From an uncultured Clostridia bacterium (GTDB lineage: Bacteria > Bacillota > Clostridia > Oscillospirales > CAG-272), in assembly GCA_947302045.1 (NCBI GenBank), contig CAMYUQ010000002.1:1-58356 (forward strand): a stretch of DNA of 58,356 nt. Reading direction: 5' to 3'. The number at the start of each line of letters is the position of its first letter. Position 1 is the stretch's first letter. The notes under the pieces were generated by a model. It made no database searches, had not been told where the DNA came from, and saw nothing but the letters and a program-made list of their open reading frames with translations. The position numbers and the translations under genes were made by a program. Below are positions 1 to 58,356 of the stretch, piece after piece.

Positions 1-39
1 TCATGGGCACTTTTGGAGATTACTTTCCATAATGTTTAA

Positions 40-204
40 CTATCCATAAGTCGCCGCGTCATCCACGGCGATGACCGTTCCTTCCGTTCCGGGCGGAACC
101 GGGCGCGGATCGCTGCCCATCTGAATCAGGCGGACTCTCGTGCCGGACGGATAGTTCGTTCTTAACCGTTCGGCGGTGCGTCGTAACATTTCCCATTCGT
201 TCAT
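40..204 (-). CDS. DUF4314-like small protein (54 aa), mobile-element associated
   Basis: Below the 60-aa track cutoff. Hand translation of the reverse strand gives MNEWEMLRRTAERLRTNYPSGTRVRLIQMGSDPRPVPPGTEGTVIAVDDAATYG*. AGGAGG lies at 211-216 (complement). ATGA start/stop overlap with the upstream gene. The YPxGTRVxL...PPGTxGTVxxVDD pattern matches my recollection of DUF4314 from Firmicutes conjugative elements. Confidence 0.6.
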   Translation of the reverse strand: MNEWEMLRRTAERLRTNYPSGTRVRLIQMGSDPRPVPPGTEGTVIAVDDAATYG

Positions 205-947
205 GTGATACCTCCTATTTCGATTGTTTCTTCGGGTGTTTCGGTTGCGCTTTCCAGCATTTGTTCTACCTCAAAGGGAACGTGGTCGTTGTCCACGTGG
301 ATGTCCTCGTCAAAGAAAACGGTGTACCAATAGTTGTATGGAATAACCGTTTTCATGATTCCATCATCTCTCTCGGTCATGGAATCGTTATGGTTCACCA
401 CGCCGAATGGGGTGATGAGACTGGACCCGTAATGCTCCCCGGAAGAGGAAAGGTCGAGATCGACAAGCCCCGGATAGATAGCTCCGTCTTTTCCCTGTAT
501 GACGGCGGGGAAGGTGACAAACCCCATGTCCCGTACCGCAAAGGAGATCCCGTATGTTTTCACATACTCCCCATGGATCTGTTTGAGGATTTCCGTTGCA
601 TAGTTCAGATCCCGCTTTTTGTATTCATGACCGAGATCCCGCCAGTTGATGTTGCGGATCACGTTCTCGTTGACCGACCGCAGGAATTCATCCCGCAGTT
701 TCATGCAGTTGAATTCATACCCTTCTTTCTGCGTCAGGGGACGGAAATAGTCCTGCGTGACGGAAAGACAAAGATGTTTTCCGTTTTCTGTCCGGGCGCG
801 GATGTTTCCGGCATCGTCCACGAACGCAACGCGGGCAACGTGATCCTCGTTCAGGTGTTCTTCTCCGAATTCGTCCTGCTCTTTGAGAAGCAGGTACATT
901 CCGGGGAGATACCGTTTTTGGATGATTTCGATCTCCTCTTGCGTCAT
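201..947 (-). CDS. hypothetical protein with DUF4314-like N-terminus (mobile-element cargo or accessory)
   Basis: ORF 201..1049. I prefer the internal start MTQEEIEIIQKRYLPG at 947, which has AGGAGGT 6 nt upstream (953-959 complement); the ATG at 1049 has no SD. The N-terminal 60 aa resemble the neighbouring DUF4314-like protein. The rest is not recognised. Confidence 0.55.
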   Translation of the reverse strand: MTQEEIEIIQKRYLPGMYLLLKEQDEFGEEHLNEDHVARVAFVDDAGNIRARTENGKHLCLSVTQDYFRPLTQKEGYEFNCMKLRDEFLRSVNENVIRNINWRDLGHEYKKRDLNYATEILKQIHGEYVKTYGISFAVRDMGFVTFPAVIQGKDGAIYPGLVDLDLSSSGEHYGSSLITPFGVVNHNDSMTERDDGIMKTVIPYNYWYTVFFDEDIHVDNDHVPFEVEQMLESATETPEETIEIGGIT

Positions 948-1323
948 GACATACCTCCTGCTGTTAGGGTTATTTCCATTGAAAAAGCCCCGAAGGTTTC
1001 GGGGTTGCTGATTGTGATTTTCATTTTTTCTTTTTGATCCTTTCTTCATTATTGTTTGCTACTCTTATGATAACGGCGGGGGAGGCGGACGAGAATGTAA
1101 AATTGCCTTGGTGATCATCTCCTTTTTCAGACATAGAAAATTAACAATTGAAAAAACGAAAAAAGGGTAGAATCGAGAGAAAAAATCTCTCAATTCTGCC
1201 CTCAAAAACGGGATTCGGAGGTTCAAATCCTTATCACATAGGCAAAACCCGCATTTGCATCTTTTTAGTTTCACGAAAAATCGATTTTCAAAAACGCGAG
1301 AAAAATGGAGCAAATACGAGAAA

Positions 1324-1346
1324 AACCGAGGAAAACCTCGGTTTTT
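1324..1346. terminator. bidirectional rho-independent terminator
   Basis: aaccgagg-aaaa-cctcggtt hairpin flanked by an A-run and a T-run. It sits just downstream of the 3' end of the tRNA on the minus strand. Confidence 0.6.
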
Positions 1347-1375
1347 CAGGATGCATCTTTTTTGGTTGCATAAGT

Positions 1376-1452
1376 TGGTGGACCATCAAGGGCTCGAACC
1401 TTGGACCAACCGGTTATGAGCCGGGGGCTCTGACCAACTGAGCTAATGGTCC
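1376..1452 (-). tRNA. tRNA with CAT anticodon, most like lysidine-type tRNA-Ile2 (elongator Met not excluded), CCA encoded
   Basis: Reverse complement is GGACCATTAGCTCAGTTGGTCAGAGCCCCCGGCTCATAACCGGTTGGTCCAAGGTTCGAGCCCTTGATGGTCCACCA. It folds as a cloverleaf with anticodon loop CTCATAA. The GGACC...GGTCCACCA acceptor and overall sequence resemble Bacillus tRNA-Ile(CAU). Confidence 0.85.
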
Positions 1453-1468
1453 TTTTCGGTCGGCTTCT

Positions 1469-1497
1469 ATTATATCGGATTTTTCCCGAAAAGTCAA
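1469..1497 (-). promoter_or_regulatory. sigmaA-type promoter of the tRNA(CAT) gene
   Basis: On the minus strand: TTGACT, 17 nt, TATAAT. The -10 element ends about 16 nt upstream of the tRNA 5' end. Confidence 0.6.
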
Positions 1498-1571
1498 GCC
1501 CTCGCCCGAATGTTTTTCGGCTTTTCTCGTCGCTTCCGAGAAAAATTGTCAAAAAAAGTTTCAAAAATCTA

Positions 1572-1600
1572 TTGACAAAGGAGAATCGGCGGTGTATAAT
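1572..1600 (+). promoter_or_regulatory. consensus sigmaA promoter for the T-box/trpB2 transcript
   Basis: TTGACA (1572-1577), 17-nt spacer, TATAAT (1595-1600). Confidence 0.75.
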
Positions 1601-1606
1601 GTTACA

Positions 1607-1880
1607 AACCGATGAGAAAGAAGAGTAGCAAAAAGGAACTCCTTTCAGAGAGCCGCCGGCGGTGTGAATGCGGCAAGGACGATTTTTGTGAATGGACTTT
1701 CGAGGGCGGACCGAACCGCAATGGGCTTGCGCAGTAGGATCCGACGGGGTGCGTTCCCGTTATCATCCACGCCGCATATCTGGGGTATGTGTTATGAGGG
1801 GAAGACCTGTTCTTCCAATCCGGGTGGCACCACGGAGAGATTCGTCCCGGCTATCGAGAGATAGCTCCGGGATTTTTTTC
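1607..1880 (+). promoter_or_regulatory. T-box riboswitch leader, tryptophan-specific (UGG specifier)
   Basis: Stem I AGAGA at 1647-1651. Candidate specifier GAA-UGG-A has UGG at 1693-1695. T-box core AAUCCGGGUGGCACCACGG is at 1817-1835. The UGGC bulge would pair with a G73-CCA acceptor end as in bacterial tRNA-Trp. Terminator stem at 1846-1871 is followed by T7 at 1873-1879. The downstream gene is a TrpB homologue. Confidence 0.8.
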
Positions 1881-1940
1881 TTCCATTTTTCCGAACCCCA
1901 AACCTAAATTTCAGCCGAATCAGGCAAAAAGGAGAAGTTT

Positions 1941-3314
1941 GTGATGGCAAACGAAAAGATCCCGTACAAGATCTATCTGGAAGAAAAGGAAATGCCACAA
2001 AGTTGGTATAACGTCCGGGCGGACATGAAAAAGAAGCCCGCTCCTCTGCTCAATCCCGGCACCGGTAAGCCCATGACCGCCGCCGAATTAGAGCAGGTAT
2101 TCTGCAAAGAACTCGTCGCGCAGGAACTCAACGAAACCGATCGGCTCATCCCGATCCCCGAAGAGATCCGCAATTTCTACCGGATGTACCGTCCCTCGCC
2201 GCTGGTGCGCGCCTACTGTCTGGAAGAAAAACTGCAAACCCCGGCGAAAATCTACTACAAGTTTGAAGGAAACAACACCAGCGGAAGCCACAAGCTCAAT
2301 TCCGCGATCGCGCAGGCATATTACGCCAAGAAGCAGGGGCTCAAAGGCGTTACCACCGAGACCGGCGCGGGTCAGTGGGGTACCGCTCTTTCGATGGCCT
2401 GCTCCTACTTCGGTCTGGACTGCAAGGTCTACATGGTGAAAGTTTCCTATGAGCAAAAGCCCTTCCGTCGGGAAGTGATGCGTACCTACGGTGCGTCGGT
2501 CACTCCCTCCCCTTCCACCGAAACCGAAGTCGGCAAGCGGATTCTCGAACAGTTCCCCGGCACGACCGGCAGTTTGGGATGCGCCATCTCCGAGGCGGTT
2601 GAGGCGGCAGTGACCCACGAGGGTTACCGCTACGTGCTCGGCTCGGTGCTCTCGCAGGTGCTCCTGCATCAGTCGGTGATCGGTCTGGAAACCAAAGCCG
2701 CGCTCGACAAATACGGCATCAAGCCCGATATCATCATCGGTTGTGCCGGCGGCGGTTCCAACCTCGGCGGTCTGATCTCTCCTTTCATGGGTGAAAAACT
2801 GCGCGGAGAGGCAGATTATCGGTTCATCGCGGTCGAGCCCGCAAGCTGTCCCAGTCTGACGCGCGGTAAATATCTCTACGACTTCTGCGACACCGGCAAG
2901 GTTTGCCCGCTCGCGAAGATGTATACGCTCGGAAGCGGATTCATTCCGGCTCCGAACCACGCCGGCGGGCTCCGTTACCACGGCATGAGCTCGATCCTCT
3001 CCGAGCTTTACGATCAGGGTCTTATGGAAGCCCGGAGCGTCAAGCAGACCGACGTCTTTGAAGCGGCGGAGGCATTCGCCAGAGTAGAAGGCATCCTGCC
3101 CGCTCCCGAAAGTGCGCACGCGATCCGTGCGGCGATTGACGAAGCGCTGAAATGCAAGGAGACCGGCGAAGAAAAGACCATCGTCTTCGGGCTGACCGGA
3201 ACAGGATATTTCGATATGTATGCCTACGAAAAGTTCCACGACGGCAAGATGACCGATTATATCCCCACCGACGAAGAGCTTGCCGCAAGCATCGCCAAAG
3301 TCCCACAGCTCTGA
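1941..3314 (+). CDS. trpB: TrpB2-type tryptophan synthase beta-like PLP enzyme (stand-alone, no trpA nearby)
   Basis: 457-aa ORF. Contains the PLP-lysine motif NNTSGSHKLNSA and the GAGQWG and GCAGGGSN glycine loops. The long N-terminal extension (PYKIYLEEKEMPQSWYN) is typical of the TrpB2 clade. GGAG at 1931-1934. Start is GTG 1941 or ATG 1944. Confidence 0.85.
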   Translation: MMANEKIPYKIYLEEKEMPQSWYNVRADMKKKPAPLLNPGTGKPMTAAELEQVFCKELVAQELNETDRLIPIPEEIRNFYRMYRPSPLVRAYCLEEKLQTPAKIYYKFEGNNTSGSHKLNSAIAQAYYAKKQGLKGVTTETGAGQWGTALSMACSYFGLDCKVYMVKVSYEQKPFRREVMRTYGASVTPSPSTETEVGKRILEQFPGTTGSLGCAISEAVEAAVTHEGYRYVLGSVLSQVLLHQSVIGLETKAALDKYGIKPDIIIGCAGGGSNLGGLISPFMGEKLRGEADYRFIAVEPASCPSLTRGKYLYDFCDTGKVCPLAKMYTLGSGFIPAPNHAGGLRYHGMSSILSELYDQGLMEARSVKQTDVFEAAEAFARVEGILPAPESAHAIRAAIDEALKCKETGEEKTIVFGLTGTGYFDMYAYEKFHDGKMTDYIPTDEELAASIAKVPQL

Positions 3315-3337
3315 TCTTTCAAAATTTTGTTCCAACG

Positions 3338-3380
3338 CCGGGCGTTCTTTCCCCTCCGAAAGAGCGTCCGGCTCTTTTTT
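3338..3380 (+). terminator. rho-independent terminator after trpB2
   Basis: 14-bp stem (3338-3351 with 3358-3371, two G-U pairs), loop ccctcc, followed by ctcTTTTTT. Confidence 0.65.
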
Positions 3381-3531
3381 AACCGCGCGGTTTGTGCAGG
3401 ATCTTCCAAATTTTCGGAAACCGTTTTTCCGTCCACCGTTCGCTTGGATTCGACAGGCGGAATGTGGTAGGATAGAGCCACGGGGAGCCGATATGCTCTC
3501 CCGAATATCAAAAAAAACGGAGGAATGCAAG

Positions 3532-4122
3532 ATGAAACGAACCGTATGCGGATTTTTAGCGGGCACAGCCCTCTGCCTCGGGGTGATCGGTTGCCGACAG
3601 CAACGGGAAACGGAAGTTTTGGAAGCACCGGCACAGCTCGATCAAACCGTTTCGACCGCCGGAACCGACGCAGAGCTGGCGGCATTTCTGGCCGACCTGG
3701 ATCGGGATCGCGCTCTCTATCTGGAATCGATCGAAACCGGGCTGAAAAGTGCCGCCCCGGAACGGAATTTTGAATTTGAAGAAAAGAACGGCGGGGTGAC
3801 CGTTACCGAATACATCGGTTCCGATCCCGACGTCACAGTCCCTGCCGTGCTGAACGGTCTGCCGGTCCTGACGGTCGGCGAAAACGCGTTCCGGGGAAAA
3901 AAGGTGAAAACCGTCGTCCTATCGGAAGGGATTCGCACGCTCGACTGGTTCGCGTTTTACGGCTGTACCGAGCTCCGATCGATCACACTCCCGGCAAGTC
4001 TTGCTCTGGTGGAATACGGTGCTTTTGACGGCTGCAATTCCACGCTGACCGTTCACTGCCCGATCGGCTCCTACGCGGCGACCTACGCCGTCAGCTGCGG
4101 AATGCACACCGAACAATCCTGA
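3532..4122 (+). CDS. lipoprotein with BspA-type leucine-rich repeats
   Basis: Start chosen at MKRTVCGFLAGTALCLGVIGC (lipobox VIGC), with GGAGG at 3519-3523. The C-terminal half has LRR_5-like repeats (VLNGLPVLTVGENAFRG..., IRTLDWFAFYGCTELRSITLPASL..., YGAFDGC). The 5' extension of track ORF 3280..4122 was rejected. Confidence 0.75.
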   Translation: MKRTVCGFLAGTALCLGVIGCRQQRETEVLEAPAQLDQTVSTAGTDAELAAFLADLDRDRALYLESIETGLKSAAPERNFEFEEKNGGVTVTEYIGSDPDVTVPAVLNGLPVLTVGENAFRGKKVKTVVLSEGIRTLDWFAFYGCTELRSITLPASLALVEYGAFDGCNSTLTVHCPIGSYAATYAVSCGMHTEQS

Positions 4123-4163
4123 GTTGCAAATGGGATTTCCTTTCGGAAATTTCCGAAAATCTC

Positions 4164-4192
4164 TTGACAAAAACGGCTTTTCGTTGTAAGAT
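4164..4192 (+). promoter_or_regulatory. putative ackA promoter
   Basis: TTGACA (4164-4169), 17 nt, TAAGAT (4187-4192). Confidence 0.4.
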
Positions 4193-4230
4193 TATAAAGG
4201 AATTTTTTGTTTCGGAAAGGAAAGAAACCC

Positions 4231-5436
4231 ATGAACATTCTGGTTATTAACGCAGGCAGTTCCTCGATCAAATATCAGCTGATCGATATGGATCGCGAAC
4301 AGGTGCTTGCAAAAGGACAGGCAGACCGTATCGGTATCGCCGGCGGCAACTTCAAGCATAAAGTTGAAGGTCGTCCCGATTACAAGATCGATATTCAGAT
4401 GAAGGACCACGGCGAAGCGGTCAAGCTGGTGCTCGACACGCTCACGACCGGAGAGACCGCCGTGATCAAATCCCTCTCGGAGATCTCCGCGGTAGGACAT
4501 CGCGTCCTGCACGGCGGCGAGAAATTCTCGGGCTCTGTCATCATCGACGAAAAGGTGATTGAGGCGATCGAGGAATGCTGCGAGCTCGGTCCGCTCCACA
4601 ACCCGCACAACCTGACAGGTATCCACGCCTGCGAAAAACTCATGCCGGGCGTTCCGCAGGTCGCCGTATTCGACACCGGATTCCATCAGACCATGCCCGA
4701 TTATGCCTACCTCTATGCCCTGCCCTACGAGTACTATGAAAAATATCACATCCGTCGCTACGGCTTCCACGGAACCAGCCACCGCTACGTCAGTATGCGT
4801 GCGGCGGAGATGCTCGGCAAAAAGCCGGAGGATCTCAAAATTGTGACCTGCCATCTCGGCAACGGTTCCTCGATCGCGGCTGTCAAGGGCGGCAAGTGCT
4901 ACGATACCACCATGGGACTGACTCCTCTGGAAGGCATCATCATGGGCACGCGCTGCGGCTCGATCGACCCCGCCATCGTTCCGCTCCTGATGAAGAAGGA
5001 AAATCTGACGCCGGATGAGATCGACCACATTATGAACAAGAAATCCGGCATTCTCGGCGTTTCGCAGACGACGAGCGACAACCGCGATATTGAAGAAGGC
5101 GCGAAAGCCGGCAACAAGCGGTATCAATTGGTGGAATCCATGATCGTGCATCAGCTCACCAAATATATCGGCGGTTACGCCGCCGCGATGGGCGGCGTCG
5201 ACGCGATCGTCTTTGCGGGCGGGATTGGCGAAAACAACCCGCAGTACCGCACCCGCGTTGCCGAAAATCTTGCGTTCCTCGGTGTCAAGATCGACGAAGA
5301 ACTCAACGCGAAGGCAAAACGCACCTCGGTGGAATACGATATTTCCGCTCCCGATGCGACCGTGAAAATGCTCGTCATCCCCACGAACGAGGAATGGATG
5401 ATCGCCAAGGACACCATGGATCTCGTCAGCAAATAA
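4231..5436 (+). CDS. ackA: acetate kinase
   Basis: MNILVINAGSSSIKYQL N-terminus, plus HRVLHGG, FDTGFHQTMP, RRYGFHGTSH and VPTNEE motifs. Start moved to ATG 4231, which gives the canonical N-terminus. Confidence 0.95.
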   Translation: MNILVINAGSSSIKYQLIDMDREQVLAKGQADRIGIAGGNFKHKVEGRPDYKIDIQMKDHGEAVKLVLDTLTTGETAVIKSLSEISAVGHRVLHGGEKFSGSVIIDEKVIEAIEECCELGPLHNPHNLTGIHACEKLMPGVPQVAVFDTGFHQTMPDYAYLYALPYEYYEKYHIRRYGFHGTSHRYVSMRAAEMLGKKPEDLKIVTCHLGNGSSIAAVKGGKCYDTTMGLTPLEGIIMGTRCGSIDPAIVPLLMKKENLTPDEIDHIMNKKSGILGVSQTTSDNRDIEEGAKAGNKRYQLVESMIVHQLTKYIGGYAAAMGGVDAIVFAGGIGENNPQYRTRVAENLAFLGVKIDEELNAKAKRTSVEYDISAPDATVKMLVIPTNEEWMIAKDTMDLVSK

Positions 5437-5451
5437 TCGCTTAAAAAACTC

Positions 5452-5490
5452 TCGCCGTTCATCTTTTCTCGGATGAACGGCGATTTTCTA
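5452..5490 (+). terminator. rho-independent terminator after ackA
   Basis: tcgccgttcatc / gatgaacggcga 12-bp stem followed by a T-rich tail. Confidence 0.7.
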
Positions 5491-5499
5491 TCGCAAAGC

Positions 5500-5529
5500 T
5501 TGACAACTCGTCGAAAAATATGCTATAAT
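5500..5529 (+). promoter_or_regulatory. sigmaA promoter of the antiporter gene
   Basis: TTGACA (5500-5505), 18 nt, extended -10 TGcTATAAT (5521-5529). Confidence 0.6.
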
Positions 5530-5581
5530 GTTAAGTTGTAGTGATTCGTGAATCATTTTATGCCGAGGAGGGGTTTCACAC

Positions 5582-6982
5582 ATGAAAATCGATATGGCGG
5601 GTTCGATGAGCATCGTCCTTGCCCTCGCCGTTACTCTGTTAGCCGGGCTTTTTATGTCCCGGCTCTCGAAAATCTGGAATTTGCCGGCCGTGACCGCTTA
5701 TCTGGTCGCGGGAATCCTGATCGGTCCTTTTTGTCTCGGGCGGTTGGGGATCCCGGGGCTCGGATTTTCGAGCGGCGAAGCGGTTGCAAAATTCGGCATC
5801 ATTTCGGACGTTGCGCTCGGCTTTATCGCCATTGCAATGGGAAATGAATTCCGTCTCTCGGAACTGAAAAAAATCGGTAAGAAGGCGGTTGTGATCGCCG
5901 TTTTGCAAGCGTTGACCGCGACTCTTTGCGTGGACGTTGCGTTGTTTCTGCTTCACCTTGCCATGCCGGACAAATTGCCGGTATCGGTCGTTCTGACCCT
6001 GGGAGCGATTGCAACGGCGACCGCTCCGGCGGCAACGCTGATGGTGGTGAAGCAATACAAGGCGGAAGGACCGCTCACCAAATTGTTGCTCCCGGTCGTC
6101 GCGCTCGACGATATGGTGGGGCTGATCGTCTTTGCCATTTCTTTCGGCATTGCAAAGGCAATGGAACGCGGAGAATCGGTTGACGCCATTTCGGTGTTGG
6201 TCAACCCTCTGATCGAGGTACTGGCGTCTCTTGCCGTCGGCGCACTGCTCGGAATCCTCTTCCATTTCTCGGAACGGTTCTTCTATTCGAGAAGCAAGCG
6301 GATGAGCATTTCGGTTGCGTTTGTATTTTTGGCGGTTGGCTTATCGCAGATACATCTTCACATCGGTCGGGTGGAGATTGGATTCTCTTCCCTGCTCGTT
6401 TGCATGATGCTCGGAACGGTCTTCTGCAACCTCTGTCCGTTCTCGGAAGAACTGATGGAGCGCATCGACCGCTGGGAGGGGCCGCTCATGGTTCTGTTCT
6501 TTGTCCTCTCAGGCGCCGGACTGGAACTGAACGTATTCGGCAGCGGCGCGGTTATCCTGATCGGCGTTCTGTTCATCCTGTTCCGGTCGATCGGAAAGAT
6601 CGGAGGCGCCGCGATCTCCGCAAAAATGATGAAATGCGAACCGCAGGTGCAGAAATATTTGGGCATTACCCTTTTGCCGCAGGCAGGCGTTGCGCTCGGA
6701 ATGTCGATCATCGCCATGCAGGAACTTGACGGAGACGCGGGTCGCCTGATCCGCAACATCGCGCTGTTTGCCGTTTTGATCTACGAACTGGTCGGACCGC
6801 TTCTGACCAAGATCGCGCTCGACAAAGCCGGTGAAATTCGCGAAAAACCGCTCACGCCGCGCAGGAAAGCCAAGCTGATGGCAAAAGCAAAGAAAAACGG
6901 AACGCCGGTCGAGTTTGACGCGATCCCTGTCGGCGCCGATGCGAAAGAGGAAAAGAATCCCGATCCAACCGACTTTTCGTAA
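5582..6982 (+). CDS. cation:proton antiporter (Na+/H+ exchanger, CPA family)
   Basis: 466-aa polytopic membrane protein. The N-terminus SRLSKIWNLPAVTAYLVAGILIGPFCLG is typical of the Kef/NapA-type Na_H_Exchanger domain. Hydrophilic Lys-rich C-terminal tail. Confidence 0.75.
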   Translation: MKIDMAGSMSIVLALAVTLLAGLFMSRLSKIWNLPAVTAYLVAGILIGPFCLGRLGIPGLGFSSGEAVAKFGIISDVALGFIAIAMGNEFRLSELKKIGKKAVVIAVLQALTATLCVDVALFLLHLAMPDKLPVSVVLTLGAIATATAPAATLMVVKQYKAEGPLTKLLLPVVALDDMVGLIVFAISFGIAKAMERGESVDAISVLVNPLIEVLASLAVGALLGILFHFSERFFYSRSKRMSISVAFVFLAVGLSQIHLHIGRVEIGFSSLLVCMMLGTVFCNLCPFSEELMERIDRWEGPLMVLFFVLSGAGLELNVFGSGAVILIGVLFILFRSIGKIGGAAISAKMMKCEPQVQKYLGITLLPQAGVALGMSIIAMQELDGDAGRLIRNIALFAVLIYELVGPLLTKIALDKAGEIREKPLTPRRKAKLMAKAKKNGTPVEFDAIPVGADAKEEKNPDPTDFS

Positions 6983-7041
6983 TACCGGTTTGAAATCGTC
7001 CTTCCCCGTTTATCCCAATTCAGAACAGCAGGAGGCATCCG

Positions 7042-8139
7042 ATGAAAATGAACCGCATCCCCATCGTTTTTATCTGCGACGAAAACTATGCCATCCCGAC
7101 CGCCGTCGCCATAACTTCGTTGAAATTGAGCAAGCACAAGACGACGCAATATGACGTTTTCGTGATCGCCATGGGGATCAGCGAAGACAGCAAAAACCGG
7201 CTTCTGACGCTCGGCGATGAGGACTTTTCGGTTGCGATACTCGAAAAGAGCATGAGCGAAAAGCAAGCACGGATCGTGCAGGTTCGCGAGCGGGTCACGC
7301 ACGCGGCGCTTCTGAAATTCGACCTGCCCGGTCTTTTCCCGGATCTCGATAAACTGCTCTACCTGGATTCGGATATGCTGATCCAGAAAGACCTGACCGA
7401 GCTCTATCAAACCGAGCTGGGGGATGCCTACGCCGGGGTCGTGAACGACGCGATCACCATCTGGGACAAGGAACATCTGGAATTTCTGCAATTCAAAGAA
7501 CGGCTCTACTTCAACTCGGGAATGCTCCTCCTGAACCTCAAAAAAATGCGAGAAGATTCCCTGCCGGAAAAATTGCTCGACTATCGGCTCCATGGCATAA
7601 ACTTCTATATGGATCAGGATACGCTCAACGTCGTGTTTGCAGGAAACATCCGGCTCGTATCGCCGAAATACAACCTGCTGAATTGTTTTTTCATGTGGCA
7701 TAGCATTGAAGAGGTCGAAACCCTCTATCAAGTTGACTTTCCCCGTTGCGAGGAATTCATCTACCAGAACGCGGCAATTCTGCATTTCGGAGATGAAAAG
7801 AAGCCGTGGAGGCACTATATGGGCTATCTTTCCACGCTCTACAACGCCGTCTATAACCGTTCGCCTTACGCAGACAAGCCTTTGGTTCTGGAAGGCGATC
7901 CGCTCGTGGCATCCGAGGCCGTTCGCGTGGAGCAGGAACGCAGAATCGCAGAGCAGGATCGGCAGATCTTTGATCAGGCAAACTTCATAAACGATATGCA
8001 AAAATCCCTATCCTTCCGGATCGGGCGCGTGATCACATGGTTGCCGCGCAAATTGCGCGGCGGCGCGCGCTGCTTGCGGGAGAACGGATTTTCCTATACG
8101 CTGCGCCGTATCCCCGCGCATTTCACACACAAAAAATGA
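7042..8139 (+). CDS. family 8 glycosyltransferase (GT8)
   Basis: IPIVFICDENYAIPTAVAITS, LYLDSDMLIQKDL (DxD) and FNSGMLLLNLKKMRE motifs. AGGAGG at 7029-7034. Confidence 0.8.
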   Translation: MKMNRIPIVFICDENYAIPTAVAITSLKLSKHKTTQYDVFVIAMGISEDSKNRLLTLGDEDFSVAILEKSMSEKQARIVQVRERVTHAALLKFDLPGLFPDLDKLLYLDSDMLIQKDLTELYQTELGDAYAGVVNDAITIWDKEHLEFLQFKERLYFNSGMLLLNLKKMREDSLPEKLLDYRLHGINFYMDQDTLNVVFAGNIRLVSPKYNLLNCFFMWHSIEEVETLYQVDFPRCEEFIYQNAAILHFGDEKKPWRHYMGYLSTLYNAVYNRSPYADKPLVLEGDPLVASEAVRVEQERRIAEQDRQIFDQANFINDMQKSLSFRIGRVITWLPRKLRGGARCLRENGFSYTLRRIPAHFTHKK

Positions 8140-8147
8140 ATAACAAA

Positions 8148-8195
8148 CGGAACCGGGTCTGTTGCTTTTGCAACAGACCCGGTTCCGGTATTTTT
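8148..8195. terminator. bidirectional terminator between convergent GT8 and PHP genes
   Basis: Perfect 18-bp stem cggaaccgggtctgttgc / gcaacagacccggttccg (8148-8165 with 8170-8187), loop tttt, followed by a T-run. Confidence 0.8.
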
Positions 8196-8205
8196 GAAAT
8201 TCATT

Positions 8206-8913
8206 TCAGAAGCTCGGCATATCGGTCATGCCGTCGCGCTCCGCCGCACTGCCGGTACAGCGCAAGGTATAGGTGCGGTTTTGCAGAATCTGCACCAGTT
8301 GTTCCATGGAAAGCACCGGTTCTTCGGTGATGATCCCCCCGACGGTACCCGTTCCGATATGGTGGAAATCGGTTCCCGAGGTCGGGATCTTGCCGTATTT
8401 GCGGCACCATGCCAGCGCGATATCGTTGCGGGAATCGTGATGCGGATGCCCGTTGTAAATCTCGATCCCATCCAGATAATCCGGGTTCTGCACGACCATC
8501 TTATTGCGGAAAGGATGCGCCTGCACGACGAGCAGTCCGTTCTCTTTTGCCAGCGGATAAAAGGTTTTCGGTTCCATTTCAAACAGGTTCGGATGTTCGC
8601 GAACGAAAGATTCGGTCAGCCCGAAGACCAGATAATCGTTGTCGTTTCCGTGAAAGCGCAGTTCCATGCCGAGCAGGATATGCAGGTTCCCTTTTGCGTA
8701 GTCGCGCATTTTGTAGTAATCCGAAAGATAGAAATCAGCGCGTTCCTGCCAGGTCTCCCCGGCTCTCGGCAGATTCCGGTCGGTATAATGGTTGGTCAGC
8801 ACCAACGAGGTGTAGCCGTTTTTGACATACAGGTCAACGACCTCCTCCGGCGTATGATGCGCGCAGGAGCTGACGCCGCTCGTATGGGTATGCAATTCGG
8901 TTAAAAAAGGCAT
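8206..8913 (-). CDS. PHP-domain metal-dependent phosphoesterase
   Basis: N-terminal ELHTHTSGVSSCAHH (the HxH motif of PHP). Further His/Asp motifs: QAHPFR, IYNGHPHHDS, GTDFHH. Confidence 0.7.
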   Translation of the reverse strand: MPFLTELHTHTSGVSSCAHHTPEEVVDLYVKNGYTSLVLTNHYTDRNLPRAGETWQERADFYLSDYYKMRDYAKGNLHILLGMELRFHGNDNDYLVFGLTESFVREHPNLFEMEPKTFYPLAKENGLLVVQAHPFRNKMVVQNPDYLDGIEIYNGHPHHDSRNDIALAWCRKYGKIPTSGTDFHHIGTGTVGGIITEEPVLSMEQLVQILQNRTYTLRCTGSAAERDGMTDMPSF

Positions 8914-8935
8914 TATCTCATTGTTCTCCCTTTTT

Positions 8936-9733
8936 TCAGTTCACCGTCATCCGGCAGACGACGGCATAATGGTCGGAAAGCGTTGTCGGAACCACCCGGA
9001 AATTCTGCACCGCAACGCCCTTATAAGCAAAGTTATCGAGCGACAGGGGCTCTTCATCCGACGGATATGTGACAACGTCCGCGTGCTCGTTCGCAAGCAG
9101 AAATCCGCCGCGCGCAAAACAATCTTTGAAGAACGGAAAATCTTCACTATTCCAGTCCCCCATCAGGATCACCCGCTCACAGGAGCCGAATTTTGCGATG
9201 AGTTCCTCAACCTGATCCCGGATCAGGGGGTCTTTTTCGATTCCCTGAAAGGCAAGATGGGTGCAGATCACTTTGACCGGCATCCCGTTCACCGTCAGAT
9301 CCGCTTCCAGATAGTAATACTGCGTTGCGCTGACCGCGGCGTTCTTCGGATTGATCTGCACGTTCTTCCATTTTCCCTGATTGCAGTCATATTCCCGCAC
9401 GGCGATCTTTTCGATCGCGACTTTGGAGAAGAGGGCGTTGCAGCTGTAATACCGCCGATCCCCTTCCATCGCGACAGGATAATCGGAAAGCAGGACCTTT
9501 TTCGTTGCGGTCGAACGCTCGTTTCGGATCATTTCGTCGCTGTATTCATTCAGGGAAAGAATATCCGCGCCCATCGAGCCGATATACTCCCGGTATGCCG
9601 CCAGCTGTTCGGGATAGGCGTCGCGCGTGATCGTGGAGCAATACTTCCTGCCGCCCGCAAAATGCCCGATGTTCCAGGTTGCGACGGTCAACGAGCCGTC
9701 TGCACATTTTTGATTGCGGTTTTCTTCGTTCAT
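8936..9733 (-). CDS. cytoplasmic endonuclease/exonuclease/phosphatase (EEP) family protein
   Basis: No signal peptide. EEP signature motifs: VATWNIG, ILSLNEY, ILMGDWNS, LSDHYAV. Confidence 0.75.
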   Translation of the reverse strand: MNEENRNQKCADGSLTVATWNIGHFAGGRKYCSTITRDAYPEQLAAYREYIGSMGADILSLNEYSDEMIRNERSTATKKVLLSDYPVAMEGDRRYYSCNALFSKVAIEKIAVREYDCNQGKWKNVQINPKNAAVSATQYYYLEADLTVNGMPVKVICTHLAFQGIEKDPLIRDQVEELIAKFGSCERVILMGDWNSEDFPFFKDCFARGGFLLANEHADVVTYPSDEEPLSLDNFAYKGVAVQNFRVVPTTLSDHYAVVCRMTVN

Positions 9734-11451
9734 TTCTTTGCCGCAACGGTGTTCTGTTGCGTTGGGCCGCGGTCGGTTTTTCCCGTATAGGTCACGTCCT
9801 CGGGACGCGGATAGTATTTCGGGATCCGGTTATCTCTCTGATACAGCCGGATATGCTCTCCGCGCGGCAAGAGGTCAACCAGATCGGCTCCGCGCCAGAA
9901 TTCGGTGTATTCCCGCCCTGCAAAGAATTCTTTTTTCTCAACCGTTTCGATCGGGAAACGCAACTCGAAAACATCCCCTGCCTTCAAATCTTCCGCGTAT
10001 GCAACGCTTTCCGCCGCATTCCAGAGCGGCTTGATTTCCGCGCCGTTATGATATAGTTTCCATTCTCTGCCCATCCACGGGTAGATCCGGAAGCCGGCGT
10101 TGCAGGTTCCCTTGACTTTCAGCGTGATCTTCCCCGCATCCGGCATCTCATGCGTCAGGATATACCGGTCGGTTTCCTTATCGGTGTGGAGATTGACGGT
10201 CAGGATCCCGTTTTGTTCGGTGACGGTATTCTCCCAGAGGATCCCGAGCGCGATCGGTCCGGTTCCCACGCAGCAGCCCGCGATCGAACGAAAACGCGTG
10301 AGCGAAATGCTGTTCGGCTCCGAACCGCCGGTGTAGCCGCCTATGAGCCGCTTGTCCAGATCGTGGAAAGTCTTCCCGTTCGCATCCGGCAGGTTGTTGT
10401 CGACGACAACGTACCCGGTATATTTGACCTGATTCTCGGTCAACTGATTCCGGGCGGTGCGGTTCATATCGTCCCAATATTCGGTCTTGCCGCATTTGAT
10501 CAGTTCCTCGCAGCACAAAACCATATCCTTGATACAGCAGGTTTCGCAATGCTCGTCCTCCGGTTTGTGCCACTGTGCGTATTCGGGGATCCAGCCGAAC
10601 GAAGAACCGAGCGAGCGGACGTAGAGGTAGATATTCTCCCCGGCGTTCAGATATTTCTCGTTCCCGGTCACGCGGTAGAGATAGATCAACCCTGCCGCCA
10701 CCCAGACCGCCGAATGGACGTGCCCGAAAAATTCGTATTTGTAGTTGAAGTAGCGGGACGGCCCGAGCAGGTGGTTGGCGATACCGATCGCCAGATCCAG
10801 CGCGACCTCGTCCTTTGCGATCACATAGCGATCGACCAGCGCGTGCAGGGATACCGCATTCCGGATCGCCTGTTCCCCGCGCCCGGTGTGACGGGAGAGG
10901 TCAAATCCGCCGTCTTTGAGATAGACGTCGTTCGGAAATTCATAGATGGGCTGTTCCTTTTCGGCACTGTCGCCCGACCAGAAGGTTCTGACCTTTCGCT
11001 CGATCGCAAGGGAACGCATTCCGCGCACAAGCCCGGAGGCGCGCATTTCCGCCTCGGTATCGTTCGGATTATTCTTCACCAACCGGTTGAGCGCGGGCAG
11101 AATATAGCCCATTTCGTGGAAAGAAGAATGGATGGTATGCGTCCAGGGATACGGCTCATGGAAACGGAGCCCGTGTTCGCCCCAGGAGGAAAGCACCCGG
11201 CGGCGGAATCCTTCGTAGAGATTCCGGCTCTCGCCGACCTCTCCGAGAATCCCGATCAAACTATCCGTCGCTTCGAGCCAGGAGCCGACCAACTCGGCGT
11301 CGTCCACCTTGCAATGCTCGGCTTCCGCCGGCTTTTTATGCGGCGTTACCAACCAGTAAGGAAGGTAGTCGTAGGCACGGTCGGTCATGCCGTCGATGTA
11401 ATTCAGCGCCAGCCGCGCGTCTTCTGCCAAATCGTATTTCTGATAATTCAT
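9730..11451 (-). CDS. hypothetical alpha/alpha-barrel glycoside-hydrolase-like protein (GH127/146-like Cys motifs)
   Basis: 573 aa, no signal peptide. TGNEKYLNAGENIY-type helical repeats. Cys-rich EDEHCETCCIKDMVLCCEE and IAGCCVGTGP are reminiscent of the E-T-C ... CC zinc and nucleophile motifs of GH127 beta-L-arabinofuranosidase. Family assignment is tentative. Confidence 0.35.
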   Translation of the reverse strand: MNYQKYDLAEDARLALNYIDGMTDRAYDYLPYWLVTPHKKPAEAEHCKVDDAELVGSWLEATDSLIGILGEVGESRNLYEGFRRRVLSSWGEHGLRFHEPYPWTHTIHSSFHEMGYILPALNRLVKNNPNDTEAEMRASGLVRGMRSLAIERKVRTFWSGDSAEKEQPIYEFPNDVYLKDGGFDLSRHTGRGEQAIRNAVSLHALVDRYVIAKDEVALDLAIGIANHLLGPSRYFNYKYEFFGHVHSAVWVAAGLIYLYRVTGNEKYLNAGENIYLYVRSLGSSFGWIPEYAQWHKPEDEHCETCCIKDMVLCCEELIKCGKTEYWDDMNRTARNQLTENQVKYTGYVVVDNNLPDANGKTFHDLDKRLIGGYTGGSEPNSISLTRFRSIAGCCVGTGPIALGILWENTVTEQNGILTVNLHTDKETDRYILTHEMPDAGKITLKVKGTCNAGFRIYPWMGREWKLYHNGAEIKPLWNAAESVAYAEDLKAGDVFELRFPIETVEKKEFFAGREYTEFWRGADLVDLLPRGEHIRLYQRDNRIPKYYPRPEDVTYTGKTDRGPTQQNTVAAKK

Positions 11452-11469
11452 TTGAATCTGTTTCCTTTT

Positions 11470-12765
11470 TTACCACTCAATTAACAGGATCTGATACGGC
11501 TCCAACGAATGGATCTGCGGCGTCCAGCCGAGCAGATGTTCTTCGTCCAGCACCCACGCGTTGCGGTATTCTCCCGAAACGCCTGTATATTCGATCTCCT
11601 GCTTTTCCTCGGTCAGATTGACCACGATGGTTTTCTTCGTTTTGCCGTCCGATGCGGAGAGTACGTAGATCCCGTCGGTATCCGATGTGGTTTCGTATTC
11701 CGTTCCGAGCTGATAGAGCTGATTGAACGCGACCAGACCGTAATAGGTGGGGAAAGGTTTCATCGTCATCGGGTTGAACAACGCGCCGTAGGTACTGACA
11801 CCAACCCGCCCGTCGTAGAGGTTCATTACACTCGGATATCCGTTCTGCATGGCAAGCATACAGGAAAGAACGTGCGCCGCGTGGAATGCCGTGCCGCGCT
11901 TGCCGTGCTTCGGGTTCCATTCGTTGATATGCGTTTCGAGGTCTCCGTAGCCGCGCTTTTCGAGCTGCTCGTGAACATAGTTGTCGAGAATGATCATCTT
12001 ATCCACGACGTTATAGCTATGCCACGAGAAGAAGTCGATCGGAGAGTTATGCTCCTTGATATAATCAAAGAAACCGTTGAAGAAGTTGATGAAAAGTTCC
12101 TCGCGCGAACCCTTATATTCTTCGGGCGTCATGAAAATTCCGCGGAACGCCGTTGCGGCATAACCGCCGACCTTGATGTTCGGGAACTTCTTTTTCAGGT
12201 GCTTCGCCGTCACGTCGTAGAGGCGATAGAAATCCTCCGGCGTACCCGTCCAGAGCTCGGCCTTATAGGGGTATCCCGGAACGGTTCCGTCCGGCTCGTT
12301 CCAGATCTCCCAATATTTGATGTTGTAGTGGAAGCCGTTTGCCCAGCCCTCGTTATAGTGCGCGATAATATGCTCGCAGATCTCCGCCCATTTCTGAAAA
12401 TCCTTCGGCGGATCGGTGCGATATGCCTTCATATCGGCGTTGTTCTCGATCGTGATGCCGAGCCGGTAGTAGGGCTCGCAATCGATCTTCATCAGCTCCG
12501 CCAGAAGCCAGTCGGTAAAGACGAAATCATAGGACGCCGGATCGTTGACGTCAGCGTCGAAATCTCGGAAGATATTCGGAATATCCACGAACCGGTTTTC
12601 CCCGTAACATCCTCCGACGTCATGCAGGCGCGAATACGGAACGCCGGCTTCTTTATAATAACGGAACATCGAACTGTCGATGCCGAAAAGCGGCGGTTGC
12701 CCCATGCCGTGCATCGGTTTCATGGGCTTTATTTTTTTGCCGAAATCAATCTGAACGTTTGCCAT
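11470..12765 (-). CDS. clan GH-A glycoside hydrolase, GH39-like
   Basis: 431 aa. YWEIWNEPDG (acid/base NEP motif), then TPEDFYRLYDVTAKHLKKKFPNIKVGGYA, as in GH39 xylosidase-type enzymes. No signal peptide. Confidence 0.6.
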   Translation of the reverse strand: MANVQIDFGKKIKPMKPMHGMGQPPLFGIDSSMFRYYKEAGVPYSRLHDVGGCYGENRFVDIPNIFRDFDADVNDPASYDFVFTDWLLAELMKIDCEPYYRLGITIENNADMKAYRTDPPKDFQKWAEICEHIIAHYNEGWANGFHYNIKYWEIWNEPDGTVPGYPYKAELWTGTPEDFYRLYDVTAKHLKKKFPNIKVGGYAATAFRGIFMTPEEYKGSREELFINFFNGFFDYIKEHNSPIDFFSWHSYNVVDKMIILDNYVHEQLEKRGYGDLETHINEWNPKHGKRGTAFHAAHVLSCMLAMQNGYPSVMNLYDGRVGVSTYGALFNPMTMKPFPTYYGLVAFNQLYQLGTEYETTSDTDGIYVLSASDGKTKKTIVVNLTEEKQEIEYTGVSGEYRNAWVLDEEHLLGWTPQIHSLEPYQILLIEW

Positions 12766-12793
12766 TTTCCCTTTTTCCTTTTCTTATTTTTGT

Positions 12794-13738
12794 TTATGAT
12801 TTTCTGAAATAGTCGATCAGCCGTTCCGCAAAGATCGAAAAGCCGAGATCGTTCGGATGCAGATAACCGTCGGCATAAAACGCCGTGTTTTTGGGGAACA
12901 ACGTTTCCCCGTCCACAACTTCAAAGCCCTTCTCTTTTGCGACATTTGCGATCGTGGAGCGCATCAGAGAATTTCTTGCCGCGTCCTTGCTGGCAAGCCA
13001 GATCGGCGTCAGGACCACCACGCGTCGATCCCCGTAGGCGGCCTTGACCAGATCCAGATAGTCGCTCGCGTTTTTGGCGATCTCAGACGCGTCCCAACCT
13101 CTGCGGTTGAAATCGTTGACGCCGTAGGCGATCACGACGGTATCCGGATCAAAATTGACGCGATCGAAGGTTTCGGGAAGATACCGTCCGCCGCCGACGC
13201 CGCAGATATGGAAATCCACGCCGAGCGCCATACCCGTCCGGTAGGCGAAGGAGAGCGTATCAAACTGCGAATCCCATCCTTGCGTGATCGAATCGCCGAT
13301 GAAAAGCATCTTTTTTTCATAGGTGATCGGTTTGCAGAAGGTGGCTCCCTCCAAAGCGAACGAGGAAAGGACGCCTGTTTTATGGCTCGACAGCGCAAAC
13401 AGGATTTTCTTCACGCCCGGTTCCAGCTCAACCGGCGGGATCGGTTCCTCCTGCTTGCGATATTCTTCCGCGAGGATCTGCCGGTAAAACATCCCGTTGA
13501 CCCAAATTTCGAATTTGTTGCCCGAGGGAGCCGCAAAGGTGATCGCCTCCGCGTCGGTTTCCAGTTCCAGCCGGATGCCGGACGTGGCGCGCACGCCGGA
13601 ATAAAACTTTTCTTCCACCGCTTCCCATGCCGCCATCTGCTTTTCGGTGCATTTATAAAAATGCAGGCCGTCTTCCTCTTCCGTGATATGATCCGCTCCG
13701 TGGACAAGCGAACGGATTTCATCAAATGACAGTTCCAT
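12794..13738 (-). CDS. SGNH/GDSL hydrolase with N-terminal beta-sandwich (CE2-like acetyl esterase architecture), paralogue A
   Basis: FIGDSITQGW (block I), GVGGG, AYGVNDF and DGYLHPND motifs. Start set at MELSFDEIR (13738) by alignment with the adjacent paralogue and the GAAGGA SD. Confidence 0.7.
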   Translation of the reverse strand: MELSFDEIRSLVHGADHITEEEDGLHFYKCTEKQMAAWEAVEEKFYSGVRATSGIRLELETDAEAITFAAPSGNKFEIWVNGMFYRQILAEEYRKQEEPIPPVELEPGVKKILFALSSHKTGVLSSFALEGATFCKPITYEKKMLFIGDSITQGWDSQFDTLSFAYRTGMALGVDFHICGVGGGRYLPETFDRVNFDPDTVVIAYGVNDFNRRGWDASEIAKNASDYLDLVKAAYGDRRVVVLTPIWLASKDAARNSLMRSTIANVAKEKGFEVVDGETLFPKNTAFYADGYLHPNDLGFSIFAERLIDYFRKS

Positions 13739-13813
13739 TTTCATTCCTTCTTTCCGCTTCATCCGAAATTGGCTCTATTATACCATAATTCCCGGATGAC
13801 TGCAACAGATTTT

Positions 13814-14767
13814 TTAAACTTGCTTCTCTTTTCTGAAATATTCGGTCAGACGCTCCGCGTAGATCGAAAAGCCGAGATCGTTTGGATGGAAATTGCCGTC
13901 CGCATAGAAATCCGGCTCTTTGGGGAACAGAGTGCTCCCGTCCACCACCTCAAATCCCTTCTCTCTCGCGACGGCGGCAACCGACGACCGTACCCGATCG
14001 TTCCAGATAGCGTCCCTGTCGGCAAACCAGATCGGGGTCAGCACCACCACGCGGCGGTCTCCGTACGCTTCCCTCACCTGATCCAGATACCGGTGCATAT
14101 TCGGAACGATCTCCGATTCTATCCGCTTTTTGGATTTGAAATCGTTGATGCCGTAGGCGATCACGACGGTATCGGGATCAAATGCGACGCGATCAAAGGT
14201 CGCGGGAATGTAGCGTCCGCCGCCGATGCCGCAGATGTGAAAATCCGCGCCGAGCATGATCGCCGTCCGGTAGGCGTAGGAAAGCGTGTCGAACTTCGCG
14301 TCCCACCCCTGCGTGATCGAATCGCCGATGAAAAGCATCTTCTTTTCATAAGCGATCGGCTTACAGAAGGTCGCTCCGTCCAGAGAGAACGAAGCAAGAA
14401 CGCCCGTACTGTGACTCGGCAATGCGAACATGATCTTTTTCGCGCCTCGTTCCAATTCGATCGGCGGGAGCTTTTCTCCTTTCTCCCGGTATTCTTCCGC
14501 GAGAATCTGACGGTAAAACATTCCGTTCACCCAGATTTCAAATTTGTTTCCGCAGGGAGCTGCGAACGTGATCGCTTCGGCGTCCGTTTCCATTTCCAGA
14601 CGGATGCCCGTGGTCGAAAGGGTTTTCGGAACGTAATATTCGTCCGCTTCCCGCCACGCCTTCTCTTGCTTCTCGGTACATTTGTGGAAATGCAGACCGT
14701 CTTTCTCTTCCGTGAAATGATCCGCTCCGTGGGTCAGCGAACGGATCTCGTCAAACGTCAGTTCCAT
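13814..14767 (-). CDS. SGNH/GDSL hydrolase (CE2-like architecture), paralogue B
   Basis: 317 aa, colinear with paralogue A and roughly two-thirds identical by eye. Same GDS, GGG, ND and H motifs. Confidence 0.7.
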   Translation of the reverse strand: MELTFDEIRSLTHGADHFTEEKDGLHFHKCTEKQEKAWREADEYYVPKTLSTTGIRLEMETDAEAITFAAPCGNKFEIWVNGMFYRQILAEEYREKGEKLPPIELERGAKKIMFALPSHSTGVLASFSLDGATFCKPIAYEKKMLFIGDSITQGWDAKFDTLSYAYRTAIMLGADFHICGIGGGRYIPATFDRVAFDPDTVVIAYGINDFKSKKRIESEIVPNMHRYLDQVREAYGDRRVVVLTPIWFADRDAIWNDRVRSSVAAVAREKGFEVVDGSTLFPKEPDFYADGNFHPNDLGFSIYAERLTEYFRKEKQV

Positions 14768-14787
14768 TCCGATTTCTTCTTTCCGGA

Positions 14788-15105
14788 TTATTTGAGATAG
14801 AACATCTCCCGCAGAAGCGGCTGCGCGCCGGTTTCGGGATCGGTATCCATGACCATGACGTCTTTCATATACTCATTCCATTTTGCCACGATCGGACTTT
14901 CCGCCTGCGTTTTCGCGGCAAACGCGATTCCCTTTTCGCATTCGTAATAGCCGAACAGATCGTCCCCGACGTTCCAGATGGAATAATTGCAGATCCCGGC
15001 GGATTTGAGCAGTTCTTTCATTTCCGGCCAGATCTCGTCGTGGCGGCGTTTGTATTCTTCTTTCTTTCCCTCTAAAATTCTTGCTTTCCAGGCGTAGCGT
15101 TCCAT
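14788..15105 (-). CDS. rhaM: L-rhamnose mutarotase
   Basis: EEYKRRHDEIWPEMKELLKSAGICNYSIW ... EMFYLK aligns along its full length with E. coli RhaM/YiiL as I recall it. Start at MERYAWK (15105) fits the GGAG spacing better than 15111. Confidence 0.85.
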   Translation of the reverse strand: MERYAWKARILEGKKEEYKRRHDEIWPEMKELLKSAGICNYSIWNVGDDLFGYYECEKGIAFAAKTQAESPIVAKWNEYMKDVMVMDTDPETGAQPLLREMFYLK

Positions 15106-15120
15106 TTCCATACTCCTTTT

Positions 15121-17490
15121 TCAGTCTTTTTTCGGAGCGACAGGGATCTTTACGGTCGCTTTTTCAAAGCCGTTTGCGGTTGCCGTCAGGCAGGCGACGT
15201 CGGATTTTCCGTCCCAACGGATCGCGGCAACGCAAAGCCCGTTGTAGAGATTGCGCACCGGTTTTGTCAGACCGCGCGTGTCGCGCTGGTCGCCGTTGTC
15301 GGTCCCGACGATCTCGACACCCGTGGCGGTAAAGCTGATCTCGTTGTTTGCGAGCGGACATTCGATCCCCTTCCCGTCCACAACGCTCACGCGCACGAAC
15401 AGAACCGATTCGTCGTTCCGTTCGAGCACCTTCTTTTCGGGAGACAAGACGATCTTTTCGGGCTCTCCCGCCGTATAGCGGACGTCCTCCATCGCAACAG
15501 AACCGTCCGGGTTATAGGCGACAACGCGCAATTCTCCCGGCTCGTACGGCACTTCTTTCCAGATGAAGCGATATTGCTCCAACTCATGCTCAAATCCGTA
15601 GTATTTCTTCCGCACGCCCTGCGAGACGCCGTTGACGAAGAGCTCGGCACTCTGGAACGAAGAGAAGCAATGCACGGGGATCTTCTGCCCCTCCATGCCT
15701 GCCCAGTTCCAATGCGGGAAGAGATGCAGGACCGGTTGATCGGTCCATTCCTCCAGAAACAGCCAGTAGCGGTCTTTCGGCAGTCCGGCAAGGTCGAAGA
15801 TGCCGAAATAGGCACTCCGCGAGGGCCATTCCTCGTCGTAAGGCGCCGGTTCGCCGAGATAATCGAAGCCCGTCCAGGTGAACTCTCCGCAAACGAAAGG
15901 CAGGAGCTCCTGATAGGAAAATTCCTTCTCCGGGGTGTAGGTACGGTTCATGGAGGTCTCAAAGGCGTTCACGGTCAGGTCTTCCCGGATCACGCGCTGA
16001 TGCTCGTATTCGACCGGCAGTTTGTATTCGCCTCTCGACGACCACGAAGATTCGGTTTCCGAGCCGATCAGGATATAGTCCGGGTGGTCGCTGTGGAATT
16101 TCTGGTAACTGCGGCAGCGGTAGTTCAGCCCCACGACGTCCACCTGCGCCGCAAATCCGTTCGGGATCGCCTGATCGGCGCGGTTGATGCCGATAGTGGT
16201 CGGCCGGGTGGGGTCTTCTTCGTGGCAGACCTTATGCAGGCGCGCCGCCATCTTCCAACCGTTCGGATCGAGCTGTTCGGGAATCTCGTTTCCGATGCTC
16301 CAAAGGACGATGCAGGGATGGTTCGCATCCCGGCGCACGACGGCGCGTATATCCTCTTCCGCGTGTGCTTCAAACCGGGTATGATAGCCGTTCTCGCACT
16401 TGGGTTCGATCCATTCGTCAAAGAATTCGTCCATGACGAGGAAGCCCATGCGGTCGCAAAGATCGAGGAATTGCGGTGCGGGCGGATTATGGCTCGTGCG
16501 GATGGCGTTGCAGCCCATCTGACGCAGTTTTTCCAGCTGACGGCGCAGCGTGGATTCGTTATAGGCAACGCCTGTGATGCCGTTGTCGTTGTGCAGGCAC
16601 GCGCCCTTAAATTTCAGATATCTGCCGTTGAGGAAGAAGCCCTTGTCGGCAAAAAATTCGGCTTTGCGGACGCCGAAGGACTCGGTTTTCCGATCCAGCA
16701 CCTCTCCGGCTTTATCGAGCAGGGTGATCTCCGCGCGGTAGAGATAGGGCGATTCCACATCCCAACGGTGCGGAGCGTTCAGCGTCAGCGCAACCGACGA
16801 ACCATCAAACCGCCGCTCGGCGACCGTGCGGTTATCCGCATCCAAGATCCGGATCCGCTTCTCCGCCGGCTGACCGCTCGTTTCCACGCTGACCGTGACC
16901 TGTGCCGTGTCCGGGGAGGTCACTTCGGCAACGATCCGCGTTTTGTTATAGATCAGGTGCGTTTTGTCGGTCAGCACCAGACGAACGGGACGGTAGATCC
17001 CCGCGCCGCAATACCACCGGCTGCTGTTCGGCTTGACCTCGGCAACGACTTGCAGGAGATTTTCCGCTCCGAATTTTGCAAATTCCGTAATATCGACCGA
17101 AAAGGAGAGGTAGCCCCAATGATTTCTGCCGACGAGTTTTCCGTTGAGGTAGACCAGGCAGAAATCCATCACCCCGTCAAATTCCAGAAACGCGCGCCCG
17201 GCGGCGTATGCTTCCGGAATTTGGATCCGGGTCTGATAAACGCCCGTTCCCACGATCGGCAGTCCTCCGGTGCGGCCGGTGTATTTCACGCTTCCGTCAT
17301 CGCGGTAGACGATGTCGTTCTCGCGCTTAAAATCGCCCTCGATGCCCCAGTCGTGCGGAAGCCGGACGGTTTTCCAAGCGTCCGCGGGCTGTTTTTTTGC
17401 GAATGCGAGCGCCTGTTCGAGCGCCTCGAAATTTTGCTCTATTTTTAAGAAGGAAACATTCCTTTTGATTTCAAAATTCAATCGGTTCAT
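15121..17490 (-). CDS. glycoside hydrolase family 2 (beta-galactosidase / beta-glucuronidase-like)
   Basis: 789 aa. LPHDWGIEG, NAIRTSHNPPAPQFLDLCDRMGFLVMDE, WSIGNEIPE (acid/base) and FTWTGFDYLGEP motifs. No signal peptide. Confidence 0.85.
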   Translation of the reverse strand: MNRLNFEIKRNVSFLKIEQNFEALEQALAFAKKQPADAWKTVRLPHDWGIEGDFKRENDIVYRDDGSVKYTGRTGGLPIVGTGVYQTRIQIPEAYAAGRAFLEFDGVMDFCLVYLNGKLVGRNHWGYLSFSVDITEFAKFGAENLLQVVAEVKPNSSRWYCGAGIYRPVRLVLTDKTHLIYNKTRIVAEVTSPDTAQVTVSVETSGQPAEKRIRILDADNRTVAERRFDGSSVALTLNAPHRWDVESPYLYRAEITLLDKAGEVLDRKTESFGVRKAEFFADKGFFLNGRYLKFKGACLHNDNGITGVAYNESTLRRQLEKLRQMGCNAIRTSHNPPAPQFLDLCDRMGFLVMDEFFDEWIEPKCENGYHTRFEAHAEEDIRAVVRRDANHPCIVLWSIGNEIPEQLDPNGWKMAARLHKVCHEEDPTRPTTIGINRADQAIPNGFAAQVDVVGLNYRCRSYQKFHSDHPDYILIGSETESSWSSRGEYKLPVEYEHQRVIREDLTVNAFETSMNRTYTPEKEFSYQELLPFVCGEFTWTGFDYLGEPAPYDEEWPSRSAYFGIFDLAGLPKDRYWLFLEEWTDQPVLHLFPHWNWAGMEGQKIPVHCFSSFQSAELFVNGVSQGVRKKYYGFEHELEQYRFIWKEVPYEPGELRVVAYNPDGSVAMEDVRYTAGEPEKIVLSPEKKVLERNDESVLFVRVSVVDGKGIECPLANNEISFTATGVEIVGTDNGDQRDTRGLTKPVRNLYNGLCVAAIRWDGKSDVACLTATANGFEKATVKIPVAPKKD

Positions 17491-17540
17491 ATCATTTCTC
17501 GTTTCAAAAAATTAGAAAACGTGCGAAAAAAACTTTACAA

Positions 17541-17560
17541 ATGCGGGGGGAAGCCCGCAT
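17541..17560. terminator. hairpin terminator separating the exported-protein array from the GH2 operon
   Basis: atgcggg-ggggaag-cccgcat, with a T-run on the + strand and a T-rich tail on the minus strand. Confidence 0.55.
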
Positions 17561-17598
17561 TTTTTGCTAAAACTTCCCCCCTTGGTCATAACTGAATT

Positions 17599-17886
17599 TT
17601 AGTGCATATCAACTGCCGTTCCGAAGTCCGTCTCCGGGTCGGATTCACCGATACCGATCAGAGAAGTGTCAACGGGCTCTTGCGTTACGGGTTCCGCCGT
17701 GGTTTCCGGTTCAGCGGTCGTAACGGTCGGCTTAATGGGCTTCTTGGTGGTCACTTCTTCTTGCTTCGCAGTGGTGGCAGGTTCGTTCTTGCCGTCGTTA
17801 TTATCATCCTTGCAGGCGATCAGAGCGCAGGCAAAGAGAGCGACTAACAGCATCGCGCAAATGAGACGAATGATGGTTTTCTTCAT
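17599..17886 (-). CDS. small Thr/Pro/Glu-rich lipoprotein (95 aa)
   Basis: Signal peptide with lipobox LIAC (MKKTIIRLICAMLLVALFACALIACKDD). The remainder is low-complexity and linker-like. GGAGGAAAC SD. Confidence 0.6.
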   Translation of the reverse strand: MKKTIIRLICAMLLVALFACALIACKDDNNDGKNEPATTAKQEEVTTKKPIKPTVTTAEPETTAEPVTQEPVDTSLIGIGESDPETDFGTAVDMH

Positions 17887-17899
17887 GGTTGTTTCCTCC

Positions 17900-19648
17900 T
17901 TAGCTTAATACACCGTTGGTGAGCGTGACGGATTTCGTTGCACCGATCAGCAAACCGTCCTCATCGCTCACGGCATAAGGCGTAACTTTGAATTCGACCG
18001 TCTTGTTATCCGCAAGGTCTGCAAGCGGGATCGCCACGATGTAGCGGTCGCCGAAATCTGCTTTGGTGAGCTGAGCGGCGCCGTTGTTGACTGCTTCGTA
18101 AACCGTCTTGGTTTCCAGGAAGAAATACTCGGTCTTGCCGTCGCAGGTCTTTTCCACCATGTAGCCGACGTTGTAGTAGTTCAGGTTATCCAGACCGCCG
18201 AGGAAACGCACTTTCAGCGCACCGTCAACCGGCGTGCTTGCCTGTGCCTTCTGAACGGTGAGGTTGGTATCGGTTCCGTTGTTCTGGATGGTGAAAGCAC
18301 CGGTTCCGACCGACGTATAGGTGCTGCCCACAACAAAGACGTTCTTCATGGCAACAACGTTGGTATCCGAAGCGGTGTTGATCAGCGCCGAAGCGGTTGC
18401 GGGATCGCCTGCCTTGACGTCAACATTCGATACGACCACGCCGTCAATGTCAACGGTGTTGGTTCCTTTGCTGTTGTCGAGCCAACCGACGATCGCGCCG
18501 GCGTGACCCTGCGTGTAGTCTTTCGTAACCTCTCCGGTTTCGGAATTCACGAGGTCTTCCCAACCTTCGCCGCCGATGACGCAGGCGGTGATGAAGCAAT
18601 CTTTCACCGTGAGGTTGAGTCCGATGGTGTCGGAATAGGTGCCGATGTTACCGATCAAGCCGCCGGAAGTCACTTTTGTTTTCTTCGTACTCGGATCGTT
18701 CTTGTTCACACGGAGAACGTTCCCCATGTTGACGCAACCGTCAAAGGAGATCGTCAGCTCCTGCTCTGTTACCGGTCCTTTTGAACCCGCGTTGTTGCTG
18801 CCGCCGATGAAGCCGCCGGCAATACCATAGGAAGACTCACCGGAACCCTTTCCGATCACGCCTTCGATCGAGCCGGTATTGAGGCAATCCTCAAAGATGA
18901 TGGTCTGACCTTTTCCTTGCGTCAGGGTACCGATGAAGCCGCCCACCTGGCTGCCTTCAATTTTGCCGTTGTTGATGCATTGCTTGAAGGTGACGTTGGC
19001 ACCTCCATCCACGCATCCGAAGAAACCGCCGAGCTTATGGTTGTTTGCCGTATAGGGCGAGGAAACTTCGGTATTGTTGACGCATCCGATGAGCGTTACA
19101 GTCGCATTACTGTCAACGCCTCTGGCGAAGGAACCCCAGTAGTTTGCAACCATTCCGAAGATACGGTCGGAAATCACGTTTTCGATCACAGCGCCGTTAA
19201 GCAGAGTGGTTCCGAACACCGGAGAAGTCGTATCGAACGGCTCGGTTTCAGCCGCGTCTTTATACTGCGACAGGTAGATATTCTTCACGGTTCCGGTGAA
19301 TTCATCGAACGAGGTTCTCTGCGCATTGTAGATGGTATGACCGTTGCCGTCGAAGGTGCCGGAGAAGCCGGTCAGCATAGCGTTTTCGATATCGGTGACC
19401 ACGATATCCGCGGTCAGGTAGTATTTTCCTTTGAGCGCTTCCGCGTTACCTCTCAAAGCAACGATTTCCTCAAAGGTGCCGAGTGGGGTATAACCATCCG
19501 CGATCAGCGCCGCGGTATAAGCAGCCGATCCTGGACCGTCATCGTCCATGATCTCACTGCCAACGTCTTCTTCCGCCGCAACGTTCACAATCGTGAAGCA
19601 GCTGACGAGCAGCAGCGCTGCCAAAAGCAGACTCAAAAATTTTTTCAT
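17900..19648 (-). CDS. secreted GLUG-repeat beta-helix protein (582 aa, no EEP domain)
   Basis: Signal peptide MKKFLSLLLAALLLVSCFTIVNVAA. FSGTFDGNGHTIYN entry motif. Repeated GGF[FI]G ... C[IL]N.G units (GLUG-type). C-terminal beta-sandwich similar to the pre-EEP region of the two larger paralogues. Confidence 0.7.
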   Translation of the reverse strand: MKKFLSLLLAALLLVSCFTIVNVAAEEDVGSEIMDDDGPGSAAYTAALIADGYTPLGTFEEIVALRGNAEALKGKYYLTADIVVTDIENAMLTGFSGTFDGNGHTIYNAQRTSFDEFTGTVKNIYLSQYKDAAETEPFDTTSPVFGTTLLNGAVIENVISDRIFGMVANYWGSFARGVDSNATVTLIGCVNNTEVSSPYTANNHKLGGFFGCVDGGANVTFKQCINNGKIEGSQVGGFIGTLTQGKGQTIIFEDCLNTGSIEGVIGKGSGESSYGIAGGFIGGSNNAGSKGPVTEQELTISFDGCVNMGNVLRVNKNDPSTKKTKVTSGGLIGNIGTYSDTIGLNLTVKDCFITACVIGGEGWEDLVNSETGEVTKDYTQGHAGAIVGWLDNSKGTNTVDIDGVVVSNVDVKAGDPATASALINTASDTNVVAMKNVFVVGSTYTSVGTGAFTIQNNGTDTNLTVQKAQASTPVDGALKVRFLGGLDNLNYYNVGYMVEKTCDGKTEYFFLETKTVYEAVNNGAAQLTKADFGDRYIVAIPLADLADNKTVEFKVTPYAVSDEDGLLIGATKSVTLTNGVLS

Positions 19649-19680
19649 AATGTTTTTTCTCCTCTCATTTGTATGTTTTT

Positions 19681-21162
19681 TTACTCAATGATTCCAATCG
19701 TTCTCAAACAGTCGTTCACTTCTTTGTGTGCCAGATCCTTATCCATCGCCCAAAGAGACGCAAAGGTGTTCGTTCCCGAAACCGGAATACTCTGGTATCC
19801 GGACGAATCGGAATAACGATCCTTGAAGATCCAGGTTTTGAGCGCGCCCCAGTCGTAAACGACGCCGAGGTCGTAGCTGCTGTTGGAAAGCGCCAACGTC
19901 AGGAGCTGGTAGTCGACCTCATCCACCGAGCCGCGGATTTTGCACTTTTCTTCCACATAGAGGTGCATGAGCTTGGAGGAACGCTCGTTGAGCGCCTGCA
20001 AAGCGAACGCCGAGAAATCCGCATCCTTTGCGAAGTACGGGATCGCCATCAGACCGCTCCAAGAATAGTTCCGTGCGGCGATGTACTCTGTTTGGGTATC
20101 GGTATCGTAGATCGGGTAGGGGAAGGTGCTGTAAGTAAAGGTTGCATTGTTCTGGAAGTCGACAATGTCATCCAGCTCGCCGCTGTAGAAGAGGGCTTTC
20201 CCGTTCTTGAAAAGCTCAATTGCTTTGAGTTGGTAGACGGGATGTTTGCTGCCGGAATACCGCTGCGTCCAAGTCAGTGCGCCGTTGGCGTAGAATTTCA
20301 GGACTTCGTCGATCCAGCGGTCGGTCATTTGGAAATATGCGGAATCGTCGAAGCTGATGTGCGGGATCCCCTGATCGTCCTTCTCGGAAAACTTCATGCC
20401 GAAGCTGCAAGTCATAAAGTTAACGAATGCGCCGTTGCCGTTGTTGACCATCCCGTAGATCTCGGTATTTCCGGTCGCGCCGTCGACCCGCTTCGCCAGA
20501 TTCATCAGCTCGACCATCTTTTCCATCGTCCACTCGCCATCCAGAATGGTCTGCCGGACGTTTTCTTCGGTCAGCGATTCGAGCATATCACGGTTGCAGT
20601 AGATAACCGAGGAACCTGCTTTTTCCTGCAAGTTGAGGTCACCCGTGCAGATGAACCGATACCCGCAAATATCCAATTCGTCGTTGGATTTCTGATCCCA
20701 GCCCTTTGAGTTCCAATCGATGTATTGGAGCTGGTTAAGGTCGGTAAAAATGAAATCCAGCAGTGCGCCGTGCATATAGCCGGGCGAGTCGATCACGATG
20801 TCGAAGGTGCTCTCGCCGGTCAACGCCTCCGCACGAACCTTTTCGCTCGGACGTTCGTCCGCGCTGATGCGCGTTGTGGCGATCGAGAAGTTATACTTTG
20901 TTTCGATCTCCGCGTTTCTGGCGAACACCTCGTAGCTGATCGGCGTGGAAGTATCATCCGACGCGATCACACTTTCGAGATCGGAATCCAATTCCGTAAC
21001 CCGGAGTTCAATTCCGCCCCAATCTTTTTCAGGGAGAACAGACTCTGTGTTGGAATTGCTTGGGGTAACGGATGGCGTGTTGCTCTTCTTGTTGTCTTTG
21101 CATCCGGCAAAAACGGCAAGAAGCATCAAAACGCCGAGGAGCAGGGACAGGGCTTTTTTCAT
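19681..21162 (-). CDS. lipoprotein, extracellular solute-binding-protein-like (orphan, no cognate permease genes nearby)
   Basis: Lipobox FAGC (MKKALSLLLGVLMLLAVFAGCKD), Ser/Thr/Pro linker, about 450-aa body whose size and composition fit family 1 sugar SBPs. Start moved to ATG 21162 for RBS spacing. The SBP assignment is by general resemblance only. Confidence 0.5.
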   Translation of the reverse strand: MKKALSLLLGVLMLLAVFAGCKDNKKSNTPSVTPSNSNTESVLPEKDWGGIELRVTELDSDLESVIASDDTSTPISYEVFARNAEIETKYNFSIATTRISADERPSEKVRAEALTGESTFDIVIDSPGYMHGALLDFIFTDLNQLQYIDWNSKGWDQKSNDELDICGYRFICTGDLNLQEKAGSSVIYCNRDMLESLTEENVRQTILDGEWTMEKMVELMNLAKRVDGATGNTEIYGMVNNGNGAFVNFMTCSFGMKFSEKDDQGIPHISFDDSAYFQMTDRWIDEVLKFYANGALTWTQRYSGSKHPVYQLKAIELFKNGKALFYSGELDDIVDFQNNATFTYSTFPYPIYDTDTQTEYIAARNYSWSGLMAIPYFAKDADFSAFALQALNERSSKLMHLYVEEKCKIRGSVDEVDYQLLTLALSNSSYDLGVVYDWGALKTWIFKDRYSDSSGYQSIPVSGTNTFASLWAMDKDLAHKEVNDCLRTIGIIE

Positions 21163-21199
21163 GGACATCATCACCTTTCTTTCTTTTTTTTTAAAAATT

Positions 21200-22813
21200 T
21201 TAATCGATGTAAAGATCCGCGAGGATCGGGCGGTGATCCGAAGGATTGAAATCTTTATCCATCACTTCGTAATACTGCGCCGTCATGCCGGTGGTATAAA
21301 TGTAATCGATGATCGCGTTCTTGGAAGGAGTATCCTCACTCACGTAGGTCACAAGATTGCGGTTCACCGTTTTCACCGCTGTTTCCCGGGCGCTGGAAAA
21401 TCCCGCGTCGGTCAGGATCGATTGCTTCAATTTGCCCTCCGGCAGGTTGTAGTCCCCGAGCATTACGGCAGGCAGACCCGGATAAGTCTTTGCCATAAAG
21501 TCGACGATCTTTTGCAGCTGTGCGTTGCCCGCCGCTTCTTCGTAGTCGATGTGAATGCTGACTACCACGAATTCCACACCGCTTTCGTTGCTGCGGAATT
21601 TCGCCCAGAAGTTATAGCGGTCGTATTTGGAACCGTATTCATCGTCGGCTTTGCCGATCTGTTCGCTTCCCTTTTCGAGCAGGGTATAGCGATCCTTATT
21701 ATAAATGATCGCGTTATGAATCCCGACGGCTGCGACCGTTGCATAGGAATCTTTGTTTTTCATCTTGACCCGGATCAGATCCGAGGTTCCCGTTCCCACG
21801 CACTCCTGCACGGAAATGAAATCCGCACCCGCCAGATCCATCATCGCGGCAAGCTGCCGATATTTACCGTCGCTCGTGTTCTGCCCGGCGTTTCGGAGGT
21901 TATAGGACATGACCTTGATTTTCTCCGGGTAGACGCCGTATGCCGAAAGGTCGAGATCGGCGGCGGTATAGGAGAGTTCCTCGCGTGCGCCGACCGCGAT
22001 ATTTCCGTCGGTCGTGGCGTTCAGCCGTTCAAGCAGGATCTGGGTGGCATAGAAGAGGTCGCGGTCGTTTCCGCCGAGGTAGATCACGCCGTCCTCGGCT
22101 GTCAGGAGTGCCTGACTGCCTGCGCCGGGGTTATTCACCCCGCCGAAGTAGATGCCGTTGCCGGACGCTTCCACAGCGTCGCTCTGCACGGGTATCGCAA
22201 TTCCGCAAAGCCGAATGATCTGCTCGCGCAAAAGGTTTGCAAAGGTCTGTTCGCGGTTTTCGCGCGCGTCGGCGTAGAGCAGAACGTATTCGGAAGCCGA
22301 TACGCCGTTGATCTTGACATCGGCAAAGCGGTAGGTATGCCGATAGGTGAACTCATCCCGGTCATTGCGGAAGAACGCCGCGTCGCCGCGGTTTGCCGCA
22401 ACCGTTTCTTTGAGTTTCAGAACCGCCGCCGCCGTTGCGGCAGAAGAACCGCCGCGCACCACGAGCTTTCCGCCGTGAATTCCAACGTAATAATCGTCGT
22501 ATTTCAGGGTTTGGAAAACCTCCGCGGACTGTTGCCGGTTGGTGTTGCCGATCAGAATTTCATTCTCTCCCGGCTCGGTCACGTCATCCTCCACAACGGT
22601 CAGGAGAACGCCGAAATGCCCGTAGGCGTTTTTCACAAGCTGCGTCACCGCCGCACGCTCGTCTGCTTCCATCGTTTTGGGAACGACGATCTGATAGCCC
22701 GAGAGCGTATCCGCCGCGATCTGCGCCGTCTCGGGCGTTTTCGCGTCCGGTTTGCAGGCGGCGAGCAGGAGCATCAGCACTGCCGTGAGAAAACAGAGAA
22801 TTTTTTTGTTCAT
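21200..22813 (-). CDS. lipoprotein with duplicated N-terminal alpha/beta modules and C-terminal EEP phosphoesterase domain
   Basis: Lipobox LAAC. Two similar modules (EILIGNTNRQ...GGKLVVRGGS and GIYFGGVNNP...GVIYLGGNDRD). EEP motifs VMSYNLRN, ISVQECVG, VMLGDYNL, NPSDHRP. Confidence 0.7.
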   Translation of the reverse strand: MNKKILCFLTAVLMLLLAACKPDAKTPETAQIAADTLSGYQIVVPKTMEADERAAVTQLVKNAYGHFGVLLTVVEDDVTEPGENEILIGNTNRQQSAEVFQTLKYDDYYVGIHGGKLVVRGGSSAATAAAVLKLKETVAANRGDAAFFRNDRDEFTYRHTYRFADVKINGVSASEYVLLYADARENREQTFANLLREQIIRLCGIAIPVQSDAVEASGNGIYFGGVNNPGAGSQALLTAEDGVIYLGGNDRDLFYATQILLERLNATTDGNIAVGAREELSYTAADLDLSAYGVYPEKIKVMSYNLRNAGQNTSDGKYRQLAAMMDLAGADFISVQECVGTGTSDLIRVKMKNKDSYATVAAVGIHNAIIYNKDRYTLLEKGSEQIGKADDEYGSKYDRYNFWAKFRSNESGVEFVVVSIHIDYEEAAGNAQLQKIVDFMAKTYPGLPAVMLGDYNLPEGKLKQSILTDAGFSSARETAVKTVNRNLVTYVSEDTPSKNAIIDYIYTTGMTAQYYEVMDKDFNPSDHRPILADLYID

Positions 22814-22838
22814 TGGTATCACCCTTTCTTGGGGTTCC

Positions 22839-22867
22839 GCCGGGGGAGAGGGTTTCCCTCCCCCGGC
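22839..22867. terminator. GC-rich hairpin downstream of the EEP ORF
   Basis: gccgggggagaggg-ttt-ccctcccccggc. No clear U-tract on the minus strand. Confidence 0.35.
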
Positions 22868-22889
22868 AAATTTTGGTTTGCCCGATCTC

Positions 22890-23846
22890 TTACTTAAAGG
22901 TCAGTTGCACGTAGACCGGATAGTGGTCGGACGGGTTGTCGGTAATGGTCTTATCCTGCCAAAGCGTCTGGTAGGAGCTGTAAGTCCACTTGACTTTCGT
23001 GGTGACGACCTCATAGACCGTCTTCTCGAATTTGCCCGTCTTATAGTAGCACCAGTCGATGATCGTGCCGTCTTTCGGGAAGGTTGTGGCAAGACCGTTG
23101 TCTGCGGCAGTTCCCTCAACCCTGTCGCCCCAACCGGCGTCGCCGCCCGTGATCTTATGCGCGGCAAGGAAATCGGTGTAAGCAGTGTTGGCATTGGTAA
23201 AGCCATAGGGCTTGAACTGCCCGATGTTGACCCAGCGCGCTTCGTTGGCGTTGAGGTCGCCCATGATGATCGTGCGCGTGCCCGAAATGACGTCGCTCAA
23301 CTCGCTCATCAGGTTCGTGACCGACTGGCCGGGCTTGTTCAGGTCGCCGTGCATGGAGATCACGATGAACGCGGTTTCGTCCGATTTGCGTTTGAGCTTA
23401 ACCCAGGTTGAAACGCGGGTATATCCGTCGCCGCCGTCGGCTTCCGGAACCGTAATGTCAACCGTTCCGGAGGCGAGCTTGGTATAGAGATTTGCATCCC
23501 ACATAACGGCAGTGGTGACACCGGACGCCTGATAAACGGTATAGGTTCTCGTGCCGTTCGAGGCGCAGGCGGACGCCAGCGTGGAAGCCGAAAGACCTTT
23601 CATTTCCTGCAAGCAAACGATCTCGGGGTTTTTCAGCGCGATGGTTTTTGCAAGTCCCACTTTCCGGTCAGTGACGCTCTGGTCGTAGCTGCCTACTTCC
23701 AATTCGCCGTCTCTGACGTTGTAGGACATCAGTTTGATGGGGGTAGTTTTATCGAGGGAGTAGTTAAAGACCGTTCCCCAGGTTGGCGGACCCTGTGGAA
23801 CCAAAAGTGATACGACCGTTCGTATCCACGATGTAAGGCGTGACAT
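22890..23846 (-). CDS. EEP phosphoesterase domain ORF, an out-of-frame continuation of the upstream 794-aa ORF (see findings)
   Basis: TPIKLMSYNVRDGE..VCLQEMKG..IIMGDLNANEARWVN..NPSDHYPVYVQLTFK is colinear with the C-terminus of the 1292-aa paralogue. It overlaps ORF 23764..26148 by 83 nt in the +1 frame. No SD precedes 23846. The first in-domain Met is at 23729. Confidence 0.6.
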   Translation of the reverse strand: MSRLTSWIRTVVSLLVPQGPPTWGTVFNYSLDKTTPIKLMSYNVRDGELEVGSYDQSVTDRKVGLAKTIALKNPEIVCLQEMKGLSASTLASACASNGTRTYTVYQASGVTTAVMWDANLYTKLASGTVDITVPEADGGDGYTRVSTWVKLKRKSDETAFIVISMHGDLNKPGQSVTNLMSELSDVISGTRTIIMGDLNANEARWVNIGQFKPYGFTNANTAYTDFLAAHKITGGDAGWGDRVEGTAADNGLATTFPKDGTIIDWCYYKTGKFEKTVYEVVTTKVKWTYSSYQTLWQDKTITDNPSDHYPVYVQLTFK

Positions 23847-26148
23847 AGATCGCTCCGCCGAGATCTGCCGGAATACCGTTCAACGTTGCCGCGAAAGCGT
23901 ACTTGTCTTTGGTCTTTGCCTTTGCGTTCCAGGTTCCGAGACTGCCGTATTCGTTGAGGTTTTCGTAGAGGGTCGTTCCGCAAACATTCCAAGCTTTTTC
24001 AACGAGATCGCCGTCAACGTTTGCAACAATGCAAATGTAGAAGCCGACTTTCTCATAGTCTTCGCTGTTGTAGACCCAGTCTCTGATCGTGCTGACGAAA
24101 CGGATCTTGCGCAGCGAGCCGTCCTCATAGATAGCTTCCTGAACATATCCAACGCCGCCGCGGTTGATTGCGTTTTCCTCGTCGGTATTGGCAAAATCCT
24201 GCGCATACCGGCGATTGACGTTCAGGCCGGAGTGCCGTGAGCCGCCCCATTCTTCGGAGCCGTTCTCGGTCACTTCGTTCACAATGCAGTTGTAGGCGAT
24301 CACCGACTCTTCCGTATTGTTGGTTCCAACGCCGATGATCCGGCGCGCGATGCTGCTGCGAACGTCCACTTTGCTGATGTAGCAGCCGGCGGCAACCACA
24401 TGGAAGGTTTCGGAGGCGCCGGGCGAGCATTTACCGATCAGCGGAGCCGCGTATTCGTTCGCGCCGTTGGTATCGATCGTGCAGTTATAAACACCGCAGT
24501 TGTTCAGCGTGATCGAGAGCGTCTTGCCGGCTGCCTGACCACCCGCGAAGCCGATCAAACCGCCAATGGCGTTCTCTCTCCACGTGCCGTGATGCGCCAC
24601 CTGAATGTTGCCGGTGTTGACGCAGTTGGTCATGGTGATGGTAACGTCGCCTTGGATGGCGGAATTGTTGTTCTGGCCGCCGATAAAGCCGCCCGCAACG
24701 CCGTATGCACCTTCTGCTTTGCCCATGCCGATGATGGTGCCGCGGTTTTCGCAGTTCGTCATCGTGATGGTAACGGTGTTGTTATAGACTCCGATGAAGC
24801 CGCCCGCCTGCGAGGCGATGATGCTTGCATTGTTGATACAATCGATGAATTCAACCGTTCCGCCGTTGAGCGATGCGATGAAGCTGCCGATCTTATGGTT
24901 ATTGCCATAATAGCTATTGTTTACACTAATGTCAGGGGTCTGCCAATAGTTGCCGTTGTTGATGCAGTTCTCAAACCGAATGGTTCCGCCTGCATTCACG
25001 CCGCCAAAGAAAGCACCATAAGCACCGCCCGAACCGAGCGTAGCGCGTTCGTTCGTGATGTTCCGAAGGATCGCGGTTTCGCCTGCCTTGACTTCGGAAG
25101 CCACCAGATCTCCGCCAAAGATATTGATTTTCCCGCTCAGATTGAGCTCATTGCCGTCCGGGGCGGTTTTGTTGGAGATCGTGAAGTTCTGGAAGACCGA
25201 ATTGCCATACGGCCAGATGAGATTGCCTTGCAGGTTATAGATGGTATGCCCCTGCCCGTCAAAGGTGCCCTTGACGTAGCTTGCGGACCAGCTGCCCTCC
25301 ATGATGATATCATCAACCAGCTGAATGGTGTAGGCAGAATTGCCGCCGTAGGTGGAAACCGCCGTTTTGAGGCCGGTGTAGTTGGAAACGCTCACAACGT
25401 ATCCATCCACGCTGATCGCGGGCGTCGCGCCGGAAACTTCCTCACCGGTCACGGCGATTTCAAACAGCCACAAGCCGCCGGTTTCCTTGCCGGAAGCCGC
25501 TGAAACGGCAAAGGCAACTTGACCCGCTTCAACACCGTTCATCGGAACGGTCAGGGTTGCGAGAGAGCCATCCCAGGAAGTCCAGCTCGAGCCGCTCGTC
25601 ATGTTCGTATAGGAAGCGGCAACCGCCCAGTGTTCGCCGTCGGCACTGTAAAGAATGTCGAACGCCTTATTGGAGTCTACCTTGCTGCCGTCAGGTCCTG
25701 CCTTGATCGTGACGGTATCCAGTTCGGCAAGCGTTTCCAGCGTGAATTTGAAAACGCCGTAATATTTGCCCAAGCCGGAAGCCTGATAGGTGTCAAAGTC
25801 GACGTCCACTTCTACGTTGTCGTAAGTTTTATCCCGCACCAGTTCGCCGGACGCGTTGATATACTGTTCCGGATAATAGGACACGACGCTATAAGCACTT
25901 GTCCAAGTACTCGCATTCCCATCGAATGCGTTGGTGATCGGGTTCGTATCTCTGAGCCCATACGTATAGGCGCGCTGTTTGTAACGAGTTTGACCGTCGT
26001 TTGCCTTCAGCCAACCTTTGTAACCTTCAAAGGAGCCGGCGATGATATTGATCTGCGACGATGTTGCCGACGCCGGGACTGCGATCACGGGGATCAAGGA
26101 AAGGATCATGATCGCCGCGAGCAGAAAACTCAATAATTTCTTCTTCAT
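23764..26148 (-). CDS. secreted discoidin-like + GLUG-repeat beta-helix protein (794-aa ORF, truncated relative to its paralogue)
   Basis: Signal peptide ...AVPASA. One NAFDGNASTWT discoidin/F5-8C-like module nearly identical to that of the 1292-aa protein. GTFDGQGHTIYN, then GGFIG...C.N.G repeats and a beta-sandwich. Ends ...FGSTGSANLGNGL* exactly where the paralogue continues into its EEP domain. Confidence 0.75.
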   Translation of the reverse strand: MKKKLLSFLLAAIMILSLIPVIAVPASATSSQINIIAGSFEGYKGWLKANDGQTRYKQRAYTYGLRDTNPITNAFDGNASTWTSAYSVVSYYPEQYINASGELVRDKTYDNVEVDVDFDTYQASGLGKYYGVFKFTLETLAELDTVTIKAGPDGSKVDSNKAFDILYSADGEHWAVAASYTNMTSGSSWTSWDGSLATLTVPMNGVEAGQVAFAVSAASGKETGGLWLFEIAVTGEEVSGATPAISVDGYVVSVSNYTGLKTAVSTYGGNSAYTIQLVDDIIMEGSWSASYVKGTFDGQGHTIYNLQGNLIWPYGNSVFQNFTISNKTAPDGNELNLSGKINIFGGDLVASEVKAGETAILRNITNERATLGSGGAYGAFFGGVNAGGTIRFENCINNGNYWQTPDISVNNSYYGNNHKIGSFIASLNGGTVEFIDCINNASIIASQAGGFIGVYNNTVTITMTNCENRGTIIGMGKAEGAYGVAGGFIGGQNNNSAIQGDVTITMTNCVNTGNIQVAHHGTWRENAIGGLIGFAGGQAAGKTLSITLNNCGVYNCTIDTNGANEYAAPLIGKCSPGASETFHVVAAGCYISKVDVRSSIARRIIGVGTNNTEESVIAYNCIVNEVTENGSEEWGGSRHSGLNVNRRYAQDFANTDEENAINRGGVGYVQEAIYEDGSLRKIRFVSTIRDWVYNSEDYEKVGFYICIVANVDGDLVEKAWNVCGTTLYENLNEYGSLGTWNAKAKTKDKYAFAATLNGIPADLGGAIYVTPYIVDTNGRITFGSTGSANLGNGL

Positions 26149-26204
26149 AAGATTCGTATTTCTCCTTTATTCATTTTGCATTTTTGGGGAATTTGCGCGG
26201 GGGA

Positions 26205-26333
26205 TCATAAGTAACCTTCGTTCTTCCAGCTGATTTGCATTCCGTCGCCGGAAGTTTCGGTGGAAAGGGTCAGAATGTCTGCCTCGTCGGGAAAGAAGAC
26301 AAACACGCTGGGTTCCAGATAGGTTTTCTTCAT
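26205..26333 (-). CDS. conserved small ORF P1 (42 aa), upstream partner of the 794-aa gene
   Basis: Not in the track as a separate ORF. MKKTYLEPSVFVFFPDEADILTLSTETSGDGMQISWKNEGYL*. AGGAG lies 8 nt upstream. Paralogous to P2, with many synonymous differences. 56 nt upstream of the 794-aa gene start. Confidence 0.6.
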   Translation of the reverse strand: MKKTYLEPSVFVFFPDEADILTLSTETSGDGMQISWKNEGYL

Positions 26334-26459
26334 ACAGATCGCTCCTTTCTTAGGTCGATGAAATTTTTTATGTTCTCGCCGGATCGCGTCGGCGGGGAAA
26401 CTTGAATTTGTTTTCGGCTCGGCTTTGCGAACCGTTGACTTGCATTTCGGGAGCGCCCC

Positions 26460-26483
26460 GACCTTCCCCGCCGGGGGAAGGTC
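26460..26483. terminator. GC-rich hairpin downstream of the 1292-aa gene
   Basis: gaccttcccc-gccg-ggggaaggtc, 38 nt after the stop codon. No obvious U-tract. Confidence 0.35.
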
Positions 26484-26521
26484 AGATTCGCGCTGCCCTG
26501 CGCCTGTCGCGGCGCTTGAAA

Positions 26522-29500
26522 TTATTTGAAGGTGATCTCTGCGTAGATCGGATAGTGGTCGGAGGGGTTGTCGGTAATGGGAGAAATATACGTCCAGGTA
26601 ACCTTGCTCGTCACCGTCTGGTAATTGCTCGATGTCAGCACGTTCCCCGTGTAGTAGCACCAGTCGAGGATCCATCCGCTCTCCGGGAAGGTTGCGGTAA
26701 GCCCATTGTCGGCTGCGGAACCCATTTCTGTGGTCCACGCGTAGGGTGCATAGCCCTTGATGTTGTGCTCCGTCAGGAAATCGGTGTAAGCCGTGTTTGC
26801 GTTGGCGAAGCCGCCATCTCTCTTCATCTGCACAATATTCACCCAACGCGCTTCGTTGGCGTTGAGGTCGCCCAGGATGATGGTCGGGATGCCCTGGAAA
26901 TTGGCGTTAATGTAGTCGATCAGCTTTTCCGCGCTCGTTCCGGGTTTTTTCAGATCGAAGTGCGCTGAAACCACATAGAAGATCGCGTTATCCTCGATTC
27001 GTTTCAGTTTTGCCCAAACGCCTGTTCTCGTAAATCCGTCGCCGGTGGTGTTCTCGTCGTCGGTTACCGGCACGGTCAGATCGGCATAGCCGGTTGCCAG
27101 AGCGGTATAGAGGGTAGTGTCGTACATCAGGGCTGTGGTTCTGCCTGCCGGCTGATAAACGGTGTAGGTGCGCGTGCCGTTCGATTTGCAGGACGAGGCA
27201 AGCGAGGAAGCCGAAAGCGCGTCGCATTCCTGGAGACATACGATCTCGGGGTTCTTGAGCGCGATCGTCTTGGCAAGACCTTCTTTCCGGTTCGATACCA
27301 TCAGATCGCGCCCGCCGACTTGATATTCGCCGTCCTTGACGTTGTAGGACATGAGCTTGATCGGGGTATCATTCGCTTCGCCGAACGAGATGTCGGTGGA
27401 GCCCCTTTTGCCGAAGAGGATCGTTCCGTCGTCTTTGACGATGAAAGGAGTTGCATAGAAGGTGACGTCGCCGATATAGGCAGGAATGTCTTTCACCGTC
27501 ACCGCGTAGATCCAGGAGTCGCCCTCGTGGATCTGGCTTGCGGTTTTGGTGCTCGCAGCAGCTCCGGGCACGACGTTTTCCCGCAACTCAGCATAGACGA
27601 ATTTCGAATACATGGTCCAGCCGTGCGTCTTGGTGCCTTCGCTGTCGGTATAGGTGGCGATGATCTGATAGCCAGCCAGCGCAATATCCGAAACATCCAA
27701 GCCGAGCGTGGAAGCGAAACGGACCTTGGAAGGCATCACGCCGTTTGCCTGATCGCCGTTGTGCTGTACGAAGCCCGCCGTGCCGCCGGTGATCGCGTTA
27801 TCATCGGTCTTCTCGAAAGATTCGGACGCAGAATAACTTCTCGTGCATCCATAGTTTCTCGAACCGTTCCAGCTTTCTTTCACTTCTCCGGTTTCCACGT
27901 CGCGTTCGTTGAGGTTCACGGCAACCAGGTTGATCGCCTCTGCCGGTGTGACAAGGGTTCCGACGCCGATGAAGGCGCGCGCGTGGTCGGCACGGACGGT
28001 CACATTGCTGACGTAGGAATTTTTCGCGACGATCGTATCATGACTTCCGCGCGGGGAAACCTTGCCGAGGAAGGAGCCGGCGTATTCTTTCGATCCGCTG
28101 GTCTGACCGTAGGTATCGTCGTCGCCGACCGCGTCGATCGCGCAGTTGTAAACGGCGCTGTCATCGATCGTGATGGTATAGTAGATGTCGCTTTCCGTGC
28201 CGCCGGCATGGCCGATGAAGCCGCCCGCCGCACAGTCTTTGGAGCTATCCGCCGTATAGTTGACCTTGATATCGCCGGTGTTGGTGCATCCGGTGATCGT
28301 GATGGTGGTATTCGAGCCGACTGTGCCGGAGTTGTTGAAGCCGCCGATGAGACCGCCCGCTACGCCGTAAGCCGTACCGTTGGCAAGTCCGGTGATATTG
28401 CCGGTGTTGGTGCAGTTCGTGAGGGTGACCTTGGTGCCGGCAGCGTAAACGCCGACGAAGCCGCCCGCTTGTGAAGCAGTGATATCGCCGTTGTTGACGC
28501 AGTTCACGAATTCCACGGTTCCGGTTGCCATCGAACCGACAAAGCCGCCGATCTTATGGTTGTTGTTGGCACTGCCGGAGCCGCCGTTCTGGAGATAATC
28601 GCCGTTGTTGACACAGTTCTCAAACCGAACCGTCCCGGCAATCGTCAGGGTGGCAAAGAAGGCACCGTTCGTATTGCCCGAACCAAGCAAGGAGCGATTG
28701 TTCGTGACATTCCGGATGATCGAGGTTTCTCCCGCCATGATCTCGGAAGAAGTGGCATTGGTTCCGAACAGCGTTTTCTGACTGTTCGCCATTGTAAAGG
28801 AGGAACCGCCCGGCTCGGTCAGATCGGAGAAGATAAGGTTTTCGATCACACAATCGTGAAGCGGATAGCAGAAGTAAGCACCACTTTGGAAATTGTAGAT
28901 GGTGTGGTTGCCGCCGTCAAAGGTACCCGCGATGCCGCCCAAACTCGACTGGCTCGACATGGTAATATCGGCAGCCAGACGAATAGTCATCGACGGATCG
29001 GTACCGTACGCCGAGAACGCCGCTCTCAAGCCCTTTTCGGTTCCAACCTCAATCACCGTTGGTGCGGCGGCAGATTCTCCGGTTGCGGAGATTTCAAACA
29101 GCCACGTGCCTCCGGTTACCCGACCGGATGTGCCCGAAACCGCAAAGGCAACGTATTTTGCGACGTTGTTCCCCATCCAGACTTCCAACGTTGCGACACC
29201 ATCCTCAACCGAAGTCCATCTGGATTGCGCTTGCATCCCCTCATAGGACGCTCCCACATACCAGTTGATCCCGTTGGGACTATATAGAATGTCAAACGAC
29301 TTATGGTTGTCTACATTATCGCCGTCAAGTATTGCCTGAATCGTGACCGTTTTCAAGGCGACCGTATCATCCAGCGTAAACTTATAAACGCCATAATATT
29401 TACCGATACCGGATGTCAAATAATCATTGATATTGACGGTCGTCCCGTCACCATCATGACTGGAATCCCGGACAATTTCATTGGTCGCGTTCAAATAGAT

Positions 29501-30400
29501 TGCGGGGAAATAGTCGTTCACGCCATAAGAATAAGTATAGGAACTGGTATTGCCGTCATACGCGTACGTGATCGGGTTGGAATCTTTCAACGAGTAGGTT
29601 TCCGCACGGCGATTGCTGGCGCTCCCAGACAAGAATGCTTTATAGCCCTCGAAGGAGCCACCCGTGATCGAAACGCTCGGAGCGGAAACAACCGTTCCGG
29701 TTGCGGCAATTTCAAACAGCCACAAACCGCCGGTTTCCTGACCGGACGCAGCCGAAACCGCAAACGCAATGTGTCTTGCGCCCACGCCTTCCATCGGGAC
29801 ATTCAAGGTATAAATACTGCTTGCAAATGAATCCCAACTTGCCGGCGCCGTCATGTTCGTGTAGGATGCCGCCACCGCCCAATGAATTCCGTCCGGACTG
29901 TACAAAATGTCAAACGCTTTGTTGGAGTCCACGGCACTGCCGTCAGGTTTTGCCTTGATCGTGACGGTATCCAATTCAGCAAGACCTTCCAAAGCGAAAC
30001 TGAAAACACCGTAATATTTGCCCAAGCCGGACGCCACATAGGTGTTGAAATTGACGTCCACTTCCACATTGTCGTAAGTTTTATCCCGCACAAGCTCTCC
30101 GGACGCGTTGATATACTGTTCCGGATAATAGGACACGACGCTATAAGCACTTGTCCAAGTACTCGCATTCCCATCGAATGCGTTGGTGATCGGGTTCGTA
30201 TCTCTGAGCCCATACTCATTGGCGCGCTGTTTGTAACGAGTGCCACCGTCGTTTGCCTTCAGCCAACCTTTGTAACCTTCAAAGGATCCGCTCACGATCG
30301 AGATGGACGTCGGCGTTGCAGAAACCGGCACCGCGATTACGGGGATCAGAAGCAAAACCATGACCGCCGCGAGCAGGAAACTCAAAATTCTCTTTTTCAT
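26522..30400 (-). CDS. secreted multidomain protein (1292 aa): signal peptide, 2x discoidin-like module, GLUG-repeat beta-helix, beta-sandwich, C-terminal EEP phosphoesterase
   Basis: Start set at MKKRILSFLLAAVMVLLLIPVIAVPVSA (ATG 30400, GGAGA SD). The 37-codon upstream extension of track ORF 26522..30511 was rejected. Two NAFDGN/YAYDGN...W modules. AGTFDGGNHTIYNF. Many GGF[VI]G...C.N.G repeats. EEP motifs LMSYNVKDGE, VCLQECDA, IILGDLNANEARWVN, NPSDHYPIYAEITFK. Confidence 0.8.
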   Translation of the reverse strand: MKKRILSFLLAAVMVLLLIPVIAVPVSATPTSISIVSGSFEGYKGWLKANDGGTRYKQRANEYGLRDTNPITNAFDGNASTWTSAYSVVSYYPEQYINASGELVRDKTYDNVEVDVNFNTYVASGLGKYYGVFSFALEGLAELDTVTIKAKPDGSAVDSNKAFDILYSPDGIHWAVAASYTNMTAPASWDSFASSIYTLNVPMEGVGARHIAFAVSAASGQETGGLWLFEIAATGTVVSAPSVSITGGSFEGYKAFLSGSASNRRAETYSLKDSNPITYAYDGNTSSYTYSYGVNDYFPAIYLNATNEIVRDSSHDGDGTTVNINDYLTSGIGKYYGVYKFTLDDTVALKTVTIQAILDGDNVDNHKSFDILYSPNGINWYVGASYEGMQAQSRWTSVEDGVATLEVWMGNNVAKYVAFAVSGTSGRVTGGTWLFEISATGESAAAPTVIEVGTEKGLRAAFSAYGTDPSMTIRLAADITMSSQSSLGGIAGTFDGGNHTIYNFQSGAYFCYPLHDCVIENLIFSDLTEPGGSSFTMANSQKTLFGTNATSSEIMAGETSIIRNVTNNRSLLGSGNTNGAFFATLTIAGTVRFENCVNNGDYLQNGGSGSANNNHKIGGFVGSMATGTVEFVNCVNNGDITASQAGGFVGVYAAGTKVTLTNCTNTGNITGLANGTAYGVAGGLIGGFNNSGTVGSNTTITITGCTNTGDIKVNYTADSSKDCAAGGFIGHAGGTESDIYYTITIDDSAVYNCAIDAVGDDDTYGQTSGSKEYAGSFLGKVSPRGSHDTIVAKNSYVSNVTVRADHARAFIGVGTLVTPAEAINLVAVNLNERDVETGEVKESWNGSRNYGCTRSYSASESFEKTDDNAITGGTAGFVQHNGDQANGVMPSKVRFASTLGLDVSDIALAGYQIIATYTDSEGTKTHGWTMYSKFVYAELRENVVPGAAASTKTASQIHEGDSWIYAVTVKDIPAYIGDVTFYATPFIVKDDGTILFGKRGSTDISFGEANDTPIKLMSYNVKDGEYQVGGRDLMVSNRKEGLAKTIALKNPEIVCLQECDALSASSLASSCKSNGTRTYTVYQPAGRTTALMYDTTLYTALATGYADLTVPVTDDENTTGDGFTRTGVWAKLKRIEDNAIFYVVSAHFDLKKPGTSAEKLIDYINANFQGIPTIILGDLNANEARWVNIVQMKRDGGFANANTAYTDFLTEHNIKGYAPYAWTTEMGSAADNGLTATFPESGWILDWCYYTGNVLTSSNYQTVTSKVTWTYISPITDNPSDHYPIYAEITFK

Positions 30401-30455
30401 AAATAGTTTTTCTCCTTTTTTCAAAGTTGTTTTCGGGGTCGCGTTTTTTCCGAGA

Positions 30456-30599
30456 TCAGAAGAAGATATCCGTTCCCCAGGACGCTCCTCCTCCATTATT
30501 CTCTCCATCATATACGGTATCGATGGTGGAAAGCGTCAGGATATCCGGCTCTGCAGGGAATACTACGAATACATCGGGCGTACAGTACTGTTTCTTCAT
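30456..30599 (-). CDS. conserved small ORF P2 (47 aa), upstream partner of the 1292-aa gene
   Basis: Hand translation: MKKQYCTPDVFVVFPAEPDILTLSTIDTVYDGENNGGGASWGTDIFF*. GGAGG lies 7 nt upstream (30607-30611 complement). 55 nt upstream of the 1292-aa gene start. Confidence 0.6.
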   Translation of the reverse strand: MKKQYCTPDVFVVFPAEPDILTLSTIDTVYDGENNGGGASWGTDIFF

Positions 30600-30693
30600 G
30601 AAATACCCTCCTTTCACTCTTTCGGGTTCCATTGTTGATTTTGTTTTCGTCTATTTCCAACCGGCAACGCCGGTTTGAAAGCCAGTGGGTTAT

Positions 30694-30744
30694 CATCTGT
30701 GCGAAATCGCACAGATGGAAATGGGGTACCCCATTTCCTTTTTT
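30694..30744. terminator. pair of strong hairpins (insulator or terminator) between the GH130 operon and the exported-protein array
   Basis: catctgtgcg-aaat-cgcacagatg (30694-30717) and ggaaatgggg-ta-ccccatttcc (30717-30738), followed by T6 on the + strand and preceded by A6 when read on the minus strand. Confidence 0.5.
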
Positions 30745-30748
30745 CAAT

Positions 30749-32305
30749 TTATTCGGTGAACTCCACGAAAACCGCCGAATTGCCGACCATCGAAAGCTCG
30801 ATGCTCTCCTCACCGCTCTGCACGGTGGTCTTTCGGATTTTCGGGACCAGATGCGAATATTTTTCGTAGGGCGCCGGGTCGAAGCCCTCGGTCATGACCT
30901 CGGGAGAATCTTCCGACCATCTTCCCTTGGTTTCCAGCCCCCGGGCGTTGCGATCCTTTTCCCAATGCGGGAAGAAATTCGCCTCGTCGTCGATGAACCG
31001 GCATTCCGCCGTTCCCTCGCCGTCCCGCTTCTTCGTCGGCAGGGTCAGCCGCACCGTCACCGGATCGTTGAAGAACGGCCTGCCCGGTTTGTAGTTATAC
31101 ACCATGACGAGCGTTTTGCCCTTGCCGTCGGTCGCCGCGATGCTATGCACCCGGAAATCGGTCGACGTCATGCGCAGGATGCTTTTTTCATCTGCGTCCG
31201 GGTCGCTCTCCACCTGCGTCATGCCCACCATGCGGTAGTAGTTTTCCGCCATGTGCGAACCGAGCGACTTGATGCCGCCCATCAGCCCGCCCGAACGGTA
31301 GCTCCACGCCGCGAAATAGTCGACGTTGAAATTCACCATCTGCCAGAGCAGGTCGGCGTCCATTGCCGCTTGATAACGGTAGCCCACCGTGCGCGGAGAA
31401 AGCTCCTTGCCGTCCAGCCCGCTGTTCACTCTGCCTTCCTCGCAGGTGAGCGGCAGGTTTTCCAGCCCGTATTTTTTCGCCTTTCTGCGGATCAGGTTCG
31501 CGATCTGCGCCAGCGTCATTGTGCATATACTCGCCGGCGTCGCGTCGTAGAACGAAAAGCCCATGTAGTCGAGCTTCACCCGCTTGCCGTTTCTCGCGTT
31601 GCGATCCTGCGCGCAGTGGCGGATGAATTCCTCGGGTTCAAACACGTTCAGCTTCACGATCTCGCGCATCATCATCGCGTGCGCTCCGACGATCACGTCG
31701 TCGCCGAGCGAATCGGTGATCGCCGCAACCGTGTTGTCGTAGATCTCGCAAAAGATCTTGCCCGCCGTTGCCGGATCCTCGGAAGCTTTGAACCATTCCT
31801 TGTTCTCAAACTCCGTAAAGCACCCCCATCTCCACGTCCGAACCTCTTCGATCCCGAACTTTTCTTTGAGTGCCTCGCAGAGCGCATATATATAATTGTA
31901 GTAATCGTCCATCCGTTCCGGGGGGTGCGAGTTCACTTCAAACCGCGCGATCACCGGGTCCGCCGAGAATTTGAGCGGGATGCTCCCGGTTTTGAGAAAG
32001 GGCTTCGCGCCCAGCCGCAGAGCGTTTTCGCAAGCGGTCAGAAGCTGGGTAAAATCGTAATCGTCCATCACCGTGCGGTCGAGCGGATCGCGGAAAAGGT
32101 CTCTCCCCTCGTTTCCGCCGGTCGCCGTCATAAACTGGACGCGCTCAATAAACGGATTGTCGCGCTTGACCTGCCCGTCCTCGCCGCGGCCGAGAAAGCT
32201 CTCGCGGTAGTCCCAGATGCAGATCGTGCTGACTTTATTATTTAATGTACGGATTTTCTTTTCGGGATTCACCCGGATATCATAGGTTTTCATTTTTCCA
32301 GGCAC
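30749..32305 (-). CDS. putative TIM-barrel glycoside hydrolase (GH39-related), low confidence
   Basis: 518 aa, no signal peptide. VRTWRWGCFTEFENKEWF sits where clan GH-A enzymes carry the W.xWNEP acid/base motif, followed by (V)IVGAHA as in GH39. Overlaps and is probably coupled with the GH130 gene. Start is 32305 or 32293. Confidence 0.4.
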   Translation of the reverse strand: MPGKMKTYDIRVNPEKKIRTLNNKVSTICIWDYRESFLGRGEDGQVKRDNPFIERVQFMTATGGNEGRDLFRDPLDRTVMDDYDFTQLLTACENALRLGAKPFLKTGSIPLKFSADPVIARFEVNSHPPERMDDYYNYIYALCEALKEKFGIEEVRTWRWGCFTEFENKEWFKASEDPATAGKIFCEIYDNTVAAITDSLGDDVIVGAHAMMMREIVKLNVFEPEEFIRHCAQDRNARNGKRVKLDYMGFSFYDATPASICTMTLAQIANLIRRKAKKYGLENLPLTCEEGRVNSGLDGKELSPRTVGYRYQAAMDADLLWQMVNFNVDYFAAWSYRSGGLMGGIKSLGSHMAENYYRMVGMTQVESDPDADEKSILRMTSTDFRVHSIAATDGKGKTLVMVYNYKPGRPFFNDPVTVRLTLPTKKRDGEGTAECRFIDDEANFFPHWEKDRNARGLETKGRWSEDSPEVMTEGFDPAPYEKYSHLVPKIRKTTVQSGEESIELSMVGNSAVFVEFTE

Positions 32306-33207
32306 GCCTTCACGATCTCGTCAATTTTGCCGGTCGCCAGACCGATATTCGTATCTGCCGCGCCGTAGTAGATTTTCAGCGTTCCGTCCGGCTCGGGCAG
32401 CGCGTTGCAGGCAAACGTCACGTTTGCAACTCTGCCGCGCATCTCGTAGTCGTGCTCCGGCCAGAGGATGAAGTCCTTCGTGTGCCCGATGATCTTCGCC
32501 GGATTCTCGGCGTCCAGAATGCACGCTTTGAGCCGGTAGATAAACCCGTTGCAGGTGGTGGAAACGGTGTGGTAGATTTCAAGCCACCCTTCCTTGACCC
32601 GGATCGGCACCGCTCCGGCTCCCATCTTGAAACCGTCCATGAACGGCTTGCCGTTGAATTTGACCGGTTCGCTCTTGCCCCAGAACACCAGGTCGGGCGA
32701 ATAGCTCACCCACATCGAGCAGGGATCCTGCTCGTTGCCGAACGGACGGTCGAGCCGGCAGTAAAGCCCGTTGATCTTCTCCGGGAAGAGCGCGCCGTTG
32801 CGGTTGCCCAGCTCCGATGCCGTTGCAACCCGCTCAAATTTTTTGAAGTCCCTCGTTTTCAGGATCCCGATGCGAACGTCGTTCTGCAAGAGGTCGCTCG
32901 CGTAGAGGATGATGTAGTCGTCGCCGAATTTCGTGATCCGCGGATCGTAGGTGTTCATTTCGGGATGCGTGGGATCCGGCGCCGGCCATGCGGGAGGCGT
33001 GGGATCCGGCGTGAAATGATAACCGTCCTTGCTCCGCGCGATCCAGATGCGGTGAATATCGTCAAGAGTGGTCACGTCCATCATCAGGATATATTCGTCC
33101 CCGAATTTGATCGCGCCGGGATTGAAGGTATACAAACATTCGATCGGCATTTGCGCCGGCGTCATCACAGGGTTCTGCGCGTATTTTTCAAGAAGTCTCT
33201 TTTTCAT
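32290..33207 (-). CDS. glycoside hydrolase family 130 (beta-mannoside phosphorylase / glycosidase)
   Basis: 305 aa. NPGAIKFGDEYILMM, YDPRITKFGDDY, NRNGALFPEKING and KIYYGAADTNIGLA are characteristic of the GH130 five-bladed propeller. Confidence 0.85.
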   Translation of the reverse strand: MKKRLLEKYAQNPVMTPAQMPIECLYTFNPGAIKFGDEYILMMDVTTLDDIHRIWIARSKDGYHFTPDPTPPAWPAPDPTHPEMNTYDPRITKFGDDYIILYASDLLQNDVRIGILKTRDFKKFERVATASELGNRNGALFPEKINGLYCRLDRPFGNEQDPCSMWVSYSPDLVFWGKSEPVKFNGKPFMDGFKMGAGAVPIRVKEGWLEIYHTVSTTCNGFIYRLKACILDAENPAKIIGHTKDFILWPEHDYEMRGRVANVTFACNALPEPDGTLKIYYGAADTNIGLATGKIDEIVKACLEK

Positions 33208-33365
33208 GTTGTCGCCTGCTTTCTATGGTTTCCCGGCATACGCAGCCCCGCGCTCCCCGCCGGTTATTTTTCGTCGGATCGGCGTGCCCGATCTCCCCTG
33301 CAAACCGGCGGGATTTTTCCTGCCGAACAGTCGATTCTGTACACTTTCGCCAATCTTACACCTAT

Positions 33366-33394
33366 ATCATATCACAAAATAGGGCGTTTTTCAA
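33366..33394 (-). promoter_or_regulatory. putative promoter of the GH130 operon
   Basis: On the minus strand: TTGAAA, 17 nt, extended -10 TGaTATGAT. This leaves a 5' UTR of about 150 nt. Confidence 0.45.
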
Positions 33395-33400
33395 TAACTC

Positions 33401-33432
33401 TTTTTTACGATTCGTAACTTTTTTTTACGATT
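33401..33432. repeat. 12-nt direct repeat (ttttttacgatt x2, 20-nt period) just upstream of the GH130 promoter -35
   Basis: Identical copies at 33401-33412 and 33421-33432. Confidence 0.6.
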
Positions 33433-33706
33433 TTCCAAATTCTAGTTTTTCATAAAGCTGGATTTTATAACTTTTTCTGTGATTCTTCGCAAAATATGGA
33501 AAAAAAACGAGGGCGACCGAAAAGTTGCAAGCTTTTCGAAACGCCCCAAAAAAACGCAGTTTGATTCTTTTGTTTTGTTTTTTGAAATCACGGCTCAAAA
33601 ATTTCACCGCGGCAAGGCAGGGTCGTTTCCGAGGCAGATCGGCCGCGATACCCGAAAAACAGCCAAAAAGTGCTTTTTCGACCCCGTGTATCGATATTTC
33701 GGCGTT

Positions 33707-34330
33707 TTACGCCTTGATTTCCGGTGAATTTTCTCCGATCGGGATCACCCGGTCGGCAAAGCATTCGGCGTCGGCGGTGCTGTGCGTCACCAGAATTACG
33801 GTCGCTCCGCGCTTCTTGATCTCCTCCCGCAACGCAAGCGACAGTTCCCTTCTCATCGTTTCATCGAGTGCCGAAAACGGTTCATCCAGAAGATAGAGTT
33901 CCGCTCCCGTCATTTTCCCGTACGCAAGCGCGCGTGCCAGCGCGGCTCTGGATCGCATTCCTCCCGAGAGCTCCGTCGGTTTTTTTCCCGTACTCTCGCC
34001 GAGTCCTACAAATGCAAGTGCCTGCGCGATCGCCTTTTGCCTCTCTTCGGGTTTTTCTTTCGGCGGCAGAACCGCATCAATGTTCTCCTCCACCGTCAGC
34101 CACGGAAAAAGCCGCGGCTCCTGAAAAACGACCGCCGTTTTGTCTGTTTTCACCGTTAATTCGCCTGACTGCGGTTTTTCAAGACCTGCAAACAGCCGGA
34201 GCAGAGTCGTTTTTCCGCTCCCGGAGGAACCCATGAGCGCGATCAGCTCGCCTGCCCCCACACGCACGGAAAAATCCCGCAGGATCTCTTTTTTGCCGTA
34301 GGAAAAGCAGAGATTTTTTGCTTCGATCAT
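33707..34330 (-). CDS. ABC transporter ATP-binding protein (NitT/TauT family)
   Basis: Walker A GSSGSGKTT, signature LSGGMRSR, Walker B LYLLDEPFSALD. 207 aa. Confidence 0.85.
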   Translation of the reverse strand: MIEAKNLCFSYGKKEILRDFSVRVGAGELIALMGSSGSGKTTLLRLFAGLEKPQSGELTVKTDKTAVVFQEPRLFPWLTVEENIDAVLPPKEKPEERQKAIAQALAFVGLGESTGKKPTELSGGMRSRAALARALAYGKMTGAELYLLDEPFSALDETMRRELSLALREEIKKRGATVILVTHSTADAECFADRVIPIGENSPEIKA

Positions 34331-35094
34331 GTCTTTTCCTCCGTTTCATCGTTCGCAACCCTGCGCAGGATCGCCATCACCGAAAGTTCCAGCGCCAGAC
34401 TGAGCAGGATCACCGTGAGCGTCCATGCGTAAAGCTCCGGCACCTGAAAATACAGGTTCGCTTCCTTCATCTGTTCCCCGATATTGACGTTCGCAATGAT
34501 CTCCGCCGCGATCCCTGCCTTCCATGCAAGTCCCAGCGAGGTGCGTAGCGCAGAGAAGAAATACGGCCGCAGGGAGGGGAGCGTCAGGTATCTGATCCGC
34601 CGCCAAAAAGACATTCGGTATACCACGGTGACCTCTCCCAGTGTTTTCTCCTGTTTGCGTAGCCCTTCGTCCAGATTGCTCCACACCACAGGAAGCACGA
34701 TCAGAAAGGTGATGAAGGTGGGAACGCTTTTGCTCCCCACCCAGATGATTGCGAGCACGATAAAAGACGCCACCGGAGTTGCCTTGACGACCGTCATCAG
34801 CGGGAACAGAAGGTCATGCAAAAATCGCACGCGATAGGTCAGATACGCCAACAGGATCCCTGCAAAGACCGCGCGCAGAATGCCGCGTATGACGTTCCAA
34901 ACCGAGAGCGCCGTCACGCGGTAAAACGTGCGCGTTTGCAGAAGTTCCCCAAGCGTTTTGAAAACCCGCCCCGGGGAGGGCAGCAGCAACGGTTTTCCGA
35001 TCCGAAGGCAGATCAGCCACCAGACCGCCGCCCAAAAGACGAGCGGCAGAAGGAATCTGCCGACGGCGGTCAGCGTTCGTTTTGCTTTTTCCAT
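34327..35094 (-). CDS. ABC transporter permease (NitT/TauT family)
   Basis: 255 aa, 6 predicted TM segments. EAA-like loop LRTSLGLAWKAGIAAE. Overlaps both neighbours, so probably translationally coupled. Confidence 0.8.
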   Translation of the reverse strand: MEKAKRTLTAVGRFLLPLVFWAAVWWLICLRIGKPLLLPSPGRVFKTLGELLQTRTFYRVTALSVWNVIRGILRAVFAGILLAYLTYRVRFLHDLLFPLMTVVKATPVASFIVLAIIWVGSKSVPTFITFLIVLPVVWSNLDEGLRKQEKTLGEVTVVYRMSFWRRIRYLTLPSLRPYFFSALRTSLGLAWKAGIAAEIIANVNIGEQMKEANLYFQVPELYAWTLTVILLSLALELSVMAILRRVANDETEEKT

Positions 35095-36128
35095 TATTTT
35101 TGGTAGTAGAATCCGTCATCCGGCAATTTGCCGCCGATCGCGTTGGCGTTGATGCCCTGCAACACGGTCAGGTATGCCGTCATGGCTTGTTTCATCTCGG
35201 CGCCGTCCAGATAGGCGATATTGCACTTCGGAATGGCTTTCTCGGCAACTGCGGCTTTGGCAAACAGTCCGTGCTTTTCGATGAGCTGCGCCGCCTCCGC
35301 CGTGTTGGTATTCACATACTCCACAGAGGATTTGTAGGCGGTCAGAAAGCGTTCCACCGTTTCGGGATGCGCTTCCAGAAACGCTTTGCGAACGACCACG
35401 CAACCCTGCACCAGCGTTCCGGCGTGTCCTTCGAGTTTATCCCATTCGGCGGTCAGATCCATGAGATTGGTGACCGTGACGTCGTTCCCCTTTGCGGCGG
35501 CTGTGACAGCCGTCACTGCCGGTTCGGGAAGCACGACGACCGAAACGGTATCCTCACCGCCCGCAACGGTCGCTCCCTGCGCAAACCGCGCCTGCAACGC
35601 CGCCGCTTCGGCATAATCGTTTTTGATAGAAACGTCGGTTCCGACGGTCAGTCCGTTCGCTTCGCAGAGATGTTTGAGGATCATCGTCGGGTTCTGCGCA
35701 GGCGCATAGACGGTCTTGCCCGCAAGATCGGCGAAGGAGCGGATCTCGGTTCCGTCGTTGGTCAGCAGATACAGACATCCGAGCGTGTTGACTGCAAGAA
35801 TTTTGATCGCGCCGTCCGATACGTTGTAAACGGTGGAGGCGAGATTGGTGGGCAGGGCGGCGATATCCACGTCGCCGTTGACAAGCGCGGTACGCACTTC
35901 CACCGGGTCGGTTTTGACGGTCACTGTATAGGTTTCTTTTTCAAAAGCGTCGTTCGCGGCGTCTTCCATCAGTTTTGCCATACCGAAACCGGTGGTACCG
36001 TTGAGCGAATAGATGCGGACGGTTTGCTTGCCGTCCACGGTCGTTTCCATCTCCTGCTTTTTGCAGGAAGCGAGCGGCAAGAGGATGAGAAGAAGTGCGG
36101 TCAGAAGTGCCAAAAGTCGAAGTTTCAT
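35094..36128 (-). CDS. ABC transporter substrate-binding lipoprotein (NMT1/THI5-like, NitT/TauT family)
   Basis: Start set at MKLRLLALLTALLLILLPLASCKK (lipobox LASC, ATG 36128). The upstream extension of track ORF 35094..36362 was rejected. Confidence 0.7.
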   Translation of the reverse strand: MKLRLLALLTALLLILLPLASCKKQEMETTVDGKQTVRIYSLNGTTGFGMAKLMEDAANDAFEKETYTVTVKTDPVEVRTALVNGDVDIAALPTNLASTVYNVSDGAIKILAVNTLGCLYLLTNDGTEIRSFADLAGKTVYAPAQNPTMILKHLCEANGLTVGTDVSIKNDYAEAAALQARFAQGATVAGGEDTVSVVVLPEPAVTAVTAAAKGNDVTVTNLMDLTAEWDKLEGHAGTLVQGCVVVRKAFLEAHPETVERFLTAYKSSVEYVNTNTAEAAQLIEKHGLFAKAAVAEKAIPKCNIAYLDGAEMKQAMTAYLTVLQGINANAIGGKLPDDGFYYQK

Positions 36129-36166
36129 TGGTTTGTGTTCCTTTCTGAAAGTGGTTTTTGATACGG

Positions 36167-36832
36167 TCAACGGTAGGCGTTTCGCAAAATTTCGGGGTCT
36201 GGAAGAGTCCAATCTTTCCCGTCGCGTTTGAGGTAGCCGTCGGACTCCAAGCGGTCGAGCGCACGGTAAAGGGACGCGCGCCCGATGGCAAGCAGTTCCG
36301 AGAGATCCGAGAGCGAGATCGGCAGTTGTACTCTCCCCGCTCCGAGCGAGGAAAGATACCACGCGAGCCGCCGCTCCGCAGAACCGGCAGTCAAATATCC
36401 GATCTTGCGGTTGAGAAAACGGATCCGGCTTCCGAGAAACGCGATATAGTGTTCCCGAAACGATTCGTTTTCACCCAACAGCCGCCGCACGCCTGCTTCG
36501 GAAAGCAGGAAACAGCGGGTCGGTTTGACGGCGCGGATCTGGCTGACGAACGGATCGGTTGAGAACAGGTTGGCGATCCCGAACAGGTCCAGGTTTCCGA
36601 GGTAGCGCAAAAGAACCGAACGTCCGGCGTCGGGAGTCGTGACCGACGCTTTTCCGGACAGGATCAGCCCGGCCTGCGGACTCTGCAAAAGCAGTTCGCC
36701 CACCGCGAAGGATCTCAGCTCCGCCAGGCGTTCGGTGAGCAGCCCCCGCAAAACCGCTTCGTCCACGTCTGCAAAGAGCGGGTGCGATCGCACGCGGTTC
36801 AGTTCTCCGGATTCTTTCTTCTCCAAATTCAC
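36167..36832 (-). CDS. Crp/Fnr-family transcriptional regulator
   Basis: N-terminal cNMP-binding-like fold (HPLFADVDEAVLRGL...). C-terminal HTH SLSDLSELLAIGRASLYRALDRLESDGYL. Confidence 0.8.
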   Translation of the reverse strand: MNLEKKESGELNRVRSHPLFADVDEAVLRGLLTERLAELRSFAVGELLLQSPQAGLILSGKASVTTPDAGRSVLLRYLGNLDLFGIANLFSTDPFVSQIRAVKPTRCFLLSEAGVRRLLGENESFREHYIAFLGSRIRFLNRKIGYLTAGSAERRLAWYLSSLGAGRVQLPISLSDLSELLAIGRASLYRALDRLESDGYLKRDGKDWTLPDPEILRNAYR

Positions 36833-36845
36833 TTTTTGCCTCCAT

Positions 36846-36891
36846 TTGTATCATTTGATACAATTATAAACGATTTTTTGGAATTTGTCAA
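36846..36891 (-). promoter_or_regulatory. consensus promoter of the crp-ABC operon with an overlapping perfect palindrome (candidate operator)
   Basis: On the minus strand: TTGACA (36886-36891), 17 nt, TATAAT (36863-36868). Immediately followed by TTGTATCA-TT-TGATACAA (36846-36863). Confidence 0.6.
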
Positions 36892-36953
36892 GTGTTTTTT
36901 GGAAAATATATAAAAAAGACGCCGCGGAATGAGATCGGCGTCTCTTGCATTTT

Positions 36954-37541
36954 TTACAGTTTTTCTTTCAGCTTTTGTACCCTTTCGGCAAACGCCTTTT
37001 GGTTATTGGCAAAGAGATTGTTTCCCTTCGTGTCGATCGAGACGATCAGCGGACCGAATTCCTCAACTTCCATCTCCCAGAACGCTTCCGCCATGCCGAG
37101 ATCCGACCATTCAACGTCGCAGACCTTCCTGATCCGGTCGGCGGCGATGATGGCGCATCCGCCGGGGAATGCGCAATGGATCGCGCCGAACCGCTTGCAG
37201 GCGGCGGCGGTTTTTTCCAGCATTCCGCCCTTTCCGATCAGCATACGGACGCCTGTTTTTCCCAGAAATTCCGCCTCGACCGACTCCATTCTCCGGCTTG
37301 TAGTCGGCCCCGCGGAGATGACCGTGAAAGTGCCGTCCGGCCCGGTGCGCACGATCGGCCCGGCATGGTAGAGTGCGCCGCCGCGCAGGTCAAACCGTTC
37401 GGGTAAAACCTCTTCCTGCATAACGCGCCGGTGTCCGGCGTCGCGGCAGGTCGCCAGCTTTCCGGTCAGATAAACGGTGTCGCCGATTTTCAAATCCTTG
37501 ATCTGCTCATAGGTGATCGGCGTTGTGATGATTTTTTTCAT
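36954..37541 (-). CDS. Fe-S hydro-lyase beta subunit (class I fumarate hydratase / tartrate dehydratase type)
   Basis: Start at MKKIITTPITYEQIKDLKIGD (GGAGGAAG SD, ATGA overlap with the alpha subunit). GPTTSRRME and LIGKGGM motifs. Confidence 0.8.
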   Translation of the reverse strand: MKKIITTPITYEQIKDLKIGDTVYLTGKLATCRDAGHRRVMQEEVLPERFDLRGGALYHAGPIVRTGPDGTFTVISAGPTTSRRMESVEAEFLGKTGVRMLIGKGGMLEKTAAACKRFGAIHCAFPGGCAIIAADRIRKVCDVEWSDLGMAEAFWEMEVEEFGPLIVSIDTKGNNLFANNQKAFAERVQKLKEKL

Positions 37542-38431
37542 ACTTCCTCCCCGACGGTGTGCATGGTATAGCGCGCGTTCAGCCCCCGGTCGATCACGAT
37601 CCCGCCGCGCCGCGTTGCCCAGCAGCTTGTGGTAATGCCTACGCCAAGCGTTGCGGGGTGATGCCCGGCACATTCAACGTGAACGGCAAGAACGCTGTGC
37701 TTGCCTCCGAAGCCGAGCGGAGCAATTCCGATCGTATCGAGTTCCGCCTGCAATTCGCGTTCAAGCTGTGCGCCCCTCTCGTTCTCGCAATGCGTGCCGA
37801 TTTTGCGCAGGATGGCTTTTTTAGAAAGCATCGCGCTCGTCACGGCGCAAGTACCCAGCCCGATACCGACAAGAAGCGGCGGACAGGCGTTGACCCCCCA
37901 ATCAAGGATCGTATCGTAGACAAATTTTTTCACGCCTTCCATCCCTTCCAGAGGCATGAGGACCTTGCTTCTGCCGGGCAGTGAACAGCCGCCGCCCGCC
38001 GCGTAAAGCAGGATCGACAGACTATCCCCGTTCGGTTCGAGCTCCCATTCGATGTAGGGAGTTCCGTATCCGGTATTGTTTCCGGTGTTGCGCTCGCCGA
38101 GCGGTTCTACCACGTTCGGACGGAGCGGAACGCTCTCGGTGGCGCGCAGAGACGCTTCGCGGATGCAGTCCTCCACGCAGTCGATCAGCGGAAATCTCGT
38201 CCCGACTCTGACGAAGAATTGCAACATTCCGGTGTCCTGACAAATCGGGCGACGGTATGCCCTCGCCAGCTCGATATTTTCGAGCATACAACCGTAAAGG
38301 TTCTTCCCGACCGGATCTGTTTCGTCGGCGGCAAGCGTGCGAATACGCGCTTCCACGTCGTCCGGCAGCCGGATCGAAGCGGTTCTGATAAATTCGACCA
38401 AAAGCCGCGTTAGGATTTCCTTGTTTTCCAT
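37538..38431 (-). CDS. Fe-S hydro-lyase alpha subunit (class I fumarate hydratase / tartrate dehydratase type)
   Basis: 297 aa. PICQDTGM motif (cluster Cys), GGGCS. Confidence 0.8.
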   Translation of the reverse strand: MENKEILTRLLVEFIRTASIRLPDDVEARIRTLAADETDPVGKNLYGCMLENIELARAYRRPICQDTGMLQFFVRVGTRFPLIDCVEDCIREASLRATESVPLRPNVVEPLGERNTGNNTGYGTPYIEWELEPNGDSLSILLYAAGGGCSLPGRSKVLMPLEGMEGVKKFVYDTILDWGVNACPPLLVGIGLGTCAVTSAMLSKKAILRKIGTHCENERGAQLERELQAELDTIGIAPLGFGGKHSVLAVHVECAGHHPATLGVGITTSCWATRRGGIVIDRGLNARYTMHTVGEEV

Positions 38432-38458
38432 AGCGTCCTCTCAAAAGTTGATAGGTTT

Positions 38459-38487
38459 ATTATAGCATAGGTCTTGGAATTTTGCAA
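38459..38487 (-). promoter_or_regulatory. promoter of the fumarase operon
   Basis: On the minus strand: TTGCAA, 17 nt, TGcTATAAT. Confidence 0.55.
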
Positions 38488-38607
38488 GACGGACAATCGA
38501 TTTTGCAAAAAAGTTCGGGATCGGGGACGGCAGTTCAGAAGAATCCACGTGGAAGTTCCTGCCGCGCTCGTCAACTTGGGTGCATACATCCATAAAGTCC
38601 TCGCCCT

Positions 38608-38634
38608 AAAAAACCTGCCCCCGGCAGGTTTTTT
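38608..38634. terminator. bidirectional terminator downstream of the tRNA operon
   Basis: A5-aacctgcc-ccc-ggcaggtt-T6. Confidence 0.6.
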
Positions 38635-38680
38635 GCGCGGCTACGCCATGCGCCGGGCTGTCCGAATCCACTTTCAATAT

Positions 38681-38734
38681 CTCCCACCACAAATAACCCC
38701 GTCCAAAATTGGACGGGGTTATTTGTGGTGGGAG
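38681..38734. repeat. perfect 24-bp inverted repeat that includes the 3' acceptor end of tRNA-Tyr
   Basis: ctcccaccacaaataaccccgtcc-aaaatt-ggacggggttatttgtggtgggag. The inner part (aaccccgtcc/ggacggggtt) also serves as a terminator hairpin after the tRNA. Confidence 0.8.
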
Positions 38735-38811
38735 ATGGTGGATTCGGACCACCGAAGCTAAACAGCAACAGATTTACAGTCTGCCCCCTTTGGCCACTCG
38801 GGAAATCTCCC
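38726..38811 (-). tRNA. tRNA-Tyr (GTA), long variable arm, CCA encoded
   Basis: Reverse complement is GGGAGATTTCCCGAGTGGCCAAAGGGGGCAGACTGTAAATCTGTTGCTGTTTAGCTTCGGTGGTCCGAATCCACCATCTCCCACCA. Anticodon loop CTGTAAA. Confidence 0.85.
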
Positions 38812-38840
38812 ATATCGTGAGCCCACCGCTGTGGACTCAT

Positions 38841-38915
38841 TGGAGCTGGTGATCGGAGTCGAACCAACAACCTGCTGATTACAAATCAGCTGCTCTGCCA
38901 TTGAGCCACACCAGC
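38841..38915 (-). tRNA. tRNA-Thr (TGT), CCA encoded
   Basis: Reverse complement is GCTGGTGTGGCTCAATGGCAGAGCAGCTGATTTGTAATCAGCAGGTTGTTGGTTCGACTCCGATCACCAGCTCCA. Anticodon loop TTTGTAA. Confidence 0.8.
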
Positions 38916-38960
38916 GAACCGTTTGTTCGCTCGCGATCTCCTCGCTTTGGAACGCATTGT

Positions 38961-38989
38961 ATTATATCATATCCTCCTTCGTTTGTCAA
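38961..38989 (-). promoter_or_regulatory. consensus promoter of the tRNA-Thr/tRNA-Tyr operon
   Basis: On the minus strand: TTGACA, 17 nt, TATAAT. Confidence 0.65.
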
Positions 38990-39029
38990 CCCCTTTTTTG
39001 AAAAAATTGCTCCCATGCGCAAAAAAGAA

Positions 39030-39058
39030 TTGCTTTTTCGGCGAACTTATGCTATACT
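39030..39058 (+). promoter_or_regulatory. putative promoter of the DUF3737 gene
   Basis: TTGCTT, 17 nt, TGcTATACT. Confidence 0.45.
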
Positions 39059-39089
39059 GTTCCTGTAAATCTAAAATTAGGTGGAGAAC

Positions 39090-39962
39090 ATGAAAGAGAT
39101 CAGACAACAGGTTTTTACGGAGGAGCGCGCCTTATTCGGCGCTTCCGACCTTGCTATTTCCGATTGCAGTTTCGACGTTGGAGAATCCCCTTTGAAAGAA
39201 AGCCGGAACGTCACCATATCGGGCGGACTGTTTCGCTGGCGGTATCCCCTTTGGTATTCGCATCACGCGGTTGCCGATCACTGCGTCTTTTTTGAACCTG
39301 CCCGTGCCGGCGTCTGGTATTCCGATTCTGTCACCGTCCGCCATTCTGTCGTACAAGCTCCGAAATGCTTCCGCCGCTGTCGGGATCTCGTGCTGGAAGA
39401 CGTCTCTTTTCCGACCTGCCCCGAAACGCTCTGGGATTGCCGCGGCGTCAAACTCCGGAACGTGACCGCGACCGGCGATTATTTTGCCCTGAACAGCCTG
39501 GATATGGAGATCGAGAACCTCGATCTCAACGGAAAATACGCCTTTGACGGCGTTCGGAACGTCACCGTTCGCAATTCCCGCCTGATCACCAAAGACGTTT
39601 TCTGGAACAGCGAAAACGTGACCGTTTACGATTCTGTCGTCTCCGGTGAATACATCGGCTGGAATTCCCGGAATCTGACCTTTATCAACTGCACCGTCCA
39701 AAGTTTGCAGGGGCTTTGCTATATCGAAAATCTCGTATTGAAAAACTGCAAGCTGGACGGCACGACCCTTGCGTTCGAATATTCCACCGTCGACGCCGAT
39801 ATCACTTCCAGAGTTGACAGCATTCTCAACCCCCTGGGCGGCACGATCCGCGCCGATGCCATCGGCGAACTGATTCTGGAACCGGATCGAATTGATCCCG
39901 ACAAAACGATCGTGAAATGTGATCGGATTGAAAAACGGAGCGACCGACTGGTCTGGTCGTGA
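39090..39962 (+). CDS. DUF3737-family protein (predicted right-handed beta-helix)
   Basis: MKEIRQQVFTEERALFGASDLAISDCSFDVGESPLKESRNVTISGG... then repeated N[VL]T..N/D units. Matches my memory of the DUF3737 N-terminus (FTGERALF...GESPLKES). Start is ATG 39090 or GTG 39081. Confidence 0.65.
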   Translation: MKEIRQQVFTEERALFGASDLAISDCSFDVGESPLKESRNVTISGGLFRWRYPLWYSHHAVADHCVFFEPARAGVWYSDSVTVRHSVVQAPKCFRRCRDLVLEDVSFPTCPETLWDCRGVKLRNVTATGDYFALNSLDMEIENLDLNGKYAFDGVRNVTVRNSRLITKDVFWNSENVTVYDSVVSGEYIGWNSRNLTFINCTVQSLQGLCYIENLVLKNCKLDGTTLAFEYSTVDADITSRVDSILNPLGGTIRADAIGELILEPDRIDPDKTIVKCDRIEKRSDRLVWS

Positions 39963-39978
39963 TCGCATCTTTACATAA

Positions 39979-40022
39979 GGCAAGCCCCTGTCGGGTTCTC
40001 CGACAGGGGCTTGCCTTGTTTT
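39979..40022. terminator. bidirectional terminator between the DUF3737 gene and serA
   Basis: 16-bp stem ggcaagcccctgtcgg / ccgacaggggcttgcc, followed by a T-run. Confidence 0.8.
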
Positions 40023-40026
40023 TCTC

Positions 40027-41178
40027 TTACAGCACCCGAACCTTGATCATACCTTCGATCGCCCGGATCCTTTGGATCGCCTTCTCGGAGGGAGCCGACG
40101 TCAGATCCAGAATCGTGTAGGCGTTGTCGCCTTTCGATTTATTGGTCATGTTGTCGATGTTGATGCCTTCTTCCGAAAGCGGCGTGGTGATTCCCTGCAA
40201 CACAGCAGGAACGTTGGCGTGCAATGCGCAAATTCTCGCCGCGCCCGTTCGGGGAGAGGAAACGCTCGGGAAGTTGACGCTGTTGGTAATGTTTCCGTTG
40301 ACAAGATAGTCGTCGATCTGGCGTGCCGCCATGACCGCGCAGTTGTTCTCGGATTCTTCGGTCGACGCGCCGAGGTGCGGGATCGCCACCGTATGCGGCA
40401 GTTCCAGGACCTCTTCGGTCGGGAAATCGGTAACGTAAGCCGAAACTTTTCCGCTTTCAAGAGCGGCTTTCAGATCCGCCGCGTTGACCAGATCCGCCCG
40501 CGCCAGATTGATGAGTTTGACGCCGTCTTTCATCTTTGCGATGCTCTCGGCGTTGATCATCTGTTTGGTATCCGCCGTTGCCGGAACGTGCAGGGTGATA
40601 TAATCGGCGGTCGCGAATATTTCATCGAAGGTCGCGGCACGGCTGATATGGTGGTTGAGGTTCCACGCGCCCGCAACCGAGAGGAACGGATCGCATCCGA
40701 CAACTTTCATGCCGAGATGTACCGCCGTATTGGCAAGCATACCGCCGATCGCGCCCAGACCGATAACGCCGAGCGTCTTGCCGGCAAGTTCGGTGCCCGC
40801 AAATTTGGATTTGCCCTTTTCCACCTGCTTTGCAACGTCGGGAGCTTGCAGGGTCTTTGCCCATTCCACGCCTCCGACCACGTCACGCGCGGCGAGCAGC
40901 AATGCCAGAATTGCCAGCTCCTTCACGCCGTTTGCATTTGCGCCCGGCGTATTGAATACCACGATCCCCTCCTGCGAGCAACGGTCGATCGGGATATTGT
41001 TCACGCCCGCACCGGCGCGCGCGATGGCTTTGAGGTTCGGTCCGAACTCCATCTCGTGCATTGCCGCCGAGCGAACCAGAATACCGTCCGGATCGGCAAT
41101 CTCTTCTCCGATCGTGTAGCCGGTTCCCAGCTCGTCCAACCCGACTTTTGCGATCTTATTCAACAGTTGAATTTTCAT
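40027..41178 (-). CDS. serA: D-3-phosphoglycerate dehydrogenase with C-terminal ACT domain
   Basis: Start at MKIQLLNKIAKVGLD (ATG 41178). ARAGAGVNNIP, NAD-binding GVIGLGAIGG, and HLGAST catalytic His. The C-terminal ~70 aa are ACT-like. Confidence 0.9.
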   Translation of the reverse strand: MKIQLLNKIAKVGLDELGTGYTIGEEIADPDGILVRSAAMHEMEFGPNLKAIARAGAGVNNIPIDRCSQEGIVVFNTPGANANGVKELAILALLLAARDVVGGVEWAKTLQAPDVAKQVEKGKSKFAGTELAGKTLGVIGLGAIGGMLANTAVHLGMKVVGCDPFLSVAGAWNLNHHISRAATFDEIFATADYITLHVPATADTKQMINAESIAKMKDGVKLINLARADLVNAADLKAALESGKVSAYVTDFPTEEVLELPHTVAIPHLGASTEESENNCAVMAARQIDDYLVNGNITNSVNFPSVSSPRTGAARICALHANVPAVLQGITTPLSEEGINIDNMTNKSKGDNAYTILDLTSAPSEKAIQRIRAIEGMIKVRVL

Positions 41179-41204
41179 TGTTTTCACACCTTTCGTTTTC
41201 GGTC

Positions 41205-42296
41205 TCACGCCTTGGGATTTGCCGCGGCAAAATCCTTCATGAATTTCACGAGCGCTTCTACCCCTTCGTAGGGCATCGCGTTGTAGATCGACGCTCTCAT
41301 GCCGCCCACAGAGCGGTGACCTTTGAGATTTTTCAGCCCGTTCTTCGCCGCCTCGGAAGCGAACTTCTTATCCAGCTCGGCATCCCCCGTGACGAACGTC
41401 ACGTTCATCATCGAGCGGCTTCCTTTCTGCACGGGAGCAATATAATAGGATTGAGAATCGAGATAATCGTAGAGCAATTTTGCCTTCTTCTCGTTCATCT
41501 GCTTCATCACGTCCAGTCCGCCGAGCCCGAGGATCCACTCATACACGAGTTTCGCCATGTAGATGGTGTAGCAGGGCGGCGTGTTATACATGGAGCCGTT
41601 CTCCGCCATCGTTTTCCATTCAAGCATGGTGGGCATTTTCGGATCGGCGTATTCGAGCAGATCCTCGCGCACGATCACAAGTGTCAGCCCGGCAGGCGCC
41701 ATGTTCTTCTGCGCACCCGCATAAATTACGCCGAATTTGCTCACGTCAACCGGCTCGGAAATAATGCAGGAGGACATATCCGCCACGAGCGGGATATCTC
41801 CCACGTCGGGGATCTGCGGATATTTGGTTCCGTAGATCGTGTTGTTATAGCAGATATGGACGTACGCCGCGTCGGGACGGATCATATCCTTCGTCACGGT
41901 CGGAATATGATCGAAGTTATCCTCTTTGGAGGTTGCGGCGCAGACGACGTCAAAGCCCATCTTCTGCGCTTCCTTGAACGCCTTGCCCGAGAACTGACCG
42001 CTCACGATGTAGTCGGCCTTGCCGGTGCGCCCGATCAGGTTGAGCGGAACGGCCGCAAACTGCGTGGAAGCGCCGCCTTGCAGGAACAGCACCTTATAGT
42101 TGTCGGGGATCTGCATCAGCTTGCGCAAAAGCGCCTCCGCGTCGTTGATGATCGCTTCGTAATCCGGAGATCGGTGGGACATCTCCATGACCGACATTCC
42201 GCTGGTTCCGTAAGAGACCAGTTCGGACGCCGCTTTTTCCAGAACGGGAAGCGGAAGCATAGAGGGACCTGCCGAAAAATTGTAGACTCTGTTCAT
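41205..42296 (-). CDS. serC: 3-phosphoserine aminotransferase
   Basis: Start at MNRVYNFSAGPSMLP (GGAGGAAATT SD). GMSVMEMSHRS, YAGAQKNMAPAGL (PLP Lys) and HRSVGGMRASIYNA motifs. Confidence 0.9.
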   Translation of the reverse strand: MNRVYNFSAGPSMLPLPVLEKAASELVSYGTSGMSVMEMSHRSPDYEAIINDAEALLRKLMQIPDNYKVLFLQGGASTQFAAVPLNLIGRTGKADYIVSGQFSGKAFKEAQKMGFDVVCAATSKEDNFDHIPTVTKDMIRPDAAYVHICYNNTIYGTKYPQIPDVGDIPLVADMSSCIISEPVDVSKFGVIYAGAQKNMAPAGLTLVIVREDLLEYADPKMPTMLEWKTMAENGSMYNTPPCYTIYMAKLVYEWILGLGGLDVMKQMNEKKAKLLYDYLDSQSYYIAPVQKGSRSMMNVTFVTGDAELDKKFASEAAKNGLKNLKGHRSVGGMRASIYNAMPYEGVEALVKFMKDFAAANPKA

Positions 42297-42366
42297 AGTG
42301 AATTTCCTCCGGTTTTGATATAAATTCAAACTTGTCTGTCATTTTTTTAACAGATAGATTGATATT

Positions 42367-42395
42367 ATTATAGTAGATTCGCGGGAATCTGTCAA
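42367..42395 (-). promoter_or_regulatory. consensus promoter of serC-serA
   Basis: On the minus strand: TTGACA, 17 nt, TATAAT. Confidence 0.6.
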
Positions 42396-42500
42396 GACTT
42401 TTTCAAGAAATCGGCATTTTTTCCAATAATTCCCGTTCTGCCGCCGATTTGTTTTCGCATTTTACCATAAATGCAGGATCGAAAATCGAAAATTGCAAAA

Positions 42501-42533
42501 ACAGGTCTGCCCGCGCGCGGCAGGCAGACCTGT
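42501..42533 (-). terminator. rho-independent terminator after mreB
   Basis: acaggtctgcc ... ggcagacctgt stem, followed on the minus strand by TTTTTG. Confidence 0.7.
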
Positions 42534-42544
42534 TGATCCTCTGT

Positions 42545-43558
42545 TTATTTGACTTTGTAACGTATGAATTCCGAAAAATCGCCGCCTGTTGTGCGCAGCA
42601 TCTTCCCGAGCCCGATGCTGGCGCATTCCATCGGTCTGGGCGCAACCATGACCCGCACGCCCATCTGCCCCGCGATCAGCTCGGCAAGCCCCGGCAGGAG
42701 CGATCCGCCCCCCACCATCACGATGCCCGTTTCAAAAATATCGGCCGAAAGTTCCGGCGGCGTTTCTTCAAACGTCCGTTTTACCATCGTAACGATCTCG
42801 GTGATCGGTTCTCTGATCGCCTCATAAATATCCGCCGTTCTGATCTCGCGCGTTGCCGCCGTATGGGTTCTGGAATCCAGCCCCGAAACCGTCATGGTTC
42901 CTCGGTCGAGCGTGGGATCGGCGGCGCCGAGCCGCAATTTCAACCGCTCAGCGGATATTTCACCGATGTGGATATGATGCGTCCGTTTGAGGTGCGCGAC
43001 GATTGCCTGATCGAGCGAATCTCCCGCCGTTCGGAGCGAGGTGGATTTGACAATGCCGCCCAGACTGATGACCGACGCTTCCGAAATGCCGCCGCCCAGA
43101 TCCACCAGCATGGCTCCGCGCGCGTTGGATACCCGGATCCCGGCACCGACAGCCGCCGCGATCGGAACGTCGATCAGCCCCACGTTTCGCGCGCCCGCTT
43201 CAAAAACCGCGTCCTCTACTGCCCGGCGCTCCACGTCGGTCACTTCAAACGGGATCGTGACAAGCGCAGACGGACGGTTGAAAAAGGACACCAGATCCAG
43301 CTTTTCAAAGAAGCTCCGCAACATCAGCGACGTTGTCTGCACGTCTGTGATCACGCCGTTTTTCAGTGGGCGGAGCGCGCGAATATCCGCCGGTGTTTTT
43401 CCGAGCATTTTCTTTGCCCGCAAGCCCGAAGCCAACACCTCACGGGTCACCTTATCCAAGCTGACCACCGTGGGTGCGCGCATCGCGAGCTTTTCTTTAT
43501 CCTTAACCGCGATCATCGTGGTCGAGGTTCCCAAATCGATCCCGATCTGCTTCGACAC
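42545..43558 (-). CDS. mreB: rod-shape-determining actin homologue MreB/Mbl
   Basis: IGIDLGTSTT, LKNGVI, DLGGG and MVGGGSLLPG motifs. Start moved to GTG 43558 (AAGGAG 7 nt upstream) rather than the TTG at 43579. Confidence 0.85.
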   Translation of the reverse strand: MSKQIGIDLGTSTTMIAVKDKEKLAMRAPTVVSLDKVTREVLASGLRAKKMLGKTPADIRALRPLKNGVITDVQTTSLMLRSFFEKLDLVSFFNRPSALVTIPFEVTDVERRAVEDAVFEAGARNVGLIDVPIAAAVGAGIRVSNARGAMLVDLGGGISEASVISLGGIVKSTSLRTAGDSLDQAIVAHLKRTHHIHIGEISAERLKLRLGAADPTLDRGTMTVSGLDSRTHTAATREIRTADIYEAIREPITEIVTMVKRTFEETPPELSADIFETGIVMVGGGSLLPGLAELIAGQMGVRVMVAPRPMECASIGLGKMLRTTGGDFSEFIRYKVK

Positions 43559-43605
43559 CGGCGTTTCTCCTTTTCGCAAAAATAAAAATAATGAATGTGC
43601 TGATT

Positions 43606-44217
43606 TTATCTGCCCTGCTCACCAGAGGCCGGAAAGGGTTCTCCGAACGTCTCCCGGCAGAGTGCCTGCATCCGGTGGACCGGAAGCCCCACCACGTTGA
43701 AATAATCTCCCCGGATCTCCCGGATCCACAGGGAGGCAAGCCCCTGGATCGCGTATCCGCCCGCTTTTCCGAACGGTTCTCCGGAGGCAACGTACCACGC
43801 GATCTCCGACTTGGTCATGGGCGCAAAATCAACCTGCGTCACCTCGTGCGAAACCGCCGTTTTGCCGTTGCAGGCAAGGAAAATTCCGCTCACGACCCGG
43901 TGGGTTCGTCCCGACAGCAGCCGGAGCATCCGGCAGGCGTCCGCGGCGTCCTTCGGTTTGCCGAGAATCCTGCCGTCCACCGCGACCGTGGTATCCGAAG
44001 CGATCAGAAGTTTATCCCGCAGCTCGGCTTCCTTCCCTGCGAAGAGTTGCAGTGCCGCTTCTCCTTTGCGCCTTGCCAAAAGCTCGGAAAGCCGCTCGGG
44101 GTCGCGCTCGTCGGAGGTTTCGTCCACGTTGGGCGTCACGACTTCAAAGCGAACGCCGAGGTTCGCGAGGATCTCCCGGCGGCGCGGCGATCCCGACGCG
44201 AGAATACAGTCTTTCAT
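43606..44217 (-). CDS. maf: Maf-like nucleoside triphosphate pyrophosphatase (septum formation protein)
   Basis: ILASGSPRRREIL, DTTV, KAGGYAIQG. Confidence 0.9.
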   Translation of the reverse strand: MKDCILASGSPRRREILANLGVRFEVVTPNVDETSDERDPERLSELLARRKGEAALQLFAGKEAELRDKLLIASDTTVAVDGRILGKPKDAADACRMLRLLSGRTHRVVSGIFLACNGKTAVSHEVTQVDFAPMTKSEIAWYVASGEPFGKAGGYAIQGLASLWIREIRGDYFNVVGLPVHRMQALCRETFGEPFPASGEQGR

Positions 44218-45158
44218 GCGCGTTTTTTCGCGATCGCTTCTTTGGCGGCACGAACCAGATGTTCGACCGTCAGTCCGTAAGCTTCGAGCAGTGCCGGCAC
44301 CGTTCCGCTGTGTCCGTAGGTATCGTTCATACCGACGCGCACCACAGGTACCGGGCAGGTCTCGCCGACGACTTCCGCGACCGCCGAGCCGAGTCCGCCG
44401 ATGATATTATGTTCTTCCGCCGTCACGATCGCGCCGGTCTCCGCCGCCGCGGCGGTCAGGATCTCCCGGTCGATCGGTTTGATCGTATGAATATTGACCA
44501 CGCGCGCGTCAATTCCTTCCTGCGCCAGAGCTTCCCTCGCTTCCAGAGCAAGGGAAACCATCAGCCCGGTCGCAACCAGCGTCACGTCCCTGCCGTCCGC
44601 CAACCGGATCCCCTTGCCGAGGGTAAACCGATAGTCCGGCTTGTCGTTGATGACCGGCACGGCGTATCTGCCGAACCGCAGATAGAACGGACCGTTCGTC
44701 TTCAATGCTGCCAGCACCGCTTCCCTCGCCTCAACCGCGTCGCTCGGGTTGACGATCGTCATGCCCGGAATGGTGCGCATGAGGGCAATATCCTCGTTGC
44801 ACTGGTGCGTGGCGCCGTCTTCGCCCACGGTAATGCCCGCGTGTGTTGCGCCGATCTTGACGTTCAGATGCGGATAACCGATCGAGTTGCGCACCTGCTC
44901 AAAGGCGCGCCCCGCCGCAAACATGGCAAAGCTCGACGCGAATACGGTTTTTCCGGTCGTCGCGATCCCCGCGGCAACGCTCATCATATTTCCTTCCGCG
45001 ATCCCGCAATCGAAGAACCGTTCGGGATACGCTTTCTTGAAGATCACGGTTTTGGTCGCTTCCGCCAAGTCTGCGTCCAGCACGACGAAATCGTATTGAC
45101 CGGCAAATTCCACCAGCGCCTTGCCGTATGCTTCCCGTGTTGCAATTTTATCCGCCAT
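44214..45158 (-). CDS. transketolase, C-terminal (pyrimidine-binding) subunit
   Basis: 314 aa. DADLAEATKT, FDCGIAEGNMMSVAAG, GEDGATHQ. Confidence 0.9.
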   Translation of the reverse strand: MADKIATREAYGKALVEFAGQYDFVVLDADLAEATKTVIFKKAYPERFFDCGIAEGNMMSVAAGIATTGKTVFASSFAMFAAGRAFEQVRNSIGYPHLNVKIGATHAGITVGEDGATHQCNEDIALMRTIPGMTIVNPSDAVEAREAVLAALKTNGPFYLRFGRYAVPVINDKPDYRFTLGKGIRLADGRDVTLVATGLMVSLALEAREALAQEGIDARVVNIHTIKPIDREILTAAAAETGAIVTAEEHNIIGGLGSAVAEVVGETCPVPVVRVGMNDTYGHSGTVPALLEAYGLTVEHLVRAAKEAIAKKRA

Positions 45159-45159
45159 G

Positions 45160-45987
45160 TCAGTTGCCTCCCTTCAATTCCGCGATCGCCTGCGCATACT
45201 GTTCGTCGTTCGGCGCGGATCCATGCCACTTCACCTGATTTTCCATGAAGGAAACGCCTTTCCCTTTCACCGTTTTGGCAATGATCGCGGTGGGCTTCCC
45301 TTTCGTTTTTCTCGCTTCGGCAAACGCCGCGGCGATCTGATCGAAATCATGCCCGTCGATGGAAATGACGTGGAAGCCGAACGCTTCCAGCTTTTTATCG
45401 TGCGGCGTGGGGTTCATGACCTCTTCCACCGATCCGTCGATCTGCAAGCCGTTCCAGTCCAGAATCAGGCAGAAGTTATCCAGCTTATAGTGAGCGGCGA
45501 ACATACACGCCTCCCACACCTGACCTTCCTCGCTCTCTCCGTCTCCGACGATGGTATAGACGCGGTAATTTTTTCCGCCGATCTTGCCGGCAAGCGCCAT
45601 ACCCGCCGCCGAGCTGACGCCGAGGCCGAGCGAACCTGCCGACATATCCACGCCCGGGGTCAGAGTCATATCCGGATGCCCTTGCAGACGGGACCCGATC
45701 TTGCGCAGGGTCGTCAGCTCTTCGGGCGCAAAATATCCCCGTGCCGCCAGTGCGGCATAGAGTGCCGGCGCGCAGTGTCCCTTCGAGAGGACAAAACGGT
45801 CTCTCTCCTCTTTTTTCGGATCTGCCGGATCCACGTTCATCTCTTCAAAATACAGGTACGACAACAGATCGGCGATCGAAAGCGAACCGCCCGGATGCCC
45901 CGATTTTGCGGCATGGGTTCCCTCAATCACACCGATGCGAATCTGCTTCGCCCGCTCGCGAAGCAACTGCAACCGACTTTCTTCCAT
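45160..45987 (-). CDS. transketolase, N-terminal (thiamine diphosphate-binding) subunit
   Basis: Start at MEESRLQLL (GGGAGGGA SD). SGHPGGSLS, FVLSKGH, GDGESEEGQVWEA. Confidence 0.9.
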   Translation of the reverse strand: MEESRLQLLRERAKQIRIGVIEGTHAAKSGHPGGSLSIADLLSYLYFEEMNVDPADPKKEERDRFVLSKGHCAPALYAALAARGYFAPEELTTLRKIGSRLQGHPDMTLTPGVDMSAGSLGLGVSSAAGMALAGKIGGKNYRVYTIVGDGESEEGQVWEACMFAAHYKLDNFCLILDWNGLQIDGSVEEVMNPTPHDKKLEAFGFHVISIDGHDFDQIAAAFAEARKTKGKPTAIIAKTVKGKGVSFMENQVKWHGSAPNDEQYAQAIAELKGGN

Positions 45988-46079
45988 AACGTCCCTCCCG
46001 GAGTTTGTTTCTTTCCCGATTATTATACTACTTTTTGCCGTGTTTGTCAAGCACTTTTCACGTTCGTTTGACAGGATTC

Positions 46080-46122
46080 GACCCCCTGCGAAAAGGGGGT
46101 CTGCCGCGCTTTTTTGCGGCAG
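46080..46122 (-). terminator. tandem hairpins downstream of the ThyX-like gene
   Basis: gaccccct-gcgaaaa-gggggtc and ctgccgc-gctttttt-gcggcag. Confidence 0.5.
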
Positions 46123-46134
46123 ATCCCCTCCCGG

Positions 46135-46758
46135 TTATTCTTTGACGCAGATCAAATCCGCCGCATAGGGCAGAGATTCGATCCATGCGCAAAGCGTATG
46201 CCATTCCGCCAGCTTATGTGTCCGGCGTGCGTAGTACATATTGATGAGCGTTTCGTAGTTGAGCGAAACGGTGCGCATCTGATTATAAGAGGACGGCAAC
46301 AGCTGGATCAGATTGTGCCACGCCTGCTTGTCGTTCTTGTCGGCGGCAAACTTCTGCCGCTCGGATTCCAGAAACGCAATAAGCGTATCGAGCGCGGCAA
46401 GACCCGCCTCGTCCAGACGGTCGTGCGAAAAATCCTCCCGCTCGAAGGGCTTTGCGTGGATTTTATGCATGGTGGAACAGGAATTTGCAACCGTTCCCAC
46501 CTTGTAGGTATCGAACTCTTTCCACCAGTAGAGCGGCCCGGTCAGATCCACCGATACGAAGATCTGCCGCAGATATTTGCGGTGGTCGCTCCCGGCACGC
46601 GCCAGACGGCGGGCGAGATCCAGATCGTTCGGACCCAAAACATAATTTCCTTTTTCGTCGTAACCGCTGTCCATGCGCCCCCAACTGTTCAGAGGATTCC
46701 GCGCACCCCGGATCGCGTTTTCCAGATTCATGACCGCGCACCGTTCGATTTTCAGCAT
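46135..46758 (-). CDS. hypothetical protein, ThyX-fold-like but lacking the RHRxxS motif
   Basis: 207 aa, AAGGAG SD. GSDHRKYLRQIFVSVDLTGPLYWWKEFDTYKVGTVANSCSTMH parallels the ThyX segment GHETPFEH..FTF.V.APIFVARQWFRHR..S..E.SGRY. The catalytic RHR and S..RY residues are replaced. Assignment from memory of ThyX sequences only. Confidence 0.35.
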   Translation of the reverse strand: MLKIERCAVMNLENAIRGARNPLNSWGRMDSGYDEKGNYVLGPNDLDLARRLARAGSDHRKYLRQIFVSVDLTGPLYWWKEFDTYKVGTVANSCSTMHKIHAKPFEREDFSHDRLDEAGLAALDTLIAFLESERQKFAADKNDKQAWHNLIQLLPSSYNQMRTVSLNYETLINMYYARRTHKLAEWHTLCAWIESLPYAADLICVKE

Positions 46759-47438
46759 TTTCCCTTCTCCTTTTCCGATCGTTCTATTTGATTTAAAATT
46801 TCAATCACGTCCCGCGGCGTTTTCGCGAAATGACGCGCTCCGTGCTCTCGCAGGAATTCCTCCGGGCGAAAGCCCCACAGAACGCCGATATGTTCCATTC
46901 CGGCGTTTGCCGCCGTTGCAATGTCCACGTCGCTGTCTCCGACCATGACGCATTCCTCCGGTAAAACGCCCAGCCGCTCCGCCAGCCGTCCCGAAAGATA
47001 GGGGTCGGGTTTGGTCGGCTTGTCCGGAACGACTCCCTGCGTCGCGTCAAAGCTCCCCGGCAGGAGGACCTGCTCGCAGAGCCGGAGCAGATATTCGTCC
47101 TGCTTGTTGGAAAGAACGCCGATCCGGTACCGCGTATGCAGGTCTGCAATCAGTTCCGCCACGCCCGGGTAGGGTTCTTTGGTGTGCAGAAAAACTTTTT
47201 CCATGCACTTGTTATAGTACGCATACGCACGATCCACCAGCTCCGCGTCCCCGGCTTCCGGTTCCGGCATCGCCCGGCGGATCAGTTCCCGGGCTCCGCG
47301 GTTGACGTATTGCAGAATGTCTTCGTCGGTGTGCGTCGGATACCCGAATTCTTCCATTACCAAATTGACGCCCTCCCGGAGCGCCGAGACCGTATCCGCG
47401 ATCGTGCCGTCGAAATCAAAGAGTATCGCTTTTATCAT
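46752..47438 (-). CDS. HAD-IA family hydrolase (phosphoglycolate phosphatase-like)
   Basis: MIKAILFDFDGTIADT (DxD), VLSNK, MVGDSDVD. Confidence 0.85.
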   Translation of the reverse strand: MIKAILFDFDGTIADTVSALREGVNLVMEEFGYPTHTDEDILQYVNRGARELIRRAMPEPEAGDAELVDRAYAYYNKCMEKVFLHTKEPYPGVAELIADLHTRYRIGVLSNKQDEYLLRLCEQVLLPGSFDATQGVVPDKPTKPDPYLSGRLAERLGVLPEECVMVGDSDVDIATAANAGMEHIGVLWGFRPEEFLREHGARHFAKTPRDVIEILNQIERSEKEKGKC

Positions 47439-47454
47439 CGTCCCACCTCTTTTG

Positions 47455-48501
47455 TCAGAGCGAAAGCAGGATCAGAAGCACCGCCAGAGCCCATAACGTC
47501 GGGTTCAGAAAGAGCAGAAACGCCTTCTGTTTACCGGTCAGAGAAACCGTCGCTCTCTGCGGACGCAGTTTCCGGATCAGGAGCACGCCGGCAAGGATCG
47601 CGCCGACAAGCGAGAGCAAATAGACCCCTTCCTCCGCCAGGAGGAATAAGCTCAGCCAGAACGGTCGGTCGGCCGACATCGCAACGTCGGTCCCACCGCC
47701 GAGCCGCACGATCTCCGAGCTCACGATGCCGAACGCGTTGAACAGAAAATGCAGAAGGATCGAATACCGCAGCTTTCCGGAATAGGTGTAGACCCACCCG
47801 AACACGATCCCCACAAATAACGCGTAGAAAAACTGCGAAAGGTTGGTGTGGATCGCCCCGAACAGCAACGCCGAACCGAACACCGCGCAAAGATCTCCGT
47901 ATCTGCGCAAGCGGTCGATGACCAGCTTGCGGTAGAAAATTTCTTCCAGAATCGGCGCCGCAACCGCGACCAACAGGAAGTTGAGCCAGAAAGGCGTGTT
48001 CCGGGTCAGTTGATCCACGGGGCTTTCAGAGGTTTTCCCGGTCAGAAATCCCAGGATCCCGTTTGCAAAAGTGCCGAGCAGACTTCCCACCAGCGAAAGG
48101 GACAGGCAGGCGCCGAGCAGGCAGGCCATCGCGCCGATCGAAATGCGTCTGCCGCGATCCGGCGGCAGGGCGCGCCCCTGACGGAACACGATCAGGGAAA
48201 GCGGCATTCCGACCGCATACATCGGCAGGGCTGAAACGAGAAAATAAGCGACGTCGTTTTTTTGCACGTCGATCTTGAAAAGGTAGAGAATAAACGTCAG
48301 GACAAACTGCCCCAGAATCGTGCCGACGTAGATATTGAACACGCCGAAGAAGACCGACGCCGTGTGCAGATATTCCCGCCCCAGCGTAGTGGAGGGGCTT
48401 CCCGTCGGCTGTTGCAAAGCGCCGTTTTGCCCGGCGTCGGAAAGATCAAATTCCGAAATTTTCGGGTTTTCACGCTCACAGGGATGCTGCTGCGGTTCCA
48501 T
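47455..48501 (-). CDS. CPBP-family intramembrane glutamic protease (CAAX protease-like)
   Basis: APILEEIFYRKL, FGAIH and HFLFN motifs, multiple TM segments. Start at MEPQQHP (GGAGG SD). Confidence 0.8.
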   Translation of the reverse strand: MEPQQHPCERENPKISEFDLSDAGQNGALQQPTGSPSTTLGREYLHTASVFFGVFNIYVGTILGQFVLTFILYLFKIDVQKNDVAYFLVSALPMYAVGMPLSLIVFRQGRALPPDRGRRISIGAMACLLGACLSLSLVGSLLGTFANGILGFLTGKTSESPVDQLTRNTPFWLNFLLVAVAAPILEEIFYRKLVIDRLRRYGDLCAVFGSALLFGAIHTNLSQFFYALFVGIVFGWVYTYSGKLRYSILLHFLFNAFGIVSSEIVRLGGGTDVAMSADRPFWLSLFLLAEEGVYLLSLVGAILAGVLLIRKLRPQRATVSLTGKQKAFLLFLNPTLWALAVLLILLSL

Positions 48502-48686
48502 ATCCGATCCCCTCCTTCCGCTTCGCCCGATCCTGTTTATCATTATAGCACGGATCCGCCGAAAATGCAAGTCTATTTTTTATTCTCCGGAGTGAAAAGC
48601 GAAACCGGATCGACCGGTTTTCCGGTCGAAAAGAACGGCCGCGTTCCGCACCTGCGTCCGGGTTGAAAAAATTTTTGAAAAAACTC

Positions 48687-48715
48687 TTTACAAAAAGGAA
48701 ACGATGTGATATAAT
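48687..48715 (+). promoter_or_regulatory. promoter of rpsO
   Basis: TTTACA, 17 nt, TGaTATAAT. Leaves a leader of about 105 nt. Confidence 0.6.
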
Positions 48716-48827
48716 AAACGCGTATGACGTTGGCTCGGCTGAACGGATCTGACCGGATTTCCGGATCTTCACCCACCTTCGGCGGGGTCAGACGCATCAA
48801 AAATTTTTTTGAAAGGTGAAGAAACCC

Positions 48828-49091
48828 ATGCTCAAAGACGAAAAGCAGGCACTCATCCAGGAGTACGCCGTTCACGAAGGCGACACGGGATCCCCCGAGG
48901 TTCAGATCGCGATCCTCACTTCCCGTATCAACAACCTGACGGAACACCTCAAATCGAACAAGAAAGACTACCACAGCCGCCGCGGTCTGCAAAAGATGAT
49001 CGGACACAGAAGAAATCTGCTCAACTATTTGCAGAACGTCGACATCGAACGGTACCGTGCGATCATTGGTAAACTCGGTTTGAGAAAGTAA
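48828..49091 (+). CDS. rpsO: 30S ribosomal protein S15
   Basis: [13 protein letters not shown]...[51 protein letters not shown]. Confidence 0.95.
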
Positions 49092-49099
49092 AGCGCAAA

Positions 49100-49139
49100 G
49101 GGAGCGAGAGCAGCGGCAAAACCCCTGCTCCTGCTCCCT
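49100..49139 (+). terminator. rpsO-pnp intergenic hairpin (attenuator or processing site)
   Basis: 14-bp stem with one mismatch (gggagcgagagcag / ctgctcctgctccc), followed by tgcTTTTcc. Confidence 0.55.
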
Positions 49140-49295
49140 GCTTTTCCATTTTATTCAGTTCGTTCTCTCACGGAAGGATTAGCAGTTAACGAATCTGCCG
49201 AACCGGTTCGCCGTTGCTCGGCGGATGCGTTAAGTGCTAAACCTCCGCGGGAATGATAACAGACGGGAAAATATACAAAACGGAGGAAATTGAAA

Positions 49296-51416
49296 ATGTC
49301 CAATCCCATCAGTACCCCTATGCAATTCAAGAACTACAAGGTGTTCAACTACACCCTGGCAGGCAGACCGCTGGTGATCGAAACCGGCAAAATGGCCGGG
49401 CTTGCCAACGGCTCGGTGCTCTGCCGCTACGGCGACACCGCCGTTCTCTGCTGCGCGACCGCTTCCGAAAAGCCCCGCGACGGCATTGATTTTCTGCCCC
49501 TTTCGGTCGACTTTGACGAGAGAATGTACGCCGCCGGAAAAATTCCGGGCGGTTACCTCAAACGCGAAGGCCGTCCGAGCGAAAAGGCGATCCTGACCGC
49601 GCGCGTGATCGACAGACCGATCCGTCCGCTCTTCCCGAAAGATTTGCGCAACGACGTTGCCCTGACCCTGACGGTCATGTCGGTCGACCCCGACTGTTCG
49701 CCCGAGATCACCGCTATGATCGGCGCTTCGATCGCGCTTTCCATCTCGGATATTCCGTGGAACGGTCCGATCGGCGGCGTGTTCATGGGTCTGGTCGACG
49801 GTGAGATCGTCGTCAACCCCAACGCAGAACAGCAGAAGAAGAGCGACCTGCAACTGACGGTTGCCGCCTCGACGGAAAAGGTCGTGATGATCGAAGCCGG
49901 CGCGAACGAAGTGGATGACGACACCATGTATAACGCCATTATGAAGGCGCACGAGGAGATCAAACAGTTGCTCGTGTTCGTGAATCAGATCATCGCCGAG
50001 GTCGGCAAGCCCAAGTTTGCCTATCCTTCCTGCGAGCTCGATCACGATATGTTCGACGAGATCTTTGCGTTCTGCGAACAGGACGTGATGGCAGCGCTCG
50101 ACACCGACGACAAGAACGTCCGTGACGCGAAGATGGTTCCGATCAAGGACGCCATTCTTGAAAAATTCAGCGAAAAATATCCGAATCTGCCCACGCAGAT
50201 GGAGGAATTGGTCTACAAGATCCAGAAGAAGATCGTGCGCCGCTGGCTGCTCGTTGACAAAAAGCGTGTGGACGGCCGACGCATGGATCAGATCCGCCCG
50301 CTCGCCAGCGAAGTCGGCATCCTGCCCCGCGTACACGGTTCCGGGCTCTTCACCCGCGGACAGACGCAGGTGCTCACCGCCGCAACGCTCGGAACGCTTT
50401 CCGAGGCGCAGATGCTCGACGGCATCGACAGCGAAACCTCCAAACGCTATATGCACCACTATAATATGCCCGGTTTCTCGACCGGTGAAGCAAAACCGGT
50501 CAGAAGTCCCGGACGCCGCGAGATCGGCCACGGCGCTCTGGCAGAGCGTTCGCTGATCCCGGTTCTTCCCTCCGAGGAGGAATTCCCCTACGCCATCCGT
50601 CTTGTCTCCGACGTGGTCTCTTCCAACGGTTCGACCTCGCAGGGGTCTGTTTGCGGCTCGACGCTCGCGCTCATGGACGCAGGCGTGCCGATCAAAGCAC
50701 CGGTCGCAGGTATCTCCTGCGGTCTGATCACCGCTGAGGACGGCTCTTGGGATACAATGCTCGATATTCAGGGACTCGAAGACTTCTACGGCGATATGGA
50801 TTTCAAGGTCGCCGGTACCCACAAGGGTATTACCTCGATTCAGATGGACCTCAAAATCGACGGTCTGACCCCGGCAATTATCCGCCGCGCGCTTGAAATG
50901 ACGCACATCGGACGGGATTATATCATCGACGAAGTGATCCTGAAAGCCATCGCCGCTCCGCGTCCCGAAGTTTCGCGGTACGCACCCAAGATGACCACCA
51001 TGAAGATCGATCCCGAAAAGATCCGTGAAGTGATCGGAAAAGGCGGCGCGGTCATTCAGAAGATCGTTGCCGATACCGGAGCCAAGATTGATATTGAAGA
51101 CGACGGTACCATCCGCATCGCGGCGGTCAACAGCGATCAGGCGGAAGCCGCGAAGGCCTGCATCGACGCTATCGTGTTCGAGCCGGTGGTAGGCGCCGTC
51201 TATACCGGAACGGTCACGGGAATCAAGGAGTTCGGTTGCTTCGTCGAATACGCACCCGGAAAAGAGGGCATGGTTCATATTTCCAAGATCGCACCCCGCC
51301 GGATCGAAAAGGTGGAGGACGTTCTCAAAATCGGCGACGTCGTGAAAGTTAAATATATCGGGCTGGATAAGAAAGGGCGGATGGACTTCTCCATCAAAGA
51401 CGCACTGGACAGCTGA
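49296..51416 (+). CDS. pnp: polyribonucleotide nucleotidyltransferase (PNPase)
   Basis: Two RNase PH domains, then KH and S1 domains ([26 protein letters not shown]). ATG 49296 is 9 nt after GGAGG. Confidence 0.95.
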
Positions 51417-51459
51417 TCGCCGCCTGCCCGCATAAATTGAATGGAAAGGAGATCAATCT

Positions 51460-52470
51460 ATGGCACCCCGTTCGTCAGACCCACGCAGTTTCAACACCGT
51501 TCGGCACAGTCACCGGGAAGAGCGTGCGCACCGTCGCCGTCAGGGACGTTTCGTACTGCTTGCCATCTTTACCGTTTTCACTCTTTTGATTCTGGCAGGA
51601 TTGGTCTTTCTGGTTCTCCTTGGCGCGCATTCCTGTAAATGGGAGTCAAGGACTCCGTATATCAGCGGACCTTCGACCGATTCGGACGGCATCGAGTATG
51701 TCACGACAAGTTTGAATTCCGACAGGATCCATGCCGGAGAGCTGATCGTCGTCAACAAGACGCACACTTATCAGTTCCCGTCGGTGAACAAGGATTACGC
51801 AAATCCCGAGGAGTTCACTACGATCTCTTCCGCGCAAACGATTTATACGGATGCGAATAACGAAACCATTTACCGGCGGAAAGAAGGCGTTGTGATCCGG
51901 AATGAAGTGCTTGCGGCGCTCGACGCGATGATGCAGGTATATTACCAATATGAAAAAGACGACAAGGTGCAACTCAAACTGGCGTTCCGCACCTATACGG
52001 CGCAGGAAGAGCTCGGCTCCGCAACCAAAGCGGGGTATTCCGATCACCATACCGGTTATCTGATCTCCTTGCAGGACGTCACGCTGGGAAGCGACCGTCT
52101 CTCCTCCGCGCAGGACTACTGGCTCGCGCAAAACAGCTATAAATACGGATTCATCCAACGATATCCCACCGGACACAGCGCGCATACGTCGGTAACCGAT
52201 TACACGAACGCCTACCGCTACGTCGGCATTCCGCACGCGACCTATATGGCGCAGAACGGAATGTGCCTGGAAGAATACGTGGAATATCTGCAAACGAACT
52301 GCAAATACGAACAGTCGCACTTGCAGATCGCAGGATATGAGGTTTACTACGTTCCGGCGTCCGGAGGAGAAAAGACCGACGTTCCGGTTCCCTCCGATGC
52401 TTCCAAATTCCCCTACACCGTATCGGGCGACAACCTTTCCGGATTTATCGTGACCGTTAAGATCGGATAA
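51460..52470 (+). CDS. membrane-anchored VanY/M15B-like D,D-carboxypeptidase homologue with substituted active-site residues
   Basis: N-terminal TM segment. FRTYTAQEEL, AGYSDHHTGYLISL and WLAQNSYKYGFIQRYP...NAYRYVG are colinear with the VanY motifs SGYRSY..Q, SEHQTGLA.D and WL..NA..YGFI.RYP...EPWH.RYVG. Confidence 0.65.
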   Translation: MAPRSSDPRSFNTVRHSHREERAHRRRQGRFVLLAIFTVFTLLILAGLVFLVLLGAHSCKWESRTPYISGPSTDSDGIEYVTTSLNSDRIHAGELIVVNKTHTYQFPSVNKDYANPEEFTTISSAQTIYTDANNETIYRRKEGVVIRNEVLAALDAMMQVYYQYEKDDKVQLKLAFRTYTAQEELGSATKAGYSDHHTGYLISLQDVTLGSDRLSSAQDYWLAQNSYKYGFIQRYPTGHSAHTSVTDYTNAYRYVGIPHATYMAQNGMCLEEYVEYLQTNCKYEQSHLQIAGYEVYYVPASGGEKTDVPVPSDASKFPYTVSGDNLSGFIVTVKIG

Positions 52471-52539
52471 GCAATCCCGGAAATCGGATGTATCAACGAT
52501 CCGAAAAATTCACACCCTACTCCAAACGAGATCGGAGGA

Positions 52540-52890
52540 ATGATGATGGAAGAAGAAATCTTACGGGATCCCGGGGAAGAAACCGCCGAGGAAACGGCCG
52601 GCGGCAAAGCGACCGGTAAGGATCGTTTTGCAAAGAAATTCCACGAGGCCCGGAATGCATGCGGCAACGCCTGCGCGCGCGTCCGCAAAGACCTGCGCGA
52701 GACGGGTTGGAATCCCTATATCCGCGCTACCAAAACCTATCGCTACGATTTTTACCGGTCGGAAAAGGATTCCGAACCGGTCGACAGCATGGTTCTGGAA
52801 CGGTCCGGCGGATGCACTCTGCGTACGCTGCTCCTGACCGCCGGAATTTTGGTCGCCGCGCTCACGGTTGGGCACTGTCTGAAAAAATAA
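52540..52890 (+). CDS. hypothetical tail-anchored membrane protein
   Basis: GGAGG at 52534-52538, three consecutive ATGs, acidic N-terminus, one C-terminal TM segment (LLLTAGILVAALTVG). No family recognised. Confidence 0.45.
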   Translation: MMMEEEILRDPGEETAEETAGGKATGKDRFAKKFHEARNACGNACARVRKDLRETGWNPYIRATKTYRYDFYRSEKDSEPVDSMVLERSGGCTLRTLLLTAGILVAALTVGHCLKK

Positions 52891-52902
52891 TCTGTCGCTT
52901 GA

Positions 52903-56127
<3,225 letters not shown>

Positions 56128-56140
56128 CTGTCATAAAAAA

Positions 56141-56172
56141 CATCCGCCCGCGAAGAAATTCGCGGGCGGATG
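56141..56172. terminator. bidirectional terminator between lacZ and the PII-like genes
   Basis: 14-bp stem catccgcccgcgaa / ttcgcgggcggatg, followed by a T-run. Confidence 0.8.
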
Positions 56173-56184
56173 TTTTCGGTTTTG

Positions 56185-56535
56185 TTATTTTGCCGCCCTC
56201 GGCGGTTCTTTCTCCGGCGCTTCGGAAAGCCCGACGATGCGATCCACCGGCAGTGAGAACGCGATCCCCTGCCCCGGCGTTTTGAGCCCGACGCTTTGGT
56301 AAAGCCCGTGCAGAATATCGTCGCGCAATTCGGTCGGGACCAGGATCAGAACCATTTCCTTTTCGGGCTGGATCGTAATCTTGAAAAGCGTTTCCGCCTC
56401 TTTTGCGGCGGTTCCGCGTGCGGAAAGCACCGTTCCGCCCCGCGCTCCGTATTCCTTTGCGGCGTCCATCACCGCGTCGCTGAATCCGGCGTTCACAATG
56501 CAAACGATCATTTCATGCTCAAATTTCATTTTCAT
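56185..56535 (-). CDS. P-II-like signal-transduction protein (DUF1538-associated type)
   Basis: 116 aa. Beta-alpha-beta layout MIVCIVNAGFSDAVMDAAKEYGARGGTVLSARG...MVLILVP...GIAFSLPVDRIVG resembles GlnB-like ferredoxin folds. No canonical T-loop Tyr. Confidence 0.6.
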   Translation of the reverse strand: MKMKFEHEMIVCIVNAGFSDAVMDAAKEYGARGGTVLSARGTAAKEAETLFKITIQPEKEMVLILVPTELRDDILHGLYQSVGLKTPGQGIAFSLPVDRIVGLSEAPEKEPPRAAK

Positions 56536-56953
56536 TTTTCTCCTTTGCCGTCATTCTGTTGTTGGAGAGAAACTGATAAATGGCAACTCCCATCACGCTC
56601 GAAAGCGGAACGGTATAAGCGATCCCTTTTCCGTTGCGGATCGTGCGGAATTTTTCCTCCACCGTTCGCAACGCCTCTTCCGCGCGATCCTCCCGGATCA
56701 GACTGAAAATCACGGTCTTTTCGGATTCTTCCAGCCCCATGTAGTGAAGCATCTCGGAACCTGCCGTTCCCTTTGCGCGTGTAACGAGCTGCATATTCAC
56801 TTCGAAAGACTGCAACAGATCAACGTAGAATTCGGCTTTGTTTCTGTTCACGATCGTGACAAGCAGTTTGAGTTTTTTCACTGCCGACGCCTGCCCGGAG
56901 GGCTTGGATTTCGTGACCCGCCGGATGATTTTGCCCGGATTTTCCATTCCCAT
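56519..56953 (-). CDS. second P-II-like protein with basic N-terminal extension
   Basis: 144 aa. LLVTIVNRNKAEFYVDLLQSFEVNMQLVTRAKGTA...TVIFSLIRED...GIAYTVPLSSVMG parallels the downstream paralogue. Confidence 0.55.
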   Translation of the reverse strand: MGMENPGKIIRRVTKSKPSGQASAVKKLKLLVTIVNRNKAEFYVDLLQSFEVNMQLVTRAKGTAGSEMLHYMGLEESEKTVIFSLIREDRAEEALRTVEEKFRTIRNGKGIAYTVPLSSVMGVAIYQFLSNNRMTAKEKNENEI

Positions 56954-56980
56954 AAGCGTTCCTTTCTCTGTTTTTCCCGG

Positions 56981-58356
56981 TTACAGGAACCGGATGATCT
57001 GCTCGTCGTCCGCATCCAGAATCCGTTTCATGGCGATCTTTTCCCGCATCCGCTGCATCACGATTGCCCGGAAGCCGAGAAATTGAATGGTGATGAGCGG
57101 CGTCATGGCGACCATGGCGACAACGCCGAACGCCTCGCTCATCACGCGGTCGATCCCCTGCACCGTCGCGCACGCTCCGACCGCAAACGGCAGAATAAAG
57201 CCCGAGGTGAGCGGTCCGCTCGCCACGCCGCCCGAATCGAACGCGATCGCCGTATACAGTTTCGGAACGAAAAAGGCAAGCCCGAGAGAGAGGATGTAGC
57301 CCGGAACGAGATAATAGAGGATACTGAATCCGAGAAGGATCCGGATCATGGAAAGTCCGATCGAAATACCGACGCCGATCGAGAGCGCCAGCATCATCTC
57401 GGATTTATGAACCATCCCGTTGGTGATCTCCTCGACCTGTTTGTTCAGAATATGTACCGCTGGCTCTGCCAGAACCACGACCAGCCCGAGCAGGAATCCG
57501 AACGTTGGCAGCATCTCCGGATGCGCGGTTGAAATTTCGGTTCCGAGCTTATAGCCGATCGGCATGAACCCGATCGTTGCCGCCGCCAAAAAGAGAACAA
57601 GCCCGACAAACGTATAGAGGATTCCGATGGCAATCTGCTGGATCTTGCGGCGCGGAAGATGCAGAAACGCGATCTGGATCACGGCAAAGAAGATCACCAC
57701 AAGCCCGAGCGCACGCGCCACTTCCCGCGCGATCGAAAGAATCGATCTCCAAAATTCAGCTCCGAATTTCGAGATAATCCCGTAATCCGGCAACTCATAT
57801 ACAAGCGCACCGCTCATTCGGGTCCCCAGAACCATCACGGCAAGAACCGGACCCACCGAGCAGAGCGCAACCAGCCCGAAGCTGTTTGCTCCGGTATTCT
57901 TCCCGCCCAGCGTTGCCGCAATGCCGACCCCAAGCGCCATGAGAAAGGGGACGGTGATCGGCCCTGTCGTCACGCCACCCGAATCAAACGCGAGCGGCAG
58001 AAGCGCTCCGTTTCCGTTGACCAGCACCAACGTTGTCAGCGCGAACAGGATCAGATAGAAAAAGATCAGCATGGAGGAAAGATTTTGCGCGAACGCAATT
58101 TTCAGAATTGCAAGCACGAGGAACAGCCCTACCCCGACGCCGACCGTGACGATCAGTTCGGTGCTGTCAAACACGTCCGATACCTGCGCGGCAAGCACCG
58201 AAAGATCGGGTTCGGCAACCGTGATAAAAACGCCCATGACGAAGCAGACCGTGAGAAGAAGCCAGAGGCGTTTGGAGCGGGAAAGACCCGCGCCGACCTG
58301 TTCGCCCATCGGCGTCATCGCCATATCCGCTCCGAGATTAAAGAGCGCCATTCCGA
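56981..58356 (-). CDS. DUF1538-family polytopic membrane protein (5' end outside the window)
   Basis: ORF open to the window edge. More than 10 TM segments with internal duplication (FDSGGVTTGPITVPF / FDSGGVASGPLTSGF). My recollection is that DUF1538 genes are typically followed by P-II-like genes. Confidence 0.6.
   Translation of the reverse strand, partial: GMALFNLGADMAMTPMGEQVGAGLSRSKRLWLLLTVCFVMGVFITVAEPDLSVLAAQVSDVFDSTELIVTVGVGVGLFLVLAILKIAFAQNLSSMLIFFYLILFALTTLVLVNGNGALLPLAFDSGGVTTGPITVPFLMALGVGIAATLGGKNTGANSFGLVALCSVGPVLAVMVLGTRMSGALVYELPDYGIISKFGAEFWRSILSIAREVARALGLVVIFFAVIQIAFLHLPRRKIQQIAIGILYTFVGLVLFLAAATIGFMPIGYKLGTEISTAHPEMLPTFGFLLGLVVVLAEPAVHILNKQVEEITNGMVHKSEMMLALSIGVGISIGLSMIRILLGFSILYYLVPGYILSLGLAFFVPKLYTAIAFDSGGVASGPLTSGFILPFAVGACATVQGIDRVMSEAFGVVAMVAMTPLITIQFLGFRAIVMQRMREKIAMKRILDADDEQIIRFL

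Follow-up and report, generated by a model that had tools for sequence, protein, structure and literature searches.

An array of exported proteins with sugar-phosphatase-like domains in a rumen bacterium, with one such domain in a second reading frame and probably attached by programmed ribosomal frameshifting

We analyzed a 58,356-nucleotide stretch of contig CAMYUQ010000002.1 (assembly GCA_947302045.1, from an uncultured Clostridia bacterium; hereafter the window), and found that it carries a conserved block of exported lectin-plus-beta-helix proteins tipped with sugar-phosphatase-like EEP domains. In one of these genes, and in many relatives, the EEP domain lies in another reading frame behind a "shifty stop" of the type found in release factor 2 genes, and is therefore probably attached by programmed ribosomal frameshifting. 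The features of the block and its flanks, all on the minus strand, are as follows.

30749..33207 (-): upstream cytoplasmic pair, a GH130 beta-mannoside-phosphorylase-like gene (32290-33207) and a GH39-like gene (30749-32305), conserved as a pair in every related locus.
30695..30738 (-): tandem hairpin between the GH39-like stop codon and P2, without a U-tail on the coding strand and with no known role.
30455..30598 (-): P2, a 47-aa small ORF with its own Shine-Dalgarno sequence and no signal peptide, from a tiny family that precedes every big gene of this kind.
26522..30400 (-): 1292-aa exported protein with a signal peptide, two CBM32-like modules, a GLUG/M26_N-related beta-helix, a beta-sandwich and an in-frame BT3783-like EEP domain.
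26205..26333 (-): P1, a 42-aa small ORF and paralogue of P2.
23764..26148 (-): 794-aa zero-frame ORF with a signal peptide, one CBM32-like module, a beta-helix and a beta-sandwich, ending in GNGL and a stop.
23763..23769 (-): CUU UAA C heptamer, the proposed +1 programmed frameshift site (prfB-type shifty stop).
22890..23765 (-): +1-frame continuation of 291 codons, consisting of a linker (NYSLDKTTPIKL) and an intact EEP domain, which together with the 794 aa gives a conceptual 1085-aa product; the EEP ORF itself spans 22890-23846 and overlaps the 794-aa gene.
21200..22813 (-): lipoprotein with two GH20b-like N-terminal modules and an EEP domain.
19681..21162 (-): divergent family-1 solute-binding-protein-like (SBP-like) lipoprotein.
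17900..19648 (-): 582-aa exported protein, possibly lipidated, with beta-helix and beta-sandwich, but without CBM32 or EEP.
17599..17886 (-): 95-aa Thr/Pro/Glu-rich lipoprotein, conserved in relatives.
17539..17562 (-): hairpin followed by a U-run, a plausible terminator after the 95-aa gene.
8206..17490 (-): downstream cytoplasmic genes of the same locus, namely GH2 (beta-galactosidase-like), rhaM, two GDSL esterases, a GH39-like gene, a GH127-like gene, a 265-aa EEP and a PHP phosphoesterase.

The observation behind the original prediction, that of a hairpin-bracketed run of exported products within a string of cytoplasmic enzyme genes, was confirmed, as all ORFs, frames, motifs and hairpins were found where they had been described. 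Signal peptides or lipoboxes are present on the seven larger products and absent from the flanking enzymes. Both hairpin sites fold: the site at 17539-17562 at -13.3 kcal/mol (z -2.45), with the U-run lying distally, and the tandem hairpin at 30695-30738 at -28.7 kcal/mol (z -6.2). The two discoidin-like modules of the 1292-aa protein are 51% identical, and the 582-aa protein is homologous to the helix plus sandwich of the 794-aa protein (E 9e-31). Some details deviated from the earlier description. P1 and P2, which had been listed among the exported products, have no signal peptide, so that there is no evidence for their export; the duplication in the N-terminus of the EEP lipoprotein is invisible to BLASTP and appears only between profiles (hhalign 94.7%); and the 582-aa protein has a lipobox-like LVSC. 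The G+C content does not deviate across the block.

The interpretation, a lectin-targeted extracellular phosphodiester-cleaving system inserted in a glycoside hydrolase block, was supported only in part. Pfam searches, structure prediction and a search for characterized homologs had been named in advance as the grounds on which the prediction would stand or fall, and most of the domain assignments held. The EEP domains pass Pfam, scoring 35 bits against a cutoff of 24.5, and the SYN / QE / GDxN / SDH signature, which had been taken to indicate active enzymes, is invariant in all EEP copies. The best PDB matches of the EEP profile are 3l1w, 3g6s and 3mpr/4c1r, the last being the Bacteroides mannose-6-phosphatase BT3783, and Foldseek with an AF2 model likewise ranks 3mpr/4c1r first (E 7e-14). 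The nearest characterized EEP is a sugar phosphomonoesterase rather than DNase I or sphingomyelinase, so that the cleavage of phosphodiesters is possible, but not the default. The N-terminal modules have a predicted lectin-like CBM32/F5-8C fold (probability 1.0, TMt 0.6-0.76), although Pfam F5_F8_type_C scores below its gathering cutoff (24 against 28 bits). Pfam GLUG does not hit the helix, even at E<=10, and the helix is only remotely homologous to GLUG/M26_N beta-helices (hhalign 97.3% to a protein carrying Pfam GLUG and M26_N). No LPXTG or SLH anchor was found, in line with the original prediction, and no named or characterized homolog turned up among 5.8 billion proteins.

The proposed insertion was not supported. 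In a survey of related genomes, which had likewise been suggested beforehand, the whole order GH130, GH39-like, small ORF, big proteins, lipoprotein-EEP, SBP-like, 582 aa, 95 aa, GH2, rhaM, GDSL was found to be conserved, recurring in at least six rumen Clostridia assemblies. The EEP part of the 794-aa paralogue had been described simply as out of frame; what was missed is that this is not a defect, but a conserved recoding-type junction.

The 794-aa ORF ends in CUU UAA C, and the intact EEP ORF follows in the +1 frame. The window and all 9 +1 junctions found in related loci read CUU UAR C, while members with no EEP ORF downstream end differently. The conceptual 1085-aa product is colinear with the in-frame 1292-aa paralogue, aligning to it as one HSP across the junction (E 5e-115), and split and fused orthologs differ at the junction without any change in length (FG-SL/S-DT, where the slash stands for the break, against FG-EAN-DT). 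Split and fused forms interleave in the EEP tree, and the split EEPs keep every catalytic residue. In the predicted structure, strand 1 of the EEP fold is IKLMSYN, and thus begins 3 residues before the only ATG, which is not preceded by a Shine-Dalgarno sequence. Among 25 genes of the window, this is the only stop followed by C, and TAG is never used; in relatives, 4 of 57 ordinary stops are followed by C. CTT accounts for 16% of Leu codons. The +1 junctions may share ancestry or gene conversion, however, and are therefore not 9 independent observations. In addition, 2 more distant members (L076 and L078) have the EEP in the -1 frame behind X_XXY_YYZ heptamers (U_UUU_UUC, A_AAC_CCU), each with GGAG 9-10 nt upstream, and one of these, L078, has no usable start codon before the catalytic Asn.

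We compared these junctions with known recoding sites. The prfB motif is described as CTT_TGA_C / YTT_TRA_C, and the junctions share with it a CUU immediately before an in-frame stop followed by C, a continuation in the +1 frame, and a stop context that is unusually weak for the genome. In contrast to prfB, the stop is UAA or UAG rather than UGA, the site lies about 800 codons into a secreted-protein gene at a domain boundary, and there is no obvious autoregulatory logic. The AGGGGG Shine-Dalgarno stimulator 3 nt upstream is absent from the commonest junction class (-3.3 kcal/mol), and in the window it is only G-rich and mis-spaced (-6.2 kcal/mol, which 18% of background windows reach). No stable downstream RNA structure accompanies the +1 sites. 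The -1 junctions resemble the frameshift sites of dnaX and IS elements; dnaX uses a Shine-Dalgarno-like element about 10 nt upstream of A_AAA_AAG, and in L076 and L078 the heptamers form the last 2 sense codons. They differ in that the heptamers abut a stop codon and that only one of the two has a notable downstream structure. This type is not present in the window itself.

As alternatives to frameshifting, we considered that the 794-aa protein and the EEP may be separate products, with ribosomes terminating at UAA and reinitiating at the nearby ATG, which would make a signal-less cytoplasmic EEP next to a purely binding or structural surface protein. Indeed, an ATG (the Met of MSYN) follows every +1 junction within 10-35 nt, gene callers annotate EEP genes of 275-285 aa there, and other stand-alone cytoplasmic EEPs exist in the locus, so that reinitiation is not excluded at these junctions. 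We nevertheless consider it unlikely, since no Shine-Dalgarno sequence precedes the ATG while neighboring genes have strong ones, the Met is equally conserved inside the fused paralogues, the codons between the stop and the ATG are conserved as protein and align to the fused linker, and strand 1 of the fold would be truncated. In addition, this model does not explain the invariant CUU, stop and C, and it fails for L078. A plain frameshift mutation or an assembly error, leaving a decaying pseudogene, would fit the out-of-frame overlap of the two ORFs, and its loss could be tolerated given the in-frame paralogue next door. This is very unlikely, however, as the same arrangement appears in independent assemblies from different samples and hosts, the split EEPs retain all invariant catalytic residues and are 58-72% identical to each other, no stop interrupts the +1 frame, and the T-run is only 3 bases long, making slippage or homopolymer error unlikely.

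With regard to function, the EEP domains could instead be extracellular nucleases or lipid phosphodiesterases acting on eDNA, sphingolipids or inositol-phosphoceramide head groups, with the array serving biofilm or host-surface interaction. The EEP superfamily includes DNase I, sphingomyelinases, TDP2 and PDE12, which appear lower in the structural hit list, DNase I also appears at E~4e-3 in the profile search, and the beta-helix superfamily is common in giant Firmicutes surface proteins: a profile search of a representative library gave 15,751 matches at E<=0.001, many of them multi-repeat giants. We regard this reading as unlikely, considering that the best sequence and fold matches are the BT3783 group, and that the genes are embedded, with conserved synteny, among GH130, GH2, GH39-like, esterase and mutarotase genes and CBM32-like modules.

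BT3783 and BT2630 are EEP-family mannose-6-phosphatases of the yeast-mannan PULs of Bacteroides thetaiotaomicron (PDB 3MPR, 4C1R; Cuskin et al. 2015, PMC4978465). Like the domains found here, BT3783 has the Mg-dependent EEP signature, is encoded in a glycan-utilization locus and acts outside the cytoplasm; the same PUL reportedly also holds a GH130, and the GH130 of our locus is closest to beta-mannoside phosphorylases. BT3783 is, however, a stand-alone protein of about 300 aa in a Gram-negative Sus-type PUL, whereas here the domain is only 15-19% identical and sits at the C-terminus of a CBM32-helix-sandwich protein in a Gram-positive organism, without an alpha-mannan GH76/GH92/GH38 set. The substrate assignment rests on this low identity and on gene neighborhood, and the window holds no ABC permease or regulator. 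The helix shares the entry motif GTFDGxGHTIYN and repeated GGF[IV]G turns with the GLUG / Peptidase_M26_N helices of IgA1-protease-like and giant Firmicutes surface proteins, but no close solved structure exists, the best hits being generic right-handed beta-helices such as those of phage depolymerases. The CBM32-like modules match many CBM32 structures, but are about 200 aa long with large insertions, and their ligand is not known.

Taken together, we propose with moderate confidence that the segment is the exported arm of a conserved glycan-utilization locus specific to rumen Clostridia. Our analysis shows the domain identities, export signals, synteny, recoding-type motifs and colinearity, while the frameshifting itself and its efficiency, the substrate, and the division of labor between the proteins are inferred, in the absence of enzymatic, expression, proteomic or reporter data. 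In this view, the large secreted proteins recognize a glycan through their CBM32-like lectin modules, and a long GLUG/M26_N-type beta-helix and a beta-sandwich present a BT3783-like Mg-dependent EEP phosphoesterase, which removes phosphate, or cleaves a sugar-phosphate bridge, on a phosphorylated polysaccharide that probably contains mannose. The lipoprotein EEP and the solute-binding-like lipoprotein would act at the membrane, after which the cytoplasmic GH130 phosphorylase, GH39-like enzymes, GH2, esterases, a further EEP and a PHP enzyme would finish the imported fragments. While the EEP domain of the 1292-aa gene is in frame, that of the 794-aa gene would be reached by a programmed +1 frameshift: with CUU in the P site and the poorly terminating UAA-C in the A site, tRNA-Leu would slip onto UUU and decoding would resume at AAC. 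The gene would therefore yield a 794-aa non-catalytic form and a minor 1085-aa catalytic form.

To establish whether the gene array was as described, we first re-examined the minus strand between 17599 and 30598. It carries exactly the ORFs listed in the original prediction, so the observation itself held, while the interpretation attached to it was partly supported. The features of this stretch and its surroundings that are referred to below are as follows:

1376-1452, a tRNA-Met gene
1603-1852, plus strand, a T-box leader (Rfam, 112 bits) upstream of a PLP-dependent enzyme gene at 1941-3314
8206-33207, the extent of the locus in the window
8206-9733, minus strand, a signal-less 265-aa EEP (WNIGHF … GDWN … SDHY) and a PHP-family phosphoesterase, which close the locus
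17539-17562, the 3' hairpin, -13.3 kcal/mol
17900-19648, minus strand, the 582-aa helix protein
23763-23769, minus strand, the CTT TAA C junction at the end of the 794-aa ORF
26205-26333, minus strand, the small ORF P1
26522-30400, minus strand, the 1292-aa gene with its EEP in frame
30455-30598, minus strand, the small ORF P2
30695-30738, minus strand, a tandem hairpin between the GH39-like gene and P2, -28.7 kcal/mol (z -6.2)
38726-38915, tRNA-Tyr and tRNA-Thr genes

Signal peptides or lipoboxes are present on the 1292-, 794-, 582- and 95-aa products and on the two lipoproteins, while the flanking enzymes have none. The N-terminus of the 582-aa protein has a lipobox-like LLLVSC (LLMGC in the orthologue from the related locus L001), and it may therefore be a lipoprotein rather than a freely secreted protein. 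P1 and P2 have Shine-Dalgarno sequences but no signal peptide, so that the export attributed to them in the original prediction is unproven. They belong to a tiny unannotated family of 34 proteins of 39-70 aa among 5.8 billion (consensus MKKtYxxPxVxVFxPxxxDILTLS…G…W..EI), one copy of which sits directly upstream of essentially every big CBM32-helix gene in relatives. Searches with Pfam and NCBIfam gave no match for either, and they could be a cofactor, a chaperone or a regulatory leader peptide. Of the two hairpin sites, only the one at 17539-17562 looks like a terminator. The very stable tandem hairpin has no U-tail on the coding strand, and could be a processing or attenuation site, or a bidirectional terminator remnant. 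An Rfam scan of the window gave nothing in the region.

For the domain assignments, the original prediction had proposed searches with three Pfam models, together with structure prediction and Foldseek, as the grounds on which it could fail, and these were run. The EEP model (PF03372, cut-off 24.5 bits) matches the 1292-aa protein at 35.2 bits and the out-of-frame (+1) ORF at 35.7 bits. The lipoprotein scores 24.0 bits, just below the cut-off, but has PDB EEP hits at 2e-9. The SYN, QE, GDxN and SDH motifs are invariant in an alignment of 11 copies, including the split ones, and the fold was confirmed by modelling. A profile of these domains hits 3mpr/4c1r with E-values of 5e-7 and 1e-6, with 3l1w and 3g6s scoring higher and DNase I reached only at E~4e-3. 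An AF2 model of the C-terminal 459 residues (pLDDT 75, and about 90 in the EEP core) has 3mpr/4c1r as its best Foldseek match (E 7e-14, 15% identity), followed by PDE12, nocturnin and TDP2. 3MPR/4C1R is BT3783, a phosphatase acting on phosphorylated mannose in the Bacteroides thetaiotaomicron mannan PUL, and by sequence and by structure we consider it the closest solved relative. Activity on mannose-6-phosphate-bearing glycans was not assayed.

The second model, F5/8 type C (PF00754), was not matched at its gathering score (24.4 and 20.3 bits against a cut-off of 28.2). However, the AF2 model of the 794-aa protein (pLDDT 87 overall, and about 90 in the module) shows an N-terminal CBM32/F5-8C fold, with Foldseek matches to 7blg, 2j7m, 2j1a and 7d2a at probability 1.0 and TMt 0.69-0.76. 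The two modules of the 1292-aa protein are 51% identical. The third model, GLUG (PF07581), gave no hit even at E<=10 on the isolated helix regions. The predicted central region is a right-handed beta-solenoid with no close solved relative: comparison of the helix domain with PDB and BFVD returned only generic right-handed beta-helices with poor TM-scores, so no enzymatic assignment is possible. The family profile nevertheless aligns with P0052, a protein that carries GLUG (60 bits) and Peptidase_M26_N (38 bits), at an hhalign probability of 97.3% (E 2.6e-11), and an exhaustive profile search found 15,751 relatives of the repeat, many of them giant surface proteins. No SLH or LPXTG-type anchors were found by the searches made for them, and NCBIfam gave no useful name for any of the seven products.

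The 582-aa protein consists of helix plus sandwich only, and the two N-terminal modules of the lipoprotein are related only at profile level. The SBP-like protein appears to be a divergent SBP_bac_1: the window protein has no hit to PF01547, but two of six orthologues match (best E 3.3e-6), a mixed outcome that leaves its membership of family 1 undecided. PDB sequence searches gave no hits for the 582-aa protein, the SBP-like protein, the 265-aa EEP and the GH127-like protein. As to whether close homologues already have a defined function, which had been named as a point against the original prediction, only a few dozen proteins share the full architecture in searches of 5.8 billion and 1.8 billion proteins, and none is named by any source. 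The loci whose source could be read come from ruminant-gut samples.

A survey of related genomes for the same synteny, likewise suggested beforehand, showed that the block is not an insertion in a glycoside-hydrolase block, as had been claimed. The order GH130, GH39-like, small ORF, big protein(s) with or without EEP, lipoprotein-EEP, SBP-like, 582-aa-like, 95-aa, (EEP), GH2, rhaM, GDSL recurs in assemblies from several samples, including water-buffalo rumen. The contigs for two further entries, P0004 and P0019, were not part of this comparison. A reading as a horizontal insertion was rejected because G+C is flat across the block and synteny is conserved. The GH130 is closest to beta-mannoside phosphorylases (TM1225, RaMP2, UhgbMP and Lin0857) and the GH2 is closest to beta-galactosidases, while the cytoplasmic 265-aa EEP and the PHP phosphoesterase suggest cytoplasmic dephosphorylation of imported fragments. 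Glycoside hydrolases, esterases and an SBP-like lipoprotein are present, but no sugar ABC permease or regulator lies in the window, and these observations do not settle whether the locus qualifies as a Gram-positive polysaccharide-utilisation locus. An AraC-type regulator flanks the locus in the related loci L003 and L073. In both, relatives carry an extra protein that is absent from the window (L003 2153-3781 and L073 841-3159), next to a second lipoprotein-EEP and SBP-like pair and the AraC-type regulator. In L003 its sequence shows discoidin-like NAIDGN motifs and a C-terminal hydrophobic anchor.

We next examined the EEP that lies out of frame behind the 794-aa ORF. This ORF ends GGT CTT TAA C, and the EEP ORF is open in the +1 frame from that point for 291 codons. 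In relatives most big genes are split in the same way, and all nine +1 junctions found there read CTT TAA C or CTT TAG C, even though the flanks differ (CTGGGGARCGGK in one class and TCGKTCGGCAGT in the other). Family members without a downstream EEP end differently. A nucleotide alignment of split and fused genes shows no length change at the junction apart from the one extra base, with the fused form reading FG-EAN-DT and the split form FG-SL|S-DT. The conceptual 1085-aa product, with ITFGSTGSANLGNGLNYSLDK as its junction peptide, aligns with the 1292-aa paralogue as one HSP across the junction (E 5e-115). In addition, the stop context is unusual. Among 25 minus-strand genes between 8206 and 45158, stops are TAA in 16, TGA in 9 and TAG in none, and the base after the stop is A in 17 and C only once, at this junction. 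In relatives 4 of 57 ordinary stops are followed by C and one uses TAG, giving a background of 4 of 81 ordinary stops followed by C. CTT makes up 16% of Leu codons.

CUU followed by a stop and C is the prfB +1 frameshift heptamer, which is described as YTT_TRA_C or CTTTGAC with an upstream AGGGGG. The correspondence is not complete: the stop is UAA in the window and UAG or UAA in relatives, rather than UGA, and no downstream stimulatory RNA structure was found for the +1 sites. A Shine-Dalgarno-like stimulator 3 nt upstream of CUU is only approximate in the window, where GGGGAACGG gives -6.2 kcal/mol. The L001_788 junction of a related locus gives -8.2 kcal/mol, but the commonest class, TCGGTCGGCAGT, gives only -3.3 and lacks the prfB-type element, so that this feature speaks neither clearly for nor clearly against a prfB-type site. 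The +1 junctions may not be independent of each other, no frameshift product has been demonstrated, and there are no expression data. Two more distant members have the EEP in the -1 frame, with their last two sense codons forming X_XXY_YYZ heptamers: AAT TTT TTC TGA in L076 (9746-9755) and CAA AAC CCT TAA in L078 (3507-3516). GGAG lies 9-10 nt upstream of each, and L076 also has a -26.5 kcal/mol structure (z -2.5) just downstream. In L078 no start codon precedes the catalytic Asn, yet the 256-aa EEP is intact and colinear with fused homologues. In an EEP tree the +1, -1 and fused forms interleave, which implies at least four transitions. The orthologue of the window's in-frame 1292-aa gene is split in a related genome (L001 5685-9594; 1013 aa, then CTT TAG C, then the EEP), and its EEP groups with those of the 794-type genes, which suggests recombination among paralogues.

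Several alternatives to this reading were weighed. Ribosomes could terminate and re-initiate to produce a cytoplasmic EEP, but strand 1 of the predicted fold (IKLMSYN) begins before the only ATG, and that ATG has no Shine-Dalgarno sequence. The junction could also reflect a decaying pseudogene or an assembly error, against which the split EEPs keep every catalytic residue. Transcriptional slippage was rejected for the window because the T-run is only three bases, and stop-codon readthrough or pyrrolysine at UAG was rejected because the EEP is in a different frame. With regard to function, a nuclease or lipid-phosphodiesterase activity and a purely adhesive role were considered as rivals.

We propose that the exported CBM32-helix-sandwich proteins bind a phosphorylated glycan and present a BT3783-like phosphoesterase, that the lipoprotein EEP and the SBP-like lipoprotein act at the membrane, and that cytoplasmic GH130, GH39-like, GH2 and GH127-like enzymes, esterases, a further EEP and a PHP enzyme complete degradation. 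For the 794-aa gene, ribosomes would mostly terminate, while a fraction would shift +1 at CUU_UAA_C and append the EEP. We consider a role in glycan utilisation likely and programmed frameshifting nearly as likely, whereas a mannose-phosphate-type substrate is only a tentative suggestion. The components are of known kinds (the EEP phosphatase of a glycan locus, CBM32, the GLUG-type helix and prfB-like recoding). Their combination is new, as is the recurrent use of recoding-type junctions at one domain boundary of a secreted enzyme family. We found no description of it in the searchable literature, and searches for frameshifting in secreted CBM-bearing enzymes found nothing relevant.

A broader reading, which we regard as about as likely as not, is that a family of secreted multidomain enzymes in rumen Clostridia routinely uses programmed ribosomal frameshifting at one domain boundary, with at least three different signals (+1 at CUU_UAR_C, -1 at U_UUU_UUC and -1 at A_AAC_CCU) gained and lost repeatedly relative to in-frame fusions. 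Their effect would be to set the ratio of a non-catalytic lectin/beta-helix isoform to an isoform carrying a C-terminal phosphoesterase. This would be a rare cellular +1 frameshift outside prfB, from which bacterial programmed +1 frameshifting is essentially known, and an example of recoding used to tune the composition of an extracellular glycan-degrading apparatus. A second gene family with the same heptamer would give recoding research a natural comparative system, because it also has sister genes that use -1 heptamers or plain fusions at the same position, and it would warn annotators that "split" or "pseudogene" calls in such loci hide full-length enzymes. The architecture of CBM32-like module, beta-helix, beta-sandwich and EEP has no characterised member, and the only biochemical precedents we found are the Bacteroides BT3783 and BT2630 phosphatases. 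On the ecological side, the locus points to a rumen niche based on phosphorylated glycans, for example fungal or yeast phosphomannan, protozoal phosphoglycans, or phosphodiester-linked bacterial wall polymers.
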